Shown: piece by piece, positions 1 to 64,000 of the stretch
How the letters are laid out: each line of letters starts with the position of its first letter
How positions within the stretch are numbered: position 1 is the stretch's first letter
Sequence record: ON286973
DNA length: 64,000 nt
Direction: 5' to 3' (one strand)
DNA from: Escherichia phage A51.2
Made by a program: the position numbers and the translations under genes
The notes under the pieces: generated by a model
What the model was told of the DNA's origin: nothing
Database searches by the model: none
What the model saw: the letters and a program-made list of their open reading frames with translations, nothing else

Positions 1-1
1 T

Positions 2-277
2 CAGGGACTTATCGGTAAGGGTAAGTTCGGAGATGCCTCAGCATTCTACCTACTGTCTCAGTGCAGCACTCCAAAGGAGATGTGGATGGCTATTATTGAT
101 CAGTACAAGAAGTGGTTCCCGAAAGGTGTTGTTAAGTATACTGACTTCAATGATATTGATCGTAGAATTTCCGTAGGTCAATGGATGAGTATAATTTTTG
201 ACTGTTTGTATATGAAGCGAACATTCAATGATCAAACAAAACTTGTTAACGTTCTTAGAAATGTTGGAGCAATTTGA
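2..277 (+). CDS. hypothetical protein, 3' part (gene starts upstream of window)
   Basis: Frame open from window start to TGA at 275-277; ORF-track fragment 80..277 is its C-terminus. Confidence 0.35.
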   Translation, partial: QGLIGKGKFGDASAFYLLSQCSTPKEMWMAIIDQYKKWFPKGVVKYTDFNDIDRRISVGQWMSIIFDCLYMKRTFNDQTKLVNVLRNVGAI

Positions 278-609
278 TGACTAAAAATTCTGTAGATAAC
301 GCAATTATGGAAGCTGTTTTTGAGGATGATCACACAACAGGGACACTTAAAACAAAAAATACATTCGTTGTTGCCACAGGTATGTGGCGGTTGTATGAAG
401 ATGACACCATTTCATACATCCTGTACACGGATGATTACGCAGATGACCGTGTATGGTCTGCTGTTTTAAAAGAGGATTGTGAGCTGATTGAGGGCGAGCG
501 GTTATGCATGTTCACCAGTGTGGAAACAGATGTTAAGCTTTGCTCTCTCGTATTGTTCAAAGATAAGGCTTATGCTCCTGATGAAGGAGAGGAGGATGAG
601 GAAGCATGA
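277..609 (+). CDS. hypothetical acidic protein
   Basis: ORF with ATG at 277 overlapping upstream stop (TTGATGA); C-terminus EGEEDEEA. Confidence 0.45.
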   Translation: MTKNSVDNAIMEAVFEDDHTTGTLKTKNTFVVATGMWRLYEDDTISYILYTDDYADDRVWSAVLKEDCELIEGERLCMFTSVETDVKLCSLVLFKDKAYAPDEGEEDEEA

Positions 610-1235
610 GAGAGCGTCTATTATCCATAGACCAGTCGTTGACACACACAGCTTGCGTTGTATGGGACGATGGAAAGCCTGTTCATAAGGTTGTGTTACG
701 AACTCAAAGCTCATCTGCAAAAGAGAAGAAACCAGGGACGGTTTCTTTTGCAACAGCTGCTGAGCGTATTGACTGGATCTGCAAACAGGTCAGATATTAT
801 ATCCACACGCACGGCGTTGACACCGTAGTTATGGAAGGGCTTTCCTTTGGATCACGCGGGGATGCCACACGTGAACTGGCTGGGTTGTTTTACGGTCTTG
901 AAGTTATGCTTTGGGATGCCTTAGCTGATTGTGAAAATGACGGCCTGTTTAAGGTCCACACAGTGACACCAACAACTGTCAAAAAGTTTGCTCGTAGTCA
1001 TCTTCCTGAGGAACTTGCTTTCGAGGAGAAGAAAAAGCTTGACAAAAAGACAGGTAAAGAGCATACTGTGAAGAAACCTGTTACGATGGATAAAAAGTTG
1101 ATGGTTAAGGCCTGCGAAGTATCTGAACCTGGGTTCCTAGATGGGGTCAATTTGGTACAAGGTAAGGCCGATCTCGCAGATGCTTATTGGATAGGCAGGG
1201 CGCATCTGGAGGGATTATCGCAAAGCGTAAAATAA
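606..1235 (+). CDS. putative nuclease, RNase H-like fold (RuvC/YqgF-like resolvase?)
   Basis: 209 aa; N-terminal LSIDQS...TACVV and later acidic residues loosely resemble RuvC-type resolvases; weak. Confidence 0.3.
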   Translation: MRERLLSIDQSLTHTACVVWDDGKPVHKVVLRTQSSSAKEKKPGTVSFATAAERIDWICKQVRYYIHTHGVDTVVMEGLSFGSRGDATRELAGLFYGLEVMLWDALADCENDGLFKVHTVTPTTVKKFARSHLPEELAFEEKKKLDKKTGKEHTVKKPVTMDKKLMVKACEVSEPGFLDGVNLVQGKADLADAYWIGRAHLEGLSQSVK

Positions 1236-1792
1236 GAAAGAAAGCTGTCAAAGCCCCCGTTCATAACGGGTGGTTAAAAGATTCTAAGGACATAGCCAAC
1301 TTTCGAAAAGAATTGTCAGAGGAGCAGGATGGTCTTGATCCGATCTTGTGCGAGCCACTTCGTAAGCCTTGTTTGGATCATGACCATCTGACTGGTCGTT
1401 GCAGGGGTGTTTTGTCACAATGCACTAATACCTTTGAGGGGTATGTGCTTAAATACTGGATGAAATACTGTAACGAGTATACAGATTGCAGTTTATCAGA
1501 GGCGTTGCGCCGGATGGCTGACTATCTGGAGAAAGACTACAGCGACTTCCCGCTCCACAAAAACTACAGAGATGATATGACAAAGTTCTTGAGGAGATGC
1601 TCTAAAGCTACGGTTATTGCACGAGCAGAATCAGATCTCAATCTTGTCATTAATCCAGAGTGCACCAAGCATGAGGCTATTGAGTCCTACATGCAGGAGT
1701 TTATAAAGAAAACTGAGGAGAGAGACTTCTATGAGGATGAAAAAGGTATTCAATCCTTGCGACTCAGTCCTGATCAGGATGAAATACCGTAA
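1187..1792 (+). CDS. endonuclease VII family recombination endonuclease (T4 gp49-like)
   Basis: Motif C..C-LDHDH-LTG-RG-L-CN...EG matches T4 endo VII zinc/catalytic region; start uncertain (TTG at 1187, no in-frame ATG). Confidence 0.8.
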   Translation: MDRQGASGGIIAKRKIRKKAVKAPVHNGWLKDSKDIANFRKELSEEQDGLDPILCEPLRKPCLDHDHLTGRCRGVLSQCTNTFEGYVLKYWMKYCNEYTDCSLSEALRRMADYLEKDYSDFPLHKNYRDDMTKFLRRCSKATVIARAESDLNLVINPECTKHEAIESYMQEFIKKTEERDFYEDEKGIQSLRLSPDQDEIP

Positions 1793-1952
1793 CTGGAAAG
1801 GTGTTGTTGCAGATCGCTGCGTTACTGAGCCTAATTTATGGTTTGGATCTACAGAGTATCATAAAGAAGAGCAGTGGTTGATGCGTGCCTTCGATGTAGA
1901 CAAGGGCGAATATCGTGACTTCGCTTTAAAAGACATTCTTCAGTTTTACTAA
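1779..1952 (+). CDS. hypothetical small protein
   Basis: Internal ATG of ORF 1731..1952; overlaps end of endo VII gene; weak RBS. Confidence 0.25.
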   Translation: MKYRNWKGVVADRCVTEPNLWFGSTEYHKEEQWLMRAFDVDKGEYRDFALKDILQFY

Positions 1953-1964
1953 GGAATCTTGACG

Positions 1965-2948
1965 ATGATGACAAAGTTAACTCTTGAGCAAATTTTAACA
2001 CTAAAGCAGCAGGGATACACTAATAGACAAATTGCTCGTGAATTTTTAGGCCGTGAGTCACGTGAGAGCTGGATCCGACTACAGCTTAAACGTGCACAAG
2101 AGAATATGTCAGAGATTGTAGGAGAAGCAACGGAGCGCTTCCTTGAAGAACACAAAGGTGCTAAAGTTTGGGTGTATGATACAGAGACATCACCAACAAA
2201 CGGCTGGTTCTTTGGGCACTATAAGACCAACATTCAAACCTGCGGTATTGAAATTATGCCCTATATGCTAACTTTCGCAGGTAAGTGGTTAGACAGTCCT
2301 AGTGTGGTTGACTGCGCTCTTCCCGATTACAAAATGTGGGATGAGGATATTCACAATGACCTCGAATTGATTCAGGACTTGTGGTATTATCTGGATAAAT
2401 GTGATGTCGCAGTAGCCCACAATTCAGGTTTTGACTGTGGGTGGGCAAACCAACGATTTGCATTTCACGGGTTGCCGCCAACAAGCCCATACAAAGAGGT
2501 TGACACCCTTAAAATGATCAAGAAGGCATTCCGTTTGAATGCAAACACTTTGGAGTATGCATGCAAATACTTCCAACTTGCCCGACAGAAACTGATTGAC
2601 CACACATTTGAAATGTGGATCAAGTGTGTTCATGGTGATCTTGAGGCGTTTAAACAGATGCGGGAGTACAATGTTGGTGATATCCTATCTCTGGAAGGCC
2701 TGTATTTGCTGGCACGCCCGTTTGCTAAGCAGCACCCCAACATGTCATTGTACTACCAGGATGAGGAGCCAAAAGTTCGTTGCCCACGCTGTGGTGGAGA
2801 ACACCTTCACGAGGAAGAAGCTTTGGCGTATACTCAACTGAGTGCATTTAAAACATATCGCTGCGAAGGTTGTGGATCTGTTGTTCGTGACCGTAACAAC
2901 ATCCGTACCAGAGAAGAAATGAAAAACACCCTGATTCAGATAATCTAA
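1965..2948 (+). CDS. DEDD-type 3'-5' exonuclease-like protein with N-terminal HTH and C-terminal zinc ribbon
   Basis: VYDTETS (Exo I-like), HNSGFDCGW (Exo II-like), C-terminal CPRCGG...CEGCGS; ATG 1965 preceded by AAGGAA. Confidence 0.45.
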   Translation: MMTKLTLEQILTLKQQGYTNRQIAREFLGRESRESWIRLQLKRAQENMSEIVGEATERFLEEHKGAKVWVYDTETSPTNGWFFGHYKTNIQTCGIEIMPYMLTFAGKWLDSPSVVDCALPDYKMWDEDIHNDLELIQDLWYYLDKCDVAVAHNSGFDCGWANQRFAFHGLPPTSPYKEVDTLKMIKKAFRLNANTLEYACKYFQLARQKLIDHTFEMWIKCVHGDLEAFKQMREYNVGDILSLEGLYLLARPFAKQHPNMSLYYQDEEPKVRCPRCGGEHLHEEEALAYTQLSAFKTYRCEGCGSVVRDRNNIRTREEMKNTLIQII

Positions 2949-2957
2949 TCAAGTATA

Positions 2958-2986
2958 GGGAGGCTTGCGCCTCCCTTTTCCTTTTG
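2958..2986 (+). terminator. intrinsic terminator (GGGAGGC-TTGC-GCCTCCC hairpin plus T tract)
   Basis: Perfect 7-bp stem followed by TTTTCCTTTT directly after exonuclease stop. Confidence 0.6.
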
Positions 2987-2994
2987 GAGGCACT

Positions 2995-3813
2995 TTGAGC
3001 AAGAAAGAGTCCAACGACAAATATTACACAAACCCTGAGTATGCAGAATATCTTGTTGGTAAAGTAAAAGATAAGTATGGAAATTGTGCATACGTTGAGC
3101 CTTCTGCTGGAAGGGGTTCTTTTTCAAAACTATTTTCAGAGATACTGTCTTACGATCTGGTACCAGATCCTGAATTTGAAGGACCAACACCGTGCATTCA
3201 GGCAAACTTCTTGGAGGTGCATCCCAAGGCAGATGTCTTCATAGGTAACCCACCATTTGGCAAGAATTCATCTTTAGCTTGCAAATTCTTTAACCATTGT
3301 GCATCATTGCTAGAGCTTGGAGGGGCTATAGCCTTCATCTTGCCACGGACATTTGAAAAAATATTTTTTGCAAACAAACTGGACATGTCTATGCACCTTG
3401 TCTACAGTGAAAGGTGCCCTAAGAACTCGTTTCTACTTAATGGCAAACCTTATGACGTGCCATGTGTTTTCCAAATTTGGGAGAAAAAGGCGTGCAACAG
3501 GGATCCTGTAGAGATTGGAGAGAATAAGTTATTTTCTTTTAGCACACCAGATGACTACGACTTCTGTGTAAGACGTGTTGGGTATAATGCTGGAAAAGTA
3601 TTGGGGGATGATGACCCAAAATCTGAAGAATCAACATATTTCATAAAATCTTTAGTTGACGGTGTTGACAGAGTGTTTGCTGAATGCTATTCTTCTTTTC
3701 AAGAAGAAGCAGGTAAGACTGCTGGAATGAAGAGTATAGGTAAGAAAGAACTACAATACATTTTGGAGACCAGGTATGATCAAAAGCATAGACTTGACCA
3801 AAGAACTTACTGA
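2995..3813 (+). CDS. DNA N6-adenine methyltransferase
   Basis: Motif I-like EPSAGRGSF and motif IV NPPF; probable TTG start after GGAGG (ORF-track start 2965 lies inside the terminator hairpin). Confidence 0.65.
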   Translation: MSKKESNDKYYTNPEYAEYLVGKVKDKYGNCAYVEPSAGRGSFSKLFSEILSYDLVPDPEFEGPTPCIQANFLEVHPKADVFIGNPPFGKNSSLACKFFNHCASLLELGGAIAFILPRTFEKIFFANKLDMSMHLVYSERCPKNSFLLNGKPYDVPCVFQIWEKKACNRDPVEIGENKLFSFSTPDDYDFCVRRVGYNAGKVLGDDDPKSEESTYFIKSLVDGVDRVFAECYSSFQEEAGKTAGMKSIGKKELQYILETRYDQKHRLDQRTY

Positions 3814-4234
3814 TGCAAAAGCTTTTGGTGAGACAGCGGTACAAAGGGGGCAGGCGATGGGACTGGCACTACCTTTCGTATTAAAAGAGCACTTTACAGA
3901 TTTTCAACTTATCAAGGGTGATAAGGGAATGCTTATCCTGGAGCATAAGTTGAGTAAGAAACGCTATAAAGTTGTTTTTAATTCTAAAGCTCCAACAAAA
4001 CTGGGATTCAGAACTTACAATCTTAACCCATCCTACACTAAGGGTGTTGGAAGGGTAGAACAACAGCATTTCAGTGCCAGAGCTTCTTTAGCCCCTTTGA
4101 TGCTAAATTTCTCAGGGGTGGCTTTAGGATACCTTGATAAGAAAAGAGTTCTTCATGTCCGTTTCACAGACTTTGTAACGCTTCTAGCCAACAACGAGGT
4201 TGATGAAAAGGGACGTGTAAAAACAAACTTCTAA
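3776..4234 (+). CDS. hypothetical protein
   Basis: 152-aa ORF, ATG after GGAGAC. Confidence 0.4.
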   Translation: MIKSIDLTKELTDAKAFGETAVQRGQAMGLALPFVLKEHFTDFQLIKGDKGMLILEHKLSKKRYKVVFNSKAPTKLGFRTYNLNPSYTKGVGRVEQQHFSARASLAPLMLNFSGVALGYLDKKRVLHVRFTDFVTLLANNEVDEKGRVKTNF

Positions 4235-4261
4235 TAACGCATAGTATGATTGGAGAACGCA

Positions 4262-4453
4262 ATGACACTAAAGTTAACAATTCCAGACAGCTTTTCAGAA
4301 GACTTTATCCCAGAAATGATGGATAAGATGCGATCATTGCTTGATCAGATCGAGGAAGCTGTTTGGGAAGACGATGCTGTAGTGGCTAACGAGCTGGTAG
4401 ATAAGTGTAAAAGTATTATTGATGCAGTTGAAGAATACCACGGAGGTTTTTGA
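4262..4453 (+). CDS. hypothetical small acidic protein
   Basis: ATG 4262; stop overlaps next start (TGATG). Confidence 0.35.
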   Translation: MTLKLTIPDSFSEDFIPEMMDKMRSLLDQIEEAVWEDDAVVANELVDKCKSIIDAVEEYHGGF

Positions 4454-5067
4454 TGGATATTATTGTTCTTAACGCCCCACCCAGCAGTGGTAAGGATCAC
4501 ATTGCAGATCTCTTGTTGGAAGCTATTCCTAACTCACACCACCGTGAGGTTAAGGAGATGCTCTTCAGTGTGGCAATTAAGGCAGCTGGTGTAACTCCTC
4601 AACTCTGGAATGCACTTTATGACCGCCACTACAAAGAAGAGCCTTGCCCTTTCTTAATGATAGACGGTAAGCATGTTTCTCCGCGAGAATGGATGATCCA
4701 TTGTAGTGAAAATCTGATTAAACCTATCTTTGGTGAAGATGCTTTCGGTAAAGCCGCAGTCGCATCTTTGAAGAAAGATTTCCCTAAAGGTAAAGGGGTT
4801 GTTGTTTACTCCGATGGTGGATTCAAAGAGGAGCTGGCATGCCTTAGCGAGTACGCGTACAGCACAGGTGGAGATCTGTTGTTGTTCCGTATTCACCGTG
4901 TCGGATATGACTGGGGAAATGATTCCAGAACCTATCTAAGTCTGGAAAAGAACGGAATAAAAGGAATTGAGTTCGATGTTGTAAACCCTGAAGGTGCACC
5001 TTGGGAATGTGCATCGGAGATTGTGTGCAAGTATATTGATGCTAAAGAGGCCCAAGAAGAATGTTAA
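4453..5067 (+). CDS. P-loop nucleotide kinase, dNMP kinase-like (T4 gp1-like)
   Basis: N-terminal Walker A LNAPPSSGKDHIADL resembles T4 deoxynucleoside monophosphate kinase. Confidence 0.5.
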   Translation: MDIIVLNAPPSSGKDHIADLLLEAIPNSHHREVKEMLFSVAIKAAGVTPQLWNALYDRHYKEEPCPFLMIDGKHVSPREWMIHCSENLIKPIFGEDAFGKAAVASLKKDFPKGKGVVVYSDGGFKEELACLSEYAYSTGGDLLLFRIHRVGYDWGNDSRTYLSLEKNGIKGIEFDVVNPEGAPWECASEIVCKYIDAKEAQEEC

Positions 5068-5654
5068 TCGGTATTGATGTAGATTTGACACTGGTAGATT
5101 CAGGAACAGCATGGTGGGAGTGGTTGGAGCGTTTATATGGTCCAGCCAGTAAGACAGTCACTAAACCCTCTAATGGGTTAATGTATTACGATCTGTCAAA
5201 GTATTGGCCTGATCGCCCCAAAGAAAACATCATAGGGCCTTTTGATTTCTGGAGTGACCCGTTCCTCTACGACTTTCTTAAGCCTGAAGATGGGGCTATT
5301 GAGGTTATGAAAGATTTGGTGGCTCGTGGTCACAAGCTTGCATTTATCTCGGTATGCAAGAAAGGTCACCTTGCATCTAAATCAAGGTTCTTAAAGCGTT
5401 GGACTAGTGATTTTATGGATCTGGACGATCACACCCAGGGTCACGGCTTCTACGCCACGCATTTCAAGGGAAATGTGGCTGTAGATGTTATAATTGACGA
5501 CAGGCATGAATACCTGAACCAATTCGCTTCACGCCCTGAAGTTATTAAAATCCTAAAAGATACGCCTTATGAGCAATTTGAGGAGTTAAAGGTCAGTGTT
5601 GACTATACCGCTAATAGCTGGTATAAAATAGGAAAGTTTTTAGAAGGTATTTGA
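5061..5654 (+). CDS. HAD-superfamily 5'(3')-deoxyribonucleotidase-like phosphatase
   Basis: HAD motif I IGIDVDLTLVDS (DxD) and late DD motif VIIDDRHE. Confidence 0.6.
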   Translation: MLIGIDVDLTLVDSGTAWWEWLERLYGPASKTVTKPSNGLMYYDLSKYWPDRPKENIIGPFDFWSDPFLYDFLKPEDGAIEVMKDLVARGHKLAFISVCKKGHLASKSRFLKRWTSDFMDLDDHTQGHGFYATHFKGNVAVDVIIDDRHEYLNQFASRPEVIKILKDTPYEQFEELKVSVDYTANSWYKIGKFLEGI

Positions 5655-5655
5655 A

Positions 5656-5856
5656 ATGGGCAGATGTTCTAAAGGTGGCGATCCTGTAGTCAGATACGGT
5701 GACTGGCTAGAGGTGTATGATCTGGGAGGTAAGCTGGTGTATGCCTCCAGGATCACCCAAGACATGTGCTCCGATATGTTCAACAGATACCTTGCATTTA
5801 AGGCCAACATAAACCCAGACGAAATTTCCAAAATTAAAACAAGGAGAGCTAAATAA
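5656..5856 (+). CDS. hypothetical protein
   Basis: 66-aa ORF between nucleotidase and ThyX-like gene. Confidence 0.35.
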   Translation: MGRCSKGGDPVVRYGDWLEVYDLGGKLVYASRITQDMCSDMFNRYLAFKANINPDEISKIKTRRAK

Positions 5857-6839
5857 TGCTAAAACTGTGCACTGCAAAGATCATTGCTGACAGCATTTCC
5901 GAGAAAGGTAAGCGCATCACCACTTTTGAGCTAGAGTATCCTCGAATTATTCACTCAGAGCTTATGACGCACCGAGTGTTCAGCCGAAACGCCATGTCTT
6001 CCCGTGCAGTGCCTGTCGGAAAGATGCTGCAACAGATTGTGGAGAATCCGGCAATGCCAGTTCGCTTCGGTGTAAATAAGCGAGGAATGGAAGATGGTGG
6101 GGAACACGATCAAAAGATCCGTGTAGAGTACACTGATATGGAGCTAACTCCGGAAGAGTTTTGGAAAGAAGCTGCAAAAAACGCCGCTTGGCATGCAGAG
6201 AAGTTTGCCCTTGCTGGTTACCATAAGCAAGTATGTAACCGCTTAGTGGAGCCTTTTCAGCGCATGAAAACAGTTGTAACAAGCACCGAGTGGAATAATT
6301 TTTTCCACCTCCGTTGCTGGCACGATGCGGATCCTACGATTCAGATGTTAGCTAATTGTATGTGGGAGGCTCTTGTGAATAGCACTCCTGAAATCCTTAA
6401 ACCGGGTCAATGGCACACTCCATATGTAGAGCACGTTTATTTGGACGGGGAGTTTAACTACGCTGTACGTGACACAGAAGGAAAGCTCTGCATTCTCGAT
6501 ACTAAAGAAGCTCTGTCTATCAGTGCTAGTTGCTGTGCACAAGTATCTTATCGAAATATTGACAGCACGTTTGAAAAGGCAGACAGTGTGGCTAAAAAAT
6601 TGATTGGTGGGGATCGTATTCATGCAAGCCCTTACGAGCACCAGGCAACACCTATGGATCACGATAACGCAATGGAACGTTTAAACTACTACCTGTCTTC
6701 ATGTGAAATCACACAAGACATCAGTACTTGGCAGGAAGGTGTAACCCATCAAGACCGTGATGGTAAATTCTGGTCTGCCAACTTTTGTGGGTGGGTTCAG
6801 CACAGACAACTGCTTAATAACCACTTCGTGAAAGGTTAA
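5856..6839 (+). CDS. thyX: ThyX-like (flavin-dependent thymidylate synthase family) protein, divergent signature
   Basis: RBS AAGGAGAG; THRVFSRNAMSSRA aligns to ThyX signature RHRxxSxNExSxRY with 3 consensus positions changed; 327 aa is longer than typical. Confidence 0.6.
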   Translation: MLKLCTAKIIADSISEKGKRITTFELEYPRIIHSELMTHRVFSRNAMSSRAVPVGKMLQQIVENPAMPVRFGVNKRGMEDGGEHDQKIRVEYTDMELTPEEFWKEAAKNAAWHAEKFALAGYHKQVCNRLVEPFQRMKTVVTSTEWNNFFHLRCWHDADPTIQMLANCMWEALVNSTPEILKPGQWHTPYVEHVYLDGEFNYAVRDTEGKLCILDTKEALSISASCCAQVSYRNIDSTFEKADSVAKKLIGGDRIHASPYEHQATPMDHDNAMERLNYYLSSCEITQDISTWQEGVTHQDRDGKFWSANFCGWVQHRQLLNNHFVKG

Positions 6840-6868
6840 TCCTATCACAGCGATAGGTAACTTTTGTG

Positions 6869-6897
6869 TTGACTAATAGTATTAGATAATCTATAAT
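6869..6897 (+). promoter_or_regulatory. sigma70-like promoter (TTGACT-17-TATAAT)
   Basis: Consensus hexamers with 17-bp spacer upstream of 6926 gene. Confidence 0.55.
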
Positions 6898-6925
6898 AAT
6901 GGCTCACTTTGTTGGTGAGCCAGAA

Positions 6926-7399
6926 ATGGAGACAGATATGAGTAATGTTATGATTCCTAAAAAGACATTTATTTCAGTTACTTTGGATTTCCTATCTACC
7001 GTTCCCGGGTTTAACGTTCGCACACGAAACGGTCTCCGAGCTGCACTCTTTGCCGTAGGGTTTGATTTAAAAAGTATTGATGTTCTTCGTGGAAAAAACG
7101 TTCGATGCAAAAATAAGCCAACACATTATCGAAAGGCAGATGTATTTGCTGGTGTCATGCGTGCAGACTTTAGATACCCGCAAATGTATAACGGTGTAGA
7201 TATTTTAGATGTGGATAAAGCACCTGGTGAGGCAATGCTTGTTCAAGATCTTCCGTATGATATTCCTGTAGAGGATCGTGTTAATGTAAGAAAGTATACA
7301 AAACAATCTGAAAAGGCTGAAGATATTCATATTGTTGATGAACCTTTCAATTTTGAAGATCTGCATCGCCTGGAAAAATTATTCGGTATTGAAAGCTAA
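6926..7399 (+). CDS. hypothetical protein
   Basis: ORF 6899..7399 trimmed to first ATG downstream of the promoter -10. Confidence 0.4.
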   Translation: METDMSNVMIPKKTFISVTLDFLSTVPGFNVRTRNGLRAALFAVGFDLKSIDVLRGKNVRCKNKPTHYRKADVFAGVMRADFRYPQMYNGVDILDVDKAPGEAMLVQDLPYDIPVEDRVNVRKYTKQSEKAEDIHIVDEPFNFEDLHRLEKLFGIES

Positions 7400-7409
7400 G
7401 GTGGTGAAG

Positions 7410-7640
7410 ATGAGTCATAACTCCAAGTGGAAGGATCTTGGTTTTGCAAGTCGGTCAGAGTATGTTGGTTGGCTTTGGTTCAACGGCCTGACAAACGATA
7501 TTAAAATGTATGATGATGTTTATTATGACGAGTATACAGGCAAAATTATAAATATCTCTGTAGAAGAGGATACCTTTATCCAGCAAGATACTGATACCTG
7601 CCTTGATAAATACGTTGATGAAGTGGAGGAAGCAAATTGA
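7410..7640 (+). CDS. hypothetical protein
   Basis: ATG 7410 after AAGGTGG; ORF-track 7332 start overlaps upstream gene. Confidence 0.4.
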   Translation: MSHNSKWKDLGFASRSEYVGWLWFNGLTNDIKMYDDVYYDEYTGKIINISVEEDTFIQQDTDTCLDKYVDEVEEAN

Positions 7641-9952
7641 TCACCAAGGTAATTAAAAGCAACGGATGTGAAGTGGCATTCGATCCAGAACGTTTAAATA
7701 AGGCAGCTATTTTCGGTGACGACGGTAACGGCAATTGGTCACATATTGCACTGGATGCATACAAACGACTGTATGATGGATGTACAACCAAAGAAGTTAA
7801 CCAAGCTATCATAGACTCCTGTGTTAGCCGTAAAGACGAAGCACATTCCCGTATGGCTGGTCGTGTTCTTATTGGTCAGATTTATAAAGAGGCTTTTGGA
7901 GGGTTTACAAAGATCCCTTCCTTACCATCATTTTACAACGACATGGTTGAGAAAGGGTATTGGGAGGATATGGGATATAGCTTTACCGAGCTAAACACTT
8001 TAGACGCTGTTATTGACCACAGTAAAGATCTCGGTTATGGCTATGCAGTCCTTAAACAGTTTCGCGACAAATACGGGATCAAGGATACTCTTAAAGACAC
8101 CTTGTTTGAATCTCCCCAGATGATGTTTATGGGGATAGCAATGGCTGTCATGAAGAATATGCCGAAAGAACGTCGTATCAACGATGTTGTAAAATTATAC
8201 ACTTATCTGTCCGACTTAAAGATCAATGCCCCGACACCGTACTTAAACGGGCTGCGCACAGGTAAGACAGGGTATGCATCTTGTTGTGTAATAAAAGCTG
8301 ACGATACAGCAAAATCTATTGGTGTGGCACGTGAAGTTGCGTACACAATGACGGTTAACCAAGCAGGTATCGGCTACTATTTATCATCAAGATCTGCAGG
8401 TGATGGTGTTCGCGGTAACACTATTAAACACATGGGTAAGATTCCATATTATCGAGGTATTGATGCTGGTGTTAAGGAGAACAGACAACAATCACGTGGC
8501 GGTTCTGCAACAGTATCATTCCTTGCACTGGACCCGCAGATTGATGAGCTAATCCGTTTGAGAAACCCTATGACTGTTGCTTCAAAAAGAATCAACACCA
8601 TGGACTACTCCATCGGTATTAATAGGTCGTTTATCAACCGTGTGGCTAAGAATTTAGATTGGATGCTTGTTTCTTATAAGCACGCTCCTCAACTGCATGA
8701 GGGTATCTTCACCATGTCTATGGAGGAGTTCGATGCAGAGGTTGAGCGTATTGCTAAAGATGACAGTATTCCTAAGACATGGATCCGGGCTAGAGATCTT
8801 GCTGTTGAGCTGATCACGCAGCGTACTGAGGTGGGAAGGCTGTACGTATACTGGACAGATGAGATGAATAGACATACACCTTTTAAAGATGTGATCTATT
8901 CAAGCAACCTGTGTGCAGAAATAGCCCTCCCGACAAAAGGCTATTCAGATATGCGTAATATCTTCAAGTACGATGTTGATGATGGTGAGGTTGCATTGTG
9001 CTTCCTGTCATCTCTTGTAGCTGGAAGGGTTACCCCAGAGGAGTATGAGGATGTTGCATACTACACGGTACTTATGATTGACAATGTTATGGAAATCATG
9101 ACATATCCGTATGAAAACATGGAGAGTACTGTTAAAAAACGCAGATCCATCGGGGTTGGCCTTACCAATGTTGCACATTTTATTGCCAGCCACAAGGTTA
9201 CTTACGGATCTCCTGAAAGTAAACAGCTTGTTCACGATCTTGCAGAACTTCACAGCTACAGCTTGCATAAGGCAAGTTTACGGTTGGCAAAAGAGCGTGG
9301 TGTCTGCGAGTGGATGTATAAAACAAAATATCCAGAAGGTTGGTTACCAATCGACACTTATAACAAAGAGGTCGATAGTGTGGTGAAAGATCCTTCTCTT
9401 AAACAGGATTGGGAAGGGTTACGTAAAGAAATCATTGAAAATGGTGGGCTACGTAATAGCGTTCTTGAAGCATATATGCCTAATGAAAGCTCTTCGCTGG
9501 CAACAAACACCACTAACGGGGTTTATCCTGTCCGTGAGCACATTATCTTTAAAAAGTCGCCACAAGGGCAGGTGCTGTTTATCGTTCCTGAATACGATGA
9601 GTTGAAAGAGTATTACACTTCGGCTTGGGACGTTGATACTAACGACATGATCGATATGTATGCTGTGATTCAAAAATTCACAGGTCAGGCAATCAGCGCG
9701 GATTTATACATAGACTACACCAAGTTGAAAGATGGTAAAATTTCAATGAAGGAGCAGCTAGGGTACCTTATCCGTGCCACTAAATTCGGGATGAAGACAT
9801 GGTATTATTTAAACTCTAGGGTTGGTGCTGGTGACTCCTTGGCAGAGGAACTTCATGCCAAGAAACAGGCTGAAGATGAAACCAGAAAGAACTATCCTTT
9901 GATTGCAGATAGTTCAGTTGAAGATCCGTATTGCGAAAGCTGTGCACTATAA
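7637..9952 (+). CDS. nrdA: ribonucleotide reductase class Ia large subunit
   Basis: N-terminal ATP-cone (VIKSNG..E.F), catalytic NLCAEIALP motif, 771 aa; TTG start after GGAGGA. Confidence 0.9.
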   Translation: MITKVIKSNGCEVAFDPERLNKAAIFGDDGNGNWSHIALDAYKRLYDGCTTKEVNQAIIDSCVSRKDEAHSRMAGRVLIGQIYKEAFGGFTKIPSLPSFYNDMVEKGYWEDMGYSFTELNTLDAVIDHSKDLGYGYAVLKQFRDKYGIKDTLKDTLFESPQMMFMGIAMAVMKNMPKERRINDVVKLYTYLSDLKINAPTPYLNGLRTGKTGYASCCVIKADDTAKSIGVAREVAYTMTVNQAGIGYYLSSRSAGDGVRGNTIKHMGKIPYYRGIDAGVKENRQQSRGGSATVSFLALDPQIDELIRLRNPMTVASKRINTMDYSIGINRSFINRVAKNLDWMLVSYKHAPQLHEGIFTMSMEEFDAEVERIAKDDSIPKTWIRARDLAVELITQRTEVGRLYVYWTDEMNRHTPFKDVIYSSNLCAEIALPTKGYSDMRNIFKYDVDDGEVALCFLSSLVAGRVTPEEYEDVAYYTVLMIDNVMEIMTYPYENMESTVKKRRSIGVGLTNVAHFIASHKVTYGSPESKQLVHDLAELHSYSLHKASLRLAKERGVCEWMYKTKYPEGWLPIDTYNKEVDSVVKDPSLKQDWEGLRKEIIENGGLRNSVLEAYMPNESSSLATNTTNGVYPVREHIIFKKSPQGQVLFIVPEYDELKEYYTSAWDVDTNDMIDMYAVIQKFTGQAISADLYIDYTKLKDGKISMKEQLGYLIRATKFGMKTWYYLNSRVGAGDSLAEELHAKKQAEDETRKNYPLIADSSVEDPYCESCAL

Positions 9953-9959
9953 TTTTAAA

Positions 9960-9978
9960 GGGGCTTCGGCCCCATTTT
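9960..9978 (+). terminator. hairpin GGGGC-TTCG-GCCCC plus T tract between nrdA and nrdB (terminator/attenuator)
   Basis: Perfect stem with TTCG loop followed by ATTTT, 8 nt after nrdA stop. Confidence 0.5.
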
Positions 9979-9990
9979 AGAGGTAGAATA

Positions 9991-11079
9991 ATGGCTGTAT
10001 TTAATGCTGAGAACACCGCTCATAAAACTGGTGACTATCCGCTGTTTCTGGGACAGCAAATGGGTATGTACGACTCTATCAACAAAAAATATCCACAACT
10101 GTTTGAACTATACAAAAAACAAAAAGAGCAAGATTGGGCAGAGGATGAAGTGGATTTGTCGCAATCTATTTCAGATTTTGTAACATGCTCAAAGTCAACT
10201 TATGACGTGATGGTGCAGACCTTGATGTGGCAATGGGAGGCTGATAGCGTTGCGGCAAGATCGATCATCTGCCTCTTTTCACCATTCATCACTAATAGTG
10301 AGCTTTTCACTCTATTGATGAAACAGTCAGAGATTGAAGTTCTTCACGCACTAACTTACTCAGAGATTGTTAGACAATGCCTCCCCAATGCCCGTGAGAT
10401 TATAGAAGAGATTCAGGAAAACCAAAACGTTCTGAGCAGATCCGGCGTTATTGTCAAATACATGCAAGAGCTTGAGGTTATTGGTGCAAAATACCGCCTG
10501 GATCCTTCTAGTGTTGAAGAAGATATTGTGCGGAAATGCATTCTTAGAGCGCTTTTTGCGCTTTTAGCTCTGGAAAGTATTGAGTTTATTGCAAGTTTTG
10601 CATGCACTTTCGCAGTAGCTGAACAGGGTATCTTTGTTCAGGTGGCGCAGCTTGTTCAAAAAATCATGCTTGACGAAATGCTACATTCGAAAGGTGATTT
10701 TGCCATCATTGATATCTTGCTTAATGATCCCGCATGGGAGAAAAGCTTCCTTGAGATAAAGGGGGAGTTAAAAGAGATTCTTGATGAAGTACGAACCAAA
10801 GAGTACGGTTGGAGTGACTATATTTTCAGCGAAGGAAGAGCGATTATAGGTCTTAACTCACCGTTGCTTAAAGAGTGGGTTGACTATAACTGCTCACCGA
10901 TTTATGATTACTACGACATCGACAAAGACTTTGTGCCGCCAACAAAGGACCCGCTACCGTTTATGCAGGTGTGGATGAAACCTTCATTACAACAGACGGC
11001 GAACCAAGAAATGTCGAACACTGACTACCGCGTCAACACAACTGTTAACGACGCTGAAGAAGAAATTTGGGAGTTTTAA
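9991..11079 (+). CDS. nrdB: ribonucleotide reductase class Ia small subunit
   Basis: Iron-ligand region EVLHALTYSEIV and FACTFA; ATG 9991 downstream of the hairpin (ORF-track start 9931 runs through it). Confidence 0.85.
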   Translation: MAVFNAENTAHKTGDYPLFLGQQMGMYDSINKKYPQLFELYKKQKEQDWAEDEVDLSQSISDFVTCSKSTYDVMVQTLMWQWEADSVAARSIICLFSPFITNSELFTLLMKQSEIEVLHALTYSEIVRQCLPNAREIIEEIQENQNVLSRSGVIVKYMQELEVIGAKYRLDPSSVEEDIVRKCILRALFALLALESIEFIASFACTFAVAEQGIFVQVAQLVQKIMLDEMLHSKGDFAIIDILLNDPAWEKSFLEIKGELKEILDEVRTKEYGWSDYIFSEGRAIIGLNSPLLKEWVDYNCSPIYDYYDIDKDFVPPTKDPLPFMQVWMKPSLQQTANQEMSNTDYRVNTTVNDAEEEIWEF

Positions 11080-11082
11080 TAT

Positions 11083-11361
11083 ATGAGCTGCGAAAAATCT
11101 TTTTTCATCATCATTTACGGTAAGGATAACTGCCCACATTGTGTCAGAGCAAAAGAATTTGCAATCAGCAAAGGTCTGCCTTTTGTATATAAGACACTTG
11201 GCGAGGGCTACACAAAAGAAGAGCTTATTGAGAAGTGCAGTCCAATTGTCCCCAGAACGTTGCCGCAGATCTTCTTAGAAAGCGATCTTGACAGTGTCCA
11301 TATAGGCGGTGCCGACGATTTCATCTCTTTTGTTAAGAATGGTTTTGGAGAGAAAAAGTGA
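11083..11361 (+). CDS. glutaredoxin/NrdH-like redoxin
   Basis: 92 aa with CPHC active-site motif, between nrdB and nrdD. Confidence 0.65.
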   Translation: MSCEKSFFIIIYGKDNCPHCVRAKEFAISKGLPFVYKTLGEGYTKEELIEKCSPIVPRTLPQIFLESDLDSVHIGGADDFISFVKNGFGEKK

Positions 11362-13496
11362 AAGTTGTAAAACGGGACGGTAGAGAAGAGTTCTATAACG
11401 GAATTAAGGTGATCAAGGCGGCAGAGTCCGCCTTACTTGAGTCTGGACATACTGAAGAAGAAGCTTACCGGATCGCCTGCGCGGTTAATGAAGTTGTTGC
11501 TAACAATCTACCAACCGACCAGTGCACGATCTCTGTAAAAAATATCCATATCCTTGTTGAAGATGCTCTTATGGATATGGGTTTAAAATGTGCAGCCAGA
11601 GAATACATCCAGTATAGACAGACAAGAGATAATAACAGAGAGGCAGGTGGAAAACTGCTTGCAGATATTAGTGGCTTCTTGGATCGAACTTGTGATGAAT
11701 TTACAAAAGAAAACGCAAATAAGCCTACTAATCATGTACACACTCATCGCGACCTGCTTGCAGGTATTCTTAGCAAACACCTTGCATCAACACAGATCCT
11801 GCCAGACCGTGTCTCCGAAGAGCACAATAAAGGATTCATCCATGTGCATGATCTTGACTACTTGATCAGTCCGTTAACAAACTGTTGTTTGGTAAATTAT
11901 CCAGATATGTTGGAAAACGGATTCAACATTGGTAACGCCCATGTCAGTAAGCCGAAGTCAATAGGGGTTGCAACAACAATCCTTAGCCAAATCTCTAGTG
12001 CGGTAGCTAGTGCTCAATATGGTGGTCAGACTATGAGCCATATTGATCATTATCTGGCACAGTATGCTGAAGCAACCTATGAGAAGAACCTTAAATTTTG
12101 CCAGGAACATTGGTTGCCGGATGCTGAAACTGTTGCAATGCAAATGACAGATAAAGACGTATTTGACAGCATGCAGACTTTGCTCTATCAAATCAACACG
12201 TTAACTTCTGTCAACGGGCAAACTCCATTCATCACATTGAGTTTAGGACTGGATACCTCGGTCTTTGGTAGAATGATTACCAAAAACTACCTGAAAGTCC
12301 ACAAAATGGGTCTTGGTGAAGAACGTATCACACCTGTGTTCCCTAAAGTGCTGTTCTTCCTGGAAGAGGGTGTCAACATGAACCCTGGGGATCCTAACTA
12401 TGATTTGAAACGATTAGCTCTGGAATGCTGTGCAGAACGTATCTATCCTGACTTCGTATCTGTACCACTAAATAGAAAAGTGACAGGCTCGACAGATGGC
12501 AAAGTAACTAGCATGGGTTGCAGGAGTTTTCTTAGCAAATACAATGACTTGGAAACAGGCGAGGAGAAATACCTTGGCAGATTTAACTTAGGCGTTGTTA
12601 GCCTTAACCTGCCAATGATTGCGGCAAAAGCTAAGACGGAAGGTGTTGATTTCTTTGCAGTTCTTGACGAATACTTGGATCTTGCATACGAGGCTCACCT
12701 TGTAAGGGTTAACCGTCTAAAAGGAACAAAGGCAGGGCAGAACCCCATCATGTGGTGTGAAGGCGCTCTTGCTCGCCTGGATCCTGAAGAAAGTATTGAT
12801 AAACTCTTCTATGACGGGTACGCTTCCATCAGCATTGGGTACATTGGTGTGTATGAAACCTGTCAGATTTTGGGCAGAGAAGGTGACAAGGCTTTAGCTC
12901 TTGGAATCCTTCAGCACATGAGAGATGCTTGTGAGCGATACAAGAAGGAAAGTAGACTAGCATTTAGCTTGTACGGCACTCCTTCTGAGAGTCTATGCTA
13001 TAAAGCTGCAACCTGTCTGGATCGTGAATATCCAGAAGTGTTAAAGCACGAGCATGAATATCTCACCAACAGTTTCCATCAGCCAGTATGGATCAATAGC
13101 TCTCCTTTTGATAAGTGGGAGTATGAGGAAGGTTTTGCTATGATCTCCTCCGGTGGCAACATCGGATACGTAGAGACACCTAACCTGAAAAACAACCTTG
13201 ATGCTTTAGAGGCTCTTGTTGACTTCGGGTATAAACACATTATGTATTTTGGTATTAACCAACCTGTGGATAAATGTCTCAAGTGTGGTTTCTCTGGTGA
13301 GTTCAGTGCAACAGCTAAAGGGTTCTGCTGCCCTGCGTGCGGATGCCACGATGAACAATATATCTCAGTGATCCGAAGAGTGTCTGGCTATCTCTCCAGC
13401 CCGAACAGTAGGCCGTATAACACAGGTAAACAAGCAGAGGTTATCGAACGTGTTAAACATGTTGGGAATGTAGACTGTTGTCCGTTGAGTAAATAA
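11358..13496 (+). CDS. nrdD: anaerobic ribonucleotide reductase (class III)
   Basis: N-terminal ATP-cone, 712 aa, C-terminal glycyl-radical motif RRVSGYL plus Cys cluster; GTG start. Confidence 0.9.
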   Translation: MKVVKRDGREEFYNGIKVIKAAESALLESGHTEEEAYRIACAVNEVVANNLPTDQCTISVKNIHILVEDALMDMGLKCAAREYIQYRQTRDNNREAGGKLLADISGFLDRTCDEFTKENANKPTNHVHTHRDLLAGILSKHLASTQILPDRVSEEHNKGFIHVHDLDYLISPLTNCCLVNYPDMLENGFNIGNAHVSKPKSIGVATTILSQISSAVASAQYGGQTMSHIDHYLAQYAEATYEKNLKFCQEHWLPDAETVAMQMTDKDVFDSMQTLLYQINTLTSVNGQTPFITLSLGLDTSVFGRMITKNYLKVHKMGLGEERITPVFPKVLFFLEEGVNMNPGDPNYDLKRLALECCAERIYPDFVSVPLNRKVTGSTDGKVTSMGCRSFLSKYNDLETGEEKYLGRFNLGVVSLNLPMIAAKAKTEGVDFFAVLDEYLDLAYEAHLVRVNRLKGTKAGQNPIMWCEGALARLDPEESIDKLFYDGYASISIGYIGVYETCQILGREGDKALALGILQHMRDACERYKKESRLAFSLYGTPSESLCYKAATCLDREYPEVLKHEHEYLTNSFHQPVWINSSPFDKWEYEEGFAMISSGGNIGYVETPNLKNNLDALEALVDFGYKHIMYFGINQPVDKCLKCGFSGEFSATAKGFCCPACGCHDEQYISVIRRVSGYLSSPNSRPYNTGKQAEVIERVKHVGNVDCCPLSK

Positions 13497-13506
13497 GGAA
13501 AGAGGT

Positions 13507-13537
13507 GGAGAGCAAGGATGCTCTCATTTTTTTTTTT
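13507..13537 (+). terminator. intrinsic terminator (GGAGAGCA-AGGA-TGCTCTC plus T11)
   Basis: Stem-loop followed by 11 T residues right after nrdD. Confidence 0.7.
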
Positions 13538-13544
13538 GTTTTTA

Positions 13545-13573
13545 TTGACTTCTATTCCTCTTTTCTATAGTAT
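13545..13573 (+). promoter_or_regulatory. sigma70-like promoter (TTGACT-17-TAGTAT)
   Basis: Hexamers with 17-bp spacer, 39 nt upstream of 13612 ATG. Confidence 0.5.
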
Positions 13574-13611
13574 GCAATATAAAGTGAATAGCGGAAGGGT
13601 CTGGTCTGGTA

Positions 13612-14544
13612 ATGAGAAGACTAACAACCGAAGAGTTTATAGAAAAAGCTCAGACTATACATGGTGACAAATATGATTACTTCAAAGTGGAGTATAAAAA
13701 CAACAAGACACCTGTGTGTATAATTTGTCCTGAGCACGGTGAGTTCTGGCAAACCCCTGTGGCACATGCTTTCAAGAATCATGGTTGTCCAAGGTGTGGT
13801 GGGTCAGCGAAAAAGAACACTGAAGAGTTCATAAAAGAGGCTATGGCTGTTCATGGGGACAAGTACGATTACTCATTAGTCAAATATGCGAACATGAGAA
13901 CGCCTGTAAAAATTGTTTGCCCTGAACACGGTGTGTTTGAACAATACCCTGAAAACCACTTATACCAAAGAAACGGCTGCCCAGAGTGCTATGACTTAAG
14001 ACGTGGGCAAAGTCAAGCGTTAACCCATAAGGAGCACGCTGCAATTATCCACAAAGCCAACCCAGACATAGAAATATTAGAGAAAATTGCCAATGATAAC
14101 ACAAAAGTGCAATGTAGGTGCAAAATTTGTGGGTATAAGTGGTCTGCTAAACCTAATAACCTAAAAAGTGGTCGTGGCTGCTGTAAATGCGCACAAAATG
14201 GATTCTTATCTCATGAGTACGGTAAACTCTACATTATGGTTGATGACTTAGAAGTGCCAACACTTATGAAAATCGGTGTATGCGTTAAAATGCACAGGAG
14301 GAAAAATGAGGTGCTTAACAGTGCTCGTAAATCTGGCGCAGGTGTCCACACTCTTCACGTAGTAAAAACATGGAGCGGATCAACTCAAAACATGGTAGAT
14401 TTAGAAAAATCTGTGCATAAGGCCTTGAGCAAGTATAAAATAAACTTTCCTGTAAAATTTGACGGTAGCACTGAGTTTTTCTACTACAGGCCTGAAGTGT
14501 TTGACACGGTAGAAGAGGTATACAAGAAGATTTGTGGTAAATGA
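13612..14544 (+). CDS. homing-endonuclease-like protein: three zinc-ribbon repeats plus C-terminal T5orf172/GIY-YIG-like domain
   Basis: Repeats HGDKYDY...CPEHG...GCP.C x3; C-terminal LYIM...KIG...TEFF pattern; sits between nrdD and nrdG with its own promoter. Confidence 0.5.
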   Translation: MRRLTTEEFIEKAQTIHGDKYDYFKVEYKNNKTPVCIICPEHGEFWQTPVAHAFKNHGCPRCGGSAKKNTEEFIKEAMAVHGDKYDYSLVKYANMRTPVKIVCPEHGVFEQYPENHLYQRNGCPECYDLRRGQSQALTHKEHAAIIHKANPDIEILEKIANDNTKVQCRCKICGYKWSAKPNNLKSGRGCCKCAQNGFLSHEYGKLYIMVDDLEVPTLMKIGVCVKMHRRKNEVLNSARKSGAGVHTLHVVKTWSGSTQNMVDLEKSVHKALSKYKINFPVKFDGSTEFFYYRPEVFDTVEEVYKKICGK

Positions 14545-14596
14545 TTGTAGAAAGATATGCATATCTTAAACATGCTATTAACTAAGGAGGTGCAGT

Positions 14597-14713
14597 ATGT
14601 CATCAGGTATTTATAAAATTTGCAAGTGTGGTTGTCGTTGCAATCTTCGTTGGTGCAAGGCACTGGACGATTTTATTTGGCATTGCCCTGAATGCGATGC
14701 GGAGTACTTATAA
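14597..14713 (+). CDS. small Cys-rich protein (38 aa, zinc-ribbon-like)
   Basis: Strong RBS AAGGAGGTG; MSSGIYKICKCGCRCNLRWCKALDDFIWHCPECDAEYL; below ORF-track cutoff. Confidence 0.35.
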   Translation: MSSGIYKICKCGCRCNLRWCKALDDFIWHCPECDAEYL

Positions 14714-14864
14714 GCATAAGGGGTCGAAATGCGGAAATCTATCAAGAAAATCAAGATAAAATTGTTAGCACTGAAGCGTAAGTATAAAAAGTTATACGGC
14801 TTCATCAAATGGACTTTTATAGGTTTATCTTGAATAGAAGCACATCACAGAAGAGAGGTTCCTT

Positions 14865-15101
14865 ATGATAGGTGTCTGTGTAAAAGCTAACAGATGGTTT
14901 ACATTCGGTAAGGATTACGAAATTATCTTTCATTCGGACAGAGCCACAACAGTAGAAAGCGATGATGGGTGCCACTGGTTCGTTAGTTACCATGGTGATG
15001 GGTATTATAGATCTACTGATTCCAGAGGGGAAGAAGCTGTTTTCTTGGATAGAGCTTATTGTGGGCCTGAATATCCTTACCTAAAAGAGGATAAGGAATG
15101 A
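14865..15101 (+). CDS. hypothetical protein
   Basis: 78-aa ORF, RBS AGAGAGG; stop overlaps nrdG start. Confidence 0.4.
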   Translation: MIGVCVKANRWFTFGKDYEIIFHSDRATTVESDDGCHWFVSYHGDGYYRSTDSRGEEAVFLDRAYCGPEYPYLKEDKE

Positions 15102-15571
15102 ATGTTGTTAATATTATAGAGTGTAGCATGGTTGACGGCCCAGGCATTAGGACAACGGTGTTCTGTTCTGGTTGCCCACATCACTGCGTCGGTTGCCAAA
15201 ACAAAAGTGTTTGGTCACCAGCTAAAGGGGAACCGTTAACAAATGACACTATTGAGAGTATACTTCACTCTATAGAGCCGAAACACATTACTGGCGTTAC
15301 ATTATGCGGTGGCGAACCTTTAGCGCCTTACAATATTGATGGTATGTACTCGATCATTCGCGCTATCCGTGAACACTTCGGCAACACAAAAACTATCTGG
15401 GTGTACACAGGGTATTTGTTTGAAGAAGTCCCCGATTACATTAAAGATAGTGTTGATTACATTATGGACGGTAAGTACGAAAAAGATAACCCCACCAAAA
15501 AACCCTTTAGAGGCAGTGATAACCAAAGAATGTTTAAAAAGGTAGCAGATGGTTGGGTTCAGGTTGACTAA
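15098..15571 (+). CDS. nrdG: anaerobic ribonucleotide reductase activating protein (radical SAM)
   Basis: CSGCPHHCVGC cluster (CxxxCxxC) near N-terminus, 157 aa. Confidence 0.85.
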   Translation: MNVVNIIECSMVDGPGIRTTVFCSGCPHHCVGCQNKSVWSPAKGEPLTNDTIESILHSIEPKHITGVTLCGGEPLAPYNIDGMYSIIRAIREHFGNTKTIWVYTGYLFEEVPDYIKDSVDYIMDGKYEKDNPTKKPFRGSDNQRMFKKVADGWVQVD

Positions 15572-15574
15572 TCG

Positions 15575-15604
15575 TTGACAAAGCTTTGTTAAGTCGGTTA
15601 TAAT
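15575..15604 (+). promoter_or_regulatory. sigma70-like promoter (TTGACA-18-TATAAT)
   Basis: Consensus hexamers immediately after nrdG stop. Confidence 0.55.
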
Positions 15605-15633
15605 TGTCGTAATGAAAGCAGAGGAGGTGCCAA

Positions 15634-15747
15634 ATGGCTAAAAAAGCCTTGAAGAAGGCGTACAAGAAAGAGATTGCGCTTGAGCTTAAGAAAAAACACA
15701 AGCGTGAAAAGAAACATCATGAAGATGAAGAGGGGGTGCAACAGTGA
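15634..15747 (+). CDS. small lysine-rich protein (37 aa)
   Basis: RBS GAGGAGG; MAKKALKKAYKKEIALELKKKHKREKKHHEDEEGVQQ; stop overlaps next start (GTGA). Confidence 0.3.
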   Translation: MAKKALKKAYKKEIALELKKKHKREKKHHEDEEGVQQ

Positions 15748-16094
15748 CACAAGAACGTATCGATTTGGCTAATAAGTTTGTAGATCTCATTTTGCCACGG
15801 TTAGTTACTCAACATGCAGATGCTATTTCTACTAATCTTGATGGCTTACGCCTAATGCTGAATCGCACAGATGACCCTCGTATTCGGGCTGATTTAGAAG
15901 CCTCTGCCAACAAACTGGAAAAGTTCTTGCAAGTAGACACGCAAGAAGCCTTGCACAAGATTATGGTGGAAGGTTTCTCTAAAGAATTTACCATTAAAGA
16001 GCTTAAGGAGCTGATCCACCAAGAAGAGATGAATATCCGAGTTCAGGCTGTTGCAAGCAGCATGGAAGCGGTTATTGAAAAACTGTTGCAGTAA
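15744..16094 (+). CDS. hypothetical protein
   Basis: 116-aa ORF, GTG start coupled to upstream small ORF. Confidence 0.4.
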   Translation: MTQERIDLANKFVDLILPRLVTQHADAISTNLDGLRLMLNRTDDPRIRADLEASANKLEKFLQVDTQEALHKIMVEGFSKEFTIKELKELIHQEEMNIRVQAVASSMEAVIEKLLQ

Positions 16095-16132
16095 AAGTAC
16101 TTGGCACATCTCAATCTGAAAGGAGTCCCAAC

Positions 16133-16921
16133 ATGGGTCGAGCTAAAGAAACAAAACGCATGCGTGATGAAGCTAGAGAGGCTCGCAAATCTGATCGCCT
16201 GCGTAAGGCTGCTGAGAAATTTGCTGACGAAAGAGAGCACACCGCTCCAGCTCTCCGACCAATGAATAAGAAGCAGCAAAAGTATCTTGATTATCTAGGG
16301 TCACGTAAGATTATTATTGTAAACGGTGTGTTTGGATCCGGTAAGACATTTATGGCATCTGCATATGCAGGTGATCTTCTGCGTAAGAACGAGATTGATA
16401 AGATCATTGTTGCACGTCCTTACGTCCAGACAGGAAAGACTTCAGGATTTAAACCCGGAAATGCAATGCAGAAACTGTGGCCCTATCTTCGAAGCATGAT
16501 GGACACGATTTGTCGTCGTGTTGGCAAAGGTGCTTTTACCGCAATGCTGGGAGACGGTCAGAACAGTCGTATCGAGATTTGTGAAGTTGAAAGCATTCGT
16601 GGTCGTAGTTTCGATGAGCGATGCTTTGTCCTGATTGACGAGGCACAGCAAACTAACCCTGAAGAAATGTTGTCAATTATCACAAGGATCTCTGATCAAG
16701 CCACCCTTGTAATTATGGGTGATAATAGCCAACGTGACATCCCTGGTAAATCTGGCCTCGCATGGGTGACGGATTTCTTTACTCGTCATCCAGATCCTGA
16801 GGTTGGAATGATTAGCTTTGATAGTCCAGACGATGTCGTTCGTTCCGGGTTGGGTCGTCAGATTGCACTCAATCTTATTGAAGATCGTGCAAATCATATT
16901 TGGACCCCTGTTTCCGAGTAA
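16133..16921 (+). CDS. phoH: PhoH-like ATPase
   Basis: Walker A GVFGSGKTFMA, Walker B FVLIDEAQQ, PhoH-like overall pattern; RBS AGGAG. Confidence 0.85.
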   Translation: MGRAKETKRMRDEAREARKSDRLRKAAEKFADEREHTAPALRPMNKKQQKYLDYLGSRKIIIVNGVFGSGKTFMASAYAGDLLRKNEIDKIIVARPYVQTGKTSGFKPGNAMQKLWPYLRSMMDTICRRVGKGAFTAMLGDGQNSRIEICEVESIRGRSFDERCFVLIDEAQQTNPEEMLSIITRISDQATLVIMGDNSQRDIPGKSGLAWVTDFFTRHPDPEVGMISFDSPDDVVRSGLGRQIALNLIEDRANHIWTPVSE

Positions 16922-16966
16922 TACAGAAGGGTGGTTATTCCACCCTTAAAATATCTAAAACAGTTG

Positions 16967-16995
16967 TTGACAAACAGGTAAGCTTTAGATATTAT
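16967..16995 (+). promoter_or_regulatory. sigma70-like promoter (TTGACA-17-TATTAT)
   Basis: Hexamers with 17-bp spacer after PhoH; preceded by hairpin GGGTGG..CCACCC. Confidence 0.55.
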
Positions 16996-17025
16996 CATCG
17001 GACAAAACAAGGAGAAGGAGATAGT

Positions 17026-17337
17026 ATGGCTACAATACAAGAGAGACTGAATAAAATATACTGCCTGTTCGTCTACAACGGTGAGACAATTTTGGCAAAT
17101 AAAGGATCCAAGAATGTGTGGATCAAGGACAGTGGTGGTAATATAATCAACTTAGCGTTGCTACGTGAGCGCCGACACAGATTCTTTATCGAGTCTCGAA
17201 TTATTGAAAGCAGCACCTGCTACAGAACAGGCGATAAAGTAATTGTTGACAATGATACGTGGTATGTGGTAGACTGGCAATCATTGAGTTGTGATGCTTC
17301 TGACAATCGTAAGTATTCCATAGTGATTGCTAAATAA
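17026..17337 (+). CDS. hypothetical protein
   Basis: ATG 17026 after AAGGAGAAGGAG, downstream of promoter. Confidence 0.45.
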   Translation: MATIQERLNKIYCLFVYNGETILANKGSKNVWIKDSGGNIINLALLRERRHRFFIESRIIESSTCYRTGDKVIVDNDTWYVVDWQSLSCDASDNRKYSIVIAK

Positions 17338-17397
17338 AGGTAAATGTGAATCAGGTTTAAATAAATAGCTTTCAACTTCCAATATTAAGGATTTCTC

Positions 17398-18444
17398 ATG
17401 AATTTAACACCTCGCAGCACCATGGTACACGGCATGAAAGAAAAACAGAACGGTTTCGAACCTATGAGTAATAAAATGTTTGGTATGCCGGGCGGTATCA
17501 TGGAAACATACAGCTACCCAACACCTGTTGTTGACCACGTTCTTTATATCGACGATTTGGAAGACCTGCAGGATCATATGTCTCGTCTGCAGACGATCCG
17601 TATGGCTCAGCCGGAAGAAAGCATTCGGGTGATCATCAATAGCCCTGGTGGTTGCGTGCACATTGCAATGGCTTATCTACAGGCATTCCGCGAGTCTCAG
17701 GCAAGCGTTGTTGCACATGCTGAAGGGATGTGCTGCTCTGCGGGAACAATCTTATGGCTGGGTTGTAAAGAACGCACTGTGGCTCCGGACACAGAATTTA
17801 TGTTCCACTACTATCAAGGTGGCACTTATGGTAACGGTGTGAACATGAATACTCAGGTCAGCTACTGGAAAAAACGTTTTGAACGCCTGATCGAAAAATA
17901 CTACGGTGGGGTGCTGACAGAAGATGAGATCGCATCCATCACAGCTGGTGGTGAAGTGTGGTTGGACGGAGAGGAGCTGGCAGCTCGAACTGGAGCCATC
18001 ATTCTGGATGAAGGTAACATACAGCGCATCCAGAACGGACAAAAACCTAAAAAGCTTCTGGCAAAAGGTGATGAAGGCGTGTTAGGTGAAGCAGGTCTTC
18101 CTGAGATTCACCAGTGCACCTCTTTAGATGAGCTAGTTCATGCTGTTGAATCTGCGAAAGCGGTTGGTTCGAAAGGTGATGTTCACACTGTGTTCCTAAA
18201 TCTGCAGATGGAAAGTGGTGAGACCATTAAGATTGCCTTAGGTGAGATTACCTCAGAAGATCTGCAGCGATTCTCTGTCGTTGAACTTCAAGACATTCTG
18301 TCCCAATTGAAGACAACCCTGAACGGCGGTGAAGAGGTTAAGGTAAAAGATAAGACTCGCAAGCGTCTGGTGGACAATATTATTAAAACAGCAAAAGAGC
18401 TCAATGAAAAAATCCTGGGTGCAGGAATTGTCGAAGAAGCTTAA
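17398..18444 (+). CDS. ClpP-family serine peptidase with about 170-aa C-terminal extension
   Basis: VIINSPGG...CSAGT...MFHY matches ClpP/S14 signature with Ser and His positions; 348 aa. Confidence 0.6.
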   Translation: MNLTPRSTMVHGMKEKQNGFEPMSNKMFGMPGGIMETYSYPTPVVDHVLYIDDLEDLQDHMSRLQTIRMAQPEESIRVIINSPGGCVHIAMAYLQAFRESQASVVAHAEGMCCSAGTILWLGCKERTVAPDTEFMFHYYQGGTYGNGVNMNTQVSYWKKRFERLIEKYYGGVLTEDEIASITAGGEVWLDGEELAARTGAIILDEGNIQRIQNGQKPKKLLAKGDEGVLGEAGLPEIHQCTSLDELVHAVESAKAVGSKGDVHTVFLNLQMESGETIKIALGEITSEDLQRFSVVELQDILSQLKTTLNGGEEVKVKDKTRKRLVDNIIKTAKELNEKILGAGIVEEA

Positions 18445-18456
18445 ACATTAATTCTA

Positions 18457-18479
18457 AAGCCCTCTTCGGAGGGCTTTTA
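18457..18479 (+). terminator. intrinsic terminator (AAGCCCTC-TTCG-GAGGGCTT plus T tract)
   Basis: Perfect 8-bp stem, TTCG loop, TTTT. Confidence 0.7.
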
Positions 18480-18495
18480 TGATCTGGAGATTTGC

Positions 18496-19029
18496 ATGAC
18501 TTGTGCTAGAAAACCTGATGAACAACGTAACGCTTACGATGAGTATGTGACACCGGAGTGGTGTGCAGAAGGGCTGTATGACCTTATTCCGTTCCCAGAA
18601 GACTGGACCTATTTAGAGCCTTGCAGGAATAGTGCCTCAGGTGTGTTCTACTCACGTATGCCGTTAGGATCTGCATGGGGAGAAATCCAAGAAGGTGTTG
18701 ACTATCTGAATACAGAATACAACCATGTTGACTGTATTATCACCAACCCACCATACAGTTTGGCTCGTGAGTTTGTAGACAAGGCGTTGAAAGATGCTGA
18801 CGTAGTTATTATGCTTTTGCGTCTTAATTTTCTGGAAAGCAAAGCCAGATTTGAATGGTGGCTTGATAATGCACCTACCACTGTGATCACAATATCTAAG
18901 CGTCCATCTTTTCAATCAAATGGCAGAACTGACGGGCAAGCATATGCATATTTTGTCTGGGATAAGAAAAACCGTTTAGACTTGCCGCCATTTATGTGGT
19001 TGGCACCTCCAGAGGTAGACCTGAAATGA
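18496..19029 (+). CDS. small DNA N6-adenine methyltransferase-like protein (phage Dam-like)
   Basis: ITNPPYS motif (NPPY) in 177-aa protein; RBS GGAGA. Confidence 0.55.
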   Translation: MTCARKPDEQRNAYDEYVTPEWCAEGLYDLIPFPEDWTYLEPCRNSASGVFYSRMPLGSAWGEIQEGVDYLNTEYNHVDCIITNPPYSLAREFVDKALKDADVVIMLLRLNFLESKARFEWWLDNAPTTVITISKRPSFQSNGRTDGQAYAYFVWDKKNRLDLPPFMWLAPPEVDLK

Positions 19030-19310
19030 AAATGAGTGCTAAGGACAAATTACACCAGTTAGCGCTAAAACGTCCTGTAACGCTTCCTGACGAGCTTAAC
19101 TCTATTTATGATGCGATTGTAGGGGAGATACAAAATAAAGCGTTAGCAGGCTTTCTGGGGTGCGGATTTTCGATAAATCTACCATCGCATCTCTCAGATT
19201 ACTTCCCGCACATTGTTGGAGATTTAAGGGCAGGAGGTCTGCAGGTAGATGTTGTTGGCATCTCCCCAGAGAAAAATAATACGGTTGCCTACTTGACAGT
19301 AACCTGGTAG
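19026..19310 (+). CDS. hypothetical protein
   Basis: ATG overlapping upstream stop (ATGA). Confidence 0.4.
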   Translation: MKMSAKDKLHQLALKRPVTLPDELNSIYDAIVGEIQNKALAGFLGCGFSINLPSHLSDYFPHIVGDLRAGGLQVDVVGISPEKNNTVAYLTVTW

Positions 19311-19346
19311 TTGTGTATTGTTGTTTTCAACAAGAGGGGGTCATTT

Positions 19347-19586
19347 ATGTACAAGTCATTTTCAATCTACTCAAGACAGTCGAAACACTACACAGAGATC
19401 CTGATCACTCAGAAAAAATCTGTGGAAGGTGAGTGGGAATATCACCATAAAATGTTGCGTCCAGACTGGGTTTTTGATAGACTTATTGCTATGATCCCTC
19501 TCGGAGAAGTATACCCTCTGACAGCCCATCGCGATGCTTGGGATTTAATTGATTACATAGATTCATTTAAGGAGCCTAGATTATGA
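19347..19586 (+). CDS. hypothetical protein
   Basis: ATG 19347 after AGAGGGGG. Confidence 0.4.
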   Translation: MYKSFSIYSRQSKHYTEILITQKKSVEGEWEYHHKMLRPDWVFDRLIAMIPLGEVYPLTAHRDAWDLIDYIDSFKEPRL

Positions 19587-19981
19587 AGATTGAGATTACT
19601 AAAGAAGGTAAGAAAGTGTCCGGCAACTATGCAACAGTAATTCGGGATTTAATGTTTGAAGCCACCAAGATCGGTACATCTAAAGTTGGTCAAACTGTTA
19701 GTGTGCAAAGTAATATCTCCACAGGAGAGAAGGTATTCATTGTGGTCAAAGGGCAGGATCCCGTGGAAGGAACAGTGGGCCGAGGTGGCTACCTGTGCAT
19801 TTCTGAAGAGCCGCGTATGTTAGTGGCTGACGCTACTATGGGTGGGAAACGTGTGTGCGAGGCGGATGAGGTAATGATTATCCAACCTGTTGATCCAGAT
19901 GACCCAGCAACTTGGGTGGTAGGAAATGAAATCTTCTCTTTAGAAGAGTTATCCTTCCCAGCACCGCGCTCTGTTCAGTAA
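19583..19981 (+). CDS. hypothetical protein (MKIEIT N-terminus)
   Basis: RBS AAGGAG; 132 aa. Confidence 0.45.
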   Translation: MKIEITKEGKKVSGNYATVIRDLMFEATKIGTSKVGQTVSVQSNISTGEKVFIVVKGQDPVEGTVGRGGYLCISEEPRMLVADATMGGKRVCEADEVMIIQPVDPDDPATWVVGNEIFSLEELSFPAPRSVQ

Positions 19982-20018
19982 TAATTTATCTTACCAGGGA
20001 CGGTAGGTAGGAGGTAGC

Positions 20019-20252
20019 ATGAAAGTTAAATTTCTTACAGATTTAGGGTACCCTTCCTTGGTTGACTGTGTTGGTAAAATTGTGGAAGCAAAACGGCTAT
20101 CTGCAAACGAGAATGTTGTCCTGGTTAAAGGGAAGGATTTACTAGCTGCAGGTGCAGAGTCTGGCAGGATCTCTCCTGATTATATGTATTACCTATCTTT
20201 AAGTAATCTGCCAGAGCGAGGCGGTAAAGGCCTTGAAGTTGTGGAGGAGTGA
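20019..20252 (+). CDS. small acidic protein, VEVVEE-tail family member A
   Basis: RBS AGGAGG; MKVKFL...KGKDLLAAGA...LEVVEE. Confidence 0.5.
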   Translation: MKVKFLTDLGYPSLVDCVGKIVEAKRLSANENVVLVKGKDLLAAGAESGRISPDYMYYLSLSNLPERGGKGLEVVEE

Positions 20253-20257
20253 CAGGT

Positions 20258-20782
20258 ATGCTTCTGATTAACTGGGAAGACCTCTATGGGGACAAAGACC
20301 CTGTTGCGTTTGTTGATCGTAGGTGGAGATACACTGAAGAACAACTGGCGGCAAAAAATTTAACTGCAAAACGCAGAAAGATCATCCAGTGCAAGTACAA
20401 ATACGCACAGTTTGCTGCAAAAGTGTCTCCACAAATCGAGAGCTTTGTGCTTAAATTGTATGACGAGTACCTCAAATTCAAATTGGATTTTGTGCAGGTG
20501 TACCGTGCACAGGTACGACCAGATACCAACATATGTAGATGGAAGGTTGTTTGTGAAGGTAAAGATTTGCCGCTCAGCTTGACAATTGAGTGGCGTTATG
20601 GGTATCATGAGTGTGGTCTGTATGATATTTGGGATGTCATTGTAGATCCTGCTAAGCATCTGAACACAGAGGAGCTGGAATATATCAATAAGGTTATTCT
20701 CGATATGTTTTTCAGCTACACACATGAAAACTCTGAGAAAGAACGGGATAATTTTCTTGACACCCTCAGCGACCATTTGTAG
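20258..20782 (+). CDS. hypothetical protein
   Basis: ATG 20258 after GGAGGAG. Confidence 0.45.
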   Translation: MLLINWEDLYGDKDPVAFVDRRWRYTEEQLAAKNLTAKRRKIIQCKYKYAQFAAKVSPQIESFVLKLYDEYLKFKLDFVQVYRAQVRPDTNICRWKVVCEGKDLPLSLTIEWRYGYHECGLYDIWDVIVDPAKHLNTEELEYINKVILDMFFSYTHENSEKERDNFLDTLSDHL

Positions 20783-20812
20783 TATACAATTTAACCTACA
20801 AAGGGAGGACCA

Positions 20813-21040
20813 ATGAGTATAAATGTTGTGCTAATAGGTTACCTGGTAATGTCCGTTATAACAGCGGTATTCTTGACAGGTGTATGCATCGTGTCCAGAC
20901 GAAGGGTGAAGTTTGATGATTTTATCACCATCATCACTGCTGCACCTTTTTGGCCTGTTGTTATCTTCATCGTAATAATGTGCCTAGTTGATTACTACAA
21001 GAATATCAGGAAGGAGAGTAGGGATGGAGACTGCACCTAA
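20813..21040 (+). CDS. small membrane protein (two predicted TM segments)
   Basis: RBS AAGGGAGG; hydrophobic stretches VVLIGYLVMSVITAVFL and FWPVVIFIVIMCLV. Confidence 0.45.
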   Translation: MSINVVLIGYLVMSVITAVFLTGVCIVSRRRVKFDDFITIITAAPFWPVVIFIVIMCLVDYYKNIRKESRDGDCT

Positions 21041-21176
21041 AACTATCTATACTGTTCTTAAAGAGATTGCGTTCTACGCAGATCTTAGCCAGGCACCTTT
21101 ATGGGAAAAGAGCATGTATTTAAAATGGTGCGTTAATTTAGGGAGACCTTCCAGTGTTTCAAGCCATGTTTATTGA
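21024..21176 (+). CDS. hypothetical small protein
   Basis: Internal ATG of ORF 20988..21176. Confidence 0.3.
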   Translation: METAPKTIYTVLKEIAFYADLSQAPLWEKSMYLKWCVNLGRPSSVSSHVY

Positions 21177-21259
21177 GATGCTATCTGGGATATTGTTACT
21201 GGTAGCCATCTTAGGTGGTGCAGTTCTGATGTATAACTATCTTGAAAAAGGAGACAGCA

Positions 21260-21445
21260 ATGGTAAAAAATAAATCTTTAGAGCAGGCTGAAAACCTTCT
21301 CCACGAGCTGGTAAAGGAGTGGAAAGTTGAATACTCAGATTTTAATGCACGAGAGGGTGAAGAATATTGGCCTACGGAGCGCTCAGAGGGCGAATGGTAT
21401 CAAGATTTTATAGAGTGGTTATATCAGACGTGCGATGAGGGGTGA
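21260..21445 (+). CDS. hypothetical protein
   Basis: ATG 21260 after AAGGAG. Confidence 0.4.
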   Translation: MVKNKSLEQAENLLHELVKEWKVEYSDFNAREGEEYWPTERSEGEWYQDFIEWLYQTCDEG

Positions 21446-21447
21446 CG

Positions 21448-21912
21448 ATGTTTGTTAAATATGTAAAAACGTGCCTCAACAGTCTTGGCAGAGAGCATTG
21501 GTACACCTTGCTTGAAAAAGGGGAAATTTTAACAAAATCTGGAAAGATAACTTTGATACCTCTTGATAGTAAAGGTAAAGACCCGTCACGACTTGTTATA
21601 GATGATTACGTTACAGGTGTGACGTTCGAGGTCTCTGTGGAGAGGTTAATACGCAGAGCTGGCGGCCCTTATGACCGAAGAGAGTATGTTTTCGATTCCG
21701 TTACAGAGATGGGGGAGCATCCGTCTTTAATGTTCAGGATGGTAATCAGAGATATGAGGTCATCTATAGATAGGATCGTAAAGGACATTAAGGAACCTTT
21801 TAGAGTAAAAGTTAAGAAGTTTTTCGATTCTAAGATTAACATACTCGCCGTTGCACTAGGTGTAGTTCAACTTCTGTTAATTTTGCACTATTTTGAACTA
21901 CTATTTAAGTAG
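21448..21912 (+). CDS. hypothetical protein with C-terminal hydrophobic segment
   Basis: ATG 21448 after GAGGGG. Confidence 0.4.
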   Translation: MFVKYVKTCLNSLGREHWYTLLEKGEILTKSGKITLIPLDSKGKDPSRLVIDDYVTGVTFEVSVERLIRRAGGPYDRREYVFDSVTEMGEHPSLMFRMVIRDMRSSIDRIVKDIKEPFRVKVKKFFDSKINILAVALGVVQLLLILHYFELLFK

Positions 21913-21974
21913 TAGTTGAGATATGGCACAAAGGATGTGCCATAGTGAAATAAACTAAGAAAGAGGTAGAGAGA

Positions 21975-22322
21975 ATGCCAAAGATTAAAACGTTATTACT
22001 GTGGGTAGCTGTTTTAGCTTTTATAGGGTACTGGACTTGGGAAACTGAATTAAAAGATATCGGATATACCAGTCTTGAGAGCAAGGCGTGCATTGGCATA
22101 ACCGATGCGTTCAGGCAAAATGCTATGGATCACGAATGTGTTGATGCAGATATAGATGAGAAACTGTCTAAGGACAAAGATTTTTACCATGGGCATGCTT
22201 TACTTGATAGTGGTGACACTGTAGAGTTCTGGTCGTGGTTTCGTGAAGATGGAACAATAAAAACAGCAGTAAAGATCTCTAACAAAGAGTTAATGCTGTT
22301 GCAGCAAAAGGAGGCTCAATGA
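21975..22322 (+). CDS. hypothetical protein with N-terminal TM/signal-like segment
   Basis: RBS AAGAGG; LLLWVAVLAFIGYW near N-terminus. Confidence 0.45.
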   Translation: MPKIKTLLLWVAVLAFIGYWTWETELKDIGYTSLESKACIGITDAFRQNAMDHECVDADIDEKLSKDKDFYHGHALLDSGDTVEFWSWFREDGTIKTAVKISNKELMLLQQKEAQ

Positions 22323-22606
22323 TCTGGATATCCTATGCTGATGGCACCATGCTGTATACTGCAGGTACCAGATATGAAGTTCAGGAGAACGATAAAAAAT
22401 TTATCGTAAAAACATTTGACAAGGACGACAACCTTTTGCTAGAATTGACTTACAAAGTTGGAGAGGTATCCAATATCCAGTTGGATTGTGGTCATAAAGA
22501 TAATCCACTCAAAAAACCTGGAGTAGGTAAGGCTTCAGAAGAACGTCTGTCTCGTATTGCAGAAAGCGTTTCTCCCCAAAAATCTAAGAAGAGGACTAGA
22601 AAATGA
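22319..22606 (+). CDS. hypothetical protein
   Basis: RBS AAAGGAGG, overlapping start/stop. Confidence 0.4.
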   Translation: MIWISYADGTMLYTAGTRYEVQENDKKFIVKTFDKDDNLLLELTYKVGEVSNIQLDCGHKDNPLKKPGVGKASEERLSRIAESVSPQKSKKRTRK

Positions 22607-22797
22607 AAAACTTACGTTTTAACACTTATTACTACAACACATTGAATGATTTGTATTATATTGTTCGAAGTAAAAGTCCTGAAACAGTCCTATTCTGCCG
22701 CGAACCTTTCAAAGGGGAGGAAGTAGAGTCTGAGATGAATGTTAGCCAGATCACCTCTTTGTTGCTCTCAGGCGCAATGGAAGAAGCAATATTCTAA
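22603..22797 (+). CDS. hypothetical protein
   Basis: RBS AAGAGGA. Confidence 0.4.
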   Translation: MKNLRFNTYYYNTLNDLYYIVRSKSPETVLFCREPFKGEEVESEMNVSQITSLLLSGAMEEAIF

Positions 22798-22815
22798 ACC
22801 AGGCAGGAGGGTTTT

Positions 22816-23001
22816 ATGAAGCACTATTGCCTGTCTGGTAGAATGGGTGCAGATTGTGATTGGGTTTTCTTAAAACTTGTCAGCATTCGAGAGTTCATCC
22901 CAGAGGAAGAGCAAGAAAGCGAGCTGATGTCATGGATCAACCATTACGGTAACACTTTTCGGCATGTTAAGGTAGAAGAGTTGCCAAGCGAGGCTGATTG
23001 A
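22816..23001 (+). CDS. hypothetical protein
   Basis: RBS AGGAGG. Confidence 0.4.
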   Translation: MKHYCLSGRMGADCDWVFLKLVSIREFIPEEEQESELMSWINHYGNTFRHVKVEELPSEAD

Positions 23002-23096
23002 CTATGATTGCATCAATATTAACGTTTATGGGTGGCGTGGCATTCGGATTCATTGTTTGCCTGTTTATAGTGATTATGTCTATGCGAGGCTGAATT

Positions 23097-23393
23097 ATGA
23101 AACTTTTTGAGTGGTTTAAAAAGTTTAAATATAAAGCTGTAGCCATCGTGCCGTGGTCCATTCAGTGGGTTGATGAAGGTGGTCTACCGATACCTGGTGA
23201 CAAAGATACTGGGTACTGGATTATGATGGAGAACGGGTTTGGAAAGCGAAAGTATACGTGCACAAACTCTACTCGATCTGCACTTAATAGAGTGCCTGGT
23301 TACAAACTTATGGTTGTGTGGAAAATGTCAGGCGTGCCTCCAGCCAATGCTCAATTTCTTACTGACAATCCGACCACGGTAGAGGGAGATTGA
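23097..23393 (+). CDS. hypothetical protein
   Basis: 98-aa ORF. Confidence 0.4.
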   Translation: MKLFEWFKKFKYKAVAIVPWSIQWVDEGGLPIPGDKDTGYWIMMENGFGKRKYTCTNSTRSALNRVPGYKLMVVWKMSGVPPANAQFLTDNPTTVEGD

Positions 23394-23395
23394 TA

Positions 23396-23677
23396 ATGAA
23401 AAAGATTAACAGTAGTGAAGTAGAGTTTAAACTTGTCGGAAAAGGCACTTACTGGGAAGTTCGTCAAAAGGTATATTTGTTCGGTCTTATTCCCTACTGG
23501 TCTAAATTCTACTGGGGAGCTAACGAGTTGGGAAGATACGCCACCAAATCAATGGCACTTATTGGTATAGCAGAGTACATTGCAGCCCGAGACAGGGTTG
23601 GAACCACTTATTACTACACTGCTGACGATATTCGTAACAGTGTTTACGTCCCACAACCACCTGATGGAGACCGTTGA
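23396..23677 (+). CDS. hypothetical protein
   Basis: ATG 23396 after AGAGGGAG. Confidence 0.4.
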   Translation: MKKINSSEVEFKLVGKGTYWEVRQKVYLFGLIPYWSKFYWGANELGRYATKSMALIGIAEYIAARDRVGTTYYYTADDIRNSVYVPQPPDGDR

Positions 23678-23901
23678 TGAAAGTTAAAGTTTTAGATTCA
23701 AGCTTCTATATTGGTCAGGAGCCTTTAGTAGGAAAAGTGTTTACTGCTGTCCCTAACGAAGATTACCCTGACCTTTTAAAAATAAAAGGAGCAGATCTTA
23801 TTGCCGCTGGTGCATCTCAGGAATGCTTTGACAGTCAGTGGACCTATAACTTTGCCCTAGGTGAGGATGTAGAGGTAGTGGAGGACGATCATGAAGGTTA
23901 A
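23677..23901 (+). CDS. small acidic protein, VEVVEE-tail family member B
   Basis: MKVKVLDS...KGADLIAAGA...DVEVVEDD. Confidence 0.5.
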   Translation: MKVKVLDSSFYIGQEPLVGKVFTAVPNEDYPDLLKIKGADLIAAGASQECFDSQWTYNFALGEDVEVVEDDHEG

Positions 23902-24145
23902 AATTCTTGATTCTAACGTCTACTTGGGACAATCCTTCCTGAATGGAAAGGTCGTTCCTGCGGTATACTTTGAAGGGTTGCCGTGGGATGATCCTGTGCG
24001 GCAACATCACAGTTATGTAGGCCACAACGTGGTGTTTATCTTGGGATCAGACCTGATCACCGCTGGTGCACCTGAATATTATTTCGGGGAAGAGTCCTAC
24101 TATGCCTTTGGGGTAGGGTCAGATGCAGATATTGTAGAGCTGTGA
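23891..24145 (+). CDS. small acidic protein, VEVVEE-tail family member C
   Basis: MKVKILDS...GSDLITAGA...DADIVEL; similar to B. Confidence 0.5.
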   Translation: MKVKILDSNVYLGQSFLNGKVVPAVYFEGLPWDDPVRQHHSYVGHNVVFILGSDLITAGAPEYYFGEESYYAFGVGSDADIVEL

Positions 24146-24157
24146 TGGGTAACCGTT

Positions 24158-24556
24158 GTGAAAAATAAACTGTTTAAAGTTACAATGAAAATTCGCGGGG
24201 CTTGGAGCGTAAAGCAAGGGCGTATTCCAGAATTTGAGAAAGACTTCTACGTAGTCTCCACCTCGGAGGAGGCTGCATGCTGGCAGGCTGGCTATGCCTA
24301 TGCAAGAACCTGGTACGAAGGATACCAGACTGGGGGCTATGACGGAGAAATTATCAGCAAGGGTGTAGAAGAAATTAATGTGTTGACAAGTGAAAAAGTT
24401 TTTGTTATAGTGCATCCAGATTCCAGAGTGAAGCATTACTGGAATGCCAGAACAAAAACTTGGACACCGTTTGCAGATTCTGCTACGCCACTTTTAAACC
24501 AGAAAGCTCTTGACTCTGCCCCAAGTTATGGGGTTGTTGAAGAAAAGCTAAACTGA
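24158..24556 (+). CDS. hypothetical protein, paralogue of 26368..26763
   Basis: Shares HP[DH]S..YW..K.WTP motif with the 26368 gene; GTG start. Confidence 0.45.
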   Translation: MKNKLFKVTMKIRGAWSVKQGRIPEFEKDFYVVSTSEEAACWQAGYAYARTWYEGYQTGGYDGEIISKGVEEINVLTSEKVFVIVHPDSRVKHYWNARTKTWTPFADSATPLLNQKALDSAPSYGVVEEKLN

Positions 24557-24573
24557 AACAGTGAGGTGTCACC

Positions 24574-24864
24574 ATGATGGATTTAATTCTAAATATTGAT
24601 AACGCAGGAGAGTTTAAAGACGATGGTGTAACAAGCATGGACAAACCCTGCTCTGCTAAGGTTGACTCAAAATGGACCTACAAGTTTGACGGAGAGATCT
24701 TCGCAAATGATGAGAAGGTTGTAGATGCTGCAGCCATTTTAAACGCTCTAGGGTACGACCCTGTGAATTCTTTGATCAAGGATCCTGTTGAGTTTGCAGA
24801 GTATGTTCGAAAAATGGCAGATCTTGCTGTGGATATTTTAAAAACTATCGACAACAAGCTGTAA
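24574..24864 (+). CDS. hypothetical protein
   Basis: RBS GTGAGGTG. Confidence 0.45.
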   Translation: MMDLILNIDNAGEFKDDGVTSMDKPCSAKVDSKWTYKFDGEIFANDEKVVDAAAILNALGYDPVNSLIKDPVEFAEYVRKMADLAVDILKTIDNKL

Positions 24865-24870
24865 AAACTG

Positions 24871-24899
24871 TTGACACAACGCTTCAGATTTAGTATCAT
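24871..24899 (+). promoter_or_regulatory. sigma70-like promoter (TTGACA-17-TATCAT) upstream of hpf homologue
   Basis: Consensus -35 with 17-bp spacer. Confidence 0.55.
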
Positions 24900-24948
24900 T
24901 GTTTTCAAAGAGAGATAGTTATTCCCTCTTCCTTAAAAGGAACACGTT

Positions 24949-25269
24949 ATGCAAATTGAAATCACTGGCAACAATGTAGAAATCACAGAAGGTATGGTAT
25001 CTTTTATTTCCCGCAAAATGTCCAAGCTGGAGCGTTTACATCCCTCTGTTAACTATGCACGTGTGAGTGTAAAAGTTGAAAATGATCACCAGGAAGTTAT
25101 GGCGTTCATTTTTGACAATTCTGGAAAAGAAGTTATTGCCAAGGCTAAAGGCAGTGATGCTTACGAGGCAACTGACCGTATGGTAGATGTTGCAGCACGT
25201 CAGCTGGCTAAATGCGGTGGAAAGAAAGGTAAGGGGAAAGGCAAAGTAAAGATTGACTTTGGAGAATGA
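24949..25269 (+). CDS. hpf: ribosome hibernation promoting factor / RaiA (YfiA) family protein
   Basis: MQIEITGNNVEITEGM...KLE...VKVE...DAYEATDRMVDVAARQLAK aligns closely with E. coli HPF/YfiA; basic Lys/Gly C-tail. Confidence 0.85.
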   Translation: MQIEITGNNVEITEGMVSFISRKMSKLERLHPSVNYARVSVKVENDHQEVMAFIFDNSGKEVIAKAKGSDAYEATDRMVDVAARQLAKCGGKKGKGKGKVKIDFGE

Positions 25270-25406
25270 GGTGCTACAATGGGTGTGATTAAGAAATTAG
25301 TCCCAAATGTAGAGATTGCATGCTTTGAAATTATGTTTGCAATCGCAGTTGTAGTTAATGTGTTAGGTTACGGCTATTAATATCAAATAATTGAGGAGAC
25401 CTCTAA

Positions 25407-25676
25407 ATGAAAATTAAATTATTCCAAACTGAGCTGGCAGACAAAAATTGTGGACTGGTTGAAGGCATGATTGTTGAAGCACAACCAGTGGACTATATGA
25501 AGGTGGTTCGTGATGCCCTAGGTGAAGGTTTTGATCTGATGGAGCCAGCTCTGCGAGAAGATGTTATCGAGATGGCTAAAAAGCACACACCTGAAGGTTT
25601 GGTGGTGTTTGTTGCACCGGGTAACGGAGAAGAGTTGATTGTAACTCCTGATGTGTATGAGATTGTAGAGGAATAA
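25407..25676 (+). CDS. small acidic protein, VEVVEE-tail family member D
   Basis: RBS GAGGAG; MKIKLF...C-terminus VYEIVEE. Confidence 0.5.
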   Translation: MKIKLFQTELADKNCGLVEGMIVEAQPVDYMKVVRDALGEGFDLMEPALREDVIEMAKKHTPEGLVVFVAPGNGEELIVTPDVYEIVEE

Positions 25677-25767
25677 TCCTGCTTGGATTAGCATACTTCC
25701 TCGCTAAGGAAGATTTGTAATTATTTGTGGGAAAGGAGTCCCAATCTCTTACCAGAGGTGATACTAT

Positions 25768-26031
25768 ATGATTGTTTATTTTAAAACTTCAGGTGGATAC
25801 CCTGATTCTCAAAGCTTGATCGGAAAAACGTGCACAGCATACTCACCTCTTGATGAGGAGGTAAGCGATATTTTACGAAATATGTATCGGATTGACCCCC
25901 AAGAAGCCTTTGATCAAAACCTTGTATTTGTCAAGGGCTCAGATATGAAGTCTTTGGGAGCATTCCCTGAAGCAGATGATGATGCCGTTTATTCGTTCAT
26001 GACTCCTTTTGAAGCTATGGTTGTTGGGTGA
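25768..26031 (+). CDS. small acidic protein, VEVVEE-tail family member E
   Basis: RBS AGAGGTG; KGSDMKSLGA core; C-terminus FEAMVVG. Confidence 0.5.
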   Translation: MIVYFKTSGGYPDSQSLIGKTCTAYSPLDEEVSDILRNMYRIDPQEAFDQNLVFVKGSDMKSLGAFPEADDDAVYSFMTPFEAMVVG

Positions 26032-26035
26032 TAAT

Positions 26036-26368
26036 ATGAAAGTACGCTTTATTGGTGAAACAATTCCTGTGCATCTCCGGTCGCCTGAGGATTCTGCAGA
26101 TCTTGCATCTCAAAAGGCGAGAGGTTATGATAAGAAAGTAACCTCAACCGATGTAGTGCTTGAGGCTACTAGTCTACCTGACCCTGCTGCATTCTTTAAT
26201 CATTATGGGTACTATTTCAGCAATCTGATGAATATCGGTGAGCTTGTGTTTATTAGTGGTGGAGAAATTGTTAGCAAGCTTGGCGGCGATCCGGATGTCT
26301 TTCATGAAACCTGTCCTTTTGCATTTGTGGTGGGTTCAGATGTGGAAGTTATTGAGGAGGTGCGGTAA
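26036..26368 (+). CDS. small acidic protein, VEVVEE-tail family member F
   Basis: MKVRFIGE...C-terminus SDVEVIEEVR; ATG 26036. Confidence 0.5.
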   Translation: MKVRFIGETIPVHLRSPEDSADLASQKARGYDKKVTSTDVVLEATSLPDPAAFFNHYGYYFSNLMNIGELVFISGGEIVSKLGGDPDVFHETCPFAFVVGSDVEVIEEVR

Positions 26369-26763
26369 TGGTAAGCCTATACCGTGTTGAGTATAGCTCA
26401 GATACTGTATACAACGTAAGAAGCAAAGATCGCAGCGACAGAGTGCAAGAAATGTATGTTCTTGCCGACAGTCCGTTATCTGCAGCGTTCAAGGCAGGGG
26501 CTCTTGCATCTCGTTGGAAATTTGAAGGCGGATCTTTCTATGAAGAAACCCTTGAAGATTCTGTTGTTATTTCTTCTGTAGAGGTTTCAGATGACTACGA
26601 AGGGAAAAAGTTCGTAATGCGGCACCCACACAGCAACATTGCGTACTACTGGGATGTTCTGAACAACGAGTGGACCCCAGATCTTCAGAAGGCTACTGTG
26701 CTAACACCGTTTTTGGCAGATAAGTTCCCACCAGAAGGTAATTTATCCGCACTGTTTCAGTAA
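26368..26763 (+). CDS. hypothetical protein, paralogue of 24158..24556
   Basis: RBS GGAGGTG; shares HPHS..YW..WTP motif. Confidence 0.5.
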   Translation: MVSLYRVEYSSDTVYNVRSKDRSDRVQEMYVLADSPLSAAFKAGALASRWKFEGGSFYEETLEDSVVISSVEVSDDYEGKKFVMRHPHSNIAYYWDVLNNEWTPDLQKATVLTPFLADKFPPEGNLSALFQ

Positions 26764-26781
26764 TTTTCTTGCACACAGGTG

Positions 26782-26812
26782 TTGACAACACCAACCCTGT
26801 GTGAAATAATAC
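26782..26812 (+). promoter_or_regulatory. possible promoter (TTGACA inside CACACAGG/CCTGTGTG inverted repeat)
   Basis: -35 consensus flanked by 8-bp inverted repeat; -10 ambiguous. Confidence 0.35.
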
Positions 26813-26842
26813 CTTCATCTTAACAAGACGGGAGACTGATTG

Positions 26843-27100
26843 ATGAAGATTAAACTGAAAAACCTTGAAATGGCAGAGATTCAGGATGGTGTTGATTTCC
26901 GCTCTAAAGATGGTGACATCTTGGAGGTAAATCTTCCAACCTACGAGCTGATTAAAGGTTTTGGCAACGTTCAGGAAGAGGATATTCCAGAAACTCTTAT
27001 GATGTTGATTCTTGACGGAACTGTGTTTGTAGGTGAAGGTGAGAACGCTATTGCAATCCCCGGCCATTTTTATGAAGTAGTTGACGAAGAGGTGCTGTAA
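26843..27100 (+). CDS. small acidic protein, VEVVEE-tail family member G
   Basis: MKIKLKNL...C-terminus YEVVDEEVL. Confidence 0.5.
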   Translation: MKIKLKNLEMAEIQDGVDFRSKDGDILEVNLPTYELIKGFGNVQEEDIPETLMMLILDGTVFVGEGENAIAIPGHFYEVVDEEVL

Positions 27101-27451
27101 ATGAAAGTAGAAATTACTGGTTTTGATGTTAGTGTGGTTCCGGAAGATATTTTAGCTAACTTACCGGAAGGTTTTGGTAACGGTGTTGTGGTGGATGCTG
27201 TTCCTCCTACCAAAGACATTCTGCTGCAGTATGGTGTAGCAGAGGAAGATGTCGATAAAGTTCTTACAATGATGGCAATCGATCGTGTTGTCGTTGTTAA
27301 AGGTCTCGATAATTTTGAGAGTGATCCTCTGATTATTCGCGGAGATGACTACAAAATCATCGATAATGAAGGCCAAGAGTTCTATGAGCCTTGTGCAGAA
27401 GATATTCTTAACTTATTACTGGAAGCAGGCACCGAAGAGGAGGACGAATAA
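27101..27451 (+). CDS. hypothetical acidic protein (MKVEITG N-terminus)
   Basis: 116-aa ORF, C-terminus EEEDE. Confidence 0.45.
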   Translation: MKVEITGFDVSVVPEDILANLPEGFGNGVVVDAVPPTKDILLQYGVAEEDVDKVLTMMAIDRVVVVKGLDNFESDPLIIRGDDYKIIDNEGQEFYEPCAEDILNLLLEAGTEEEDE

Positions 27452-27780
27452 TGAAGATTGACCCGTTACTGAAGGCTCGTGCAGAAAAAGCGTACACCAT
27501 TAAGCTGACCAACCTGGTTCCTACTTGTCATCCAGATGTAGGTTGGCCCGAAGGTTTGGTGGAGGGAACTGTAACAGCTGCATACCTTCCTAACATCAAA
27601 TACCTTATGGAAATCTTGGAGCTGGATGAGGAAACGGCAGAAGAGTTACAGTTGGACATGAAACAAAGTGGGACTCTGGTTATTCACGGGTGGTATAATA
27701 CTAAAGATGCAGAAGACCCTCTGGTAACTTCTAATCTGGCATATGAAATCTTAGGACCTTTGAACCTGGAGGAAGACTAA
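27451..27780 (+). CDS. hypothetical acidic protein
   Basis: 109-aa ORF, overlapping start/stop. Confidence 0.45.
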   Translation: MKIDPLLKARAEKAYTIKLTNLVPTCHPDVGWPEGLVEGTVTAAYLPNIKYLMEILELDEETAEELQLDMKQSGTLVIHGWYNTKDAEDPLVTSNLAYEILGPLNLEED

Positions 27781-28067
27781 TGAAAGATTTGGTTAAGATT
27801 AAGATTAAAGATACCAATGGAGAACTCAGCCATTTTGGAATTAAGGATGGTGACGAGCTGATCGCACACTTGCCTACTAAGGAGGTTGTAAGCAAAGCAG
27901 TTGCCGGAGAAGAAGCTGCAATGCAGGCTGCAGGTGTGGATGAAAACTATGTAGCTATGTGCATGTGCCGAGATCAGGTTGTTCTGTATAAAGCGTATCG
28001 ACCAAACGGAGCCACGGAGTGGCTTGTATTCCGACCCGAAGGATATGAAATCTTAGAGGCACTATGA
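27780..28067 (+). CDS. hypothetical protein
   Basis: 95-aa ORF. Confidence 0.45.
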   Translation: MKDLVKIKIKDTNGELSHFGIKDGDELIAHLPTKEVVSKAVAGEEAAMQAAGVDENYVAMCMCRDQVVLYKAYRPNGATEWLVFRPEGYEILEAL

Positions 28068-28156
28068 TAAATCTTGCCAAGGTTGCAACGGCACTGTTAA
28101 TTATTTGCTGGTCTGTAACCTTAACACTGTGTCTTGTATTTCAGTGAGGTGCTTGT

Positions 28157-28420
28157 ATGAACATCCTGATGTGGGTTATAGCAGTGGCGTTTGTTGCATG
28201 TTTTTGCTGCTGGGTTGCGGTGAGGATTTCTGTAGCTACCCTTCGGAAGTTGGGGTTCTCAGAATGGGATATTAATATCCTTTCTTTTCGCAATGAAACA
28301 ATCTCAGCCGCCCTGCTTTGTAAGAAATTCAAGTGGGAACCTTGTGAGGTCATGAGCTATCTAAGAACAGGCGATATCCCTGAAAGATTTAAAAAAGTTC
28401 TTGACGGCAAGGATAAATGA
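28157..28420 (+). CDS. small membrane protein (N-terminal TM)
   Basis: RBS GTGAGGTG; MNILMWVIAVAFVACFCCWVAV. Confidence 0.45.
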   Translation: MNILMWVIAVAFVACFCCWVAVRISVATLRKLGFSEWDINILSFRNETISAALLCKKFKWEPCEVMSYLRTGDIPERFKKVLDGKDK

Positions 28421-28575
28421 CAGTATAGTGACTAACAAGAGGTGAGGAGTGACTGATTTTACTGAAGCTTTAATGATGGCCTTGTCTGTTTTAGCGCTAT
28501 CGGTGTGTTTTGGGGCGTTATTCACATCTCTGGTTAAAGTTTTACATACAGTATTATTACCCAAGGAGCGCAGTA

Positions 28576-28827
28576 ATGACGAAGATTGACTTGAATGCTG
28601 GTGATCATGTTGTTGTCAAATGCATTGGAGATTATCTTGGATTCACAATCGGCAATACTTACGAGGCGGTAGTGGCGAAGGTTTATCATGATAAAGTCCT
28701 CAGTCTTGTATTTGACTGCGATGATGATGGGGATGACCGATACGTCTGTGAGGTGCTGGCACGAGACGATAGTGAAGACCAGAAATTCCTGGTTATTGAA
28801 CTGAACGGTATTTTTGTAGAACGTTAA
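28576..28827 (+). CDS. hypothetical acidic protein
   Basis: RBS AAGGAG; ATG 28576. Confidence 0.45.
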   Translation: MTKIDLNAGDHVVVKCIGDYLGFTIGNTYEAVVAKVYHDKVLSLVFDCDDDGDDRYVCEVLARDDSEDQKFLVIELNGIFVER

Positions 28828-28855
28828 TTTAAAACAACATAAGGAGACTCTTACT

Positions 28856-29161
28856 ATGGCTAAATCTAAAGTTGAACTGTTCACCTCTCTTCCTTCTGAC
28901 ACTGCAGAACGTGATCGCCTTCGCAAAACAATTGAAGAACTGGTGGAACTCCAGCTTCAGATTAAAGATTTGAAAGATGCCATCAAGGATATCATTCTTG
29001 TTGAGAAGCAGGATCATCTGTATTCTCCTAAATTCATCAAATCTCTGGTGGCTACCGAGTTCGATATTCGATATGAGGCTGAAAAACGTCGAGCTAAAAT
29101 CGAAGAAGAGGTTGAGCACATGTCTGAGGCAGACATTCTGTTCAAACGCTCTGTAGAATAA
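28856..29161 (+). CDS. hypothetical coiled-coil-like protein
   Basis: RBS AAGGAGA; charged heptad-like sequence. Confidence 0.45.
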   Translation: MAKSKVELFTSLPSDTAERDRLRKTIEELVELQLQIKDLKDAIKDIILVEKQDHLYSPKFIKSLVATEFDIRYEAEKRRAKIEEEVEHMSEADILFKRSVE

Positions 29162-29166
29162 TGACA

Positions 29167-29193
29167 AAGAGGGGGGCTTAGGCCCCTCTTTTT
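29167..29193 (+). terminator. intrinsic terminator (AAGAGGGG...CCCCTCTT plus T tract)
   Basis: 8-bp stem followed by TTT. Confidence 0.7.
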
Positions 29194-29216
29194 ACTATCC
29201 ATGAAGGAGACTTGAG

Positions 29217-29549
29217 ATGGGTATACCGATCACTGTAAAAGAATTGAATGAACGTGATGCAGGTGGTCTATGGCCTGCACGAAAAATACACTGCATCCGT
29301 ATGAAAGAGAACCTTCAGCATCTTGAGCAACAGAAACGGATTGAGGTTGGTGATATTTTCGAAGTATTTTATTCTGATCGCCGTAACTGGGAAACCATTC
29401 AACCTTCCGGTTTTGTTCTTGCTAAGCTTGACACTGGAGAAGTGATTGTTCCTGGGTTGGATATTGTCTTCGAAATTATACAGGAGTGGGATCCGGACAA
29501 GATTAGATACGAAGAGCTATTCGGTGAAGGTATTATCAAACCTGTGTGA
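29217..29549 (+). CDS. hypothetical protein
   Basis: RBS AAGGAGA 6 nt upstream. Confidence 0.45.
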   Translation: MGIPITVKELNERDAGGLWPARKIHCIRMKENLQHLEQQKRIEVGDIFEVFYSDRRNWETIQPSGFVLAKLDTGEVIVPGLDIVFEIIQEWDPDKIRYEELFGEGIIKPV

Positions 29550-29557
29550 GGTGGATT

Positions 29558-29857
29558 ATGTCTACAAAGGCGGCTAAATACTCCTATATGCCATCAACCT
29601 CTGCAGAGGTAGACTTTAGTTTCGATGTGTTTCCACTGTTTGAGGTGGTTCTGGCATACCCAACAATACTATCTACTCCTGAATCACTTGTGCCTGTTAA
29701 GTTGCAGAACGCTATGCATTCCATGCACTACAACAACAAATGTAGGCACAGATGGTGTCAGGACGAGGAAAAAGATTTGGATAGTTTGAGAGATTTTGAC
29801 AGTCACCTTTTGACACCTTTCAGCTACTCCAACCTTGATAAGCCCTCGTGGGTATAG
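29558..29857 (+). CDS. hypothetical protein
   Basis: ATG 29558 after GTGAGGTGG. Confidence 0.4.
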   Translation: MSTKAAKYSYMPSTSAEVDFSFDVFPLFEVVLAYPTILSTPESLVPVKLQNAMHSMHYNNKCRHRWCQDEEKDLDSLRDFDSHLLTPFSYSNLDKPSWV

Positions 29858-30070
29858 CAAAATATCAAATTTAAGACACCTAGAACGCTCTGTGGCGTCC
29901 TTTTCTTTATCTGGTGCACGATTGCATACCTTGGGTAGTTAATTTCATTACAGAGCGTTTAAGAGCTCCCTACAAACAACCCCATATTTCGAGCGTAGCG
30001 AGAACGCACGTCCGTTTTGACCCAAATCACCATACGCTCGGATTTTAACCAAACCCTCGCGGCGTTTCTG

Positions 30071-30099
30071 TTGACACATTACCGATCCAGTGATAGTAT
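30071..30099 (+). promoter_or_regulatory. sigma70-like promoter (TTGACA-17-TAGTAT)
   Basis: Consensus hexamers; overlaps 8/9 DnaA-box-like TATCCACAC. Confidence 0.55.
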
Positions 30100-30131
30100 C
30101 CACACATCGTTTGGAGAATATGGGATACACA

Positions 30132-30221
30132 ATGAAAACATTGTCAGAGGTTTTGGTGGTGATCCTGATGATCATTACGTCCATAGTGGCTGTTGCCGGA
30201 ATACTCACGGGTGGAACATGA
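30132..30221 (+). CDS. small hydrophobic peptide (29 aa)
   Basis: MKTLSEVLVVILMIITSIVAVAGILTGGT downstream of promoter; below ORF cutoff. Confidence 0.3.
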   Translation: MKTLSEVLVVILMIITSIVAVAGILTGGT

Positions 30222-30430
30222 TAAACACACATGCATCTGAAGAGACATCCAAAGGAGTGACTATATGTCCCTTGACTGAGCCAGTGCAAGAGGAAAACTT
30301 CGATTCTGAAGATTCTTCATCTTCGCTCCAGGTAGATCCTGAGGCTGATGACCTGACGTGGGAAGACATCGTAGATATCTGGTTCTCTATTATGCCTGAG
30401 CACGAAGAGTTCAGGGGTGGTAGACTATGA
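30218..30430 (+). CDS. hypothetical acidic protein
   Basis: ATG overlapping upstream stop (ATGA); part of ORF-track 30017..30430. Confidence 0.3.
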   Translation: MINTHASEETSKGVTICPLTEPVQEENFDSEDSSSSLQVDPEADDLTWEDIVDIWFSIMPEHEEFRGGRL

Positions 30431-30551
30431 AGCACCGAGCCCACACAGGTTCCTCATGCTGAAGCATGGCCTGAAGAGGCAAACGTGCATAATTCCTGTG
30501 CATCGGAACGTATAAAACCCTGTTCACACTCTCATTTCCAGAGGAGATTTC

Positions 30552-30767
30552 ATGAAGATAGAAATATTTGGTGGAGCTGACAACACTCGTGGCCTGATTT
30601 ACCTTGAATTCGATGAATCATACCTGCCAGAGGTGTTAAATATAGACTCTGTTGCTGATGCTTTGGGAGTAAGTCCTAAAGATCTCTACTCTGGTGCTGA
30701 GATTGATGGTTGGGAGGAGACCATGAACATTGATTTCAGTGAAGTAGAGGATGAACCGCTGGACTGA
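30552..30767 (+). CDS. small acidic protein (MKIEIFG..., C-terminus EVEDEPLD)
   Basis: RBS AGAGGAGA; last plus-strand gene before the non-coding region. Confidence 0.45.
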   Translation: MKIEIFGGADNTRGLIYLEFDESYLPEVLNIDSVADALGVSPKDLYSGAEIDGWEETMNIDFSEVEDEPLD

Positions 30768-32183
30768 CGCACAATTAGCTGCCCGGCCAAAGTGCTGGAA
30801 GCACCTATAACACATCTTTCAACTAAATTTCCCACCACCACAATCACTTACCTTCCACACATGACTGTTTGCTTGTTTAGTGAGCAGTCATGCCTTGACA
30901 TTCTTGCCTATCCTGATAAAATTAAGTTCTTCTCTTTTCTTTTACCGAGTAATTCGGGTTTTCTGTTCTCTTCGGTTTGAAGGGGTATAGAGATACACCT
31001 GAGTGAACAGGGTGAACAACCGAACCATTAGCTATGGCATTAGCATGGCGAAGCGGACGGGTGACGAAAGAGGGGCCGGAGGACACCAGTCACTGCCATA
31101 TGATATATGGGTGATAACCTGAAGAGTCTGAATAAGTGTTTAAGTACCAGTCAGAGGAAAAGGTGAATGGTAGCCGAAGGGGGGAGGGGGGTTTCTTGTA
31201 TCTTTAATTTGTATATTATGTATACACTTGTAAACCAATCTAATCTGAATCTGTTTACCACACAAAGCGGATAGAGACAAATATTGCCTATTAAACTTGA
31301 ATTATTTATAGAAAATACCACAACACCCCTTAAGTCTTTGATTTTACACACAAATCCTACAGATATTCAACCTCCATATTTAACATACTTGTAACATATT
31401 CCATACTCTACCTGCCTGATCAATTTCCCCAACTACATTCTCATATTTCCCCTGTCTGTACTACCCTGCCCCACCGGGAGTCCCGTCATATCTGGCTTTC
31501 CAGCAAATATCACACCCACAAATATCATGCCTGAAGAGGGTTTCATCCCATAATACCTGCCTTGCCTGAAGAGCGCTTCATACACCACGTAAATTTTTTA
31601 ATTGACCTCCCCTGCCCCGCCGGAGAGGTTGGCTTTTCCCACACAGACCTGGAGAGTCAGCCAGAAATATCTGAATAGGCCCAGTTCTACCACGATTTTG
31701 ACCTGACCTACAGGAGCGCTGCCAGGCGGACGAAATGGGAATACTTCTCATTCTTATAACAATTCTCAAATATCGAGGCAGTGAGGCAAATTAATAGGCC
31801 AGGCCGTTCACACAGTGGCACAACATTTGCAACCTATCTTGTGGGGTGAATGAGAATACCTATCATTGTGAGAACCATTATCATTACGGGCAATTTAACA
31901 TAATACCCATTATGCGCACCACTGGCGATCCATACAGGGATTGATAACACGAGTTACAGTTTACGCATATAACAATCATATTTCTTACTATTTGTGTGGG
32001 ATATAGTTAGCAGCCGATAGATTAGATATTGACCTGTGGACTTCCAACCGTCTAGACGTCTAAGCGCCCACACAACAAGGCTTATACATACATTACTGAA
32101 TGTAAACAGGGCCGCAAAAATGCTACCATACCAGTTTGTAAATTTTTCATGCAGCACTTGACAAAGAGGAGGAAAACTTGTCT

Positions 32184-32277
32184 GACACAATGTCACACAA
32201 TATGACACAATAACGGCTGTTACCATTCCATATCTCACTGTTTACGCATAGACTGTTTACGCCTGGATAGTTTACAC
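32184..32277. repeat. short direct repeats: GACACAAT x3 (32184-32211) and TGTTTACGC x2 plus GTTTACAC (32239-32277)
   Basis: Read directly from sequence; non-coding. Confidence 0.8.
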
Positions 32278-32395
32278 AGATATGATAAGCCATGCCATTC
32301 GTTTGCATGAAAACAATTAACAAGATAACAATCGACAAGTTAATAATCTTTCGCTGGCTATGCCAGGTGACTAGGTCACCCCTTCGGGCGTTCCT

Positions 32396-32550
32396 ATGAC
32401 ATAATATAAAAGCAGGGCAACTATTAGCAGATCTATAGTTGCCTTGCTTGTTATGTCATGATTAACTAAATACAAGGCAACTATGATCTGATTAATAGTT
32501 TGCAGACAAACTATCACGGGGGTGATGGTTACTGCTTTTATATTATGTCG
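32396..32550. repeat. inverted-repeat-bounded cassette with GGCAACTAT iterons in alternating orientation
   Basis: ATGACATAATATAAAAGCAG (32396-32415) vs its reverse complement 32532-32550 (19/20); GGCAACTAT at 32416, 32476; ATAGTTGCC at 32435; ATAGTTTGC at 32495. Confidence 0.75.
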
Positions 32551-33195
32551 CGACTCCGTCGCGCCATGCCATTCGTTTGCATAGTTGCCTTATTGTTATG
32601 AATAAAACAATTGCATTGTTAATGATTTCTTATCTTTCTATTAGTCATCTAATGATTTCAGTCAGGATAGTAATGTACAGTAAACATTAGACGACTAAAG
32701 ATTTCTCTGTTTATGATAACCTATCGTGACAATTTCGGACTGTTTACGAAAAATGTTGACACCTGAGCTGATTTATGTTATGCAGTTTACACGAATAATT
32801 ATTTTATACAGGTATTGACTATTCTGTTATTCTATGGTTGGAATAAATACTTAGCAGACTATAGAATGGTGAGCGTACGTAAATTCTGAGATCTGGCGGC
32901 TATAGTTATACTCGATTTTTCACGTAGAACGCGCTTTTGTGGTTATGTAAGTGTATGACTTATAAGAATTTTTATTTGTTGACAAGATATTGAAGATGTG
33001 CATCAGGTTAAAATTTGTGCAATAGCGGCATTACGTGCAATTTTGAGGGAGAAAACGGGTAAAAATGGCCCTGCTACCACACAATGAAAAATTATGCAAT
33101 AGTTATTTTATATGTATGTTTGTACAGTGTGTGGGATTGATGGCTAGTCAATTATTCCACTTGCCAGGCTGGGCCGTTTGTGGTAGGGGGAAGAG

Positions 33196-33225
33196 CAGAC
33201 AAAAAGAAAGGGGCCTAAGCCCCTT
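33196..33225 (-). terminator. intrinsic terminator for minus-strand small-gene cluster
   Basis: Hairpin AAGGGGC-TTAG-GCCCCTT followed by U-run on minus strand, just 3' of gene 33244..33663. Confidence 0.6.
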
Positions 33226-33243
33226 GATAATTCAGTTAAAAAA

Positions 33244-33663
33244 TTATAATGATTCGTATATTTCATAGATTCGATTTGCCAGGTCGTTACGATAACGAAA
33301 TTTTTCATCACGTTTGATCATCAGATCCTTAAATCCATATTCTTTAAGCACTTCATTAACTTTATAGCGGCATACCTTCATATTATCCTGAGCGTCACCG
33401 ATAAACTTGTTGCTATGATGCATGGCTTTGATCTCTTCCTCCAGGACCAGGGCAACTATGCGGACCGGATCAAGCTGATAGGCGGTAACATCCATGCGGC
33501 ATTGCAAACGGCTTTTTACGTCTGCCACCGGATATACTGCAACCTCTTCCCCGTCAACATTGACAATAATTAGTTTACCATCAATTTCAAAACCTTTCGC
33601 CGCCGGACCGTGACAAAAAGCGTTATCAAAGCTATATGCCGGATTATTAGATTTAATGTTCAT
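33244..33663 (-). CDS. hypothetical protein
   Basis: 139-aa ORF, RBS GAGGT. Confidence 0.5.
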   Translation of the reverse strand: MNIKSNNPAYSFDNAFCHGPAAKGFEIDGKLIIVNVDGEEVAVYPVADVKSRLQCRMDVTAYQLDPVRIVALVLEEEIKAMHHSNKFIGDAQDNMKVCRYKVNEVLKEYGFKDLMIKRDEKFRYRNDLANRIYEIYESL

Positions 33664-33712
33664 GGTGTTTTTACCTCTTAGTTAATTTTCTTACAACTTC
33701 CCTTCAAAAAAG

Positions 33713-33741
33713 AATATAGCAAAACTGCCGATCCTTGTCAA
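33713..33741 (-). promoter_or_regulatory. sigma70-like promoter (TTGACA-17-TATATT)
   Basis: Consensus hexamers on minus strand upstream of 33663 start. Confidence 0.55.
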
Positions 33742-33809
33742 CCAAGGATAGCATAATTTTTTATGTGATCAAGGGGCTTTATTGCCCCCCTGATCGTGCA
33801 ACTTGTTTA

Positions 33810-34073
33810 TTATTTGTTGCTCATCCAGTTTTCCCAGGCTGCCTGATAATCTGCCTCACTGCGGCGGATCTCTTCTTGTTCTTCAAGGCGGATCTCTTCT
33901 TCCAGGTACCCCAGTATATCGGCTTTTTTGGTCTGGCGTAGCATCCAGTCATCTTTTTTGCGGGTAAAGATCTTATAAGCTTTCTCGCAAACCTCTTTTT
34001 TGCTACCTTTCTGGACTTCAAGAACACGATAAGCCATATATTGAACTAGTTTGAGCTGGTCAAGACGTTTCAT
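33810..34073 (-). CDS. hypothetical basic protein
   Basis: Internal ATG with RBS AAGAGG chosen; ORF-track start 34157 would overlap next gene. Confidence 0.4.
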   Translation of the reverse strand: MKRLDQLKLVQYMAYRVLEVQKGSKKEVCEKAYKIFTRKKDDWMLRQTKKADILGYLEEEIRLEEQEEIRRSEADYQAAWENWMSNK

Positions 34074-34134
34074 GATGTTTACCTCTTTATGCGGTTCTGG
34101 TTTGGTGGGCCTTTTGGCCCGTGTCATTATCTTA

Positions 34135-34407
34135 TTACTTATGGCGGCAGAATTCAAGCGTTTTTAATTGATAATCTTCCTCAGCCTGGAGTACTACCGC
34201 CTCGATCATTTCGTTGGCATTGTTAAAGCCATAACCTTTAGCGAACTCATCCGCGCCACCTTCGTGATCATGTTCTGCGTTCATCGCTTCCACAAAATGG
34301 AATTCCAAATTGTTGAGGTAGGGGCTTGATGTTCCGTCCTCTTTTTCGATGAGATCCCAAATAGCATTAAAACGTGATTCGACTTCTTGATTAATCCAGC
34401 TTGACAT
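34135..34407 (-). CDS. hypothetical acidic protein
   Basis: 90-aa ORF, RBS AGGAGAGAGG. Confidence 0.45.
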   Translation of the reverse strand: MSSWINQEVESRFNAIWDLIEKEDGTSSPYLNNLEFHFVEAMNAEHDHEGGADEFAKGYGFNNANEMIEAVVLQAEEDYQLKTLEFCRHK

Positions 34408-34461
34408 AGTGTTTTCCTCTCTCCTGGTTGTTGTGTGGGCACCTTTGCCCCTTCAAGATAA

Positions 34462-34491
34462 ATGTTACCTCACCCCCATGGCAGATGTCAA
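34462..34491 (-). promoter_or_regulatory. promoter (TTGACA-18-TAACAT) followed by GC hairpin and CA-rich leader
   Basis: Hexamers on minus strand; hairpin GGGGCAAAGGTGCCC at 34437-34451. Confidence 0.5.
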
Positions 34492-34516
34492 CGGTTTTTA
34501 TAGTTCTTATATGACA

Positions 34517-34539
34517 GGCAGGCCCGGTGATTGTCTCCC
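34517..34539. repeat. 23-bp repeat GGGAGACAATCACCGGGCCTGCC (minus orientation), identical to 44142-44164
   Basis: Perfect 23/23 inverted match about 9.6 kb apart. Confidence 0.85.
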
Positions 34540-34628
34540 CCCTGTTCCCAAGTGCCGCCCGTTTAATAAGAATAACAAAAGGGGCCGAACAAGTCAACCC
34601 CAAAATCAGTACCAAAAACACTTTTTAT

Positions 34629-34940
34629 TTATACGGTCCGATCATTGGCCTTTGTCCAGGACCTGGCGATCCGTTTCCCGGTCACCTGGAACGGAGACTG
34701 CATTGTGTGTAATGAGTCCAGCGTAAGGGAGGACCGTTTACGGCGTATCTTCAGGATCGCTAACGTATTGTCCATCTCACGGCCAGGCCCTGGGCGGTAT
34801 GGTGTGCCTCCAGCGTTAAGGTTGATGATCTCATGTATTGAGATCCGGCGTTGTTTTGCTTCCGCATCTTTGAAGATAGCCAGCGGAGGCGCTATGCGTT
34901 GCCGATACCAATCTAAAACGGTTGGCGTAATAGCGATCAT
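34629..34940 (-). CDS. hypothetical protein
   Basis: 103-aa ORF. Confidence 0.45.
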   Translation of the reverse strand: MIAITPTVLDWYRQRIAPPLAIFKDAEAKQRRISIHEIINLNAGGTPYRPGPGREMDNTLAILKIRRKRSSLTLDSLHTMQSPFQVTGKRIARSWTKANDRTV

Positions 34941-35128
34941 ATTTTACCCCCTATGTAGTCCGGTCGGTTTTTCTCTGTCATGCGCTTTAGCAATTCTTGC
35001 ATGTTACTTATGGCTTGTAGTGTATCCCCTTCCAGGCTTGAATCAACATAATCAGGATCGTCTATGACCTTTCTATGATTATGATAACGCAGTACTGCTA
35101 ATACCTTTCTAACTTGTTCGATATTCAT
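34937..35128 (-). CDS. hypothetical protein
   Basis: 63-aa ORF, overlapping start/stop with neighbour. Confidence 0.4.
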   Translation of the reverse strand: MNIEQVRKVLAVLRYHNHRKVIDDPDYVDSSLEGDTLQAISNMQELLKRMTEKNRPDYIGGKI

Positions 35129-35140
35129 TTTTACCGCTCT

Positions 35141-35275
35141 TTAAAACAAGGTGCCAACCGTTTCCAATAGATCACTGACCATCAGGACAATACTGATCAG
35201 CACATGCCTAACCATAAGGGGAAAGAGCGCCAGCGATCCCGCCACAATCCCCAAGGTGATGATTATCTTTCTCAT
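35141..35275 (-). CDS. small hydrophobic membrane peptide (44 aa)
   Basis: MRKIIITLGIVAGSLALFPLMV...; below ORF cutoff. Confidence 0.3.
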   Translation of the reverse strand: MRKIIITLGIVAGSLALFPLMVRHVLISIVLMVSDLLETVGTLF

Positions 35276-35277
35276 GG

Positions 35278-35562
35278 TTAACGGTTTACGTAAGCTTTAC
35301 CGTTTACGGTGATGGGCAGATCTTCCAGGTCTGGATCTTCCTTAAGGTCGCGAGCAAGCTCACCGCACCGGATACCCTCGAATCCGTAGTACTCTGTTGT
35401 GCCGTCATTAAAAGTTTTAGCGGCAAGGCATAAGCGATAAGTAACCCCGATTTGATTGACGGCATGAATATCCGTTAGATTAACCTCTTTTGCCAGCTCT
35501 TTAGCCATTACAGGCGCATTAAGTCCAACAACCAGGGCAACCACTGCGATCATCTTTTTCAT
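35278..35562 (-). CDS. secreted/periplasmic small protein with signal peptide
   Basis: MKKMIAVVALVVGLNAPVMA followed by KELAKE (AxA-type cleavage site). Confidence 0.55.
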   Translation of the reverse strand: MKKMIAVVALVVGLNAPVMAKELAKEVNLTDIHAVNQIGVTYRLCLAAKTFNDGTTEYYGFEGIRCGELARDLKEDPDLEDLPITVNGKAYVNR

Positions 35563-35653
35563 TGTGTCTATCCTCTTTCTGCTACGTTTAAGGCGGCGGT
35601 AACCGCCTGTTTATGCTTTGTTGGTTAATTTTCGGGTATCGGTATAAATTAAA

Positions 35654-35878
35654 CTATGCTGTACGCTCAACTATAACAACGGTTTGAGGGATCTCACCTT
35701 CCACCACTATCAAGGCCTTTTTCTGCGTGATGGATATCTTTACCCGTTGCAGCGTGGCGGTGAAGTCTTTCATTTCGTCACGTGGTGTTTTAGTGCAATA
35801 CCAGATCTCAGGCTTGCCGACCTGCAAGCCGCGCAAGAATTCCGTTTTACCTGTTTTATTCGTGATCATTTGATTCAC
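35654..35878 (-). CDS. hypothetical protein
   Basis: 74-aa ORF. Confidence 0.45.
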   Translation of the reverse strand: MNQMITNKTGKTEFLRGLQVGKPEIWYCTKTPRDEMKDFTATLQRVKISITQKKALIVVEGEIPQTVVIVERTA

Positions 35879-35879
35879 C

Positions 35880-35984
35880 TTAACCGATACCGTGGGAAGA
35901 TAGGATCATGTTAGCCATAGTTGCAACCCATCCAACCGATAATGCCAGGCCAACTACTACAACCGTGAAAATTTTCTCTAACAT
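35880..35984 (-). CDS. small hydrophobic membrane peptide (34 aa)
   Basis: RBS GAGGGTAG; MLEKIFTVVVVGLALSVGWVATMANMILSSHGIG. Confidence 0.3.
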   Translation of the reverse strand: MLEKIFTVVVVGLALSVGWVATMANMILSSHGIG

Positions 35985-36061
35985 GATTCTACCCTCATTA
36001 ATGGCGGGAAGTATTCCCGCGCTATGTAGTACACTTTACCAGATTGTTGACTGTTGTCAAA

Positions 36062-36289
36062 CTAATTTTTACAAGGGATCAGTAAACTTCTTGCTACTGC
36101 TTCGCGTAGTCCTTGACTTTTTATCAGATCTATTGTTGCAGGATGGCAAGTAAAAGCCTTTGACCATTTTTGATCCCCTGGTTTACGGGCAAAAATGTAA
36201 ACTTCCCCGTCGATTTCATCCCAACGAGTATTGCTTGTTAGTTTTTTAAGCGCCATGATGATCTCTCTTTTAGTTGTGAGCGGCATCAT
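36062..36289 (-). CDS. hypothetical protein
   Basis: 75-aa ORF. Confidence 0.45.
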   Translation of the reverse strand: MMPLTTKREIIMALKKLTSNTRWDEIDGEVYIFARKPGDQKWSKAFTCHPATIDLIKSQGLREAVARSLLIPCKN

Positions 36290-36307
36290 TGCCGCCCTAC
36301 GAAATAC

Positions 36308-36335
36308 ATTCTACCCGATTTACAATTGTTGTCAA
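36308..36335 (-). promoter_or_regulatory. sigma70-like promoter (TTGACA-16-TAGAAT)
   Basis: Hexamers on minus strand upstream of 36289. Confidence 0.5.
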
Positions 36336-36341
36336 ACTATT

Positions 36342-36521
36342 TTAACGATAATCATCATATGCTTTATTGACCTGGCGAATATAACATTCAAAAGCTAGAT
36401 CAATAGATTTATATTCACGGATATATTCACCATAGGAAACCACATACATTTCTATAGCTTCCTCATATGCGAGGAGAATAGAATCTAAGCCTACGATCTC
36501 AGTCTTTGCAATAATAGCCAT
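36342..36521 (-). CDS. hypothetical protein (59 aa)
   Basis: RBS AAGAGGA; below ORF cutoff. Confidence 0.35.
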   Translation of the reverse strand: MAIIAKTEIVGLDSILLAYEEAIEMYVVSYGEYIREYKSIDLAFECYIRQVNKAYDDYR

Positions 36522-36571
36522 GATTTTTATCCTCTTTGTGGTTGGTGGGGCTTGTTGCCCCTTTGATTTAT

Positions 36572-36600
36572 ATTCTACAGTCTTATAAGGTCATGTCAAC
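36572..36600 (-). promoter_or_regulatory. sigma70-like promoter (TTGACA-17-TAGAAT) plus leader hairpin GGGGCAACAAGCCCC
   Basis: Hexamers on minus strand; hairpin at 36547-36561 then CA-rich leader and RBS. Confidence 0.5.
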
Positions 36601-36829
36601 TATTTTCAAAAAATTTTTCTGCTGTAATATTTTTCCCGGTAGGGTTCGCTACTTTCAAAATTTTATCATGCACTGGACGCCCAAAAGAATAAGCGCCGTA
36701 CACAGTGCACCAATAATCGCCGTCAGGCTGTACTATTACAGCCGCATAGGGTACGCCTTTTTCGTTTTTGCTGACAAAATAGATCACGTTGCCATTAATA
36801 GCCTCGGCGCGTTTAATTTGTTCCATCAT
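36596..36829 (-). CDS. hypothetical protein
   Basis: 77-aa ORF. Confidence 0.45.
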   Translation of the reverse strand: MMEQIKRAEAINGNVIYFVSKNEKGVPYAAVIVQPDGDYWCTVYGAYSFGRPVHDKILKVANPTGKNITAEKFFENS

Positions 36830-36885
36830 GATGATTTGCCTCTCTTTATTTTCATAATTGGGGGGCCTTTTCGGCCCCGCCAGGT

Positions 36886-37170
36886 TTATTTATTGATAGC
36901 GTGCAGCGGGAAAGGTACGCCAGGTTGATAGATAACTTTTACAACCTCATCAGAGCAAAAGAAATTACAGAATTCGCCCTGATAAGCCTCATCCTCTTTT
37001 AATTCTTCATCAACATACTCAAAAAAGTAGTCAACACTTGGATAATCTTGCCCTGGGTTATAGTCAACCATTGTCAGGACCAGTTCAAGATCGTTGCGTA
37101 GGATATGCATACCCGCTTTTAAGTATTTTGCTTCCATTTCTACTACATCGCCAGCGGTAACAATAGCCAT
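36886..37170 (-). CDS. hypothetical acidic protein
   Basis: 94-aa ORF, RBS AGGAG. Confidence 0.45.
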   Translation of the reverse strand: MAIVTAGDVVEMEAKYLKAGMHILRNDLELVLTMVDYNPGQDYPSVDYFFEYVDEELKEDEAYQGEFCNFFCSDEVVKVIYQPGVPFPLHAINK

Positions 37171-37224
37171 GGTTTTAACTCCTATCTATCCGGTTAATGA
37201 TTGGGGGCCGCCCCCCGACACGTC

Positions 37225-37254
37225 CTATTATCCATATTGTAGGGCTTGATGCAA
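37225..37254 (-). promoter_or_regulatory. promoter (TTGCAT-18-TAATAG) with CAATATGGATAATA motif and leader hairpin
   Basis: Minus-strand hexamers; hairpin GGGGGCGGCCCCC at 37203-37215. Confidence 0.45.
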
Positions 37255-37372
37255 GTACTTCTTTAAAAAATTTTTTAAGCGCCTTGGGGGTAGCTGTAAC
37301 GCTAAAATAATAAAGGCCATGCAACCGCATAGCCTTTATGTGATTATATCGCTGCAGGCCCTGCTAGGGGCC

Positions 37373-37723
37373 TTATTTTGCATTCTTGCTTGTATTGCCG
37401 CCACGGTACCAACGTTTGCGGTGAAAATGGTAATAATCACCCTCGGCATTGAACATCAGATGATTTTCAATAACCAGCTTACGAAGGTGGGCCGGATCTT
37501 GTTCCATTCTTGCCAGATTCCGGCTGTTGTTACGTAAGCGGATAAATTCCATATTCAGGCCGTTGATTGCAGCATGGATGTCAAAGTAACCACCTTTGAG
37601 ACGTTCACGCATGGCGTTAAGCTCAACACAATATACAGATTTCTCACAAATCAAGGTATTAGCCAGGGCGCGGACCTGGGCAAGGGGGTTAAGCTCATTA
37701 AGGTAATATAGTTTTACTTTCAT
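37373..37723 (-). CDS. hypothetical protein
   Basis: 116-aa ORF. Confidence 0.45.
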   Translation of the reverse strand: MKVKLYYLNELNPLAQVRALANTLICEKSVYCVELNAMRERLKGGYFDIHAAINGLNMEFIRLRNNSRNLARMEQDPAHLRKLVIENHLMFNAEGDYYHFHRKRWYRGGNTSKNAK

Positions 37724-37740
37724 AAAATCACCTGCTGAAA

Positions 37741-38049
37741 TTAGTTTGAGAAAACATCGTTCACAATAGCGATCACAATGCCGCCCACCTTGTCACGGTC
37801 AACAATGCACAAATCACCATAGATCATGTGGTAGTCTGGATGATCTTTCACAGAATAGTCAATAAGTGTTTTCTTGTCGTCCAGCTTCGTAACTTCCATT
37901 CTCATAACGATATGAGAATCATCAAAGGCATTATTCCGGAAAGTCATAGCCTGACCACCAGGGCACCCGGTGATCTCCACTTCCACACCATCTACGATCT
38001 GACCATCAAAGAAATAAAGATTATTAGCCTGGATAAACATGTCTATCAC
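37741..38049 (-). CDS. hypothetical protein
   Basis: 102-aa ORF, RBS AAGGAG. Confidence 0.45.
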   Translation of the reverse strand: MIDMFIQANNLYFFDGQIVDGVEVEITGCPGGQAMTFRNNAFDDSHIVMRMEVTKLDDKKTLIDYSVKDHPDYHMIYGDLCIVDRDKVGGIVIAIVNDVFSN

Positions 38050-38086
38050 TCCTTGTTAACTGCGTGGTATTTTAACAGGGTTTAAA

Positions 38087-38130
38087 TTTACTTTATCGAT
38101 GGCCCTGAAGTCAAGGCCATCTAAAAATAA
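38087..38130. repeat. 44-bp intergenic repeat copy 1 (contains hairpin GATGGCC..GGCCATC and TTGACT)
   Basis: Near-identical to 41826-41869 and 42448-42491; lies directly 3' of gene 38134..38334. Confidence 0.85.
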
Positions 38131-38133
38131 ATT

Positions 38134-38334
38134 TTACAGGCCTACAATCTCTTTGATTCGTTTAACTGCTGCCTCAGCGCCTTGGGGGTAGAAATTATGA
38201 TAACCAATCACGCGAGTGATACTAATCGCCGTTTGATGATCTTCATAGTCGCCCTTGAAGATTTCTTGACCGTCAATCAGCACGGCAATTTTTTCTTCTT
38301 TTTTGAAGTTAATAACGCGGATATTGTTGCTCAT
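38134..38334 (-). CDS. hypothetical protein
   Basis: 66-aa ORF, RBS GAGGAG. Confidence 0.45.
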   Translation of the reverse strand: MSNNIRVINFKKEEKIAVLIDGQEIFKGDYEDHQTAISITRVIGYHNFYPQGAEAAVKRIKEIVGL

Positions 38335-38391
38335 CTTCTTTCTCCTCTTCGGGCTTTTGTTTGTGTGGTGGGGATGTTTCCCCGTTGATTG

Positions 38392-38421
38392 TTATTATCC
38401 ATATTGCGGACCGGATTGCAA
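38392..38421 (-). promoter_or_regulatory. promoter (TTGCAA-18-TAATAA) with CAATATGGATAATA motif and leader hairpin GGGGAAACATCCCC
   Basis: Same architecture as the 37225 promoter. Confidence 0.45.
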
Positions 38422-38439
38422 CACCCTGAAAGGGAAATT

Positions 38440-38472
38440 TTTTAAAAAGATAGGCCCCCATGATCGGGGGCC
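38440..38472 (-). terminator. intrinsic terminator (GGCCCCCGATCATGGGGGCC plus U-run)
   Basis: Hairpin followed on minus strand by TCTTTTTAAAAA. Confidence 0.55.
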
Positions 38473-38476
38473 GTTC

Positions 38477-38596
38477 TTAGTTACTTACAGCGATAAAGTA
38501 CATCCCTACGCCTAGCAATATTTCAAGGGCGATGATCTCAAGCCATACCATAACCCGGCGCGCCTTATCGGTACGGGGCTTATCCTTGGTTGTCAT
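38477..38596 (-). CDS. small membrane peptide (39 aa)
   Basis: RBS AAGGGGGAG; MTTKDKPRTDKARRVMVWLEIIALEILLGVGMYFIAVSN; speculative. Confidence 0.25.
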   Translation of the reverse strand: MTTKDKPRTDKARRVMVWLEIIALEILLGVGMYFIAVSN

Positions 38597-38838
38597 CGTC
38601 TCCCCCTTTCTTCCTGGTAGTAGTGACGTGGTTTACAATGGCCCCCAGGAGTACCATCACCACGCACATCCCAAGAAAAATTATCTCCGCTGTTGTTCGG
38701 TCCATTGTTATAAAATTCCTCAAGATCAGGCTTGAAAATAAAGCGTTCGTTATTGAATCCATCACGCCAGGCGGCTGGATTCAAATCTTCACTAAAGGGA
38801 TTAATTAACGTGGCATTATTTAAACGGTTGGCCCACAT
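38593..38838 (-). CDS. hypothetical protein
   Basis: Internal ATG with RBS AGAGGA; region has competing ORFs. Confidence 0.3.
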   Translation of the reverse strand: MWANRLNNATLINPFSEDLNPAAWRDGFNNERFIFKPDLEEFYNNGPNNSGDNFSWDVRGDGTPGGHCKPRHYYQEERGRR

Positions 38839-39187
38839 ATTTTCTATTCCTCTCAAATAGGCGATCCGCCTCAGTTAAACATATCTCATGGGCTTGATCT
38901 CTGGTTTTAGCCTCATCGAAAACTTGTTGTGCCAGGCTGCAGCGTAGGGAGACTGGAAGATCACTATAATAGGCGTTGACAAACGTTTGAGCGTCGTACA
39001 GGTCTGAAAATACTTTACCCTTTCTATTATTCCCCTTGTCAACAATTGCAAGGATAACCAATACAATAGTTGCAACCACTCCCAGGAAAATAGATATAAC
39101 AAACCATAGAAAAGCGGATCTACCCATCTTGCCAGCGATCCAGGCGTTGAACAAGGCAACTACTACAGCCAAAATAATAAATTCCAT
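38816..39187 (-). CDS. membrane protein (two TM segments)
   Basis: MEFIILAVVVALFNAWIAG and FLWFVISIFLGVVATIVLVILAIV; RBS AAGAGGT. Confidence 0.5.
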   Translation of the reverse strand: MEFIILAVVVALFNAWIAGKMGRSAFLWFVISIFLGVVATIVLVILAIVDKGNNRKGKVFSDLYDAQTFVNAYYSDLPVSLRCSLAQQVFDEAKTRDQAHEICLTEADRLFERNRKYVGQPFK

Positions 39188-39251
39188 TCTATGTACCTCT
39201 TTTGCAGTTCTGTTTAACAATAAGGCGGCAAATATGCCGCCTGTTACCTGA

Positions 39252-39632
39252 TTAAAAATTATCGCCGTAAATCTTTCCGCTTTCTGCCCACACCACCACG
39301 CGGGGCATGTTATCCCATACGTCTTGTTTTAGATTTAACGCGTGCAATTCTTCTGTGGTGCTCATACCAGGCACGGGCTGATTGTATACTGCAAAACGAC
39401 CACCTGCATAATCATAAGCTAAAGTCAAATCGCACTGAATCATTTTCTTGATCATGGCGTTGAGCATAGCATTAGCCGCATATTGATCACGTTTTAAAGG
39501 CAACTCTTTGATTAGTTTGCGATAGTTTTCAATGTGATCGCACACTGTTTCACGTGGAAGATCTTTCATATCCTCGCGAAAGGTAACCAGGTTAAACATA
39601 ACGGTGTCAATAGCTTTAGTAGTGTTTTTCAT
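39252..39632 (-). CDS. hypothetical protein
   Basis: ATG 39632 after leader hairpin and RBS AAAGAGGA; ORF-track start 39668 reads through the hairpin. Confidence 0.45.
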   Translation of the reverse strand: MKNTTKAIDTVMFNLVTFREDMKDLPRETVCDHIENYRKLIKELPLKRDQYAANAMLNAMIKKMIQCDLTLAYDYAGGRFAVYNQPVPGMSTTEELHALNLKQDVWDNMPRVVVWAESGKIYGDNF

Positions 39633-39683
39633 GATGTTTTCCTCTTTGTTTTGTGTGGGGCAAGTCATCTCGCCCCTTGAGTT

Positions 39684-39713
39684 TTAATATAGCAGGTTTT
39701 TAAATTATTGCAA
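39684..39713 (-). promoter_or_regulatory. promoter (TTGCAA-18-TATTAA) plus leader hairpin GGGGCGAGATGACTTGCCCC
   Basis: Minus-strand hexamers; hairpin 39657-39676. Confidence 0.45.
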
Positions 39714-39721
39714 CACTTTAT

Positions 39722-40345
39722 TTATGAAAAACTCATCTCACCATATTCATCTACATCAAACCGCCAATCATTGGCTTCAATAAGGCCGATCAGGTTTTCG
39801 GTAGTAAACTGTTCAAGATAGGCCTCCTCAAGGTCTACATAAACCTTGCGGGATAGCTCCCGTACCGTCTCGGTGATCAGCTCTTCCAGATCTTCCACTT
39901 TATTTTCTTGTTTTGCGGTCAGATCTAGCCAGGTAGTATCAATATATCCGCTTACAGTGTTTTCATGGCTGTAATGGCTGTACTTGTCGCGTTCAACACT
40001 GGCTGATAGTTCGCCATCGTGCATTGTGCCGAACAAGTGACGAATTGATCGGAACTTGGTCAGGGCCTTGACTTTACGCAAGAATTTCTCTAAGTCTACA
40101 TTTTCAGCACTAATTGACGCGCCATCGCCTTGACACCAAAAGCCGGACCAATGTACATCGGTATCTTCAAGGCCGTACTCTGGAAAAACCTGTTCTTTAT
40201 AGTATTCAATTACACTTTCTGCAAAAAAGTTATCCCCGCTGTGTTCTTCTCTTTCGCGGACCATTTCAATAGCTTTTTCTTTTTGTTCGTCGGTCAGCAC
40301 GTCGAAAGATAAATTGTAACCTGTGGTAATGTTAACGGTGGTCAT
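39722..40345 (-). CDS. hypothetical acidic protein (207 aa)
   Basis: Largest ORF of the small-gene cluster; no recognised motif. Confidence 0.5.
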   Translation of the reverse strand: MTTVNITTGYNLSFDVLTDEQKEKAIEMVREREEHSGDNFFAESVIEYYKEQVFPEYGLEDTDVHWSGFWCQGDGASISAENVDLEKFLRKVKALTKFRSIRHLFGTMHDGELSASVERDKYSHYSHENTVSGYIDTTWLDLTAKQENKVEDLEELITETVRELSRKVYVDLEEAYLEQFTTENLIGLIEANDWRFDVDEYGEMSFS

Positions 40346-40373
40346 GATATTTTCTCCTATTTTCTTTGTTAGT

Positions 40374-40430
40374 GGCGGGAAAACTTCCCGCCTGTGTGTT
40401 TAAGTATACTTATTGAGATTTACTTGTCAA
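40374..40430 (-). promoter_or_regulatory. promoter-hairpin module: TTGACA-16-TATACT-TAAACAC then GGCGGGAAGTTTTCCCGCC
   Basis: One of three near-identical modules (with 42239-42292 and 42918-42974). Confidence 0.55.
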
Positions 40431-40680
40431 CACTATTTTTTAAATTATTGTGGCGTAAAATGTTCAAGATCTCTTCAACGTCATCAACACGGCGGCAATT
40501 TTTAAACGCTACCAGTTGCCCCAGTATTTTAATCACTGGACGGCCTTGCCAGTGCCCTTGGAGAAAGCGAGCTTTAACTTTATCGGTGGAACTATCACGC
40601 CACCAAATGGCCTTGTTGTTGCAGTAGTAAAAATTATTCAGGACAACATCAACTTTATCAAAATTTTTTAATTTACGCAT
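40420..40680 (-). CDS. hypothetical protein
   Basis: 86-aa ORF. Confidence 0.45.
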   Translation of the reverse strand: MRKLKNFDKVDVVLNNFYYCNNKAIWWRDSSTDKVKARFLQGHWQGRPVIKILGQLVAFKNCRRVDDVEEILNILRHNNLKNSVDK

Positions 40681-40880
40681 GGCGTTTACTCCTTTCTCTC
40701 TTTGATGTGGTTAGTATAGCTAACCTGTTTAAGATGTCAAGCTTTAAATAAAATCACTATCAATGATATTTTTAACGCCATAAAACGGCCCTAAGCGATG
40801 TTTTCAGGTTAAAGGGGGCGATTGCATAGGTGGGGCCTTTTTGGCGCTTACAGGGCCAACCGGGGGCGCTATTCGTAGGA

Positions 40881-40912
40881 TAGAAATAAAAAGCCCCGCA
40901 CAATGGCGGGGC
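40881..40912 (-). terminator. intrinsic terminator (GCCCCGCCATTGTGCGGGGC plus U-run)
   Basis: Hairpin followed on minus strand by TTTTTATTTC. Confidence 0.6.
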
Positions 40913-40920
40913 GTTGGTTG

Positions 40921-41118
40921 TTATTTGCCTTTGTGGCGGTATCGTTCCGCCTGTCGTTCACGTTCCAAAAGCAGGCCCGGTAATTTGCGATCATAATGAT
41001 TCCGCCAGATCTTCCCAAATCTTTTTGGCTTATTCAGTTTATTGTTGCGCTGGCGGCGTTCCGGCAGCTCTTCGGAAGCATGAGATCGCTTTACAATCTT
41101 CTCAAAATTAATCTTCAT
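40921..41118 (-). CDS. hypothetical basic protein
   Basis: ATG 41118 after AAGGGGGG; Arg/Lys-rich. Confidence 0.4.
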   Translation of the reverse strand: MKINFEKIVKRSHASEELPERRQRNNKLNKPKRFGKIWRNHYDRKLPGLLLERERQAERYRHKGK

Positions 41119-41461
41119 ATATTCCCCCCTTGCTAACTTCAATATTGGCCTGAATAGCCCGGATACGGCGCTTTATAACTTCCTGATCTGTGTGATCGTA
41201 TCCCCAAAAGTCTACGATTTTTGCGCCTCCAGCCTTTAGGCGGTATAGTGTTTCTTGCATCTTGTAAGCCGGGATCGGTCGCGGTGTTACCTGGTCGCCC
41301 TTCTCATTCTTGTACTTGATAATATAGTCTTCATTGTCGTTGAATACCCAAAACGGGTATTCTGTAAGGGCGTTGCTATCTTTTTCGTTTTTAGATTGGA
41401 TCTTGTTTACAATTAAAGCCGTAGCAATAGCGCCAATAATAAAACTTGCCCCGCTGATCAT
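41108..41461 (-). CDS. membrane-anchored protein (N-terminal TM)
   Basis: ATG 41461 after AAAGGAGA; MISGASFIIGAIATALIV. Confidence 0.45.
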   Translation of the reverse strand: MISGASFIIGAIATALIVNKIQSKNEKDSNALTEYPFWVFNDNEDYIIKYKNEKGDQVTPRPIPAYKMQETLYRLKAGGAKIVDFWGYDHTDQEVIKRRIRAIQANIEVSKGGIYED

Positions 41462-41536
41462 GTACTTTCTCCTTTCATTGTATTGATAAACTATCTTTAT
41501 AGATGGCCCTGCTACCAGGACCACCGAAAAAACAGC

Positions 41537-41782
41537 TTATTTGACGATACCGACAAAACAGATCCCGCCTTCCCCTATATAGGCAATATCGGTAATTTTA
41601 TAATTTGTCAAGATCCGCGTGTTCAGATCATTAATAAAATCGGTCATCGCGTTGGTGTAGTTGTCTTCCGTGTCTAAGGCATAATCCCAGGTGTAAACCT
41701 TTTTACGTCCGAAGCCTTTTACCATGATACGGGCGCTTTTGGTGTTGGTAGGGGCATAATATTTGGTGATTAGTGCTGCCAT
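41537..41782 (-). CDS. hypothetical protein
   Basis: 81-aa ORF, RBS AGAGGAG. Confidence 0.45.
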   Translation of the reverse strand: MAALITKYYAPTNTKSARIMVKGFGRKKVYTWDYALDTEDNYTNAMTDFINDLNTRILTNYKITDIAYIGEGGICFVGIVK

Positions 41783-41825
41783 GGTTTTAACTCCTCTGAA
41801 TTAGTTCAGTGTTAACAGTATAAAG

Positions 41826-41869
41826 TTTACTTTATTGATGGCCCTGGAGTCAAGGCCATCTAAAAATAA
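41826..41869. repeat. 44-bp intergenic repeat copy 2
   Basis: TTTACTTTATTGATGGCCCTGGAGTCAAGGCCATCTAAAAATAA, directly 3' of gene 41872..42213. Confidence 0.85.
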
Positions 41870-41871
41870 TC

Positions 41872-42213
41872 TTACTCGTTTTCTTCCAGCTCCGCAAGCT
41901 CTTCTTTTGCTTCTTCTAACTCTGTCTGTAGTTCCTGGTATTCTTCATCTTCCTCAATATCCAGGCTGTCGATGTAGTCGCTAAATCCGCAGCGGTAAGC
42001 GATAGGATCTAGCTCCTTGAGGATACGCGACGGAAGAAAAGAAATGTTTCCGATCATAATTTCGCCGTAGATCTCGTCTAACCATTCATCATAGTTTTCG
42101 TCGTACTTGTCCTCGTCGATTTCAAAGTTATCGATCTTGTTCTCAAGGTCTGCGATCTGTTTTTTCAGCGCGGCGATCTGCATAGCTTTTTCTGCGGCGG
42201 TCATAGTAGTCAT
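41872..42213 (-). CDS. hypothetical acidic coiled-coil protein
   Basis: 113-aa ORF. Confidence 0.45.
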   Translation of the reverse strand: MTTMTAAEKAMQIAALKKQIADLENKIDNFEIDEDKYDENYDEWLDEIYGEIMIGNISFLPSRILKELDPIAYRCGFSDYIDSLDIEEDEEYQELQTELEEAKEELAELEENE

Positions 42214-42238
42214 GGTGTTTTCTCCTTTTGTGTGCTCT

Positions 42239-42292
42239 GGGAAGTTTTCCCGTTTACGTGTTTAAGTATATCGATCTAAGTTAGTTTGTCAA
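42239..42292 (-). promoter_or_regulatory. promoter-hairpin module: TTGACA-16-TATACT-TAAACAC then GGGAAAACTTCCC
   Basis: Same architecture as 40374-40430. Confidence 0.55.
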
Positions 42293-42447
42293 TTAAAAAT
42301 TTAAGAAAAATTTTGCAAAACTGTTAGCGCTACTCATTAACATTTGCGCCAGGATGTAACCGACAACGCAAACGATAATAGTTACCTTTGTGTATTGGCG
42401 TGTAGTGCTCATCTTAAAGCCCCCTTTTTTCGCTTAGTTGAGATTAG

Positions 42448-42491
42448 TTTACTTTATTGATGGCCCTGAAGTCAAGGCCATCTAAAAATAA
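42448..42491. repeat. 44-bp intergenic repeat copy 3
   Basis: TTTACTTTATTGATGGCCCTGAAGTCAAGGCCATCTAAAAATAA, directly 3' of gene 42494..42898. Confidence 0.85.
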
Positions 42492-42493
42492 AC

Positions 42494-42898
42494 TTAGTAA
42501 GTTTTCAGTACTTTACCGTCCAACCTGTCAAGCTGGATCTCGATAGCTGCAGAAAACCTATTGTAAACCACATCGCCCATAGAATCCAACCAGTCTATGA
42601 TATTATACACTTGCTCTTTGTTCTTGCAGGTCCGGATCCGTTTCATGATGTAAGCCGGATCAATATTGGTACTCTCGTTGGTGTTCCCCTGTACCTGGTT
42701 TGCCGTATTAGTTACATCTTTAATGGCCTTTACCACCACCTGGAATGGCTTTAAGGTGCCTTTTGCGTTCATCTCACGCGCTTTTGCGGCGCGGTTGTTA
42801 TATGTTACACAACGGCGGCAAATGTTGATCAAATGCATGTCAATAATTTTTTCATCGTTTGCCAACTCGTTCATGATGCGGCGTACGTTCTTATTCAT
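42494..42898 (-). CDS. hypothetical protein
   Basis: 134-aa ORF downstream of promoter-hairpin module. Confidence 0.45.
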   Translation of the reverse strand: MNKNVRRIMNELANDEKIIDMHLINICRRCVTYNNRAAKAREMNAKGTLKPFQVVVKAIKDVTNTANQVQGNTNESTNIDPAYIMKRIRTCKNKEQVYNIIDWLDSMGDVVYNRFSAAIEIQLDRLDGKVLKTY

Positions 42899-42917
42899 GA
42901 TCTTTTTCCTTTGTGCT

Positions 42918-42974
42918 GGCGGGAAACATTCCCGCCTTTTGTGTCTAGTTTACTTGAATTTTGCAGCGTGTCAA
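42918..42974 (-). promoter_or_regulatory. promoter-hairpin module: TTGACA-16-TAAACT then GGCGGGAATGTTTCCCGCC
   Basis: Same architecture as 40374-40430. Confidence 0.55.
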
Positions 42975-42986
42975 TAATTTTTTTTT

Positions 42987-43385
42987 TTATTCGTGGGCAC
43001 ATGTTACAATGTGCTTTTTATAGCCTAGGTGGTCAGCAAGTGCTGACAAAAACTCTTCTTCGTAGATCCAGCCGTTGGCAGTGATCCCCATAGCATTTAA
43101 TGCGCTCTCAAGTGCTGCGTTAGCTTTATCATAACCGTGACCGCTCGCCTTGCCGCCAGTATAGCCGTACTTATTGTTCTTGTTGTCGTGTATCCAAAAA
43201 ACGCAGTAGTAAGTGTTCCCGCTGTCGGCGGCATAATACCGGATCTCAGCTACTTCGTGCAAATTATTGTCATCGTCCAGGCCCACCAGATTATAAGCCT
43301 TGTAAAATCCACGATCACGGCGGCAGTTCTTGACATCAGAAAAAGAAAAGTCTGCATTATCAAAATTAAAGGTAGTGGTTTTCAT
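42987..43385 (-). CDS. hypothetical protein
   Basis: 132-aa ORF. Confidence 0.45.
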   Translation of the reverse strand: MKTTTFNFDNADFSFSDVKNCRRDRGFYKAYNLVGLDDDNNLHEVAEIRYYAADSGNTYYCVFWIHDNKNNKYGYTGGKASGHGYDKANAALESALNAMGITANGWIYEEEFLSALADHLGYKKHIVTCAHE

Positions 43386-43449
43386 GATTTTATCCTCTTA
43401 GTGTCTTTTGTGCTTTTAGTGTATTTGGTGTCGGACTATATGTCAATAC

Positions 43450-43647
43450 TTATTTTTTATTAAACCAGTGGTTGATCTGACCTTTTGTCAGGGCGCAACG
43501 ATTAAGCTGTTGCAGGGTATAGCTATGACCGCGACGAAATTTATAAAGGCCTTGCCCGTTGTTGATGGTTACATCCACCCGGCAAATCACTTGATTGGTG
43601 ACCACCTGGCGAGTGTTGCGACGTACTTTGATCCCGTATGCGTTCAT
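43450..43647 (-). CDS. hypothetical basic protein
   Basis: ATG 43647 after AAGAGGA; ORF-track start 43725 probably an extension. Confidence 0.4.
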   Translation of the reverse strand: MNAYGIKVRRNTRQVVTNQVICRVDVTINNGQGLYKFRRGHSYTLQQLNRCALTKGQINHWFNKK

Positions 43648-43943
43648 AAATTTATCCTCTTTACTGGTTAGTGCGGTGTTGTTCACCTTGTAGGGTAATA
43701 ATACCATGATTAACCTTGTTGTCAACGACTATTTTAAATTATTTTTATGATAGAATCCACCTGCCGCCGCCCTGCCAGGTTAACCATCATTTTTTCGTAC
43801 TCTTCTTTATGTTCCAACGCTCCCGCCATGGCCTTTTCAACCAGGGCGATAGCCTCAGCGTCATTAATAGCTACATTTTCCAGGCTGGCCCCGCCAGGTT
43901 GCAGCGGTTAGCGCATCAGGTTAGAAAAATTTTTTGAAAAGTG

Positions 43944-43972
43944 TTGACAGCGGCCCCGCCAGGTGGCACAAT
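43944..43972 (+). promoter_or_regulatory. possible promoter (TTGACA-17-CACAAT) reading into GC-rich element
   Basis: Good -35, moderate -10; no ORF downstream. Confidence 0.3.
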
Positions 43973-44141
43973 ATACCTATCGAAAGGACGGCAGGCACCG
44001 GTGACGGGGGAGACAACCACCGGGGATGGGCGCTGCATAAAATGAGAACGGTTATCATTATCATTTAAAAATTTATGCAAAAAATCCTTGCTTTCTTTGT
44101 CCTGTGTGATACTATAATAACAAGCCGGGGCAACAGGGGCC

Positions 44142-44164
44142 GGGAGACAATCACCGGGCCTGCC
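44142..44164. repeat. 23-bp repeat GGGAGACAATCACCGGGCCTGCC (plus orientation); variant copy at 44008-44025
   Basis: Identical to reverse complement of 34517-34539; preceded by TATAAT at 44114. Confidence 0.85.
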
Positions 44165-44397
44165 CGTTATTCTGCAAACGAGAATGATTATCATTCAAAA
44201 TTCTAAATGAGAACTCCTCGCATTTAATAAATTTAATTAGCACGCTAATTACCCTCCGTAACAATTTCCTATAAAACAGTATCCCATAAAATATTCCCGT
44301 ATAGAAATTTTAAAAATCCATTTCTGAAAACGAAAAATCGATTTCGTCCCCAAAAATTTTAGGCCAAGAGCCGGAGCGATTTCCAGAAAATCCGATT

Positions 44398-44488
44398 CAG
44401 AAAACGAAAAACAGATCGAGTACTGAGAAATTTATCGAGAAAAATTTTCAGAAAATTCAATCTTTGAAACGAAAAACAGATCGAGTAC
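44398..44488. repeat. direct repeats: ACGAAAAACAGATCGAGTAC x2 at 65-bp period, degenerate third copy at 44326
   Basis: Perfect 20-bp copies at 44404-44423 and 44469-44488 in AT-rich non-coding DNA. Confidence 0.8.
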
Positions 44489-44799
44489 CTGGAAAGCTGC
44501 ACCGCAACTTCAAGATAGTGGTTGGATTATTGCTATAAAAGGTCAAGGGTAAGTGGAGGAAGTTCTAGTAGCGAGATGTAAGCATGTGCGGGAAATCTAT
44601 AATGGTGGTCTGGAATATGGTGCAAACGGTAGGATGAGTGATTCAGCTTGTCGCGCCTACTCTGAAAAATCCATTTTAGTTTTCGATCCATTTTCTGATT
44701 TTCTAAGGATTTTAAAATATCCTGGCAGGTAAAATATCAAAAGGAGGAAATCCATTTTAGAAATCCTCCTGATCTCTGGCAACCTGATAACTTAAAATA

Positions 44800-45132
44800 T
44801 CAGGCTCCCAGTGTGTTCTTTCCTTTGTACAACCTTAAGGGTATAGTTTTTGTAACAGTCCATCTCCCCAGCCCTTCCCAGTTCCAGTTGTAGGCATGGT
44901 ACCCGGTTACGCATGCACTGCTAGAGTGGTCATAGGCATAAGAGAACGCTATACGCACCAAATGGAACCAGTCTTTCCACGGTTGTGGTCCGTAAGCTTT
45001 TCTCCAACACCGACACAAACTAAATGTCTCAAGAATAGGCAGGATAACAAATCCATACACCGCCACCAGAATAGCCAGCGCAATGATTGTCAGGAATACA
45101 TACCCTGCAGTTGAAACGATGATCTCTGTCAT
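44800..45132 (-). CDS. membrane protein (N-terminal TM segments)
   Basis: VFLTIIALAILVAVYGFVILPIL. Confidence 0.45.
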   Translation of the reverse strand: MTEIIVSTAGYVFLTIIALAILVAVYGFVILPILETFSLCRCWRKAYGPQPWKDWFHLVRIAFSYAYDHSSSACVTGYHAYNWNWEGLGRWTVTKTIPLRLYKGKNTLGA

Positions 45133-45332
45133 TTGTCGTCCCCTTTCTTACGGATATAGATGTGAGAACCTGCCTGTATATAAATTTCTCGACCATCTTC
45201 TGCGAAGATGTGGAATACACGGTCACCTTCGTACTCAATACGAGATATCTTCATAATGGTCTTTCCACCTGGGATACGGATCTCGTCCCCCACAGCGATG
45301 TTCCATGCAGATTTAAGCTTAAACATCTGCAC
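45129..45332 (-). CDS. hypothetical protein
   Basis: 67-aa ORF. Confidence 0.4.
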   Translation of the reverse strand: MQMFKLKSAWNIAVGDEIRIPGGKTIMKISRIEYEGDRVFHIFAEDGREIYIQAGSHIYIRKKGDDK

Positions 45333-45564
45333 CCTCCTTTGGGAACTTGAACTCTGGCATAGCCATATACGCTACAACAGGGTTGTGATCAAAGTAGAAC
45401 TGACCGTTAATTATCCCGGTTTTGTCCACATAGTTACCAGATCCTGCAAGAACAACCTCGCAAGCTCCGAAATCTACATTGCCATCCTCATCAGCCATGG
45501 CTACGATATACTTTCCAAGAGGCATGTTTTTAACGCCGTCTACAAATGTCCACCCTTTGCTCAT
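45319..45564 (-). CDS. hypothetical protein
   Basis: 81-aa ORF. Confidence 0.4.
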   Translation of the reverse strand: MSKGWTFVDGVKNMPLGKYIVAMADEDGNVDFGACEVVLAGSGNYVDKTGIINGQFYFDHNPVVAYMAMPEFKFPKEGADV

Positions 45565-45584
45565 ACTTTATCTCCTGCGCTTTC

Positions 45585-45917
45585 TTAAGGTAACCAGTAA
45601 ACAATCTCGCCTTTCAGCTTCATGTCGTTTCCAACATAAATTTCCCAGCCATCCATCTTAGCAACTGTAGGCCCAAAGTCATCCGCACCCCTTACCTCTT
45701 TCCAGGCTCCGTAGTCAGGTTGCCAGATATAGAATCCACCTTCTTTGTCCCATGCTCCGTACACTACGTTTAACAGGTTTCCCATTGCAACAATGGTGGG
45801 CCGTGGGAATAATACATCTACAGATGCGCCACAATTTCGAGTATCTTTTAAGTTGCAATCCCAAAAGATGTCTGCCAGTGTGGCGGCGATAGCTTTACGT
45901 CTTTCCAATGTTACCAT
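45585..45917 (-). CDS. hypothetical protein
   Basis: 110-aa ORF. Confidence 0.45.
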   Translation of the reverse strand: MVTLERRKAIAATLADIFWDCNLKDTRNCGASVDVLFPRPTIVAMGNLLNVVYGAWDKEGGFYIWQPDYGAWKEVRGADDFGPTVAKMDGWEIYVGNDMKLKGEIVYWLP

Positions 45918-45927
45918 GGCACGATAC

Positions 45928-46119
45928 TCACTTGTTGTTAATAAGTTCTAAAACTTTCTGTCTTACTTTGTCAAGGTCTGTTGATTCAAAAACTGTGCGA
46001 TATCCCCAACTTTGCCCATAAGAGTGACTGCAATCCCCGTAGCACCATTGCTCAATTTGATAGTATTCAAGGAACGGGTGCTGTCTAACTATGATACCAT
46101 CCCGGTTAAAAATTACCAT
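45928..46119 (-). CDS. hypothetical protein
   Basis: 63-aa ORF. Confidence 0.4.
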   Translation of the reverse strand: MVIFNRDGIIVRQHPFLEYYQIEQWCYGDCSHSYGQSWGYRTVFESTDLDKVRQKVLELINNK

Positions 46120-46182
46120 AATACATCACTCTCTGTTAGTTTATGCATATATTATACACTGCAGTTTTCAGATGTCAATCTT

Positions 46183-46377
46183 TTACAGGTTACTCCAGTA
46201 TAATCGGCATTTACATTTTGGGCAATGAGGTTCTTTTATGTAATAACCATCAGTCTTTGGAACACTTTTTGGTGCAGTTTTAAGATTGTACCTGGTAAAA
46301 CATCGGAAGCAGGTTACCTCTCCAACCTGTTGATCGTTGATCCACTCACCAGAGTAAAGCTCTTTCTTGTTTCTCAT
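46183..46377 (-). CDS. small zinc-ribbon protein
   Basis: ATG 46377 after GGGAGAG; CFRC...CPKCKC. Confidence 0.4.
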   Translation of the reverse strand: MRNKKELYSGEWINDQQVGEVTCFRCFTRYNLKTAPKSVPKTDGYYIKEPHCPKCKCRLYWSNL

Positions 46378-46628
46378 AATTCTCTCCCAAATCCTCTGCA
46401 ATCTTATACCAAAATCTCCAGCCAGAAAGCACACGGGAACACTTTGAGGATTGAATCTTTACTTGGCTCGGAAGTTCTTTTTCCGTATGGTAGGTAGAAA
46501 TACCCTCCTGCAGATTCGAATATAGCTCCTTCGGTTGTATCTACCACAGCAAGAATTAAGATTTTAGTCTCCACAGTGCTCTCCTCTCTTAGTTGTTGTG
46601 GAGACTATATCACCTCAGAAGATGGTCG

Positions 46629-47087
46629 TCAACACTTTTTGTACTCTACTACAACCACATCAATATCTGTGGTTGCAAGATTAATTACATCTTCTACATG
46701 TTCCCACTTTAGACCGCCAATACCGCATCCAATTTTAGGAATGTAGAACGGCAATGACACACCTTTGAATACCTCGTTGACTCGCTCAAAACCTTTCATG
46801 ATTGAGAAGTATTCAGCATTGGGCCCTGGGTAGAACTGGGTATACAGGTTGATTCCATATACGACCCTGTTCTTGGCAAAATGCTCCCAACAAGAAAACA
46901 TACCCAGCTTGTCTAGATTACCATAAGCAGTTTCTTTGTCGGCTGCCAGTGCTTGAGGGAACTCACGGGCAATATCTTTCGCTATACCTGCACCCATTGT
47001 GTGAAAGCAGTTACAACCGTGGATCATGTGGCCTGACCCTTTCTTGAAAATGGAGATTAGATCTCCACCTACAGTATCAATAATCAC
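46629..47087 (-). CDS. macrodomain protein, TARG1/DarG-like (ADP-ribose hydrolase family)
   Basis: IHGCNCFHTMGAGIAKDI resembles TARG1-type AHCISEDCRMGAGIA motif; probable GTG start at 47087 after GGAAGAGGAG. Confidence 0.6.
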   Translation of the reverse strand: MIIDTVGGDLISIFKKGSGHMIHGCNCFHTMGAGIAKDIAREFPQALAADKETAYGNLDKLGMFSCWEHFAKNRVVYGINLYTQFYPGPNAEYFSIMKGFERVNEVFKGVSLPFYIPKIGCGIGGLKWEHVEDVINLATTDIDVVVVEYKKC

Positions 47088-47502
47088 GGTATGCCAGCTC
47101 CTCTTCCGCAATTTCAAAAAACTCAGTCCAGCACTGTGGCATATTGGAGTTGCCGAAGTGGCTTTCATAGTAAAGGTTCTCACCACTTGGAAGATAGAAA
47201 TCTGTTACCTCATAGAATCCACAATCGTCGCACTCACCTTCTTCAAACTTGGCCTCAACCTTAATACCGAGGAAGGTGAAAAGTTTATGGATATCTTCAG
47301 TTTCGAACTCCCAGTGAATGTTGTTTTCCGCATCGGTGTAGAACTGGATCAGCAGACCCTTGTCCAGTTTACCAAAATACTCTGTGAAGTAACTTCCTTC
47401 CCAGAAATCTTTATGACAAATAATATCCATGCGTTTGCCCATAATAATGGTGTGAGCGTTTTGGGCATCGTCACGAATCAGTTTTGGCATTTCATAGATC
47501 AT
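47077..47502 (-). CDS. hypothetical protein
   Basis: 141-aa ORF. Confidence 0.45.
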   Translation of the reverse strand: MIYEMPKLIRDDAQNAHTIIMGKRMDIICHKDFWEGSYFTEYFGKLDKGLLIQFYTDAENNIHWEFETEDIHKLFTFLGIKVEAKFEEGECDDCGFYEVTDFYLPSGENLYYESHFGNSNMPQCWTEFFEIAEEELAYRDY

Positions 47503-47570
47503 CTTAGTTCTCCTGGTTCAACAGGTGGTGGCGCTACAGGAAGATCATAAAACATAGCTATCACAGTCTC

Positions 47571-47768
47571 TTACACAGGAATTGCTTCAAACAGGCCGTT
47601 ATCTATACCGTCCTTCAGATAGAGATTATATTCTATGTCGGTATCTGTGTAAAGGGCAGCATCCAGCATTCTATCTGTGAGTCCATCCATTGGGTGGATA
47701 AACCACCACCCACGCCAGTCAAAGTAACAGCCTGGTGCATCTTCTCTTACACGGATTCGATAAATCAT
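47571..47768 (-). CDS. hypothetical protein
   Basis: 65-aa ORF. Confidence 0.4.
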   Translation of the reverse strand: MIYRIRVREDAPGCYFDWRGWWFIHPMDGLTDRMLDAALYTDTDIEYNLYLKDGIDNGLFEAIPV

Positions 47769-47864
47769 GGGCAGTGGCCTCCTGTTAGTTATACATCCCA
47801 GTTTTCTTCGTTCATCACGTCCTCCCGTTCTATGAAGTTATAATTGCACACCTTTCAATCTGTG

Positions 47865-48281
47865 TCAACAGAAAACTTCAACAAATTCTTCCACAGTTTT
47901 AATGTCGTGGGAAAAAGGTTTACGGCTATAACGGGCAATAGCACTATCAACCACCGCCCGGTACTCCAAATCTTCAGAATATTTCATGAAGCATTGTAGC
48001 GTCTCTGGACAGATAGCTAAATAGCTCCACCACCCCTCTTCAGATTGGTAGTCGAATCCCATACTATCCAACCATGAAGCATATACGCCTGCACCCTCAA
48101 GCCAGTGAGTATTTTCATCCAGAAACTTGTTAATAGACATGTGAGCTTCTAAGCATTTATCCAGCTCTTTTCCGTTAACCAGCCACGCACTGACCGTGGC
48201 GCATCCAAGGTCTACAGATTGAGTTGACAGGTTGTATTGGTCATAGTTCTCAGGCTTAACAATGATATCTTCTAATGTCAT
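47865..48281 (-). CDS. hypothetical protein
   Basis: 138-aa ORF. Confidence 0.45.
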   Translation of the reverse strand: MTLEDIIVKPENYDQYNLSTQSVDLGCATVSAWLVNGKELDKCLEAHMSINKFLDENTHWLEGAGVYASWLDSMGFDYQSEEGWWSYLAICPETLQCFMKYSEDLEYRAVVDSAIARYSRKPFSHDIKTVEEFVEVFC

Positions 48282-48343
48282 TTTTCAGATCTCCTTATAC
48301 AAAAATGCCCCACCCTTTCGGGCAGGGCTATGTTAACTAGATG

Positions 48344-49570
48344 TTAAAAAGGGATGTCATCATCAAAGGTATACTGTGCTGGATTCTGATCCATTGGGTC
48401 ATCTTCCTCATCATTTACAGGAGGAGCGTCTACAGTGTTTTGCTGTGGAGCTGCTTCCTGTTTGGCAGCCTGGGGTTCTTGATAGTCAGTTGACCCAGCA
48501 CCGTTCTTGATCCAATCGTACAACGGTTCAGCCAGATTAGTCAAGACATCTTTTGCTTCTGCAGTAATTGCCGCTGCAAAATCATCAACTTTCGTTTTCT
48601 TGTCAATACGGCGACAAGCGTTCAACACCGCATTACCGACACTGGCACCTACTTCATCTTCAGTTCGGTTGGTGGCTTGAGCATACTCTTTCTTAAGCTC
48701 AATGGTGACTACGTGCAGTGTTTTAGCCACGCCCAGTGGGTCGTCTACCTTAAACCCGCGATCCAGGATGATCTGCAACGCATTGATGCTATGCCCCGTT
48801 TCCACACCGATAGGGTCGTAAGAGGATTTACGCTTGCCACCGGAGCCTTGAGTGCCGTTCTCTGCCTTAGGGGGATAGGCTTTGAAACCGCTGATAATGT
48901 TTCCGGTGTCTTTGTCAACAATGGCTGCAACACGACCACCTACCACCAGGTCTTTAAGCTGCTCATCAGTTACAACCATAGCACCTTCGCCAATCTTGTG
49001 GTCATTAACAGTAACCACGTTGCCAACAATCTGAGTCACATCGCCATAGATGCGTAAAACGTCCTGATTGGCATTCTGCTGAGGTTTCTGCTTCTGGCCT
49101 TGTGATTGTGCACCTTGTTGCTGTTTTTGCTGCTGAGTCGCTGCTGGAGCCTCTCCTGCACCCAGCTTGACCATCTTAGCCAGTGAGCCTTTGTAATAGG
49201 TCTTACCGTTATGCTCGTTTGCCTTCAAAGGGATATTTACGATCCATCCCGGCGTTACGGTTTCCCACTTGTCATCAATTTTAACAGAGACAGAGTCTTG
49301 ATGACCAGGTTTAAGCAGCTTATCACCCATGCTGATCCAAACTTCTTCACCACCTTGAAGCAGGTTATCAGAGGAATCCAGTTCAGAAATCAGTAAAGAG
49401 ATGGTGTGGCTGGATTCAATTTTCTTACCTTGCCACACAGTGGTTTTAATACCTGTTGTAGGATCAGCACCTTTGATAGGCTTGATGCTGACACGTTTAA
49501 TCATGCCGTGAGCCAGTAAAACAGTTTCACGCGGATTCATCGGGTTAGCGAATTGTTGAATAACGCTCAT
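48344..49570 (-). CDS. putative ssDNA-binding-type replication protein with host-SSB-like C-terminal tail
   Basis: 408 aa; Gln-rich linker; C-terminus ends DDDIPF (E. coli SSB ends DFDDDIPF); N-terminal fold not recognised. Confidence 0.55.
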   Translation of the reverse strand: MSVIQQFANPMNPRETVLLAHGMIKRVSIKPIKGADPTTGIKTTVWQGKKIESSHTISLLISELDSSDNLLQGGEEVWISMGDKLLKPGHQDSVSVKIDDKWETVTPGWIVNIPLKANEHNGKTYYKGSLAKMVKLGAGEAPAATQQQKQQQGAQSQGQKQKPQQNANQDVLRIYGDVTQIVGNVVTVNDHKIGEGAMVVTDEQLKDLVVGGRVAAIVDKDTGNIISGFKAYPPKAENGTQGSGGKRKSSYDPIGVETGHSINALQIILDRGFKVDDPLGVAKTLHVVTIELKKEYAQATNRTEDEVGASVGNAVLNACRRIDKKTKVDDFAAAITAEAKDVLTNLAEPLYDWIKNGAGSTDYQEPQAAKQEAAPQQNTVDAPPVNDEEDDPMDQNPAQYTFDDDIPF

Positions 49571-49935
49571 TATTTGTCTCCTTGTTCTTCGTTAGTGTTT
49601 GCCGTGTGTGCAAACCCTGCTTGAATTAATTTGTCCTGAACTTGAGCCAACAGCCCCATTGCAAAACTTGTGGTCCCAGAGAGGGCCATCAGCATATCTC
49701 GTTGTTGAGCTACCCAACCTAAGGCATAGTCCAAACGACGATATTTTTCTTCTTCACGCAGAGCTTGAAATAATTGTTCAGCCTCTGGTTGTTGTGTGAG
49801 CTCCTGAAGTCTTCCCATGAAAGAAGAAAGCACTAGCAGAAGAGACACTTGATCTTTACTTAACCCTAAGAAAAATTCTTGAGGTTGTTCTTGCTCGTTC
49901 ATCGCAACCGACGCTTGATCGTTCATTTGTTCCAT
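49570..49935 (-). CDS. hypothetical protein
   Basis: 121-aa ORF abutting the SSB-tail gene. Confidence 0.45.
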   Translation of the reverse strand: MEQMNDQASVAMNEQEQPQEFFLGLSKDQVSLLLVLSSFMGRLQELTQQPEAEQLFQALREEEKYRRLDYALGWVAQQRDMLMALSGTTSFAMGLLAQVQDKLIQAGFAHTANTNEEQGDK

Positions 49936-50018
49936 TATGGAATCTCCGATTTTATTTGAACAACATAGAAGGAGACACTATTTTAGCATCCCCTTCTGCA
50001 AATTACAATAGGTATTTG

Positions 50019-50264
50019 TTAGCCAATCACTTCGAAAGTTCCCCAATTCCCGTCCAGCAGGCAGGTGATCGGATCCCCATCGTCGTCAAAGATTTCAAAG
50101 TTTTCAGCATCCAGGATGTGGCCCTCAAACACAATACTTTCGTCGCCACCACCAGAAATAACAGCGTATTCCTTACCTTGAGTCAAGTTTTGACACCCTT
50201 TGCCACCAAAACCTACTTCAACACAACGTACTTTCTGTCCTGCGCGAGCAACTACTTCAGTCAT
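50019..50264 (-). CDS. hypothetical protein
   Basis: 81-aa ORF. Confidence 0.4.
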   Translation of the reverse strand: MTEVVARAGQKVRCVEVGFGGKGCQNLTQGKEYAVISGGGDESIVFEGHILDAENFEIFDDDGDPITCLLDGNWGTFEVIG

Positions 50265-50281
50265 CTTAAGGTCTCCTGATA

Positions 50282-50602
50282 TTAATCGTCAAGTTCAAAA
50301 TAGATTTTAACAGCTTCATCAAAGATTGGAATCCCGATGTTGTTAATAAGCTGCCAAACTACCATATCTTTACCTGGGTCGGGGAGAATGTCAACCTTTC
50401 TCCATGCGCTGTATATCCAGTTCGGACCACCTTCTGCACTAACTGGCAGATTTTCACCAGCCTCCTGCAGATACTTATACAGCAAAAGATATTCTGGATA
50501 CTCTAGAACACTGTCCTCTGTAGTATATAGCAGTTCACGGTATACTTTTAAGAACCCTGCGGGGGTGATGTTTTCAGTCTTCATTTGCTGCTTCTCCTGC
50601 AT
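50282..50602 (-). CDS. hypothetical protein
   Basis: 106-aa ORF, start uncertain. Confidence 0.4.
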   Translation of the reverse strand: MQEKQQMKTENITPAGFLKVYRELLYTTEDSVLEYPEYLLLYKYLQEAGENLPVSAEGGPNWIYSAWRKVDILPDPGKDMVVWQLINNIGIPIFDEAVKIYFELDD

Positions 50603-50966
50603 TCATCAGATCTGCCATAGCGTCACCCACGAAGAGAACAACCACATCGTTGACAGCGTCAGCATCATCTTTGTTGACGTTGCTGAATTTAGGACACACA
50701 GCAATGATCATATAGACACCGTTACCAACTTGAACTGTCCGTGTGGTGCACATCATGGCGGTATTTGTGCCTTCTTTGAAGGCGAAGCCTTGAAGACGCT
50801 CCTCTAAAGTGTTACCGGTAGATTTCAGAAGCGCCAGCTCGTCCAAGGCATAGATGATATCTCCGGAAGTTAGTGTTGCCTTGCCATCAGACACCATAAT
50901 CACTCCATCAGCACCATCAAGCTTAGAGGCTTCAAAGATATCGATATCCCAAATATTTTTCATCAC
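50574..50966 (-). CDS. hypothetical acidic protein
   Basis: 130-aa ORF. Confidence 0.4.
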   Translation of the reverse strand: MMKNIWDIDIFEASKLDGADGVIMVSDGKATLTSGDIIYALDELALLKSTGNTLEERLQGFAFKEGTNTAMMCTTRTVQVGNGVYMIIAVCPKFSNVNKDDADAVNDVVVLFVGDAMADLMNAGEAANED

Positions 50967-51235
50967 GCTTCCTCATCATCTAAGTAATCATCAAGAGAGG
51001 TGAAGATTTCACCGAAGTATTCTAAGATTTCTAGCTCACGTGTGGTGCAGCAAACATAATCGCCTTGGTCGTCCTTAATAGTGGCCTCTTTACCCAGAAT
51101 ATCTACTTCAAGTTCATCGTTCAACAGGACGGCCCCTGTGTAAACTTTGTCAGCTGTGCAGTCCCGAAAAGCAGAGTCCTTCTCCAGATAGTCTGGCTTA
51201 ACCTTGGCTTTAATTCGTTGATATTGTTTGGTCAT
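50963..51235 (-). CDS. hypothetical protein, paralogue of 51299..51553
   Basis: ATG 51235 after AAAGGGGA; shares KP.Y.E.D.AF.DCT and KDD.GD...CT motifs. Confidence 0.4.
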   Translation of the reverse strand: MTKQYQRIKAKVKPDYLEKDSAFRDCTADKVYTGAVLLNDELEVDILGKEATIKDDQGDYVCCTTRELEILEYFGEIFTSLDDYLDDEEA

Positions 51236-51298
51236 TGCTGTGGTCCCCTTTCGTTTTGATAGGGCCATTATAGTAGGCCCTATGACTGTTGTCAAGCA

Positions 51299-51553
51299 TT
51301 AATGTTCAGGTTTTACAAAAACTACTTCATTAACAGTGCACCAGACAGAGTCTCCTTCATCATCTTTAAAGGTAAGGCACTGTGCTGAGTTTTCCAACTC
51401 ATCAAGCTCTTCCTGTGATAGAGGAGCTCCTTCTTCCAGAAGGGCTTTTACCAAAGGGTTCTCACAAAACTCTGCTTCATAAATTGCACCGATTGTGCAA
51501 TCTTTAAAAGCTCGGTCATTTTCAACGCATTCTGGCTTCAGAGTAATTTTCAT
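51299..51553 (-). CDS. hypothetical protein, paralogue of 50963..51235
   Basis: 84-aa ORF, RBS AAGGAGA. Confidence 0.45.
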   Translation of the reverse strand: MKITLKPECVENDRAFKDCTIGAIYEAEFCENPLVKALLEEGAPLSQEELDELENSAQCLTFKDDEGDSVWCTVNEVVFVKPEH

Positions 51554-51629
51554 CTTAGCGGTCTCCTTAAGTGTTAAACAATCAACGCTCTGTTTGTGTG
51601 AAGCATCTTATATCTAATCTTACTTCCTG

Positions 51630-52028
51630 TCAACGACTATTTTCGATCATCCACCAAGGATCAAGATAAGTTTGTTGACTTTTTGCCCACTGACAAACTT
51701 CATTGTACATCTGAACCTCGTTGTCCGTCAATTCACGAATAGGTTCATCTATACCCTCATTTTTATGGTAATCCCATTCTGCGTCTATCTCCCACAGCCA
51801 TGACTTGTTGTCACCACGCTTACGCACACAAAAATCACCAGGGCGGCCTGCCAGTGCATTTAAGAACTCGTTCTCCGCTCGCTCCTGGAGAATACTAAGG
51901 AGCAAAACGTTGGAGCATGACCGTAAAATATGCTTCAGCTCACAATCATCAATCTCAACTTCAATACGTTGTTTGACTGTGTGGGTACCTTTTACTAACA
52001 TCCTGCCTCCTCTAAACGAACTCTGCAA
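51630..52028 (-). CDS. hypothetical protein
   Basis: 132-aa ORF. Confidence 0.45.
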   Translation of the reverse strand: MQSSFRGGRMLVKGTHTVKQRIEVEIDDCELKHILRSCSNVLLLSILQERAENEFLNALAGRPGDFCVRKRGDNKSWLWEIDAEWDYHKNEGIDEPIRELTDNEVQMYNEVCQWAKSQQTYLDPWWMIENSR

Positions 52029-52206
52029 GAGTTGTGTTGTTCACTGCACCGCAGTAAATGGAGTATCCCAGCCCATTAGAGTGCAGAAACCACGGCGTGC
52101 CGAAATTATCTTTCACGTAGACATCACCGTTGTTTGTAAAGGGCCAATATTCTTCACCAAGGGTAAAATACCTATTCATACCTTCAGCAAGATACTTTAC
52201 TTTCAT
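52012..52206 (-). CDS. hypothetical protein, three-member paralogue family
   Basis: Shares (F/Y)F..G..Y......KD..G..W(Y/F)...... pattern with next two genes. Confidence 0.4.
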   Translation of the reverse strand: MKVKYLAEGMNRYFTLGEEYWPFTNNGDVYVKDNFGTPWFLHSNGLGYSIYCGAVNNTTLAEFV

Positions 52207-52430
52207 AGGTCCTCTTCAACAACTACAAACTTGGCAAGCAAAGTGGTTCCGTAGATATGATACTCACCGTTTGCCAGGTGAGAGATATACCAGGCAACCC
52301 CTTCCTCGTCTTTAATCATTTTGTTTGCACGAGCTTTATCGTAATAAACCTCGTAGGTCTTTCCTTCTTTAAAGAATGACAGGTCTGTCATCTTTTCTTC
52401 TACAAAGGTAGCTTTAACCAAAGTCGTCAT
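52203..52430 (-). CDS. hypothetical protein, three-member paralogue family
   Basis: FFKEGKTYEV...IKDEEGVAWYI. Confidence 0.4.
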   Translation of the reverse strand: MTTLVKATFVEEKMTDLSFFKEGKTYEVYYDKARANKMIKDEEGVAWYISHLANGEYHIYGTTLLAKFVVVEEDL

Positions 52431-52711
52431 TGATCGGTCTCCTTCTTGTTAAGTCTGAATACTGCAATAATAGCATTCCCAAGGTGCAGTGTCAAGTCAT
52501 TTCCAAGATACCACAGCATCCCACGGTCATCTTTAATGAAAGGGTAACAATCTGGTGCCTTCCAGACATTGTACACTTTCCCAACCTGAAAGAAATCAGG
52601 CCCTGTTGGGATTTTGGTGCCAGGCCACACTTGAGATACCTGAACACACTCCACCTGCATAATAACAGGAATGGTCATGGATGTAAATGTTTTTGTTGGC
52701 TCTACTACCAT
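52427..52711 (-). CDS. hypothetical protein, three-member paralogue family
   Basis: ATG 52711 after AAGAGGAG; FFQVGKVYNV...IKDDRGMLWYL. Confidence 0.45.
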   Translation of the reverse strand: MVVEPTKTFTSMTIPVIMQVECVQVSQVWPGTKIPTGPDFFQVGKVYNVWKAPDCYPFIKDDRGMLWYLGNDLTLHLGNAIIAVFRLNKKETDQ

Positions 52712-52760
52712 AAAAGTCTCCTCTTTGCTCAACAGCACCTCCCTGTGCTGATAGTTTACA

Positions 52761-55538
52761 TTAGTGACAATCACCCCAGTTACGACCGCACAAGTATTCA
52801 CCTGTGATCTGGAATGGAACGCCCATCATTTTAGAAGCTTGCCAGAAGCAATGCACCACCATTTCACCCACAGGGCTCCAGATAAGTTCAAGCTTTCCGT
52901 CATCGTTCAGGATAGGATCGTACACCGTGTTTCCGTCTCTGTCAACCACTTCGTTTCCGTTTTCATCCTTGCGTGCCTTTTTGTACTTATGACCGTCGAA
53001 CACATGAAGTTTGGCTTCCTGCTCTGCCTTAAATGCTTCCAATTCTTCAATTGTGTCGAAGGTGTACACAGTCTTATACTTAGGTGTGTCAGGGACCTGA
53101 AGTTGGTACTCATCATGGTAATAAATAATACGACGGACACCTTCATCGTACCACCCACGCTTCACCATTTGGTGGTGCATGAGTATCCCAACTAAGTCAC
53201 ACAGCGATGCACCACCATTTTGTTGGTATGCATTAAGTAAAGAGTGTTTAGATCGGGTCCAGATAGCATGACCATCAAAAGAGTAGATAAACTTCTTACC
53301 TGTTGCTTCCCAGAATTTCTCCAGATCCTCTTTGCGCCCCTTAAGACCGGGGTTGGCATCCCAAAGTGCATCGATCACCCTTTGCCCCAACTCTGGGGAG
53401 ATATCCAGCATATCTGCGACTTTATCTTTTTGTGCCCCGTACATAACCCCATACGTGATAGGTTTACCGTCGTTACGAGACACCTCTCTGCCTGCTACTT
53501 TTGTATATGCCTCAGCATTGTTTTGGTGTGCGTCTCCGTTACTTACAACATCATAGTACAAGCCGTTGTCGAACTCAAAGGCACCCCAAGCCCCGATAAG
53601 CTGCTCTAAGTTGGACCCGTCAATACCGATCTCAAAATATCCAGGAGGAACACCCCACAAGCTACGCATCTCTTTACCCATAACCACTTTAGGAGATGGT
53701 TTAGGCATGTTTGCACAAATACTGTGTTTCTGTCGGGAAGTGTTTGTTAATCCAGAGCTTTTAGCAGGAAGCTTATGGTCAATCTTCAAACGTGGGTGAT
53801 TAAGAAGACCAGTATCAACCTTATCCTCCTTGATTGGATCAAGGACCGATCTGCGGTTTCGCAATGATAACCACAAGACGATATCTTTAGCCATCTCTCC
53901 GTTCAATTTTTCAAGATTCGGACATAGGTGTCCAAACGTATCTTTCAGTTGCGGAGAAGTAATAAGTGCCCTGGCTTTTCTGCGTATTTTCCCGAACACT
54001 TCCTTTTTAATCCTTTCGGAGTTAGGAAAGCTTCGGAACTTGTGCACTGTTGTCTGAAACTTAGCATCAGTTTTGTTCCAGAAGTTGATAATTAGGTCAC
54101 AATACTCTGACTCTAAAAGCTCGTCCATGTATGCATATACTCGTGCATCAACATCTGCATCAGGTAGAGCTTTCTTCTTGCTGTCCTTAGTTACATCCTT
54201 AGTTCTCCACATTGTCGGAAGCCAACCAGCACTGATCAGGTATCGCTTAATGTCGTCCTGATTGCTGATTTTCATAGGTATCTTGCAGTCAGGCATTCGC
54301 TTCTGCTGCAGATCACTTATTGCCTGATCCATCAGCTCTTTAGGTAAAGGTTGTGGTGTGGAGGTGCCCTTAATATAACCTCTCAAGAAATCAGCCATCT
54401 TGTCGGGGTCTTTGCAGCCCATCTCTTCGCACCATTTTATCCCCATCTTGCTGACATCTCCTGTGGAGGTAAATGCTCGCTTAGGCGGGGCTTTGAATTC
54501 TAAGGCGCTCATGTCTACAGGATAGCCAAGCTTATCTTTTAACCATTTCCAACCATTATTGGAGATTGTCCCATCTTGGTTAAACGGCTTTTCAGGGAAC
54601 TTGGGCCGCTGAGACATTGACAACTCTTTTAAAGGAAGTTGAGGTTCAACACGATCAGCGATCTCTTTCATCCACGCATCGCAACGGTCACGTAAAGCAA
54701 TAGCCCCATCTATGTCGAAATACACACCCTGACGGGCCTGCAGCTCCATCAGGAAGTGCTGCAGCATGCCTCGGCGTAATGCGTTCTTCCAGGTGATTTT
54801 CTTGAACCCTTTCGGCTTCTCTTTGGCTGGATCGTACATAAAGTTCTGCATGTCAGATTTGCCGTAGAATACACCTTTTGATTCCGCTATCAGCTCTTTC
54901 CAGAGCAGCTCCTGGATGATAACGTCCTCGAATACACGATCCACATACTTCCACAACGGAAGATCGCGCCAGTCATCAATTTGAACTTTCTGGTTACCAA
55001 GGGCGTAGCCCCATGCCATAAGGCCGTGAGGACCAACAGGCTGCATTTTCTTAGTAACCGGGTTGAATACAGAGTCCGGACAACCTTTTGGTAAAGGGCG
55101 ATCAGGCCACAAGATTCTGCTCATCGCCAACGTATCAAACAGGTTAACCTGGTGGTCGTTGATAGTCCCCATGCATTTAGGATCACGGAACATATCAAAA
55201 TGAATACCGGATAATCTTTCCATCAGCATAAAGTCATAACTGTAGCAGTTATGGCAGTTCAAAGCTGTTGGTGACCAGTCGGAATTGCCTGTAAGCCAAC
55301 CTTCCAACTCCGAAAAATCTGCTATGCGAACTTCAAAATCTTTATGAAGAGTTTTCTTTGCCAGAATAAAGTTCTTAGCCTTCTCTATATCCTCTTCGGA
55401 GTAGTGTGTGCGGTCATTTAGAGGAAGGAACAGCATAAAACGGTTCTTATTCAGCTCTTTAAACAGGCCGCAGTGATAATAAAGATCTGGATCTTCCAGC
55501 AAACCGGATGACTCAAAGTCGAACGACCACATGCTCAT
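52761..55538 (-). CDS. DNA polymerase, family A, with 3'-5' exonuclease domain
   Basis: 925 aa; exo motif FDFESSG; Pol motif A-like DGSNLEQLIGAW, motif B-like KPITYGVMYGAQ, motif C YYHDEYQ. Confidence 0.85.
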   Translation of the reverse strand: MSMWSFDFESSGLLEDPDLYYHCGLFKELNKNRFMLFLPLNDRTHYSEEDIEKAKNFILAKKTLHKDFEVRIADFSELEGWLTGNSDWSPTALNCHNCYSYDFMLMERLSGIHFDMFRDPKCMGTINDHQVNLFDTLAMSRILWPDRPLPKGCPDSVFNPVTKKMQPVGPHGLMAWGYALGNQKVQIDDWRDLPLWKYVDRVFEDVIIQELLWKELIAESKGVFYGKSDMQNFMYDPAKEKPKGFKKITWKNALRRGMLQHFLMELQARQGVYFDIDGAIALRDRCDAWMKEIADRVEPQLPLKELSMSQRPKFPEKPFNQDGTISNNGWKWLKDKLGYPVDMSALEFKAPPKRAFTSTGDVSKMGIKWCEEMGCKDPDKMADFLRGYIKGTSTPQPLPKELMDQAISDLQQKRMPDCKIPMKISNQDDIKRYLISAGWLPTMWRTKDVTKDSKKKALPDADVDARVYAYMDELLESEYCDLIINFWNKTDAKFQTTVHKFRSFPNSERIKKEVFGKIRRKARALITSPQLKDTFGHLCPNLEKLNGEMAKDIVLWLSLRNRRSVLDPIKEDKVDTGLLNHPRLKIDHKLPAKSSGLTNTSRQKHSICANMPKPSPKVVMGKEMRSLWGVPPGYFEIGIDGSNLEQLIGAWGAFEFDNGLYYDVVSNGDAHQNNAEAYTKVAGREVSRNDGKPITYGVMYGAQKDKVADMLDISPELGQRVIDALWDANPGLKGRKEDLEKFWEATGKKFIYSFDGHAIWTRSKHSLLNAYQQNGGASLCDLVGILMHHQMVKRGWYDEGVRRIIYYHDEYQLQVPDTPKYKTVYTFDTIEELEAFKAEQEAKLHVFDGHKYKKARKDENGNEVVDRDGNTVYDPILNDDGKLELIWSPVGEMVVHCFWQASKMMGVPFQITGEYLCGRNWGDCH

Positions 55539-55596
55539 ATACAGTTCTCCTTAAAGGGGAGGCGGTTGTACTACCCCTCCCACTCTTTGTTAAACA

Positions 55597-57675
55597 TTAA
55601 AAAGGTGTTTCATCATCCTCAAAACCAGGGACCGGATCAGAGGATGGATCATCGTATTGGAGGTCTTCCTGCGTGTCAATAGGCTTGACAGTGGGTGTTA
55701 CAACCTTATCAGCCACAACCTTGCCCATAGGTGTTTCTACAACTGCATGCTCTTGATCCTCAAACATAGCCTGAGGTCTCCAAACAACCTCCCCACCTTC
55801 TCCGTCTGTAAACATCTGCATTTCTTTGTCCCAGTACCAATTACTGGCATCATGGAACTTACCTGTATGCGGATCCATAACTAAAGTGTCAGCAATACCT
55901 AAAGTTTTTGCTGGACGGTTTTTAAGACCTACCAGACGGACACGTCCACGAGAACGATCCACCATTTCTTCGGCCTCGACACCTATGACTACCCAACTCA
56001 ACTGTTCAAGCCCAGCCGATCCTCGCAAATTCTCTTTTCGCACAGGATACCAGAAAGGTAATGGGTTACCATCCTTGTCCTTAGGGGGCACAATCTCTGT
56101 ACGTTTGAGGTGAGCGATCACCAAGATAAACACGTTAAACTGCTTACAAAACGCAGCCAGTTGGGTCATAGCCATGTCCAGTTCTTTTCGCTCATCCTTA
56201 ACATTAAGCCCTGAAATTACCATGGACAGGTGATCCAGCACAATATAACGGCAATGGTACAGGCAAACCATTTGCTTAAGCTTGGTAATCAACTCGTCCA
56301 CCGGAATAGATCCGAAATGTTTGAACACTTTGATTTTTCCAGCTTTTGCCCATGATTGGTGGATCTCTGCGTGTTCTTGATCAGTTAAAAACTGGCTAGG
56401 ATCTTCAACAAACTCTTTAACATCAAACCCTAACTGGTTTGCATACAAGGAGTTAATTGCTTCCTCTGGGTCCTCCTCAAGATGGATCATACATAGACGA
56501 TCATCCTCTTCATAGTCATCAGCCTTCGGGCATGTCGGGTCCATTAGGTATCTTGCAATACAATGTTCCAGTTTTTTAGCTACAGTTGTTTTACCGCCCC
56601 CTGATGGCCCTGTAAGCATTACGAGTGTCCCTTTGTGCAAGCCTTTTAGCATTTTTTGCAGTTTTGGGAACTCTGCGCTGATATCTACCCCGTTGGAAGT
56701 CTTTTTCCGCAAAGACTCGATAGAGAAGTCTTCTAAATCCGACACAGCATCAGGCACATATTTAACAGGGTGCCGGAACATGTTGACAATATCTTCCAGC
56801 TTTTTAGCCTTCAGCATGTCACGGATATCTTTTACCCCGTCAGGGTCATTTACTTCACCAGGGTATTCTACGTGGTAAACGTTATCAGCCATCAAAAATG
56901 CTGCGATATTGTGCGTGGCCTCAACACCTTTAATGACGTGTTTTTGCTTCTCTACCTCGTTAGCTGCATCGTTATCCATTGCCAGCACAACTGTTCCATA
57001 GCTACGGATAAACTTCTCATTGTTTGCAAAAGTATCTACTGCGTTTGCACATCCACAGTTAATTCCAACAAAAGGCAGGCAGGGTTTTCCTGCCAGATCA
57101 CCACCGTTGATAACTGCGTCGATCCCGTCCTGGACCTCTTTAGCCCACTGCTTCACCTTTGCCGGGGCTTTAGCGTTGGTGAGAATCCCTTTTACTTGTA
57201 TCTGATATGCAGCCTGCCATGCTGCAATAACATCACCTTCTCCCTCACAAACGTTAATCTGCTTACGGTTGTTGGAAGATGCACACAGCTTTTGACCAAA
57301 CATCTGGGAGTTGGCCTTTACGATGCCAACAACGGAGAAGTGGCCCCTTTGTTCTTTAGGAATAGTCCAGTCACGCTTTTTGAAACCGGACAGATTTCCG
57401 TAGCGGTCGTAATATGGGAAATATGTTGCAGTGACTGTCACACCGTCTTCTTGTGACAATGCTGATCGCACACCAAAATATTGTGCAGCCATCAGACCGA
57501 TATTTTGTTGTGGGACAGGGACAATTTTAGTATTTTCTAAAACAGTCTCTACAGTTTCAACTTCTTTTTCATCACGATAGTCTCGTTTCACACTTCCCCC
57601 ACTTTTATACTTAGTTGCTTTCGGGTTTGGCTCACCGAAACGGTTGTATGCAGATGCCATAAATTTACTTCCCAT
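55597..57675 (-). CDS. bifunctional primase-helicase (T7 gp4-like: TOPRIM plus DnaB-type helicase)
   Basis: TOPRIM-like EGEGD and DNDAANE; Walker A LTGPSGGGKTT; Walker B IVLDHL. Confidence 0.8.
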   Translation of the reverse strand: MGSKFMASAYNRFGEPNPKATKYKSGGSVKRDYRDEKEVETVETVLENTKIVPVPQQNIGLMAAQYFGVRSALSQEDGVTVTATYFPYYDRYGNLSGFKKRDWTIPKEQRGHFSVVGIVKANSQMFGQKLCASSNNRKQINVCEGEGDVIAAWQAAYQIQVKGILTNAKAPAKVKQWAKEVQDGIDAVINGGDLAGKPCLPFVGINCGCANAVDTFANNEKFIRSYGTVVLAMDNDAANEVEKQKHVIKGVEATHNIAAFLMADNVYHVEYPGEVNDPDGVKDIRDMLKAKKLEDIVNMFRHPVKYVPDAVSDLEDFSIESLRKKTSNGVDISAEFPKLQKMLKGLHKGTLVMLTGPSGGGKTTVAKKLEHCIARYLMDPTCPKADDYEEDDRLCMIHLEEDPEEAINSLYANQLGFDVKEFVEDPSQFLTDQEHAEIHQSWAKAGKIKVFKHFGSIPVDELITKLKQMVCLYHCRYIVLDHLSMVISGLNVKDERKELDMAMTQLAAFCKQFNVFILVIAHLKRTEIVPPKDKDGNPLPFWYPVRKENLRGSAGLEQLSWVVIGVEAEEMVDRSRGRVRLVGLKNRPAKTLGIADTLVMDPHTGKFHDASNWYWDKEMQMFTDGEGGEVVWRPQAMFEDQEHAVVETPMGKVVADKVVTPTVKPIDTQEDLQYDDPSSDPVPGFEDDETPF

Positions 57676-58459
57676 TAATTCTGCTCCTTACTACAGGCTC
57701 GTTTGCTAGGAATACGGCTTTTGCCCAGCCACGTGGTGTGAGGCTTCGAATCATCTTCGTTCTTGCACTCTTTCCACCCAGCTTGGCGTGTTGCATGGAA
57801 TACCCGCTAACCGCGTCAACTATTTGCGGGACAGGTTTTGTGGCTGGGATTATAAATCCATTACCTATCCAGCCGCAAGTTATTTTTGGATAGGCATCAC
57901 GTGGAGCTATAAATTCAGGAAACCATGGGTTTACATCATCTTCCGGTAAATACCCGCCATAATCCGAAGGGTGAAAACGGTAATCAGGTTTGCGCCACAG
58001 TGTGGACATAACACCCACAGGATTCTCTACATGCCACGGGCAATCGTAAATCTCTCCCAGCTCTTCCGCAACCCGAGCATCCTTTACAGCATTAATTTGG
58101 ATCATGGGGTCCTTAGCCAGTTTTTTCTTAAAATGTGCAGCACCTGATACCGCTAAATGCGTGCACGGAGGAAATGCAAGAATAAAATCTGGAGCCGGAT
58201 ACATGCAAAAAGTTTCCTGAGGGAACCACGGGTCAATCCAATAGTCCACATAGTGAATGTTGGGATGATCGGTGATCACCTCTGCATAACTGCCGTGATC
58301 AGCGCCTTCTGCATTAAAGCACAGGCACAGGTACCCAGCTTTTGCCCAGTCAATGACTGCACCACCAGACCCGTCAAATAGACTCCACACAACACCTTTG
58401 TGGTAGTGTTCTTTGTAGATAAATTTCAATTTACTGTCTCCTAATGCAAAAAGCCCCAC
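57665..58459 (-). CDS. minimal C5-cytosine methyltransferase-like protein
   Basis: 264 aa with motif I LFDGSGG, motif IV FPPC, motif VI-like VENP in canonical order; no obvious target-recognition domain. Confidence 0.5.
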   Translation of the reverse strand: MGLFALGDSKLKFIYKEHYHKGVVWSLFDGSGGAVIDWAKAGYLCLCFNAEGADHGSYAEVITDHPNIHYVDYWIDPWFPQETFCMYPAPDFILAFPPCTHLAVSGAAHFKKKLAKDPMIQINAVKDARVAEELGEIYDCPWHVENPVGVMSTLWRKPDYRFHPSDYGGYLPEDDVNPWFPEFIAPRDAYPKITCGWIGNGFIIPATKPVPQIVDAVSGYSMQHAKLGGKSARTKMIRSLTPRGWAKAVFLANEPVVRSRINGK

Positions 58460-58480
58460 CCTTTCGGGCAGGGCCTAGTG

Positions 58481-58963
58481 TTAAACCCGGATACCTATTG
58501 TATACTCGGTGGATACCAATGTCAAATCTAAATTTAAAATTTCTTGCATCTCATAATATGCGTCCAGGGTTAGATACATTTCCCCATCCTTTTCTGCATA
58601 CTTGTCCAAGTGCTTAAGGCATTTCGGATAACTATCGAGTGCAGCTTTCAGACACTCAAATTCTGTGCTGTTAATGAATCCTTCCATCTTAGCTACCCGT
58701 TCTGGAGTAACGATAGCACTGTAGTGAGATTTAGCTTCCTGAATGCAATGGGTCCAAGCATCAACTTTCTCTTCGAAAAGCCCGAAGAACTTCTTTTTGG
58801 TGAGCTTCAGATTCTTTAAGTGCTTAAGCACTCGGTTGCCGATCACAGCCACATCACGAAACTTAAGGATCACTTTGTCGATATCCTCGCGGCCTATTTT
58901 CACAAAGCAAGCCTCGCACATTTCAGGAGTGGCATAGCCTACTTTCCACATAAAATCTGACAT
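58481..58963 (-). CDS. hypothetical protein
   Basis: 160-aa ORF. Confidence 0.45.
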   Translation of the reverse strand: MSDFMWKVGYATPEMCEACFVKIGREDIDKVILKFRDVAVIGNRVLKHLKNLKLTKKKFFGLFEEKVDAWTHCIQEAKSHYSAIVTPERVAKMEGFINSTEFECLKAALDSYPKCLKHLDKYAEKDGEMYLTLDAYYEMQEILNLDLTLVSTEYTIGIRV

Positions 58964-58975
58964 AACACCCTCTCC

Positions 58976-59371
58976 TTATTCCTGAAAAGCAACGATATCA
59001 TATGAACTTGCAGATGATCCTGGTGAAGAATGACTCCAGTCTAGGTCATCAGAGTAGTCAGCGTACTGTGCACCACTACGTAGTTTGTATTTTACCCACT
59101 TACCTGGTGCAGGGTTTTCACCACCTTCCCATACTTCCCAGCCTTCTGGCAGGCCGTCCTGGGGGTAGTCATCCACCTCACTAATAATCTTAGGGTTTGG
59201 CACCAAGATCCCTGCAGGCTCTTCCTTCCTGATAAGTGTCCACACAGCGTAGGTGTCTGAGCAGGCGCATGATAGCAAAGTATATCCACTATTCAGAACT
59301 TCTGCAAGCTCTTTCTCAGCATCTTCCAACTTGGTTAAGTGGTATTGGACAATCTTCACATCTGTAATCAT
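58976..59371 (-). CDS. hypothetical protein
   Basis: 131-aa ORF. Confidence 0.45.
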   Translation of the reverse strand: MITDVKIVQYHLTKLEDAEKELAEVLNSGYTLLSCACSDTYAVWTLIRKEEPAGILVPNPKIISEVDDYPQDGLPEGWEVWEGGENPAPGKWVKYKLRSGAQYADYSDDLDWSHSSPGSSASSYDIVAFQE

Positions 59372-59715
59372 CAGAAACCTCCCACTTCTTCGGCAAATGC
59401 AGCTGCTGTCGTCGCTGCATCAAGATAGGACTCTAGTTCACGGGCTGCACGTTTGTAAATTGAGTGGCGCATATCGTTTGGCAGTTTGTGGAAGTCCACC
59501 TCTTCACCGTTGTGGTAAGCATGCACATCAGTGATCTGTCTAAATCCATAATAGTCAACATCAGAATCACGACACTCTGGGTCTGGCAACTGGACAACTG
59601 CCTGAGCTTCCACAGTGAACATATCGTCAAGTTCAAAATCGATTTCAAAAGTGTATGGTTTATAACGTTTCATCATTTGATTGTACTCTTTATTGATCAG
59701 ACTTATCTTTCGCAA
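59371..59715 (-). CDS. hypothetical protein
   Basis: 114-aa ORF. Confidence 0.45.
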   Translation of the reverse strand: MRKISLINKEYNQMMKRYKPYTFEIDFELDDMFTVEAQAVVQLPDPECRDSDVDYYGFRQITDVHAYHNGEEVDFHKLPNDMRHSIYKRAARELESYLDAATTAAAFAEEVGGF

Positions 59716-61015
59716 CTAAGGCCGGGGCAAGTTTGTAATAACGGAAGCCACCACCACCTTGCCAGTTTACAGACTTAGAAATACCACCTTGATCTTCGCC
59801 ATCGATCACTTTTTCCAAGCGCGGAATAATATGGGTATGACAATGATCACCTAGCTCGATTGAGATCCAGCGTCTTTTCATCTTATGAGCTACAGCAGCA
59901 GTAGTTCCCGAACCACCGAATGAATCCAATACCAAATCGCCTTCTCGCGTGCACATTTCGAAAATCCGCTTCAAAAGCGCTTCTGGTTTTTTCCCATTTT
60001 TGAAACTAACGCCGCCTTCATTTGCTATTCCATTCCAACTAATGTCTGTCCAAACATCAGTTATTAGTTCCGCAGGTTGCATCTCACCGTCAATTTCCAA
60101 AAGCCTATTGGAGTAAAAGACCATTTGCCTACCATTTGCGATATAAAATCCTTCAACATCCTCATTTGGATGTACATAAACCTTATCCCTATCTTTCTTT
60201 GACTTCTCGATAGTTTCTTTTCTCTTTATTTTAGCACCACCACCAATTGCAACAGATTGAAATACACGTTCTGCATTATCAATTGCGAATTGTGCTAATT
60301 CATCATCGAATGTATCAGGCAGTTTTTTCTTGGCTTCTTTTGCATCTTTATAGCCATTGGCCTTTGCAAACGCATCGGCAATACCGCACCACGTCCAATT
60401 TTTATAATGGTCATCCGGGTTTAATAGGTATTTGTTATATCCTGTATCATACCCTTTAGGTATATAGATTTTGTTAAGCGGTTTCTGGGTGCGATCTTTT
60501 GCATATACAAGCAAAAAGTTTGCTGTGGAGAAAACTGTGGCTCCTGTTGCCTTAAATCCCGAAGGGGAATTTGTGGTCATCGATATAGTATTTAACTGAT
60601 TTGCACGACCAAAAATCTCGTCCATCAAAACTTTTAAATACGCCATTTCGCAATCATCTAAGTGAACGAATATTACCCCATCATCACTTAGAAGATTACG
60701 AATTATTTCTAACCTATCCCTCATTAAGCCCAGCCAAATGGAATGCTCCAGGCTATCATCGTAATGCTCAAAAGCCCTCCCGGTATTGAATGGTGGGTCT
60801 ATGTAAACACACTTCACTTTGCCTGCATACTCTTGCTCTAGCGCCTTCAATGCTAATAAGTTATCTCCAAAAATCAGTTTATTATCAAAAATATCGTTTT
60901 CGGTCACTTTCTGGCTGTGGTAAGATTTGCTAGAATCTTCTAACAAAATGTGTGGCTCTAACTTTTTGCGCTCGTTTTTACCTATCCAGGTAAGTTCTAA
61001 TTTGGTTTTGCTCAT
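59690..61015 (-). CDS. beta-class DNA methyltransferase (N6-adenine or N4-cytosine; Type III Mod-like)
   Basis: N-terminal LTWIGKNE, motif IV DPPF, C-terminal motif I DSFGGSGTT. Confidence 0.75.
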   Translation of the reverse strand: MSKTKLELTWIGKNERKKLEPHILLEDSSKSYHSQKVTENDIFDNKLIFGDNLLALKALEQEYAGKVKCVYIDPPFNTGRAFEHYDDSLEHSIWLGLMRDRLEIIRNLLSDDGVIFVHLDDCEMAYLKVLMDEIFGRANQLNTISMTTNSPSGFKATGATVFSTANFLLVYAKDRTQKPLNKIYIPKGYDTGYNKYLLNPDDHYKNWTWCGIADAFAKANGYKDAKEAKKKLPDTFDDELAQFAIDNAERVFQSVAIGGGAKIKRKETIEKSKKDRDKVYVHPNEDVEGFYIANGRQMVFYSNRLLEIDGEMQPAELITDVWTDISWNGIANEGGVSFKNGKKPEALLKRIFEMCTREGDLVLDSFGGSGTTAAVAHKMKRRWISIELGDHCHTHIIPRLEKVIDGEDQGGISKSVNWQGGGGFRYYKLAPALVAKDKSDQ

Positions 61016-61076
61016 CGTTTGGTGCTCTCCTTAGTTTTTTGTGGGGAGGAGGCCTCCCCTTTATACTCACATCTTA

Positions 61077-61418
61077 CTACTCAAGGTCTTCAGAGTCAAG
61101 CTCAAAAAGAATCAAACTGTGCATGCCTGCAGATAGATTAACACACCCTGCAACAATAAGGGTCTGATAGTAAGGTTCAGCACCCTCAATGTCTTCGTTA
61201 AAATCCACAACAAGGTAGTCACCTTTGTTAAAGGTGTATTTGTCCGATGTAAACGCAAAACCTGCCCAGTCCCCTACTGCAGGGTCTTTATCAGTCACCT
61301 TTGTTAACAGTAGATCTTTTTCACGGGATCTTTTAGTAAAATCGTGAATCACAACATCCTTCTCTTCAGGAGTTGGATTGCCACACACGTAGTTAACTAT
61401 ATTTCTCCACAAACTCAT
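61077..61418 (-). CDS. hypothetical protein
   Basis: 113-aa ORF. Confidence 0.45.
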   Translation of the reverse strand: MSLWRNIVNYVCGNPTPEEKDVVIHDFTKRSREKDLLLTKVTDKDPAVGDWAGFAFTSDKYTFNKGDYLVVDFNEDIEGAEPYYQTLIVAGCVNLSAGMHSLILFELDSEDLE

Positions 61419-62785
61419 ACGTCCCCCTCTTCGGCTCTGGTTTCAAAATCTTTCCTGACAATTTTGTCTAAGTCAGGGAATGTTGTATTGTAAAACTCTA
61501 CGACTCGCGGGTCAACAATAATGTCAACTTCTCTTAGTGGACGCAACAAGTTTATTCCTTGTATTGTCTTAACCCGACTCAAAGCAACATACGTCATCCC
61601 AGGAGAGAAAGCTCCGTTCTTTCCAAGGTCCAGGTTGTAACAATCTAGCGTAAGTCCTTGACTTTTATGAGATGTTACGGCATACCCAGATTTCAGAGGA
61701 AGTTGCCTGTATGACCCAATCACTACCCTCTCTATAAACTTCTCCATCTTCCTTTCTGCAATGTTGTATCTCTGAGATGGCTTATACTCGTTATTCTCCC
61801 ACAACCTTTGCTCTATGTCAACCTGTGTTCCATCTTCAAGCTCTACCACCACTGCCTTGTTCTTAAATTTAACAATTGTGGCACGTGTTCCGTTAACATA
61901 ATAAGGTACTTTGTGCGTCGGGTCAACATCGTTGGCGGTTATCATAACTTTCATGCCAATTTTCAACTTCATCTCCTGCTCAACTGGCAGGGTGGAGGGA
62001 AACTTACCCTTCATTTCACCAGTGTATACCTTCTCTGGGGCGTTGATGGCATCATAGAACCTTCTGTTCACTTCCTCTGCTTGTTTGTTGGTGGCGCAAA
62101 TTGTGAGAGCATCTGTTGGTACACCACCTTTGTAACAGCGAGCATTAAGTTCTGCTACAACCTCTTTTATGCGACGACCCTCACGAACACAGTTGAGCAT
62201 TGTGGCAAATCGAATAGACTCCTGTCGGAACTGATCTATTAGGGCTATGTTGTGGAGGTCAAGCTCTTTCCAAGATTCGGTATAGCAACACAGGTCCGTA
62301 TGGTAGAAGTTGAAATAGGCCTCCTTCTCCATAGAAGAGACAACAGGGGGGGCCTGGTAAAAATCGCCAAACAATATGACCTGTATGCCTCCGAAAGGTT
62401 TGTCATTTTTTCGAAGGAAGCGGAGTTTCCTATCCATCTCTATAAACTTATCAGCACGGATCATAGAGATTTCATCGATAATTAGGATGGTAAATGCCTT
62501 GCTTTTCAAAGGCTTTGCTGTTTTTGCCCTTATTGCGGTCCAGTCTGACTCCATGCTCACACCTGCTGCAAGATCGAAGGTTCGGTGTGCTGTTGCTCCA
62601 TTAACGTTTAAAGCGGCTACCCCTGTCGGGGCAACCGTTATGCAAGAGTCTCCATACATTGACTGGATCATGTTGATGAGGTACGTCTTCCCACAACCTG
62701 CGGGTCCTGAAACGAAGACATTCTCACCACTCATGATTGCAACGAGGGCAGCATCTGTGCCTACATCATACTGCCCTTTTTCCAT
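61415..62785 (-). CDS. SF1 DNA helicase, Dda/RecD-like
   Basis: Walker A VSGPAGCGKT, Walker B ILIIDEISM, 456 aa. Confidence 0.8.
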   Translation of the reverse strand: MEKGQYDVGTDAALVAIMSGENVFVSGPAGCGKTYLINMIQSMYGDSCITVAPTGVAALNVNGATAHRTFDLAAGVSMESDWTAIRAKTAKPLKSKAFTILIIDEISMIRADKFIEMDRKLRFLRKNDKPFGGIQVILFGDFYQAPPVVSSMEKEAYFNFYHTDLCCYTESWKELDLHNIALIDQFRQESIRFATMLNCVREGRRIKEVVAELNARCYKGGVPTDALTICATNKQAEEVNRRFYDAINAPEKVYTGEMKGKFPSTLPVEQEMKLKIGMKVMITANDVDPTHKVPYYVNGTRATIVKFKNKAVVVELEDGTQVDIEQRLWENNEYKPSQRYNIAERKMEKFIERVVIGSYRQLPLKSGYAVTSHKSQGLTLDCYNLDLGKNGAFSPGMTYVALSRVKTIQGINLLRPLREVDIIVDPRVVEFYNTTFPDLDKIVRKDFETRAEEGDV

Positions 62786-63990
62786 TACGCCTCCTCGTAA
62801 AGAATGTCGATAGTGTTACCGTCACGATCAACTACATATTCAATAGGGTCTCCATCTTTGCGTGCCTCCGGAGCTACCACAATCTCATAGCGGCATGCAC
62901 GGCACTTGGCGCTATTGTGTTGGTATGGCACACTAACCACATCTGCAGGGTCAACCATGACAGTCATTACAGTGCCGTAGCTCTTTGCATACTCTTTGCT
63001 GGCGCAGTGTAAGCCATAGGAGCACGCAGCTTCCGGATCATCCTCTACAAAGTTACGAGGCATGGATACAAAAGCACCCTGGTATTGTGGAACTTTACCA
63101 CTGTGCCAATCTACCCACTTGCTGCCGTTAAACTGAACCCCTTTGTAGCAAATGATTCGACCATCTTCTGCAATCTGGATATCGTTGGCCTGCATAAAAT
63201 CGTAGAGCATGTTTACAGATTTTGCAGAAGGATTGCGTAGCAGGCGAACGAGGAATTTCACATAGCGGTCATCCAGTGTTCCGTCTGCATAGTCTTTCTC
63301 AATTTTCTTTGCAATGGTGGATCGCATCTCTACACCGTAGTAGTAGAGCTTACCATCTTTCATGATCAGGTTGTCTGCAAGTGTGGTGAACTCATTCTTG
63401 CGTTCCAGCCAGACAAGGATTTCACCAATTGCCTCATCATATTCCTGAACAGAGATATGGTCGAAGACTTTCTGGTAAACTTCCTCACTTTCGCTGCGGC
63501 GAATTTCAAAAATGCCTTCGTTGCAGGTGATCTGGAGGAGTTCCCCGCAAATAACTACCAAAGGCTCGATGCTTCGAGTCTGTTGCTGAGACACACTGCT
63601 CACCACCTCCAGCACCGGGTCTTTGACTTCTACTAAAGGTTCTTCTGACTTGATTGCCACCCCAGTGAACCCCACACCGTGAACAACACACAGTGGGTAT
63701 ACCACGCCCCAACGTTTAACGGAACCTTCGCCTAAGTCTAAGATCATGGCGTACTTACCATTATCTTCCAGCCCATATCGAAATAGACGGGCCTCTTCAC
63801 GGGTTTCAAAATCCTCACGGGTGTAGCAGACGCTGTCACGGTCAGGATCGAACAATTCTGGGGCACCCACTGCCAGTGTCCAGGTTGTGTCACCTTTCTC
63901 AATGGCACATGTGAAACCATTCTTCTCAAGTTCTGCACGGCGGTCGCGTGCTTCTTTACGAGTTTTGAAATGTTCGTAGATGAAAATCAT
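62785..63990 (-). CDS. hypothetical protein with duplicated N-terminal motif
   Basis: 401 aa; tandem F.TR.EAR..R..LE.NG repeats at N-terminus. Confidence 0.45.
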   Translation of the reverse strand: MIFIYEHFKTRKEARDRRAELEKNGFTCAIEKGDTTWTLAVGAPELFDPDRDSVCYTREDFETREEARLFRYGLEDNGKYAMILDLGEGSVKRWGVVYPLCVVHGVGFTGVAIKSEEPLVEVKDPVLEVVSSVSQQQTRSIEPLVVICGELLQITCNEGIFEIRRSESEEVYQKVFDHISVQEYDEAIGEILVWLERKNEFTTLADNLIMKDGKLYYYGVEMRSTIAKKIEKDYADGTLDDRYVKFLVRLLRNPSAKSVNMLYDFMQANDIQIAEDGRIICYKGVQFNGSKWVDWHSGKVPQYQGAFVSMPRNFVEDDPEAACSYGLHCASKEYAKSYGTVMTVMVDPADVVSVPYQHNSAKCRACRYEIVVAPEARKDGDPIEYVVDRDGNTIDILYEEA

Positions 63991-64000
63991 CTTGGTCTCC

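Follow-up and report, generated by a model that had tools for sequence, protein, structure and literature searches.

A gene-free stretch of about 1 kb in Escherichia phage A51.2 (record ON286973) is a real, strongly conserved and hitherto undescribed control region. Its function is unproven, and it is most likely a replication origin or a regulatory hub. The window analyzed is a single strand of 64,000 nucleotides, assigned to the rV5-like phages (Vequintavirus). Within the island, a functional core at 43944-44495 carries promoter P_A, leader A and box A, then promoter P_B, leader B and boxes B1 and B2, and finally an AT-rich stretch and three iteron-like units (Table 1). This core module lies on the strand opposite to the flanking genes. 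It is tentatively read here as a cis-acting DNA control module of rV5-like phages, for which a transcription-primed iteron-type (or secondary) origin or control region is the most likely role. The first-pass annotation had offered small RNAs, an iteron-type origin or a metal-responsive operator; each of these options has a real, conserved component in the island, and none is proven.

Biocontrol and therapy collections for E. coli O157 and Klebsiella make wide use of rV5-like phages. To our knowledge, no replication origin or early regulatory circuit has been established for these phages. An origin or master switch at this locus would provide a defined target for engineering, plasmid-based propagation and studies of host dependence.

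Table 1. Features of the island and the distant leader copy, in window coordinates
Feature	Coordinates	Strand	Evidence
3' remnant of small gene, homologue of Gotham F10B_0201	43729-43880	-	alignment with three relatives; tblastn
Two exact GGCCCCGCCAGGT copies	43887-43899 and 43952-43964	+	segment conserved in all four aligned rV5-like sequences
Promoter P_A (TTGACA-17-CACAAT, upstream TG)	43944-43972	+	promoter scan 10/12; relatives 97-100% identical
Leader element A, G-rich (core GGGAGACAACCACCGGG at 44008-44024)	43979-44041	+	motif count, folding, conservation
Box A, ATGAGAACGGTTATCATTATC, Fur-box-like palindrome	44042-44062		16/19 Fur consensus, best match in window; 100% conserved in three relatives
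Promoter P_B	44088-44118	+	read by eye; relatives 93-100% identical
Leader element B (core GGGAGACAATCACCGGG at 44142-44158)	44122-44177	+	motif count, folding, hand-set structure
Box B1, ACGAGAATGATTATCATTCAA	44178-44198		15/19 Fur consensus; 100% conserved
AT-rich stretch, 20-40% GC	44199-44304 (44180-44330 in profile)		GC profile
Box B2, ATGAGAACTCCTCGCAT, degenerate copy	44207-44223		29 bp after B1; +51 offset shared with relatives
Iteron unit U1, right half degenerate	44305-44356		repeat family D1; 92-100% conserved
Iteron unit U2, AAATCCGATTCAGAAAACGAAAAACAGATCGAGTAC	44379-44430		repeat family; 92-100% conserved
Iteron unit U3, 65 bp after U2	44444-44495		repeat family
Filler, poorly conserved	44496-44660		53-90% identity to relatives
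Two exact AAATCCATTTTAG copies, left half of iteron unit	44667-44760		repeat families D4, D6
Leftward promoter-like site (TTGCCA-17-TAAAAT)	44754-44782	-	promoter scan 10/12
Third leader copy, C (core 34523-34539)	34500-34601	-	motif search

Conservation across phages

A 286-nt query spanning both promoter-leader cassettes matches 263 phage records, 113 of them at 95% identity or better; with the surrounding 1.8 kb as query, just 6 of 121 records are that similar. About 30 homologues, of the 263 or more, were retrieved for comparison. Relative to three of the related phages, identity is 100% in the boxes, 91-100% in promoters and leaders, 92-100% in U1-U2 and 53-90% in the spacers. The parts keep the same order, spacing and strand in five Vequintavirinae genera. 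The architecture is present in Certre-, Mydo-, Seuna-, Avuna- and Phapecoctavirus, the last with different downstream repeats, and Aeromonas Plateaulakevirus retains boxes and repeats with the leader core absent. Flanking proteins are not conserved beyond the sister group. The first-pass annotation would have been weakened had the repeats been missing from related phages, and they are not: a three-unit array with conserved spacing occurs in five genera. The module is the best-conserved non-coding DNA found in the early/replication arm.

Coding capacity

The absence of credible ORFs over about 1 kb, as first described, is borne out. The two ORFs annotated here in Gotham, a 92-aa antisense ORF and a 70-aa ORF, are rejected because they meet in-frame stops in the window or in relatives; the one annotated across 44496-44660 has two stop codons in the window. 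A frame across the core that would encode a 'GDNHR' peptide is likewise rejected, since it has no start codon or RBS and non-synonymous changes pile up in it. GenBank entries wrongly label the module as hypothetical proteins.

Coding capacity is absent from the island overall, but its left edge needs a correction: 43729-43880 is what remains of a small gene that relatives keep whole, complete with RBS and ATG. The remnant matches at 82% identity over 45 aa with its N-terminus missing, and the alignment places the loss of the RBS and start codon in a deletion at about 43881-43885. A small plus-strand gene found upstream in Phapeco- and Avunavirus has no homologue in the window. According to ARAGORN, neither the window nor any of seven related loci contains a tRNA or tmRNA, and the tRNA annotated in record OY757067 results from offset coordinates.

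This truncated gene, together with the low conservation of 44496-44660, is what would be expected if the island were decaying or filler DNA, that is, gene remnants and chance repeats without function. However, 43944-44495 is better conserved than the adjacent genes and is common to genera whose flanking genes differ, and its motif counts far exceed chance. The idea is hardly credible for the island as such; it is already contradicted for the core and is tenable only for 43729-43880 and 44496-44660.

Promoters

A promoter-like sequence had been noticed before each GC-rich element. This holds for P_A by promoter scan and for P_B by eye and by a position that is conserved in relatives. P_B consists of TTGCTT (44088-44093), an extended -10 TGaTACTAT (44107-44115) and an overlapping TATAAT (44113-44118), and its match to consensus (TTGCTT-16-TGaTACTAT, or TATAAT at a spacing of 19) is weaker than that of P_A. 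It is the positional homologue of the P2 promoters that a rule-based scan identifies in six relatives, with a -10 that ends 27-29 nt before the core. Because the hexamers of the rightward promoters and their distance to the GC-rich core are kept across genera, rightward transcripts from P_A and P_B are likely, and both promoters presumably fire.

Additional promoter-like signals surround these two. The second GGCCCCGCCAGGT copy occupies the P_A spacer, and an A5T6 tract resembling an UP element separates it from the first. Within the AT-rich stretch, reading by eye suggests a weak promoter directed rightward (TTTCCT-16-TAAAAT, about 44266-44293) where relatives have a clear promoter, P3. At the right end of the island, the -10 of the leftward site is just left of the motif copy at 44748-44760, with one base in common. 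The promoters listed for this locus in the rV5 genome paper are leftward only (PMC3606486).

GC-rich leader elements

The two GC-rich elements are related, as the first-pass annotation stated, through a shared core, GGGAGACAAYCACCGGG, which has three matches in the window where 0.12 are expected. The third, copy C, had been missed. A terminator and a promoter that overlap each other (34601-34569) stand before it, and the rV5 promoter P168 (Table S4 of PMC3606486) comes after it. A trailing motif after each element was also correctly noted, as GAGAAYGRTTATCATT is found at 44044 and 44180. The core GAGACAAWCACC would lie about 21 nt past the transcription start in leader B and about 32 nt past it in leader A. 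At least four more copies are present in an unrelated phage (L011), and in every case, including those and copy C, the core has the same orientation as the promoter. Matches to leader B from distant genera (80-90% identity) reach its 3' part and lie mostly over the boxes at 44178-44213.

No match to the leader element that would indicate a host source exists in 5,426 E. coli genomes, and the motif strings appear in no relevant paper of the searchable literature. Two structural interpretations are rejected. The GC-rich hairpins are not minus-strand terminators, as the scan flags none and their tails are not U-runs, and a G-quadruplex is incompatible with copies (L008 and L011) that do not have four G-runs.

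Leader RNAs that are conserved in this way could be products in their own right. P_A and P_B would each yield a structured RNA of about 55-65 nt, composed of an outer helix and a hairpin that displays AGACAAUCA. This RNA would act either in trans or, as a 5' leader that affects stability, antitermination or protein binding, in cis; the boxes would terminate or regulate these RNAs by roadblock. Such a small-RNA locus is possible, if on balance doubtful. Each element has a promoter of its own (P_A from the scan, P_B from the conserved P2 position), and promoters stand at a constant distance from a co-oriented core in seven lineages. Leader B is predicted to fold into an outer helix and a CCGG/CCGG hairpin exposing AGACAAUCA, and nearly all 24 homologues individually adopt the same shape. 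A hand-set structure pairs 87.7% of cells, compared to 35-50% when the partner is slid. One pair is compensatory, and two change only from G-C to G-U, which is consistent with the plus strand. The consensus fold of RNA1, which lies nearby in relatives, includes a hairpin of variable length and shows an AU-to-GC swap.

Other tests of this small-RNA locus are less favorable. RNAalifold gives no consensus structure over all copies, the hand-set structure does not exceed shuffle controls, and a test comparing own with cross arms, in which arms are swapped, yields p ~0.04 (~0.036). Z-scores are modest (-0.03 to -3.8), and the pentamer after CACC may be GGACC, GGGGG, GCCCC or GGGCC, mostly without compensation. 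The scan reveals no plus-strand intrinsic terminator in 43000-45500. The covariance-model scan for known RNA families that had been suggested returns no credible Rfam match: no hit reaches the gathering score in the 64 kb, only chance-level hits with E values up to 10 occur in 43400-45000, and there are none in 12 related loci. What stands of the small-RNA proposal is its conserved promoters, but not a known RNA family, a plus-strand terminator or significant covariation. An RNA fold of the leader is plausible but lacks statistical support. The leader motif and the neighboring RNA1 of relatives are candidates for new RNA elements absent from Rfam.

Fur-box-like palindromes

The suggestion that the trailing motif resembles half of a Fur box was too cautious. 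The boxes are full palindromes that match both the 7-1-7 and the 19-bp forms of the consensus. Scored against GATAATGATAATCATTATC (consensus from PMC11353095), the sites at 44044 (16/19) and 44180 (15/19) are the top two in 64 kb, where 0.4 sites scoring at least 15 are expected. B1 contains a perfect 7-1-7 palindrome, GAATGAT-T-ATCATTC, at 44182-44196. The box consensus AAATGAGAAT-N-ATTCTCATTT is one base per half-site off the Fur 7-1-7 motif, and one relative has a perfect TGATAAT-G-ATTATCA box.

Box positions follow strict rules. Offsets from the core are fixed at +22, +51, +80 and +109, with that of B1 (+22) kept in all genera, and relatives carry one to five boxes at a 29-bp period, the lowest copy number, one, being that of Seuna- and Avunavirus. 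Except for one chance coding hit, boxes in the window are confined to two non-coding islands, those of the first island lying at 31730-31890. An unrelated contig (L080) has an array of the same boxes beside two DnaA boxes. Comparison of homologues shows the boxes to be DNA-level elements and not RNA hairpins; the hairpin interpretation is rejected because the two half-sites change independently of each other and a G-A clash is present in the best-conserved box.

The palindromes may be genuine Fur boxes, or phage repressor sites, that control the rightward promoters. Head-on promoters and bound proteins would then form an iron- or regulator-gated boundary that parts two leftward gene blocks, and the arrays might titrate Fur. 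Hosts such as Escherichia, Klebsiella, Salmonella, Cronobacter, Pectobacterium, Proteus and Aeromonas have the Fur box in common, and phages of all of these keep the boxes. In addition to this retention and the consensus matches, the skew change across the island and the iron-dependent NrdAB and NrdD encoded by the phage favor such a boundary. However, classical Fur operators overlap the -35 or -10, whereas the boxes are clear of these elements in the strong rightward promoters. They lie past the starts of P_A and P_B, 60-80 nt downstream of the previous start, and precede the next promoter by about 60-70 bp and the next -35 by some 26 bp or more. Only a weak leftward promoter (TTGAAT-18-CAGAAT, 8/12) lies over B1, and it exceeds the scan threshold in Avunavirus only. 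The 29-bp period also departs from the usual 6-bp Fur array, and AT-rich palindromes can serve other proteins, as the iteron-like boxes beside DnaA boxes in L080 illustrate. Taken as a whole, a boundary of this kind is unlikely. For the metal-responsive operator first proposed, the conserved Fur-consensus palindromes are sound, but the expected overlap with strong promoter elements is not found.

A bolder and still less likely scenario is that virulent Vequintavirinae and their relatives recruit host Fur to arrays of Fur boxes in the module. Iron would then gate rightward transcription of the leader RNAs (GAGACAAWCACC), in this view a new class of promoter-proximal RNA, into an iteron origin. 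Phage replication, which depends on ribonucleotide reductases of the phage that require iron, would in this way be tied to the iron status of the host. Another possibility is that the boxes titrate Fur as genome copies build up. If the palindromes do bind Fur, this would be a rare lytic phage with host iron sensing wired into its program.

Iteron-like repeats

Direct repeats at 65-bp spacing had been reported, and ACGAAAAACAGATCGAGTAC indeed recurs at 44404 and 44469, 65 bp apart, where no repeat is expected. It is part of a larger family of three 52-nt copies that begin at 44305, 44379 and 44444. The further repeated motifs are real as well: AAATCCATTTTAG is exact at 44667 and 44748, with an 85% copy at 44314. 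In five genera the units are spaced at 63-67 and 74-78 bp, and the conserved iteron blocks are (G/A)AATACGAT and CGATCGAG(A/T)(A/C)C. Phased A5T6 tracts accompany every unit in Mydovirus, Seunavirus and L216 and part of the units in Avunavirus. A repeated RNA fold is rejected for these units, as their folds are inconsistent.

A repeat period of 65-78 bp with GATC palindromes could also belong to a pac recognition site or to a CRISPR-like or ToxI-like RNA repeat array, and several database records begin a few kb from the locus. Yet the locus is in the early/replication arm amid small genes and replication functions, no terminase is among the scanned ORFs (10 of the 21 that are 200 aa or longer), and neither a cas nor a toxN-like gene lies next to it. 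Each repeat is a composite DNA palindrome whose internal spacers vary, a consistent RNA fold is missing, and GATC is not enriched. Either role is very improbable.

A possible origin of replication

In the preferred reading as an origin or control region, the parts of the module would operate in sequence. P_A and P_B, which are of host sigma70 type, would fire rightward, counter to the flanking genes, with P3 added in relatives. Each transcript would open with a G-rich leader bearing GAGACAAWCACC and next cross the palindromic operator, a candidate site of a dimeric protein. Judged by its consensus, host Fur is the only known regulator that would fit. Transcription would then reach the AT-rich stretch and the three phased repeats, bound by a putative protein, and on entering this DNA would open or prime it, while the operator boxes gate transcription. 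We infer both a replication start at the module and proteins that bind its boxes and repeats.

Several features are typical of iteron origins. There are three regular direct repeats, conserved in relatives, and they adjoin an AT-rich, easily melted segment (44180-44330). PolA, a DnaB-like primase-helicase and PIF1 are encoded 8-18 kb away in the same arm, and the array of the same boxes beside DnaA boxes in L080 offers a parallel case. This part of the original iteron-origin proposal stands, but the module has no DnaA or IHF consensus sites and no GATC enrichment, and the skew has the wrong polarity. At ~44 kb the GC/AT skew shifts to more negative values on the right-hand side, opposite to origin polarity; this may simply reflect gene class. 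Skew analysis was used to seek an origin in the rV5 genome paper, where only changes that track transcription were seen (PMC3606486). No linked initiator gene is recognized beside the module, whose neighbors are not conserved with it. The single box in Seuna- and Avunavirus also counts against an origin. The leader element occurs just upstream of ordinary gene promoters too (copy C and L011), and therefore its role is not origin-specific. The first island (30.8-33.2 kb), at a gene-orientation switch, is no weaker as an origin candidate.

Comparison with known systems

The leader motif resembles the RfaH ops element and, tentatively, HK022 put RNA: it is short, conserved and not palindromic, it follows a promoter at a small and constant distance, and it is locked in orientation and present in several copies per genome. 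In contrast, its sequence is not similar to that of ops (GGCGGTAGCGTG), no factor is recognized for it, and no long operon follows it in the island.

Compared to the E. coli Fur box (GATAATGATAATCATTATC; 7-1-7 form TGATAATnATTATCA), the candidate sites in the island have the same 7-1-7 symmetry and match at 15-16 of 19 positions, their GAKAAT-type half-sites vary independently, and they form arrays in relatives. They differ in lying 60-80 nt past one promoter and about 65 bp before the next rather than over a -35 or -10, in their 29-bp period, and in belonging to a virulent phage with no iron-uptake gene nearby.

Like the primary origin of T7 (promoters 1.1A/1.1B), the island has two tandem promoters that read into an AT-rich segment, in a phage with a T7-like replication set of family A polymerase and DnaB-like primase-helicase. 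However, the island promoters are of host sigma70 type and oppose the surrounding genes, and each carries a conserved G-rich leader and operator palindrome that T7 does not have. The island has only three long units (52 nt, 65-78 bp period), no recognized initiator gene and no DnaA or IHF sites, in contrast to lambda ori and T4 oriE. Nevertheless, as a putative origin it shares with them regularly spaced direct repeats with dyad symmetry in non-coding DNA, an AT-rich segment alongside, and a dependence on, or association with, transcription entering the region.

Genomic setting and coding capacity

Over the 1.8 kb around the island, identity is 99.8% to Escherichia phage phiWec191 and 93-97% to many rV5-like phages; among the relatives, Gotham belongs to Vequintavirus. 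The plus-strand part of the window with the NrdA, NrdB and NrdD genes is followed by a non-coding first island of 2.5 kb, at which gene orientation switches. Beyond it, a long minus-strand gene block encodes a family A DNA polymerase, a DnaB-like primase-helicase, a DNA methylase and a PIF1 helicase, and the island studied here sits within this block. In this uniformly minus-strand block, mean GC skew is about -0.06 at 34-44 kb and about -0.12 at 44-64 kb, and AT skew changes too; within 34000-64000, this change coincides with the island.

Three small ORFs are annotated over the island in GenBank relatives. One of them, Gotham F10B_0201 (57 aa, good RBS), is a genuine gene and is intact in relatives. 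A deletion beside the repeat GGCCCCGCCAGGT has removed the RBS and start of its homologue in the window, which is therefore a gene remnant; the 5' end is also lost in the 99.8%-identical relatives of this phage. The other two ORFs lie antisense across the elements or the right-hand part of the island; they contain in-frame stops in the window or in relatives and thus are not genes. The island accordingly lacks credible ORFs, as the first-pass annotation had stated. A third exact copy of GGCCCCGCCAGGT occurs elsewhere in the minus-strand block.

Positions of the island, its elements and comparable sites (window coordinates unless a related or matching locus, L, is named)
Feature	Position	Strand	Remarks
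NrdA, NrdB, NrdD	1-30 kb	+	
First island	30770-33240		non-coding
Box-like palindromes, first island	31735, 31850, 31868		
GAKAAY clusters	31761-31961; 44021-44241		
Copy C	34500-34601	-	core 34523-34539
Third GGCCCCGCCAGGT copy	36855-36885		intergenic GC hairpin between two minus-strand genes
Left neighbour gene	43453-43647		65 aa
Island	43726-44799		
Gene remnant	43729-43880	-	F10B_0201 homologue
Functional core	43944-44495		
P_A			TTGACA-17-CACAAT with TG
GC-rich core, copy A	44008		
P_B			TTGCTT-16-TGaTACTAT, TATAAT 3 bases further on; consensus weaker than P_A
GC-rich core, copy B	44142		
52-nt repeat family	44305, 44379, 44444		
AAATCCATTTTAG	44667, 44748; 44314		exact; near-match
Right neighbour gene	44800-45132		110 aa, membrane protein
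RNA1 (with homologues)	L016:1323-1417; L017:1318-1406; L142:1035-1129		
88-aa gene, PHROG 19316	L015:1074-1340; L145:653-916	+	Phapecoctavirus; Avunavirus
Tandem box array	L080:6600-7100		IMG/VR 2974666860_000001

Conservation of the module

A 286-nt query spanning both promoter-element-box cassettes matches 263 phage records, 113 of them at 95% identity or more. The same threshold is reached by only 6 of 121 records when the surrounding 1.8 kb is compared. In comparison with three rV5-like sequences, identity is 100% in the boxes, 91-100% in the promoters and leaders and 92-100% in iteron units U1 and U2, falling to 53-90% in the inter-unit spacers and at positions 44496-44660. These segment identities define the functional core, for which filler DNA is excluded as an explanation.

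One architecture recurs in Certrevirus, Mydovirus, Seunavirus, Avunavirus and Phapecoctavirus (Stephanstirmvirinae), and in every case it is oriented against the flanking genes. There, a promoter with a ~95-nt 'RNA1' is followed by a second promoter, the GC-rich element, one to five palindromic boxes, a third promoter and three repeats of 63-78 bp. In Phapecoctavirus the final repeats are different ones, an Aeromonas Plateaulakevirus keeps boxes and repeats without the leader core, and the rV5 group has, in place of RNA1, the GC-rich cassette in duplicate. Outside the sister group, no homologues of the window's flanking proteins adjoin the module. It outlasts its neighbours, evidence in favour of an independent function in cis.

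RNA1 is promoter-driven, lies upstream of the GC-rich element in the five genera and is absent from the window. Its consensus fold comprises 16 pairs, including one AU-to-GC compensatory pair, and a terminal hairpin of variable length; it has no Rfam entry. Phapecocta- and Avunavirus carry, directly upstream of the module, a conserved 88-aa gene that is also absent from the window. Its HTH-like stretch GGTVHQVASATGLKVETV makes the protein a candidate binder of boxes or iterons. In L017 (GenBank OY757067.1 4031-7095), a dozen tRNAs and HNH pseudogenes are annotated over this stretch, in which ARAGORN finds no tRNA; this annotation appears to be offset from its sequence.

Promoters and the GC-rich leader element

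Both GC-rich elements of the first-pass annotation are present and share the core GGGAGACAAYCACCGGG, and the motif described as trailing them, GAGAAYGRTTATCATT, follows each island copy. The promoter-like sequences placed ahead of them are also recovered, P_A by promoter scan and P_B by eye. With copy C, the core has three matches in the window against 0.12 expected. A rule-based scan finds rightward promoters in each lineage, with conserved hexamers and variable spacers. In seven lineages the -10 element ends 27-29 nt ahead of the core, such that the core would begin about 21 nt into the transcript; the distances in the window are 29 nt (B), 38 nt (A) and 32 nt (copy C). Copy C is flanked by an overlapping terminator/promoter on one side and by the published rV5 promoter P168 (PMC3606486) on the other, in the order promoter-element-promoter-gene.

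An unrelated 46.8-kb metagenomic phage (L008, L011; IMG/VR 3300027123_000194), unmatched in the phage collection, shares the core. It has GGAGACAAWCACCGGGG in four or more copies, each 8-10 nt after a TGnTATAAT promoter, in the orientation of the downstream gene, with a U-run and then another promoter ahead of a small gene. Another instance, in a 168-kb contig, stands behind a TTGACA-17-TATGAT promoter. We conclude that the GC-rich element is a promoter-proximal, orientation-locked leader element.

The covariance-model scan proposed at first pass assigns the element to no Rfam family in the 64-kb window or in 12 related loci. There is likewise no tRNA match in the window or related loci, no match in E. 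coli sequences (5,426 genomes) and none for the motif in the searchable literature. Folded singly, almost all 24 homologues adopt one predicted shape, in which an outer helix closes the 5' end and an inner CCGG/CCGG hairpin displays AGACAAUCA; folding z-scores range from -0.03 to -3.8. RNAalifold returns no consensus structure for the full alignment. A test for stronger pairing of the homologues' 5' arms with their own than with other 3' arms gives p ~0.036. In a cleaner 11-sequence alignment, a hand-set structure has 87.7% of cells paired versus 35-50% with the partner slid. One pair is compensatory, and variation at two pairs is limited to G-C/G-U exchange, consistent with the plus strand. 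This alignment does not exceed its shuffle controls. The 12-nt core is almost invariant, and the next pentamer alternates between GGACC, GGGGG, GCCCC and GGGCC, mostly uncompensated. The predicted RNA structure is plausible, not established. The reading of the island as a small-RNA locus is live but rather unlikely.

Palindromic boxes

Box positions relative to the core are constant in all genera (+22, +51, +80 and +109; period 29 bp), and the box consensus is AAATGAGAAT-N-ATTCTCATTT. Their half-sites (GAGAAT, GATAAT, GCGAAT) vary independently, the most conserved box pairing GAGAAT with GATAAT. Such variation is tolerable for a dimeric DNA-binding protein, not for an RNA hairpin.

Each half-site of the consensus differs by one base from the Fur 7-1-7 repeat TGATAATnATTATCA (PMC11353095), of which a perfect version is present in one relative. 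The Fur-box resemblance proposed earlier stands up across the window: boxes A and B1 match 16/19 and 15/19 positions of the 19-bp Fur box and are the best two sites in 64 kb, for which shuffles predict 0.4 sites scoring at least 15 of 19. Box-like palindromes are otherwise confined to the first island and one chance case in a small ORF, and the two densest clusters of GAKAAY hexamers fall in the two islands.

Gating by Fur or a repressor at a transcription boundary is one reading of this resemblance. No box overlaps a rightward promoter; the boxes lie 60-80 nt past one start and ~65 bp ahead of the next. A leftward TTGAAT-18-CAGAAT overlapping B1 scores only 8/12 and rises above the scan threshold solely in Avunavirus. 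In an unrelated contig (L080), about ten tandem AATGAGAATCATT boxes adjoin two TGTGGATAA DnaA boxes and repeated ATGTGCAAATCCGAC, in what looks like an origin using the same box. Given this array beside DnaA boxes, the island's boxes may equally be sites of a replication or phage protein. A Fur- or repressor-gated boundary is a live but on the whole unlikely reading; slightly less probable is a virulent-phage origin into which leader-RNA transcription would be gated by host Fur.

Repeat units and AT-rich stretch

The 65-bp direct repeat is real: the 20-mer ACGAAAAACAGATCGAGTAC occurs twice at this distance, with none expected, and is part of a 52-nt repeat family with three copies. The repeated short motif AAATCCATTTTAG is likewise found, as the left half of the 52-nt unit. 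The first-pass annotation named absence of the repeats from related phages as a refutation; three units are in fact shared by five genera, at spacings of 63-67 and 74-78 bp. Their conserved blocks are (G/A)AATACGAT and CGATCGAG(A/T)(A/C)C. An A5T6 tract is phased with each unit in Mydovirus, Seunavirus and the compared locus L216 and with some units in Avunavirus; the tracts are missing or partial in the remaining lineages. Unit interiors are variable and their RNA folds inconsistent, which makes the units DNA sites. Between the boxes and the units lies an AT-rich stretch of 20-40% GC. No DnaA or IHF consensus sites are found at the island, and GATC is not enriched there.

A putative replication origin

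The best reading of the island, offered tentatively from its sequence, is a putative transcription-activated replication origin. Tandem rightward promoters would fire into the AT-rich stretch and phased iterons, an arrangement that is kept across genera independently of its neighbours and is the signature of such an origin. However, no initiator or host-factor sites were found at the island, the skew shift at ~44 kb has the wrong polarity, and the leader element also precedes ordinary genes. The first island, at the gene-orientation and GC-skew switch, contains three of these Fur-like palindromes along with long inverted repeats and GTTTACGC-type repeats, and as a rival origin candidate it counts against an origin at 44 kb. 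The small-RNA and Fur- or repressor-boundary readings are compatible with an origin rather than mutually exclusive.

This module, its leader motif and the Fur-like box array are undescribed and are mis-annotated as proteins in public records. Non-coding control regions that combine promoters, operators and iterons are a known kind of element, and the closest models of a transcription-activated origin are lambda ori, T4 oriE and the T7 primary origin.

What the first reader, a model, noticed from the sequence alone, without database searches (positions are those of the whole stretch)
46629..47087. TARG1/DarG-like macrodomain among replication genes: candidate counter to ADP-ribosylating defence
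The protein carries an HGCNCF-HTMGAGIA motif like the catalytic region of TARG1/DarG-type macrodomains, which remove ADP-ribose from proteins and from ssDNA. A phage macrodomain next to the SSB-like, polymerase and helicase genes could reverse DarT-type DNA ADP-ribosylation or other ADP-ribosyltransferase defences.
Basis: partly seen in the sequence, partly recalled or inferred. Interest (0 to 1): 0.75.

Follow-up and report, generated by a model that had tools for sequence, protein, structure and literature searches.

The report
Phage macrodomain, T4 AdfM/Tk.4 homologue

Summary

The window is a Vequintavirus (rV5-like E. coli phage). The protein is 39% identical to T4 Tk.4 (E 3e-43). It is 68% identical to the Krischvirus protein in the tk.4 slot.

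A 2025 preprint renamed Tk.4 AdfM after showing that its deletion sensitises T4 to DarTG2. The best explanation is therefore an early, dispensable, stand-alone hydrolase that strips DarT2-installed ADP-ribose from thymidines in phage DNA. This is inferred by homology and not shown for this protein.

One refinement: it is neither a DarG nor a TARG1. The catalytic lysine position holds a family-invariant glutamine, as in Streptomyces SCO6735, which also cleaves thymidine-linked ADP-ribose. There is no DarT-binding domain and no adjacent DarT gene.

Supporting points: DarTG2-sensitive T5 lacks the family, some members are fused to NADAR domains, and the syntenic Bas54 gene is non-essential.

Verdict: new member of a known kind, modest interest.

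The parts
46629..47087 (-). Macrodomain gene (152 aa; GTG start, TGA stop), a homologue of T4 Tk.4/AdfM
47098..47103 (-). Shine-Dalgarno GAGGAG, 10 nt upstream of the GTG start
   Evidence: Read directly from the sequence. Murica RefSeq annotates a ribosome-binding site at the equivalent place.
46980..47021 (-). ADP-ribose-binding loop 1, HGCNCFHTMGAGIA (residues 23-36), which includes the conserved Asn26
   Evidence: Coordinates verified. N26 is found in 119/121 and 139/139 family members. It aligns with SCO6735 N27 and DarG N22, whose mutation cripples activity (PMC9411070; PMC13309987).
46836..46850 (-). NLYTQ (residues 80-84). Gln84 occupies the position of the catalytic Lys of DarG (K80) and TARG1 (K84), and of the essential Gln85 of SCO6735.
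   Evidence: Profile-to-PDB alignments and MAFFT alignment. Q is found in 119/121 and 138/139 family members and K in none. SCO6735 Q85A is inactive (PMC9411070).
46713..46739 (-). Diphosphate-binding loop 2, PKIGCGIGG (residues 117-125). Gly122 corresponds to SCO6735 G128. Gly124 replaces TARG1 Asp125.
   Evidence: P117, G120 and G122 are invariant.
47077..47502 (-). Upstream 141-aa acidic protein of unknown function, translationally coupled to the macrodomain gene by an 11-nt overlap. Listed as context only. There is no evidence that it works with the macrodomain.
47625..47653 (-). Nearest sigma-70-like promoter upstream on the coding strand (TTTACA-17-TATAAT, 11/12). It is a candidate early promoter for the 141-aa gene plus the macrodomain gene.
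   Evidence: Consensus scan only. In 44000-53000 there are 25 sites against 16.6 +/- 4.3 expected, 21 of them on the minus strand. A strong terminator-like hairpin at 48328-48307 precedes the unit. Function not shown.

Best explanation
The gene encodes a stand-alone macrodomain ADP-ribosyl glycohydrolase of the T4 Tk.4/AdfM family. The phage probably makes it early, from host-type promoters.

Proposed mechanism:
- When the phage infects an E. coli carrying DarTG2, the freed DarT2 toxin ADP-ribosylates thymidines in single-stranded phage DNA and blocks replication.
- This enzyme binds the ADP-ribose through its two glycine-rich loops and hydrolyses the ribose-thymine bond, restoring normal DNA. 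It acts as an orphan, antitoxin-like eraser.
- Chemically it should work like Streptomyces SCO6735 rather than like DarG. The catalytic lysine is replaced by an invariant glutamine (Gln84), which is held by Asn26. Gln84 would position the distal ribose for attack by an activated water molecule.

Shown here: the ORF, the fold, the class, homology to Tk.4, and the active-site residues. Shown in the literature for relatives: T4 tk.4 is needed on DarTG2 hosts, and SCO6735 and PhiKZ gp104 cleave thymidine-linked ADP-ribose. Inferred: that this vequintavirus protein has the same substrate and role.
For: - Family membership: 39% identity and E 3e-43 to T4 Tk.4. 68% identity to the Krischvirus UPWr_E1 protein in the syntenic regB-vs.1-vs-[macro]-...-tk slot.
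- Genetics of the homologue: tk.4 was the single hit of a T4 transposon screen on a DarTG2 host, and a clean knockout became DarTG2-sensitive, so it was named adfM. T4 lacking adfA and adfN stays DarTG2-resistant (PMC11825919).
- Active site: Asn26, Gln84 and Gly122 align with SCO6735 N27, Q85 and G128. All three are required for cleavage of thymidine-linked ADP-ribose. Gln is near-invariant in the family (119/121 and 138/139).
- DarG models recognise the protein: PADLOC DarG HMM E 1.7e-12 and NCBIfam DarG E 1.4e-11, over the macrodomain part only.
- Correlation: T5, the DarTG2-sensitive control phage, has no family member at E<=10 over its unique genome, while T4 scores 1.2e-50 in the same pipeline.
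- Domain fusions: family members are fused to NADAR, the DarG1/AdfN-type guanosine-ADP-ribose DNA hydrolase domain (P0185, P0219, P0235).
- Accessory character: the syntenic, same-length Bas54 gene bas54_0092 took insertions at 31/31 TA sites and T4 tk.4 at 45/46, so both are non-essential on DarTG-free K-12.
- The gene is under purifying selection (dN/dS 0.11).
Against: - No experiment exists for this protein or for any vequintavirus on DarTG2 hosts. The HIDEN-SEQ preprint did not challenge its Bas54 library with DarTG2.
- Identity to T4 Tk.4 is only 39%, so substrate specificity could differ.
- For T4 AdfM itself, DNA de-ADP-ribosylation is inferred by the authors and was not assayed.
- The two lysines that position DNA in SCO6735 (K34, K89) are not conserved here. 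Position 33 is Ala, and the longer loop that carries K89 is absent.
- The family is about equally distant from DarG, TARG1, Poa1p and SCO6735/BT1257 (profile E 2e-14 to 2e-12). Homology therefore does not single out a DNA substrate.
- The T5 correlation rests on one sensitive phage.
Confidence: 0.6

Rival explanations
1. The protein is a broad or different-target ADP-ribosyl eraser. It would remove ADP-ribose from proteins or RNA modified by other host ADP-ribosyltransferase defences or toxins, with DarT2-modified DNA at most one substrate among several.
For: The closest structural class includes TARG1, which acts on protein Glu/Asp-ADP-ribose, and SCO6735, which also de-modifies auto-ADP-ribosylated PARP1. 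The family is very large and spread over many phage groups and hosts: 2739 phage records and 8444 clusters at E<=1e-10. That breadth would fit a general activity.
Against: In T4 the only phenotype reported is specific to DarTG2, and tk.4 was the single hit on that host. The fusions are to NADAR, a DNA-base ADP-ribose hydrolase domain. No ADP-ribosyltransferase other than DarT2 has been linked to the family. From my own memory and not checked here: T4 carries Tk.4 yet is restricted by the mRNA-ADP-ribosylating CmdTAC system.
Confidence: 0.2
2. The protein is a small-molecule enzyme, as the database label 'phosphatase' implies. It would be an ADP-ribose-1''-phosphate phosphatase (Poa1p-like) or an O-acetyl-ADP-ribose deacetylase that processes NAD-derived metabolites during infection.
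Against: These labels are transferred from domain models and were not tested. No source of ADP-ribose-1''-phosphate (a Tpt1-type RNA-splicing pathway) is evident in the context examined. The T4 phenotype is defence-specific. The Gln/Asn pair matches the DNA-active SCO6735.
Confidence: 0.1
3. The protein is mainly a stoichiometric inhibitor. It would bind DarT2, or ADP-ribose or ADP-ribosylated DNA, and block the toxin without needing catalysis, as catalytically dead SCO6735, DarG and TARG1 can do in vitro.
For: SCO6735 Q85A, DarG K80A and TARG1 K84A all inhibit DarT activity in vitro. The gene is a divergence hot spot between otherwise near-identical vequintaviruses: 78% nucleotide identity against 92-100% in the flanks. 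That could reflect matching to different DarT variants.
Against: Every residue needed for catalysis in SCO6735-type enzymes is near-invariant across thousands of clusters, which argues for an enzyme. dN/dS is 0.11 with dS 1.19, which indicates old alleles exchanged by recombination rather than rapid adaptive change of a binding surface. The protein has no equivalent of the DarG C-terminal DarT-binding domain.
Confidence: 0.05
4. The protein regulates the phage's own ADP-ribosylation programme, erasing marks written by phage enzymes such as T4 Alt, ModA and ModB.
For: T4 encodes both ADP-ribosyltransferases and Tk.4 (established knowledge of T4).
Against: The family occurs in many phage groups not known to encode Alt/Mod-type enzymes, including vequintaviruses, felixounaviruses, Klebsiella, Pseudomonas and Vibrio phages. 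No ADP-ribosyltransferase was seen among the annotated neighbours. However, the whole vequintavirus genome was not screened. The T4 knockout has no phenotype on plain K-12.
Confidence: 0.03

Closest known systems
T4 Tk.4 = AdfM (anti-DarT factor Macrodomain), HIDEN-SEQ preprint, bioRxiv 10.1101/2025.11.20.689424
   Same: Both are single-domain proteins of about 150 aa. They share 39% identity (E 3e-43) over the full length, with the same loop 1 (HGCNCFHTMG[AS]G[IV]A), the same NLYTQF motif carrying Gln at the catalytic-Lys position, and the same loop 2. A Krischvirus protein in the tk.4 slot is 68% identical to the window protein. Both genes are dispensable on K-12.
   Different: The genome context differs: a vequintavirus early-gene array rather than the T-even vs/tk cluster. 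Identity is only 39%. The anti-DarTG2 activity is shown genetically for T4 only.
Streptomyces coelicolor SCO6735 (PDB 5E3B) and Bacteroides BT1257 (PDB 2FG1/2AFC): Gln-type ALC1-like macrodomains
   Different: Identity is only 22-25%. The phage family lacks the longer loop that carries K89 and has Ala in place of K34, the two DNA-positioning lysines of SCO6735. SCO6735 is a bacterial chromosomal gene in a DNA-damage regulon, not a phage gene.
DarG2 antitoxin macrodomain (T. aquaticus 5M31/5M3E, M. tuberculosis 5M3I) and its phage derivative PhiKZ gp104 'AdfM' (Cell Rep 2026, PMC13309987)
   Different: DarG and gp104 use a catalytic Lys (K80/K78, FPTK motif), whereas this protein has Gln. gp104 is a close DarG relative (38% identity to Mtb DarG; PADLOC DarG 133 bits), while the window protein is distant (21-23% identity; 45.5 bits). 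DarG has a C-terminal DarT-binding domain and sits next to darT, and neither feature is present here. Two unrelated groups therefore gave the name AdfM to two different macrodomain lineages.
Human TARG1/OARD1 (PDB 4J5R)
   Same: It is the best Foldseek match (E 1.5e-9, TM 0.75-0.81) and is similar in size. The MGAGIA and PRIGCG loops are shared.
   Different: The TARG1 catalytic dyad Lys84/Asp125 is replaced by Gln84/Gly124. TARG1's main known substrates are protein Glu/Asp-linked ADP-ribose.
AdfN (phage NADAR orphan antitoxins; Nat Commun 2025, PMC11825919), and AdfA and AdfB
   Same: AdfN follows the same strategy: a phage-borne, antitoxin-like eraser of DNA ADP-ribosylation. Members of the window protein's family occur naturally fused to NADAR domains.
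   Different: NADAR is an unrelated fold that is specific for guanosine-ADP-ribose (DarT1) and inactive against DarTG2. [quoted passage not shown]

Membership tests
Macrodomain superfamily (Pfam PF01661) | Sequence match above the curated threshold, and the three-layer alpha/beta/alpha macro fold | tested here: met
Macrodomain superfamily (Pfam PF01661) | Intact ADP-ribose-binding loops (loop 1 with the conserved Asn; the Gly-rich diphosphate loop 2) | tested here: met
   HGCNCFHTMGAGIA and PKIGCGIGG are present. N26, G34, G120 and G122 are invariant in the family. Binding itself was not assayed.
ALC1-like / TARG1-DarG-Poa1p-SCO6735 class of macrodomains | Closer in structure and profile to this class than to the MacroD, viral Mac1, PARG or macroH2A classes | tested here: met
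T4 Tk.4 / AdfM family (Gln-type phage macrodomains; PHROG 335) | Full-length homology to T4 Tk.4, with the shared NLYTQ motif | tested here: met
   BLASTP gives 39% identity and E 3e-43 over 150 of 152 residues. PHROG 335 matches at E 5.5e-59. The Krischvirus protein in the tk.4 slot is 68% identical. Q84 is shared.
T4 Tk.4 / AdfM family (Gln-type phage macrodomains; PHROG 335) | Required for phage growth on DarTG2-carrying hosts but dispensable otherwise | not testable with these tools
   Only the second half is indirectly supported. The syntenic Bas54 gene bas54_0092 is non-essential on K-12 (31/31 TA sites hit). No DarTG2 challenge of a vequintavirus was found in the literature.
DarG (type II antitoxin of DarTG2; NCBIfam NF048014) | Catalytic lysine (K80 in T. 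aquaticus DarG) | tested here: not met
   Gln84 aligns with DarG K80 in the profile and MAFFT alignments. No family member has Lys at this position.
DarG (type II antitoxin of DarTG2; NCBIfam NF048014) | C-terminal DarT-binding domain, and a full-length match above the equivalog cutoff | tested here: not met
   The protein is 152 aa and covers only positions 8-144 of the 338-position model. It scores 44.2 bits against a cutoff of 250. The PADLOC DarG match covers positions 9-143 of 329.
DarG (type II antitoxin of DarTG2; NCBIfam NF048014) | Encoded next to a darT toxin gene | tested here: not met
   The neighbours are a 141-aa protein with no Pfam hit and small ORFs of 83 aa or less. No DarT-sized or DUF4433-like gene is present.
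TARG1/OARD1 | Catalytic Lys84/Asp125 dyad | tested here: not met
   Gln84 and Gly124 occupy these positions.
SCO6735/BT1257-type (Gln) DNA ADP-ribosyl hydrolases | Gln at the catalytic-Lys position, held by the loop 1 Asn, and the PB-loop Gly (SCO6735 Q85, N27, G128) | tested here: met
   Q84, N26 and G122 align with these residues and are near-invariant.
SCO6735/BT1257-type (Gln) DNA ADP-ribosyl hydrolases | DNA-positioning lysines K34 and K89, and the extended loop after the Gln | tested here: not met
   Position 33 is Ala (93-112 members have Ala and only 2 have Lys). The 5-7-residue loop insertion that carries K89 is absent. Identity to SCO6735 is only 25%, so common descent of the Gln cannot be told from convergence.
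Poa1p-like ADP-ribose-1''-phosphate phosphatases (source of the 'phosphatase' label) | Demonstrated phosphatase activity on ADP-ribose-1''-phosphate, and the Poa1p active-site residues | not tested

The most novel reading that the evidence does not exclude
The Tk.4-type macrodomains may be an old, phage-borne lineage of ADP-ribosyl-DNA hydrolases that is mechanistically distinct from DarG. They would use Gln-assisted, water-mediated chemistry, as proposed for SCO6735, and would not be recently captured 'orphan antitoxins'. On this reading, the two deeply diverged alleles that recombine into the same vequintavirus locus differ in specificity for different DarT2 variants or for other ADP-ribosylated nucleic-acid targets. 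The family would then be a tunable, exchangeable counter-defence cassette.
Probability: 0.2. Interest if true: 0.5.

Novelty: new member of a known kind. Interest (0 to 1): 0.3.

Why it matters
If the inference holds, vequintaviruses (rV5-like phages, often proposed for E. coli phage therapy and biocontrol) carry a built-in anti-DarTG2 factor. That helps predict their host range on DarTG2-positive strains.

The analysis also clarifies the field's nomenclature. The name 'AdfM' currently covers two different macrodomain lineages. One is a DarG-derived Lys-type (PhiKZ gp104). The other is a large Gln-type lineage (T4 Tk.4 and this protein), whose chemistry should resemble SCO6735 rather than DarG.

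The Macro-NADAR fusions suggest that some viruses combine erasers for thymidine- and guanosine-linked DNA ADP-ribosylation in one polypeptide. None of this changes the overall picture. It extends a mechanism published in 2025-2026 to another phage genus.

Tried and rejected
1. Longer ORF. The GTG at 47186 would give 185 aa. I rejected it because it would overlap the upstream gene by 110 nt. Homologues start at the MII/MIV position, and an SD precedes the 47087 GTG. Some GenBank records start at the internal ATG (Met21, giving 132 aa). I rejected that too, because it removes the conserved first beta-strand.

3. A 90%-identity cluster that mixes the macrodomain with the 141-aa protein. This looked like a possible natural fusion. 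The only bridging sequence found is one chimeric 121-aa call on a single contig (P0015). The two frames differ by one base and there is no slippery site. I treated it as an artefact.

4. Positive selection as the cause of the divergence trough. Rejected: dN/dS is 0.11 with dS 1.19, against 0.03-0.29 in the flanking genes. This indicates allele replacement.

5. NADAR (AdfN-like) gene in the window. A three-sequence mini-profile found nothing. The test is weak and covers only about half the genome, so it is inconclusive.

6. The 408-aa 'SSB-like' protein. It has no Pfam or PDB sequence match. Only the C-terminal DDDIPF tail and the essentiality of its Bas54 counterpart support a replication role.

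7. LeRoux et al. 2022 (PMC9250638) is not held in the library, so I cite it only through PMC11825919.

8. A full-text search for 'AdfM' was swamped by journal DOIs.

Full report
**Observation.** The stated interval 46629-47087 is one ORF on the minus strand. It has a GTG start at 47087 and a TGA stop at 46631-46629, giving 152 aa. A GAGGAG Shine-Dalgarno lies 10 nt upstream. The start overlaps the stop codon of an upstream 141-aa ORF (47077-47502) by 11 nt. The first 20 residues are conserved in the homologues of T4 and of a Krischvirus. RefSeq annotates the same 459-nt CDS in phage Murica as 'phosphatase; contains Macro domain'. The motif HGCNCFHTMGAGIA is residues 23-36.

**What the window is.** A 4-kb stretch around the gene is 96-99% identical to more than 100 Vequintavirus genomes (rV5-like E. 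coli myoviruses such as Murica, PDX, naam and BASEL Bas48-59). It is also 99% identical to some records labelled 'Campylobacter phage'.

The gene lies in a long minus-strand array. In order of transcription this runs:
- Dda-like helicase (61415-62785)
- two DNA methyltransferases
- primase-helicase (55597-57675)
- family-A DNA polymerase (52761-55538)
- about ten small unknown genes
- a 408-aa protein with an SSB-type C-terminal DDDIPF tail (48344-49570)
- a strong terminator-like hairpin (48328-48307)
- three unknown genes
- the macrodomain gene

Sigma-70-like promoters are enriched on this strand: 25 found against 16.6 +/- 4.3 expected, 21 of them on the minus strand. That would fit early, host-polymerase transcription, but this is inference. 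'Among replication genes' is therefore only loosely true, because the immediate neighbours are of unknown function.

**Relation to a characterised protein.** tblastn finds homologues in 2739 phage records, among them T4 Tk.4. Pairwise, the window protein and Tk.4 are 39% identical over the full length (E 3e-43). A Krischvirus (Straboviridae) protein is 68% identical to the window protein. It sits exactly in the tk.4 slot of the T-even gene order, regB-vs.1-vs-[macro]-...-tk. This ties the vequintavirus gene firmly to the Tk.4 family.

A November 2025 preprint (HIDEN-SEQ, bioRxiv 10.1101/2025.11.20.689424) reports three things. tk.4 was the single significant hit when a saturated T4 transposon library was grown on a DarTG2 host. 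A clean deletion sensitised T4 to DarTG2. The authors renamed the gene adfM and proposed that it removes ADP-ribose from DNA. This closed a gap left by Johannesman et al. 2025, who showed that T4 lacking adfA and adfN remains DarTG2-resistant (PMC11825919). Independently, a 2026 Cell Reports paper gave the same name to PhiKZ gp104. It showed biochemically that gp104 removes DarT2-installed ADP-ribose from thymidine (PMC13309987).

**A refinement: it is not a DarG or a TARG1.** In profile and MAFFT alignments, the catalytic Lys of DarG (K80) and TARG1 (K84) corresponds to Gln84 of the window protein, in the motif NLYTQ. TARG1 Asp125 corresponds to Gly124. Gln is present in 119 of 121 close homologues and in 138 of 139 cluster representatives. 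Lys is never present.

The same position is Gln85 in Streptomyces SCO6735 and Gln in Bacteroides BT1257. SCO6735 cleaves thymidine-linked ADP-ribose from DNA and protects against DarT, and its Q85A, N27S and G128E mutants are inactive or crippled (PMC9411070). The window protein keeps all three residues (Q84, N26, G122). It lacks the two DNA-positioning lysines of SCO6735 and the extended loop that carries one of them.

PhiKZ gp104, by contrast, has the DarG motif FPTK. It is 38% identical to Mtb DarG and scores 133 bits on the PADLOC DarG model. The window protein scores 45.5 bits and T4 Tk.4 36 bits. The NCBIfam DarG equivalog scores 44.2 bits against a cutoff of 250 and matches only the macrodomain part. 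There is no DarT-binding domain and no neighbouring darT.

So two different macrodomain lineages now carry the name AdfM. One is a DarG-derived Lys type (PhiKZ). The other is a large Gln type (T4 Tk.4 and this protein), roughly equidistant from DarG, TARG1, Poa1p and SCO6735.

**Further evidence on function.**
1. T5 is the DarTG2-sensitive control phage in both E. coli studies. It has no hit to the family profile at E<=10 across its unique genome. The same pipeline finds T4 Tk.4 at 1.2e-50 and a single copy in the window.
2. An exhaustive profile search finds 17,767, 8,444 and 1,284 50%-identity clusters at E<=1e-3, 1e-10 and 1e-30. Among the longer top-scoring members, three are fused to NADAR domains. 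NADAR is the DarG1/AdfN-type hydrolase of guanosine-linked DNA ADP-ribosylation. Two are fused to DUF4326. One such fusion lies in contigs made almost entirely of ORFans, which looks viral. These fusions link the family to the erasure of ADP-ribose from nucleic acid.
3. In the HIDEN-SEQ supplement, the Bas54 (Vequintavirinae) gene bas54_0092 has the same length (459 nt) as the window gene. It also has the same 11-nt overlap with a 426-nt upstream gene. It took insertions at 31 of 31 TA sites. T4 tk.4 took 45 of 46. Both are non-essential on DarTG-free K-12, as expected of an accessory counter-defence gene. I equate bas54_0092 with the window gene by synteny and length only. The Bas54 library was not challenged with DarTG2.

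**Population genetics.** Compared with vequintavirus 10C2, the macrodomain gene is a sharp trough of identity: 71-87% per 150-nt window and 78% overall. The flanks are 92-100% identical. Synonymous divergence is near saturation (dS 1.19, against 0.03-0.29 in neighbouring genes), and dN/dS is 0.11. In the phage database the protein falls into bands of 95-99% identity (45 records) and 80-90% identity (54 records). This points to old alleles swapped into a conserved locus under purifying selection. It does not point to rapid adaptive evolution.

**Mechanism and confidence.** The most likely reading (about 0.6) is an early-expressed, stand-alone glycohydrolase that removes DarT2-installed ADP-ribose from thymidines of phage ssDNA. 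Gln84/Asn26 would position the distal ribose for water-mediated cleavage, as proposed for SCO6735. The rivals are:
- a broader or different-target eraser acting on protein or RNA (0.2)
- a metabolite phosphatase or deacetylase, as the database label implies (0.1)
- a mainly stoichiometric DarT or ADP-ribose binder (0.05)
- a regulator of phage-encoded ADP-ribosylation (0.03)

That the protein is a functional ADP-ribose-binding macrodomain of the TARG1/DarG/SCO6735 class is near certain. Its substrate and role rest on 39% homology to a genetically characterised protein and on residue conservation.

**Novelty.** The family and its anti-DarTG2 role were published in 2025-2026, and the gene has long been annotated as a macrodomain. 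This is a new, untested member in another phage genus. The useful additions are the Gln-versus-Lys distinction, the Macro-NADAR fusions and the allele-replacement pattern. Interest is modest.

Noticed in passing
window 48344-49570 (-): A 408-aa protein ends in ...YTFDDDIPF, the acidic C-terminal tip typical of bacterial SSB. It has no Pfam hit, no PDB sequence hit, and falls in PHROG 4477 ('unknown function'). Its syntenic Bas54 counterpart bas54_0087 is scored Essential in HIDEN-SEQ (8/57 TA sites). It may be a divergent phage SSB or a protein that mimics the SSB tail.
   Followed up: partly
window ~48340-48350 (between the 408-aa gene and the 138-aa gene): Presence/absence polymorphism of a roughly 620-bp 'endonuclease VII / homing endonuclease' gene. 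It is present in 10C2, Bas54, Mangalyan, navn and SophiaRose, and absent from this window and from Murica.
   Followed up: partly
whole window (compared with MG065654, MG065666 and others): Sixteen records labelled 'Campylobacter phage' (C15, A12a, C5, C2 ...) are 96-99% identical to E. coli vequintaviruses and to this window. The host labels look doubtful.
   Followed up: no
window 44744-45042 (-), about 1.6 kb downstream of the macrodomain gene: A second local trough of identity against vequintavirus 10C2 (73-87%, with flanks at 94-100%). It falls in and near the 110-aa ORF 44800-45132 and may be another exchanged cassette.
   Followed up: no
window 47051-47067 (-), inside codons 7-12 of the macrodomain ORF: A perfect 6-bp hairpin, GGAGAT-cta-ATCTCC, is followed by ATTTTC. 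Murica RefSeq annotates it as a terminator. It lies just after the upstream gene's stop and could attenuate read-through into the macrodomain gene, or it could be chance. The consensus scan did not call it.
   Followed up: partly
window 51295-51267 and 46178-46151 (-): Two perfect 12/12 sigma-70 consensus promoters (TTGACA-17/16-TATAAT) lie on the coding strand of this array of small unknown genes. This suggests strong host-polymerase-driven early transcription units.
   Followed up: no
P0185 (L010 6268-7686; L011 8001-9419), P0219 (L009 114-1250), P0235, P0175: Natural fusions of Tk.4-type (Gln) macrodomains with NADAR and/or DUF4326 domains. P0185 is Macro-NADAR-DUF4326 and sits in ORFan-rich, virus-like contigs. 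These are possibly single-polypeptide erasers of both thymidine- and guanosine-linked DNA ADP-ribosylation. DUF4326 may belong to the same functional network.
   Followed up: partly
protein clusters of P0001 / P0015 (window 47077-47502 and 46629-47087): The 90%-identity cluster of the macrodomain also contains the unrelated upstream 141-aa protein. A single 121-aa chimeric gene call (P0015) matches both. This is probably a frameshifted assembly or a clustering artefact rather than a real fusion.
   Followed up: partly
vequintavirus 10C2 allele, L003 3001-3459 (residue 33): The second vequintavirus allele class has Lys at position 33 (HTMGKGIA), like DarG and SCO6735 K34, a residue important for activity on DNA in SCO6735. 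The window allele has Ala there. This is a possible functional difference between the alleles.
   Followed up: no

Follow-up and report, generated by a model that had tools for sequence, protein, structure and literature searches.

A protein of 408 residues, encoded on the minus strand of the window (the whole 64,000-nt stretch of phage DNA analysed here), is in our estimate, with a probability of roughly 70%, the replicative single-stranded DNA (ssDNA)-binding protein (SSB) of an rV5-like (Vequintavirus) phage, in a previously undescribed architecture that would contact DNA through a predicted OB fold. It is this architecture that is new: a cryptic OB fold with an optional second barrel is joined to a conserved helical domain without known relatives and to a C-terminal tip identical to that of the host SSB. 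The kind of function, that of a phage SSB with an acidic, Phe-terminated tail, is already known, and some database records already guess "SSB". Our search of the literature on the rV5/Vequintavirus SSB, Bas48 escape mutants and phage SSB tails found no description of the protein, and the rV5 genome paper, which lists a ligase, a polymerase and helicases, never mentions an SSB.

The gene and its expression signals

The sequence-only reading had reported a 408-aa open reading frame ending in DDDIPF and left its strand unstated. The frame is real and runs on the minus strand, from an ATG at 49570-49568 to a TAA at 48346-48344 that directly follows the C-terminus ...NPAQYTFDDDIPF; the plus-strand reading of the same interval was ruled out, its translation being riddled with stops. 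The stop codon of the upstream gene (TAA, 49572-49570) shares one base with the start codon, giving the overlap TAATG, and this suggests that the two genes are translationally coupled. The terminator-like hairpin behind the stop has a GC-rich stem of 9 bp, and in rV5 an endonuclease cassette sits between the SSB-like gene and this hairpin. The upstream 121-aa protein is helical and carries the label "putative SSB" in one GenBank record (JLBYU08). As a candidate conserved partner, it shows no similarity to the protein encoded at the equivalent place in a phi92-like phage. Also on the minus strand, some 1.7 kb ahead of the SSB-like gene, positions 51267-51295 contain a perfect match to the sigma-70 consensus (TTGACA, 17 nt, TATAAT; 12/12). 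It may be the counterpart of the rV5 promoter P220, which is annotated at a comparable distance upstream of gp209, and could drive a transcription unit that ends at the terminator after the SSB-like gene.

Table 1. Coordinates of the SSB-like gene, its predicted protein segments and flanking signals in the window
Feature	Position	Strand	Details
Upstream 121-aa gene	49570..49935	minus	rV5 gp210; PHROG 7310 ("unknown function"); putatively coupled through TAATG
Shine-Dalgarno AAGGAG	49583-49578	minus	Strong, 7 nt 5' of the ATG; sequence read directly
Complete CDS, 408 aa + stop	48344..49570	minus	From the ORF list
Residues 1-140, predicted N-terminal SSB-type OB-fold domain	49151..49570	minus	Long beta hairpins; pLDDT 85-93
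Residues 141-169, Gln-rich low-complexity linker, predicted disordered	49064..49150	minus	pLDDT 26-35; length varies through indels among homologs
Residues ~170-236, small five-stranded barrel (predicted)	48863..49063	minus	Short helix between strands 3 and 4; pLDDT 82-88
Residues 237-250, predicted disordered			pLDDT below 50
Residues ~251-357, four-helix bundle (predicted)	48500..48820	minus	pLDDT about 90-95; most conserved part of the family
Residues 358-402, P/Q/A/E/D-rich linker, predicted disordered	48365..48499	minus	pLDDT 28-44
Residues 403-408, DDDIPF tip	48347..48364	minus	Identical to the E. coli SSB C-terminal hexapeptide; P and F invariant; pLDDT below 50
Intrinsic-terminator-like hairpin with T-run	48300..48328 (hairpin 48328-48307)	minus	GCCCTGCCC GAAA GGGTGGGGC; directly 3' of the stop

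Family and existing annotation

The protein is 100% identical to proteins of phages APECc02, nomo and naswa and 99.3% identical to rV5 gp209; its equivalent in Bas48 is bas48_0087. It matches PHROG 4477 ("unknown function") over its full length (phrog_4477, E 7.9e-174, residues 1-408 against profile positions 1-393 of 393), and a Pfam search returned nothing at E<=1 except an irrelevant 12-bit match. Nearly all database records label its homologs "hypothetical", while a few depositors wrote "putative single-stranded DNA-binding protein" (e.g. JLBYU08). Short relatives of 295-310 aa, some of them recorded as SSBs, occur in phi92-like phages; their alignment to the window protein takes in its N-terminal as well as its C-terminal part, and they end in EEPPMDFDDDIPF. 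Searched against 1.84 billion representative proteins, a helical-domain profile recovered 130 clusters, and most of the distant family members come from metagenomes.

Two database irregularities were seen along the way. About 20 "Campylobacter phage" records (host C. jejuni; MG065635, MG065644, MG065690, MG065677 and others) hold a protein 98-99% identical to the E. coli rV5-like version, which looks like a labelling or contamination issue of that deposit and not a true host jump. In the Salmonella phage NINP13076 (Seunavirus, locus L011 1150-1584), the annotation gives a family member as an "SSB" of 144 aa beginning within the helical domain, probably through a truncated gene call or because the gene is interrupted.

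Predicted domain architecture

Using AlphaFold2 with a 31-sequence alignment, we obtained a model consisting of three folded units separated by disordered segments (Table 1). The best structural matches of the N-terminal domain are bacterial-type SSBs, on whose OB fold the model can be superposed, and the Foldseek matches, themselves weak, are of the same kind. No sequence link of this domain to any SSB family was found with Pfam, nor with phmmer and the family profile against PDB sequences, which align the tail only. Hence, the earlier statement that the rest of the protein does not resemble an OB fold stands at the level of sequence, where Pfam has no match, and fails at that of predicted structure; the structure prediction that had been proposed as a check returned both an SSB-type OB fold at the N-terminus and a second small OB-like barrel, and the Gln-rich linker noted earlier is real and predicted to be disordered. 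We predict from the model that the N-terminal region is an SSB-type OB fold that is invisible to sequence methods. In the model it departs from the classic OB topology in lacking the long helix between strands 3 and 4. Aromatic positions of this domain conserved across the wide family (H55, W78, W102 and position 120) form a pattern that fits what base-stacking residues of an SSB would look like.

The barrel in the middle probably represents a minimal second OB fold, because its strand-helix order fits and because of two sets of alignments: Foldseek aligns 65-71 columns to the OB domains of IF1 and the proteasome with a probability of 0.97-1.00, and RPA (3e0e_A) aligns over 63 residues at 1.8 A in the full-length search versus 79 residues at 3.0 A with the N-terminal domain alone. 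We infer the step from these matches to the barrel, since the tools do not report the aligned ranges. The barrel is missing from the short-form relatives (~275-305 aa).

The helical domain retains G255, G259, H260, N263, K283, H286, T289, K293, Y296, G308, G312, N317 and A318, of which positions 283, 286, 289, 293 and 296 would, judging by their spacing, lie on one side of helix 2. It has no Pfam or PDB sequence match, its profile against the PDB gives noise only, and it has no relative of known function. Conservation within the protein peaks in this domain, so DNA binding may not be the family's core activity.

The C-terminal tip

The match of the last six residues to the tip of E. coli SSB, which had first drawn attention to the protein, is exact: E. 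coli SSB (PDB 1eqq_A) ends in ...NEPPMDFDDDIPF (...PPMDFDDDIPF) and the window protein in FDDDIPF. The alignment of the family profile with 1eqq_A is confined to the tail, and a tblastn search of the whole window with E. coli SSB finds the tail of the 408-aa protein as its sole match (E 0.003). No other window ORF of at least 60 aa has an acidic end closing in xPF.

P407 and F408 are invariant in 31 homologs with identities down to 30%, the consensus end being DFDDDIPF. In the wider family, a survey of tails covering 124 of the 130 clusters found an [ILVMF]-P-F end in 82 representatives, other aromatic tips on acidic tails (such as ...DDLPW, ...GLDF and ...APF) in 22 and a peptide following the tip in two; the remaining patterns, in 18 of the 124, include proteins with one extra residue after PF and others that stop just past the helical domain, the latter of which may be fragments. 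The invariance of P407 and F408 and the prevalence of the [ILVMF]PF end show that the tip is not a product of chance. Several relatives end in PPMDFDDDIPF, i.e., the last 11 residues of E. coli SSB.

Because the TAA (48344-48346) directly follows DDDIPF, the terminal carboxylate is free in the window allele, which thus combines a disordered linker with a DDDIPF tip bearing a free carboxylate; the rV5 allele does not. The tail is acidic, terminates in Phe and belongs to a phage with a family-A polymerase and a primase/helicase, so that by analogy it could serve to bind partners. The exact identity with the host tip, reaching PPMDFDDDIPF in relatives, argues for host partners, and the T7-like replisome, by analogy with gp2.5, argues for phage partners; the two are not mutually exclusive.

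Exchange of domains within the family

A metagenomic relative of 327 aa (P0172) is a natural chimera in which a gp2.5-type domain takes the place of the N-terminal domain and is joined to the helical domain. Its residues 30-171 belong to the T7 gp2.5 SSB family (PF21265, 51 bits against a cutoff of 27; phrog_112, E 1.3e-20), residues 197-292 correspond to the helical domain (hhalign probability 96.8%, E 2.5e-10), with the motifs G..GH..N and VGNxVLxAC, and the protein ends in ...DDDEEIPF. The presence of a recognised SSB domain in this position is the strongest indirect argument that the N-terminal domain of the window protein would be its ssDNA-binding part. The union of the same C-terminal module with a gp2.5-type domain likewise argues that the helical domain and tail are an accessory module of SSBs.

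In the alignment, the homologs P0033-P0042 appear as gene mosaics, several types of C-terminal domain occurring among them, and P0040-P0042 have a different N-terminal domain while sharing the linker and middle barrel with P0006-type proteins. The apparent breakpoints of these mosaics lie near disordered linkers, which is consistent with the exchange of whole domains.

Gene neighbourhood and the search for another SSB

In rV5, JLBYU08 and Bas48 a methyltransferase gene is followed in turn by those for the primase/helicase and the family-A DNA polymerase, by about ten small ORFs and the 121-aa gene, and then by the SSB-like gene; the primase/helicase of the rV5-like phage is T7-like. The short relative of a phi92-like phage is encoded a few ORFs past the polymerase gene, and a relative of 276 aa, from a metagenomic contig of 45 kb, comes after a Toprim primase, a gene of 699 aa and one resembling T7 gp5.9.

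The curated and complete Bas48 genome has annotated helicase, primase/helicase, polymerase, ligase and exonucleases and no annotated SSB. Probing it with E. coli SSB, four further phage SSB scaffolds, T7 gp2.5, T4 gp32 and a small HMM of the canonical OB domain brought up nothing but the tail of the SSB-like gene. A second cryptic SSB of equal divergence could escape these searches.

A peptide beyond the tip and a neighbouring HNH endonuclease

Alleles other than that of the window present what is a more unexpected observation than the SSB assignment. In rV5, gp209 is annotated with 423 aa: the stop codon is replaced and the frame reads on as IPF-APVGLQYGKSRIHAL before a stop, 15 aa past IPF (locus L001 13225-13272), as it does in many relatives. 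The HNH homing endonuclease gene of rV5 (gp208, L001 13244-13867) starts inside the extension codons in another frame, as does the endonuclease ATG of Mt1B1_P17 (L008 about 2501-2995). In phiEB49 (L013 1428-1781) an HNH endonuclease lies downstream of an extended SSB gene, and bov11CS3 represents a third allele in which the gene keeps its own stop and the endonuclease follows 8 nt downstream (L007 398-976). The window allele has neither endonuclease nor extension. Taken across these four phages, an HNH homing-endonuclease family is found directly 3' of SSB genes in different phage subfamilies; at an identity of at least 80%, the endonuclease occurs in about 50 Vequintavirus records. It is plausible that the conserved tail-coding DNA is its homing site. 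A group I intron around the rV5 endonuclease was rejected, there being no Rfam match and no room for one. Production of the extension by the inserted endonuclease was also rejected, because mEpX2, Vibrio K443, NINP13076, Vibrio 1.038.O and K279 have the extension on SSB genes with no endonuclease downstream.

The peptide itself, of 12-16 aa with the pattern AP[IVM][GT]L[QPM][YFH]...[IML][HY]x[ILFM], comes after DDDIPF in phage SSBs built on four or more unrelated scaffolds (loci L001, L008, L009, L010, L011, L012, L013, L014 and L015). Among these are E. coli-type SSBs, as in the lambdoid mEpX2 and Vibrio K279, and other scaffolds represented by the Vibrio K443 and Vibrio 1.038.O proteins, the family member of the Seunavirus NINP13076, mEp013 and phiEB49. 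A tblastn search with tail plus extension reached 160 phage records at a query cover of at least 80%, and of 5,426 complete E. coli genomes at least 273 have a full-length mEpX2-type extended ssb, which their annotation calls just "ssb". We found no paper with the string "DIPFAP" and no description of the extension in the literature.

Codon differences were counted in nine extended genes, compared in 36 non-independent pairs. They were mostly synonymous in the first seven extension codons, AP[IVM]GLQ[YF] (129 synonymous, 67 non-synonymous), a pattern that suggests selection at the peptide level in the first half of the extension; the corresponding counts are 133 and 15 for the tail codons of the same genes and 40 and 186 for the rest of the extension. 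Pockets that receive the SSB tip bind the free carboxylate of the last Phe, and by analogy the extension should therefore mask or re-target the tip. As rV5 is viable with its 15-aa extension, a free tip is not indispensable.

Proposed function and alternative explanations

We propose that the predicted N-terminal OB fold would coat ssDNA at the phage replication fork, aided in the long form by the second small OB-like barrel on its flexible Gln-rich tether. The four-helix domain, to go by its conservation and the position of the gene, could mediate self-association or contact with the T7-like primase/helicase and polymerase. The disordered acidic tail with its DDDIPF-COOH end may act in the manner of the bacterial SSB C-terminus, as E. 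coli SSB and T7 gp2.5 would suggest: it could dock into the SSB-tip pockets of host genome-maintenance proteins, onto basic patches of the phage replisome (compare T7 gp2.5 on gp5 and gp4), or both, and may fold back onto the DNA-binding surface when DNA is absent.

The sequence-only reading had left a choice between an atypical phage SSB and a decoy. The first of these is favoured by the predicted OB folds, the conserved tail, the position in the replication module, the failure to find another SSB and the gp2.5-type chimera, and the expression signals and the SSB labels given by a few independent annotators are in keeping with it, whereas nothing specific speaks for the second. As a decoy, many copies of the host SSB tip would sequester or redirect host SSB partners (e.g. 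RecQ, ExoI, PriA, RecO and Ung), and DNA coating would be inessential. The identity of the tip with that of the host, extending to PPMDFDDDIPF in relatives, would suit such a role, all the more since a phage with its own polymerase and primase/helicase could use any acidic tail, so that exact host identity hints at host targets. However, a decoy calls for a tip without a DNA-binding body, and here the body has one or two predicted OB folds closest to SSBs; some 350 structured residues would be needless, and in many alleles the tip is masked by the extension. In P0172, moreover, the C-terminal module stands behind a domain recognised as a gp2.5-type SSB. With an OB-fold protein conserved at a fixed position in the replication module of genomes that have no other detectable SSB, we regard the decoy as distinctly unlikely.

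The predicted OB fold is also compatible with a specialised replication or recombination accessory working on ssDNA coated by host SSB, whether a loader like PriB or T4 gp59, a RecO-like mediator or a gp2.5-like annealing protein. Such proteins are, however, poor matches for the C-terminal part: readers of the SSB tail such as RecO and PriA do not usually carry the tail themselves, PriB has none, a disordered linker with an acidic tip is a hallmark of SSBs, and the structural matches to RecO span just ~70-90 residues, which is the OB part. We thus consider an accessory role unlikely. OB folds are, moreover, functionally promiscuous, and tRNA-synthetase anticodon-binding and translation-factor OB domains are among the structural matches, so that the OB-like domains might instead bind RNA, protein or glycan, the tail being a convergent acidic/aromatic end with no link to SSB biology. 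Convergence of this kind sits badly with a host-type tip conserved in a family of ~130 clusters and reaching PPMDFDDDIPF in several members, with the conserved place in the replication module and with the existence of the gp2.5-domain chimera, and is in our view very improbable.

A replicative SSB remains our preferred reading. A further idea, which we put forward tentatively and hold to be rather doubtful, is that the helical domain and acidic tail constitute a portable "replisome adaptor" carried by interchangeable OB domains, of the rV5 type or, as in P0172, of the gp2.5 type. DDDIPF would then be a host mimicry that brings in host SSB partners, and the optional post-tip peptide AP[IVM]GLQ[YF]..., present in rV5 and on numerous unrelated phage and prophage SSBs, would act as a natural switch by which the tip is masked or re-targeted. 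Were this so, tail-free and tail-masked alleles of ~99% identical phages would differ in their use of host proteins.

Significance

The SSB assignment would give PHROG 4477 a function and fill the SSB gap in the replisomes of rV5-like and phi92-like phages, which are common on E. coli, Salmonella and Klebsiella, are present in phage-therapy collections and include BASEL phages such as Bas48. Since the tip can be borne by a scaffold that escapes sequence-based recognition as an SSB, searches for conserved C-terminal tips may find further cryptic SSBs. In the natural allele series the tip is free, free with a homing endonuclease gene behind it, or masked by the 15-aa extension, and this lays its role directly open to genetics. 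The introduction of a 2026 preprint describes phage SSBs as reported triggers of bacterial defence systems such as retrons; going by that introduction, an unannotated SSB family may be relevant to studies of sensing and escape.

Comparison with known systems

With bacterial-type SSBs (E. coli SSB, PF00436, and those of many temperate phages and plasmids) the window protein has in common an N-terminal OB fold (here predicted), a disordered low-complexity linker and the DDDIPF tip. It differs from them in that its OB domain has no detectable sequence homology to theirs, in the addition of a small barrel and a conserved 105-residue four-helix domain between OB fold and tail, and in its length of 408 aa, which is more than twice theirs.

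T7 gp2.5 (PF21265, PHROG 112) serves as the SSB in a replisome that, like that of rV5, pairs a family-A polymerase with a fused primase/helicase. Its OB fold, like the predicted one at the N-terminus of the window protein, escapes detection when its sequence is compared with bacterial SSB. The acidic tail of gp2.5, in which the C-terminal Phe is essential, makes contact with the polymerase and helicase of the phage and ends in ...DGDF where the window protein has DDDIPF. The window protein itself does not match the PF21265 and PHROG 112 profiles, which within the family are matched only by P0172, and T7 gp2.5 is not among its top structural matches. A helical bundle domain and a second barrel, both present in the window protein, are lacking in gp2.5.

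The DUF2815 phage proteins (PDB 4klk and 4jg2) give weak, non-significant Foldseek matches (E 0.05 and 0.2) and have no sequence relationship to the window protein. Homology to RPA and other multi-OB SSBs (RPA32, STN1 and baculovirus LEF-3) is likewise not detectable; these are eukaryotic or viral heteromers with winged-helix C-terminal domains, whereas the window protein combines its predicted OB folds with a four-helix bundle and the tip of a bacterial SSB.
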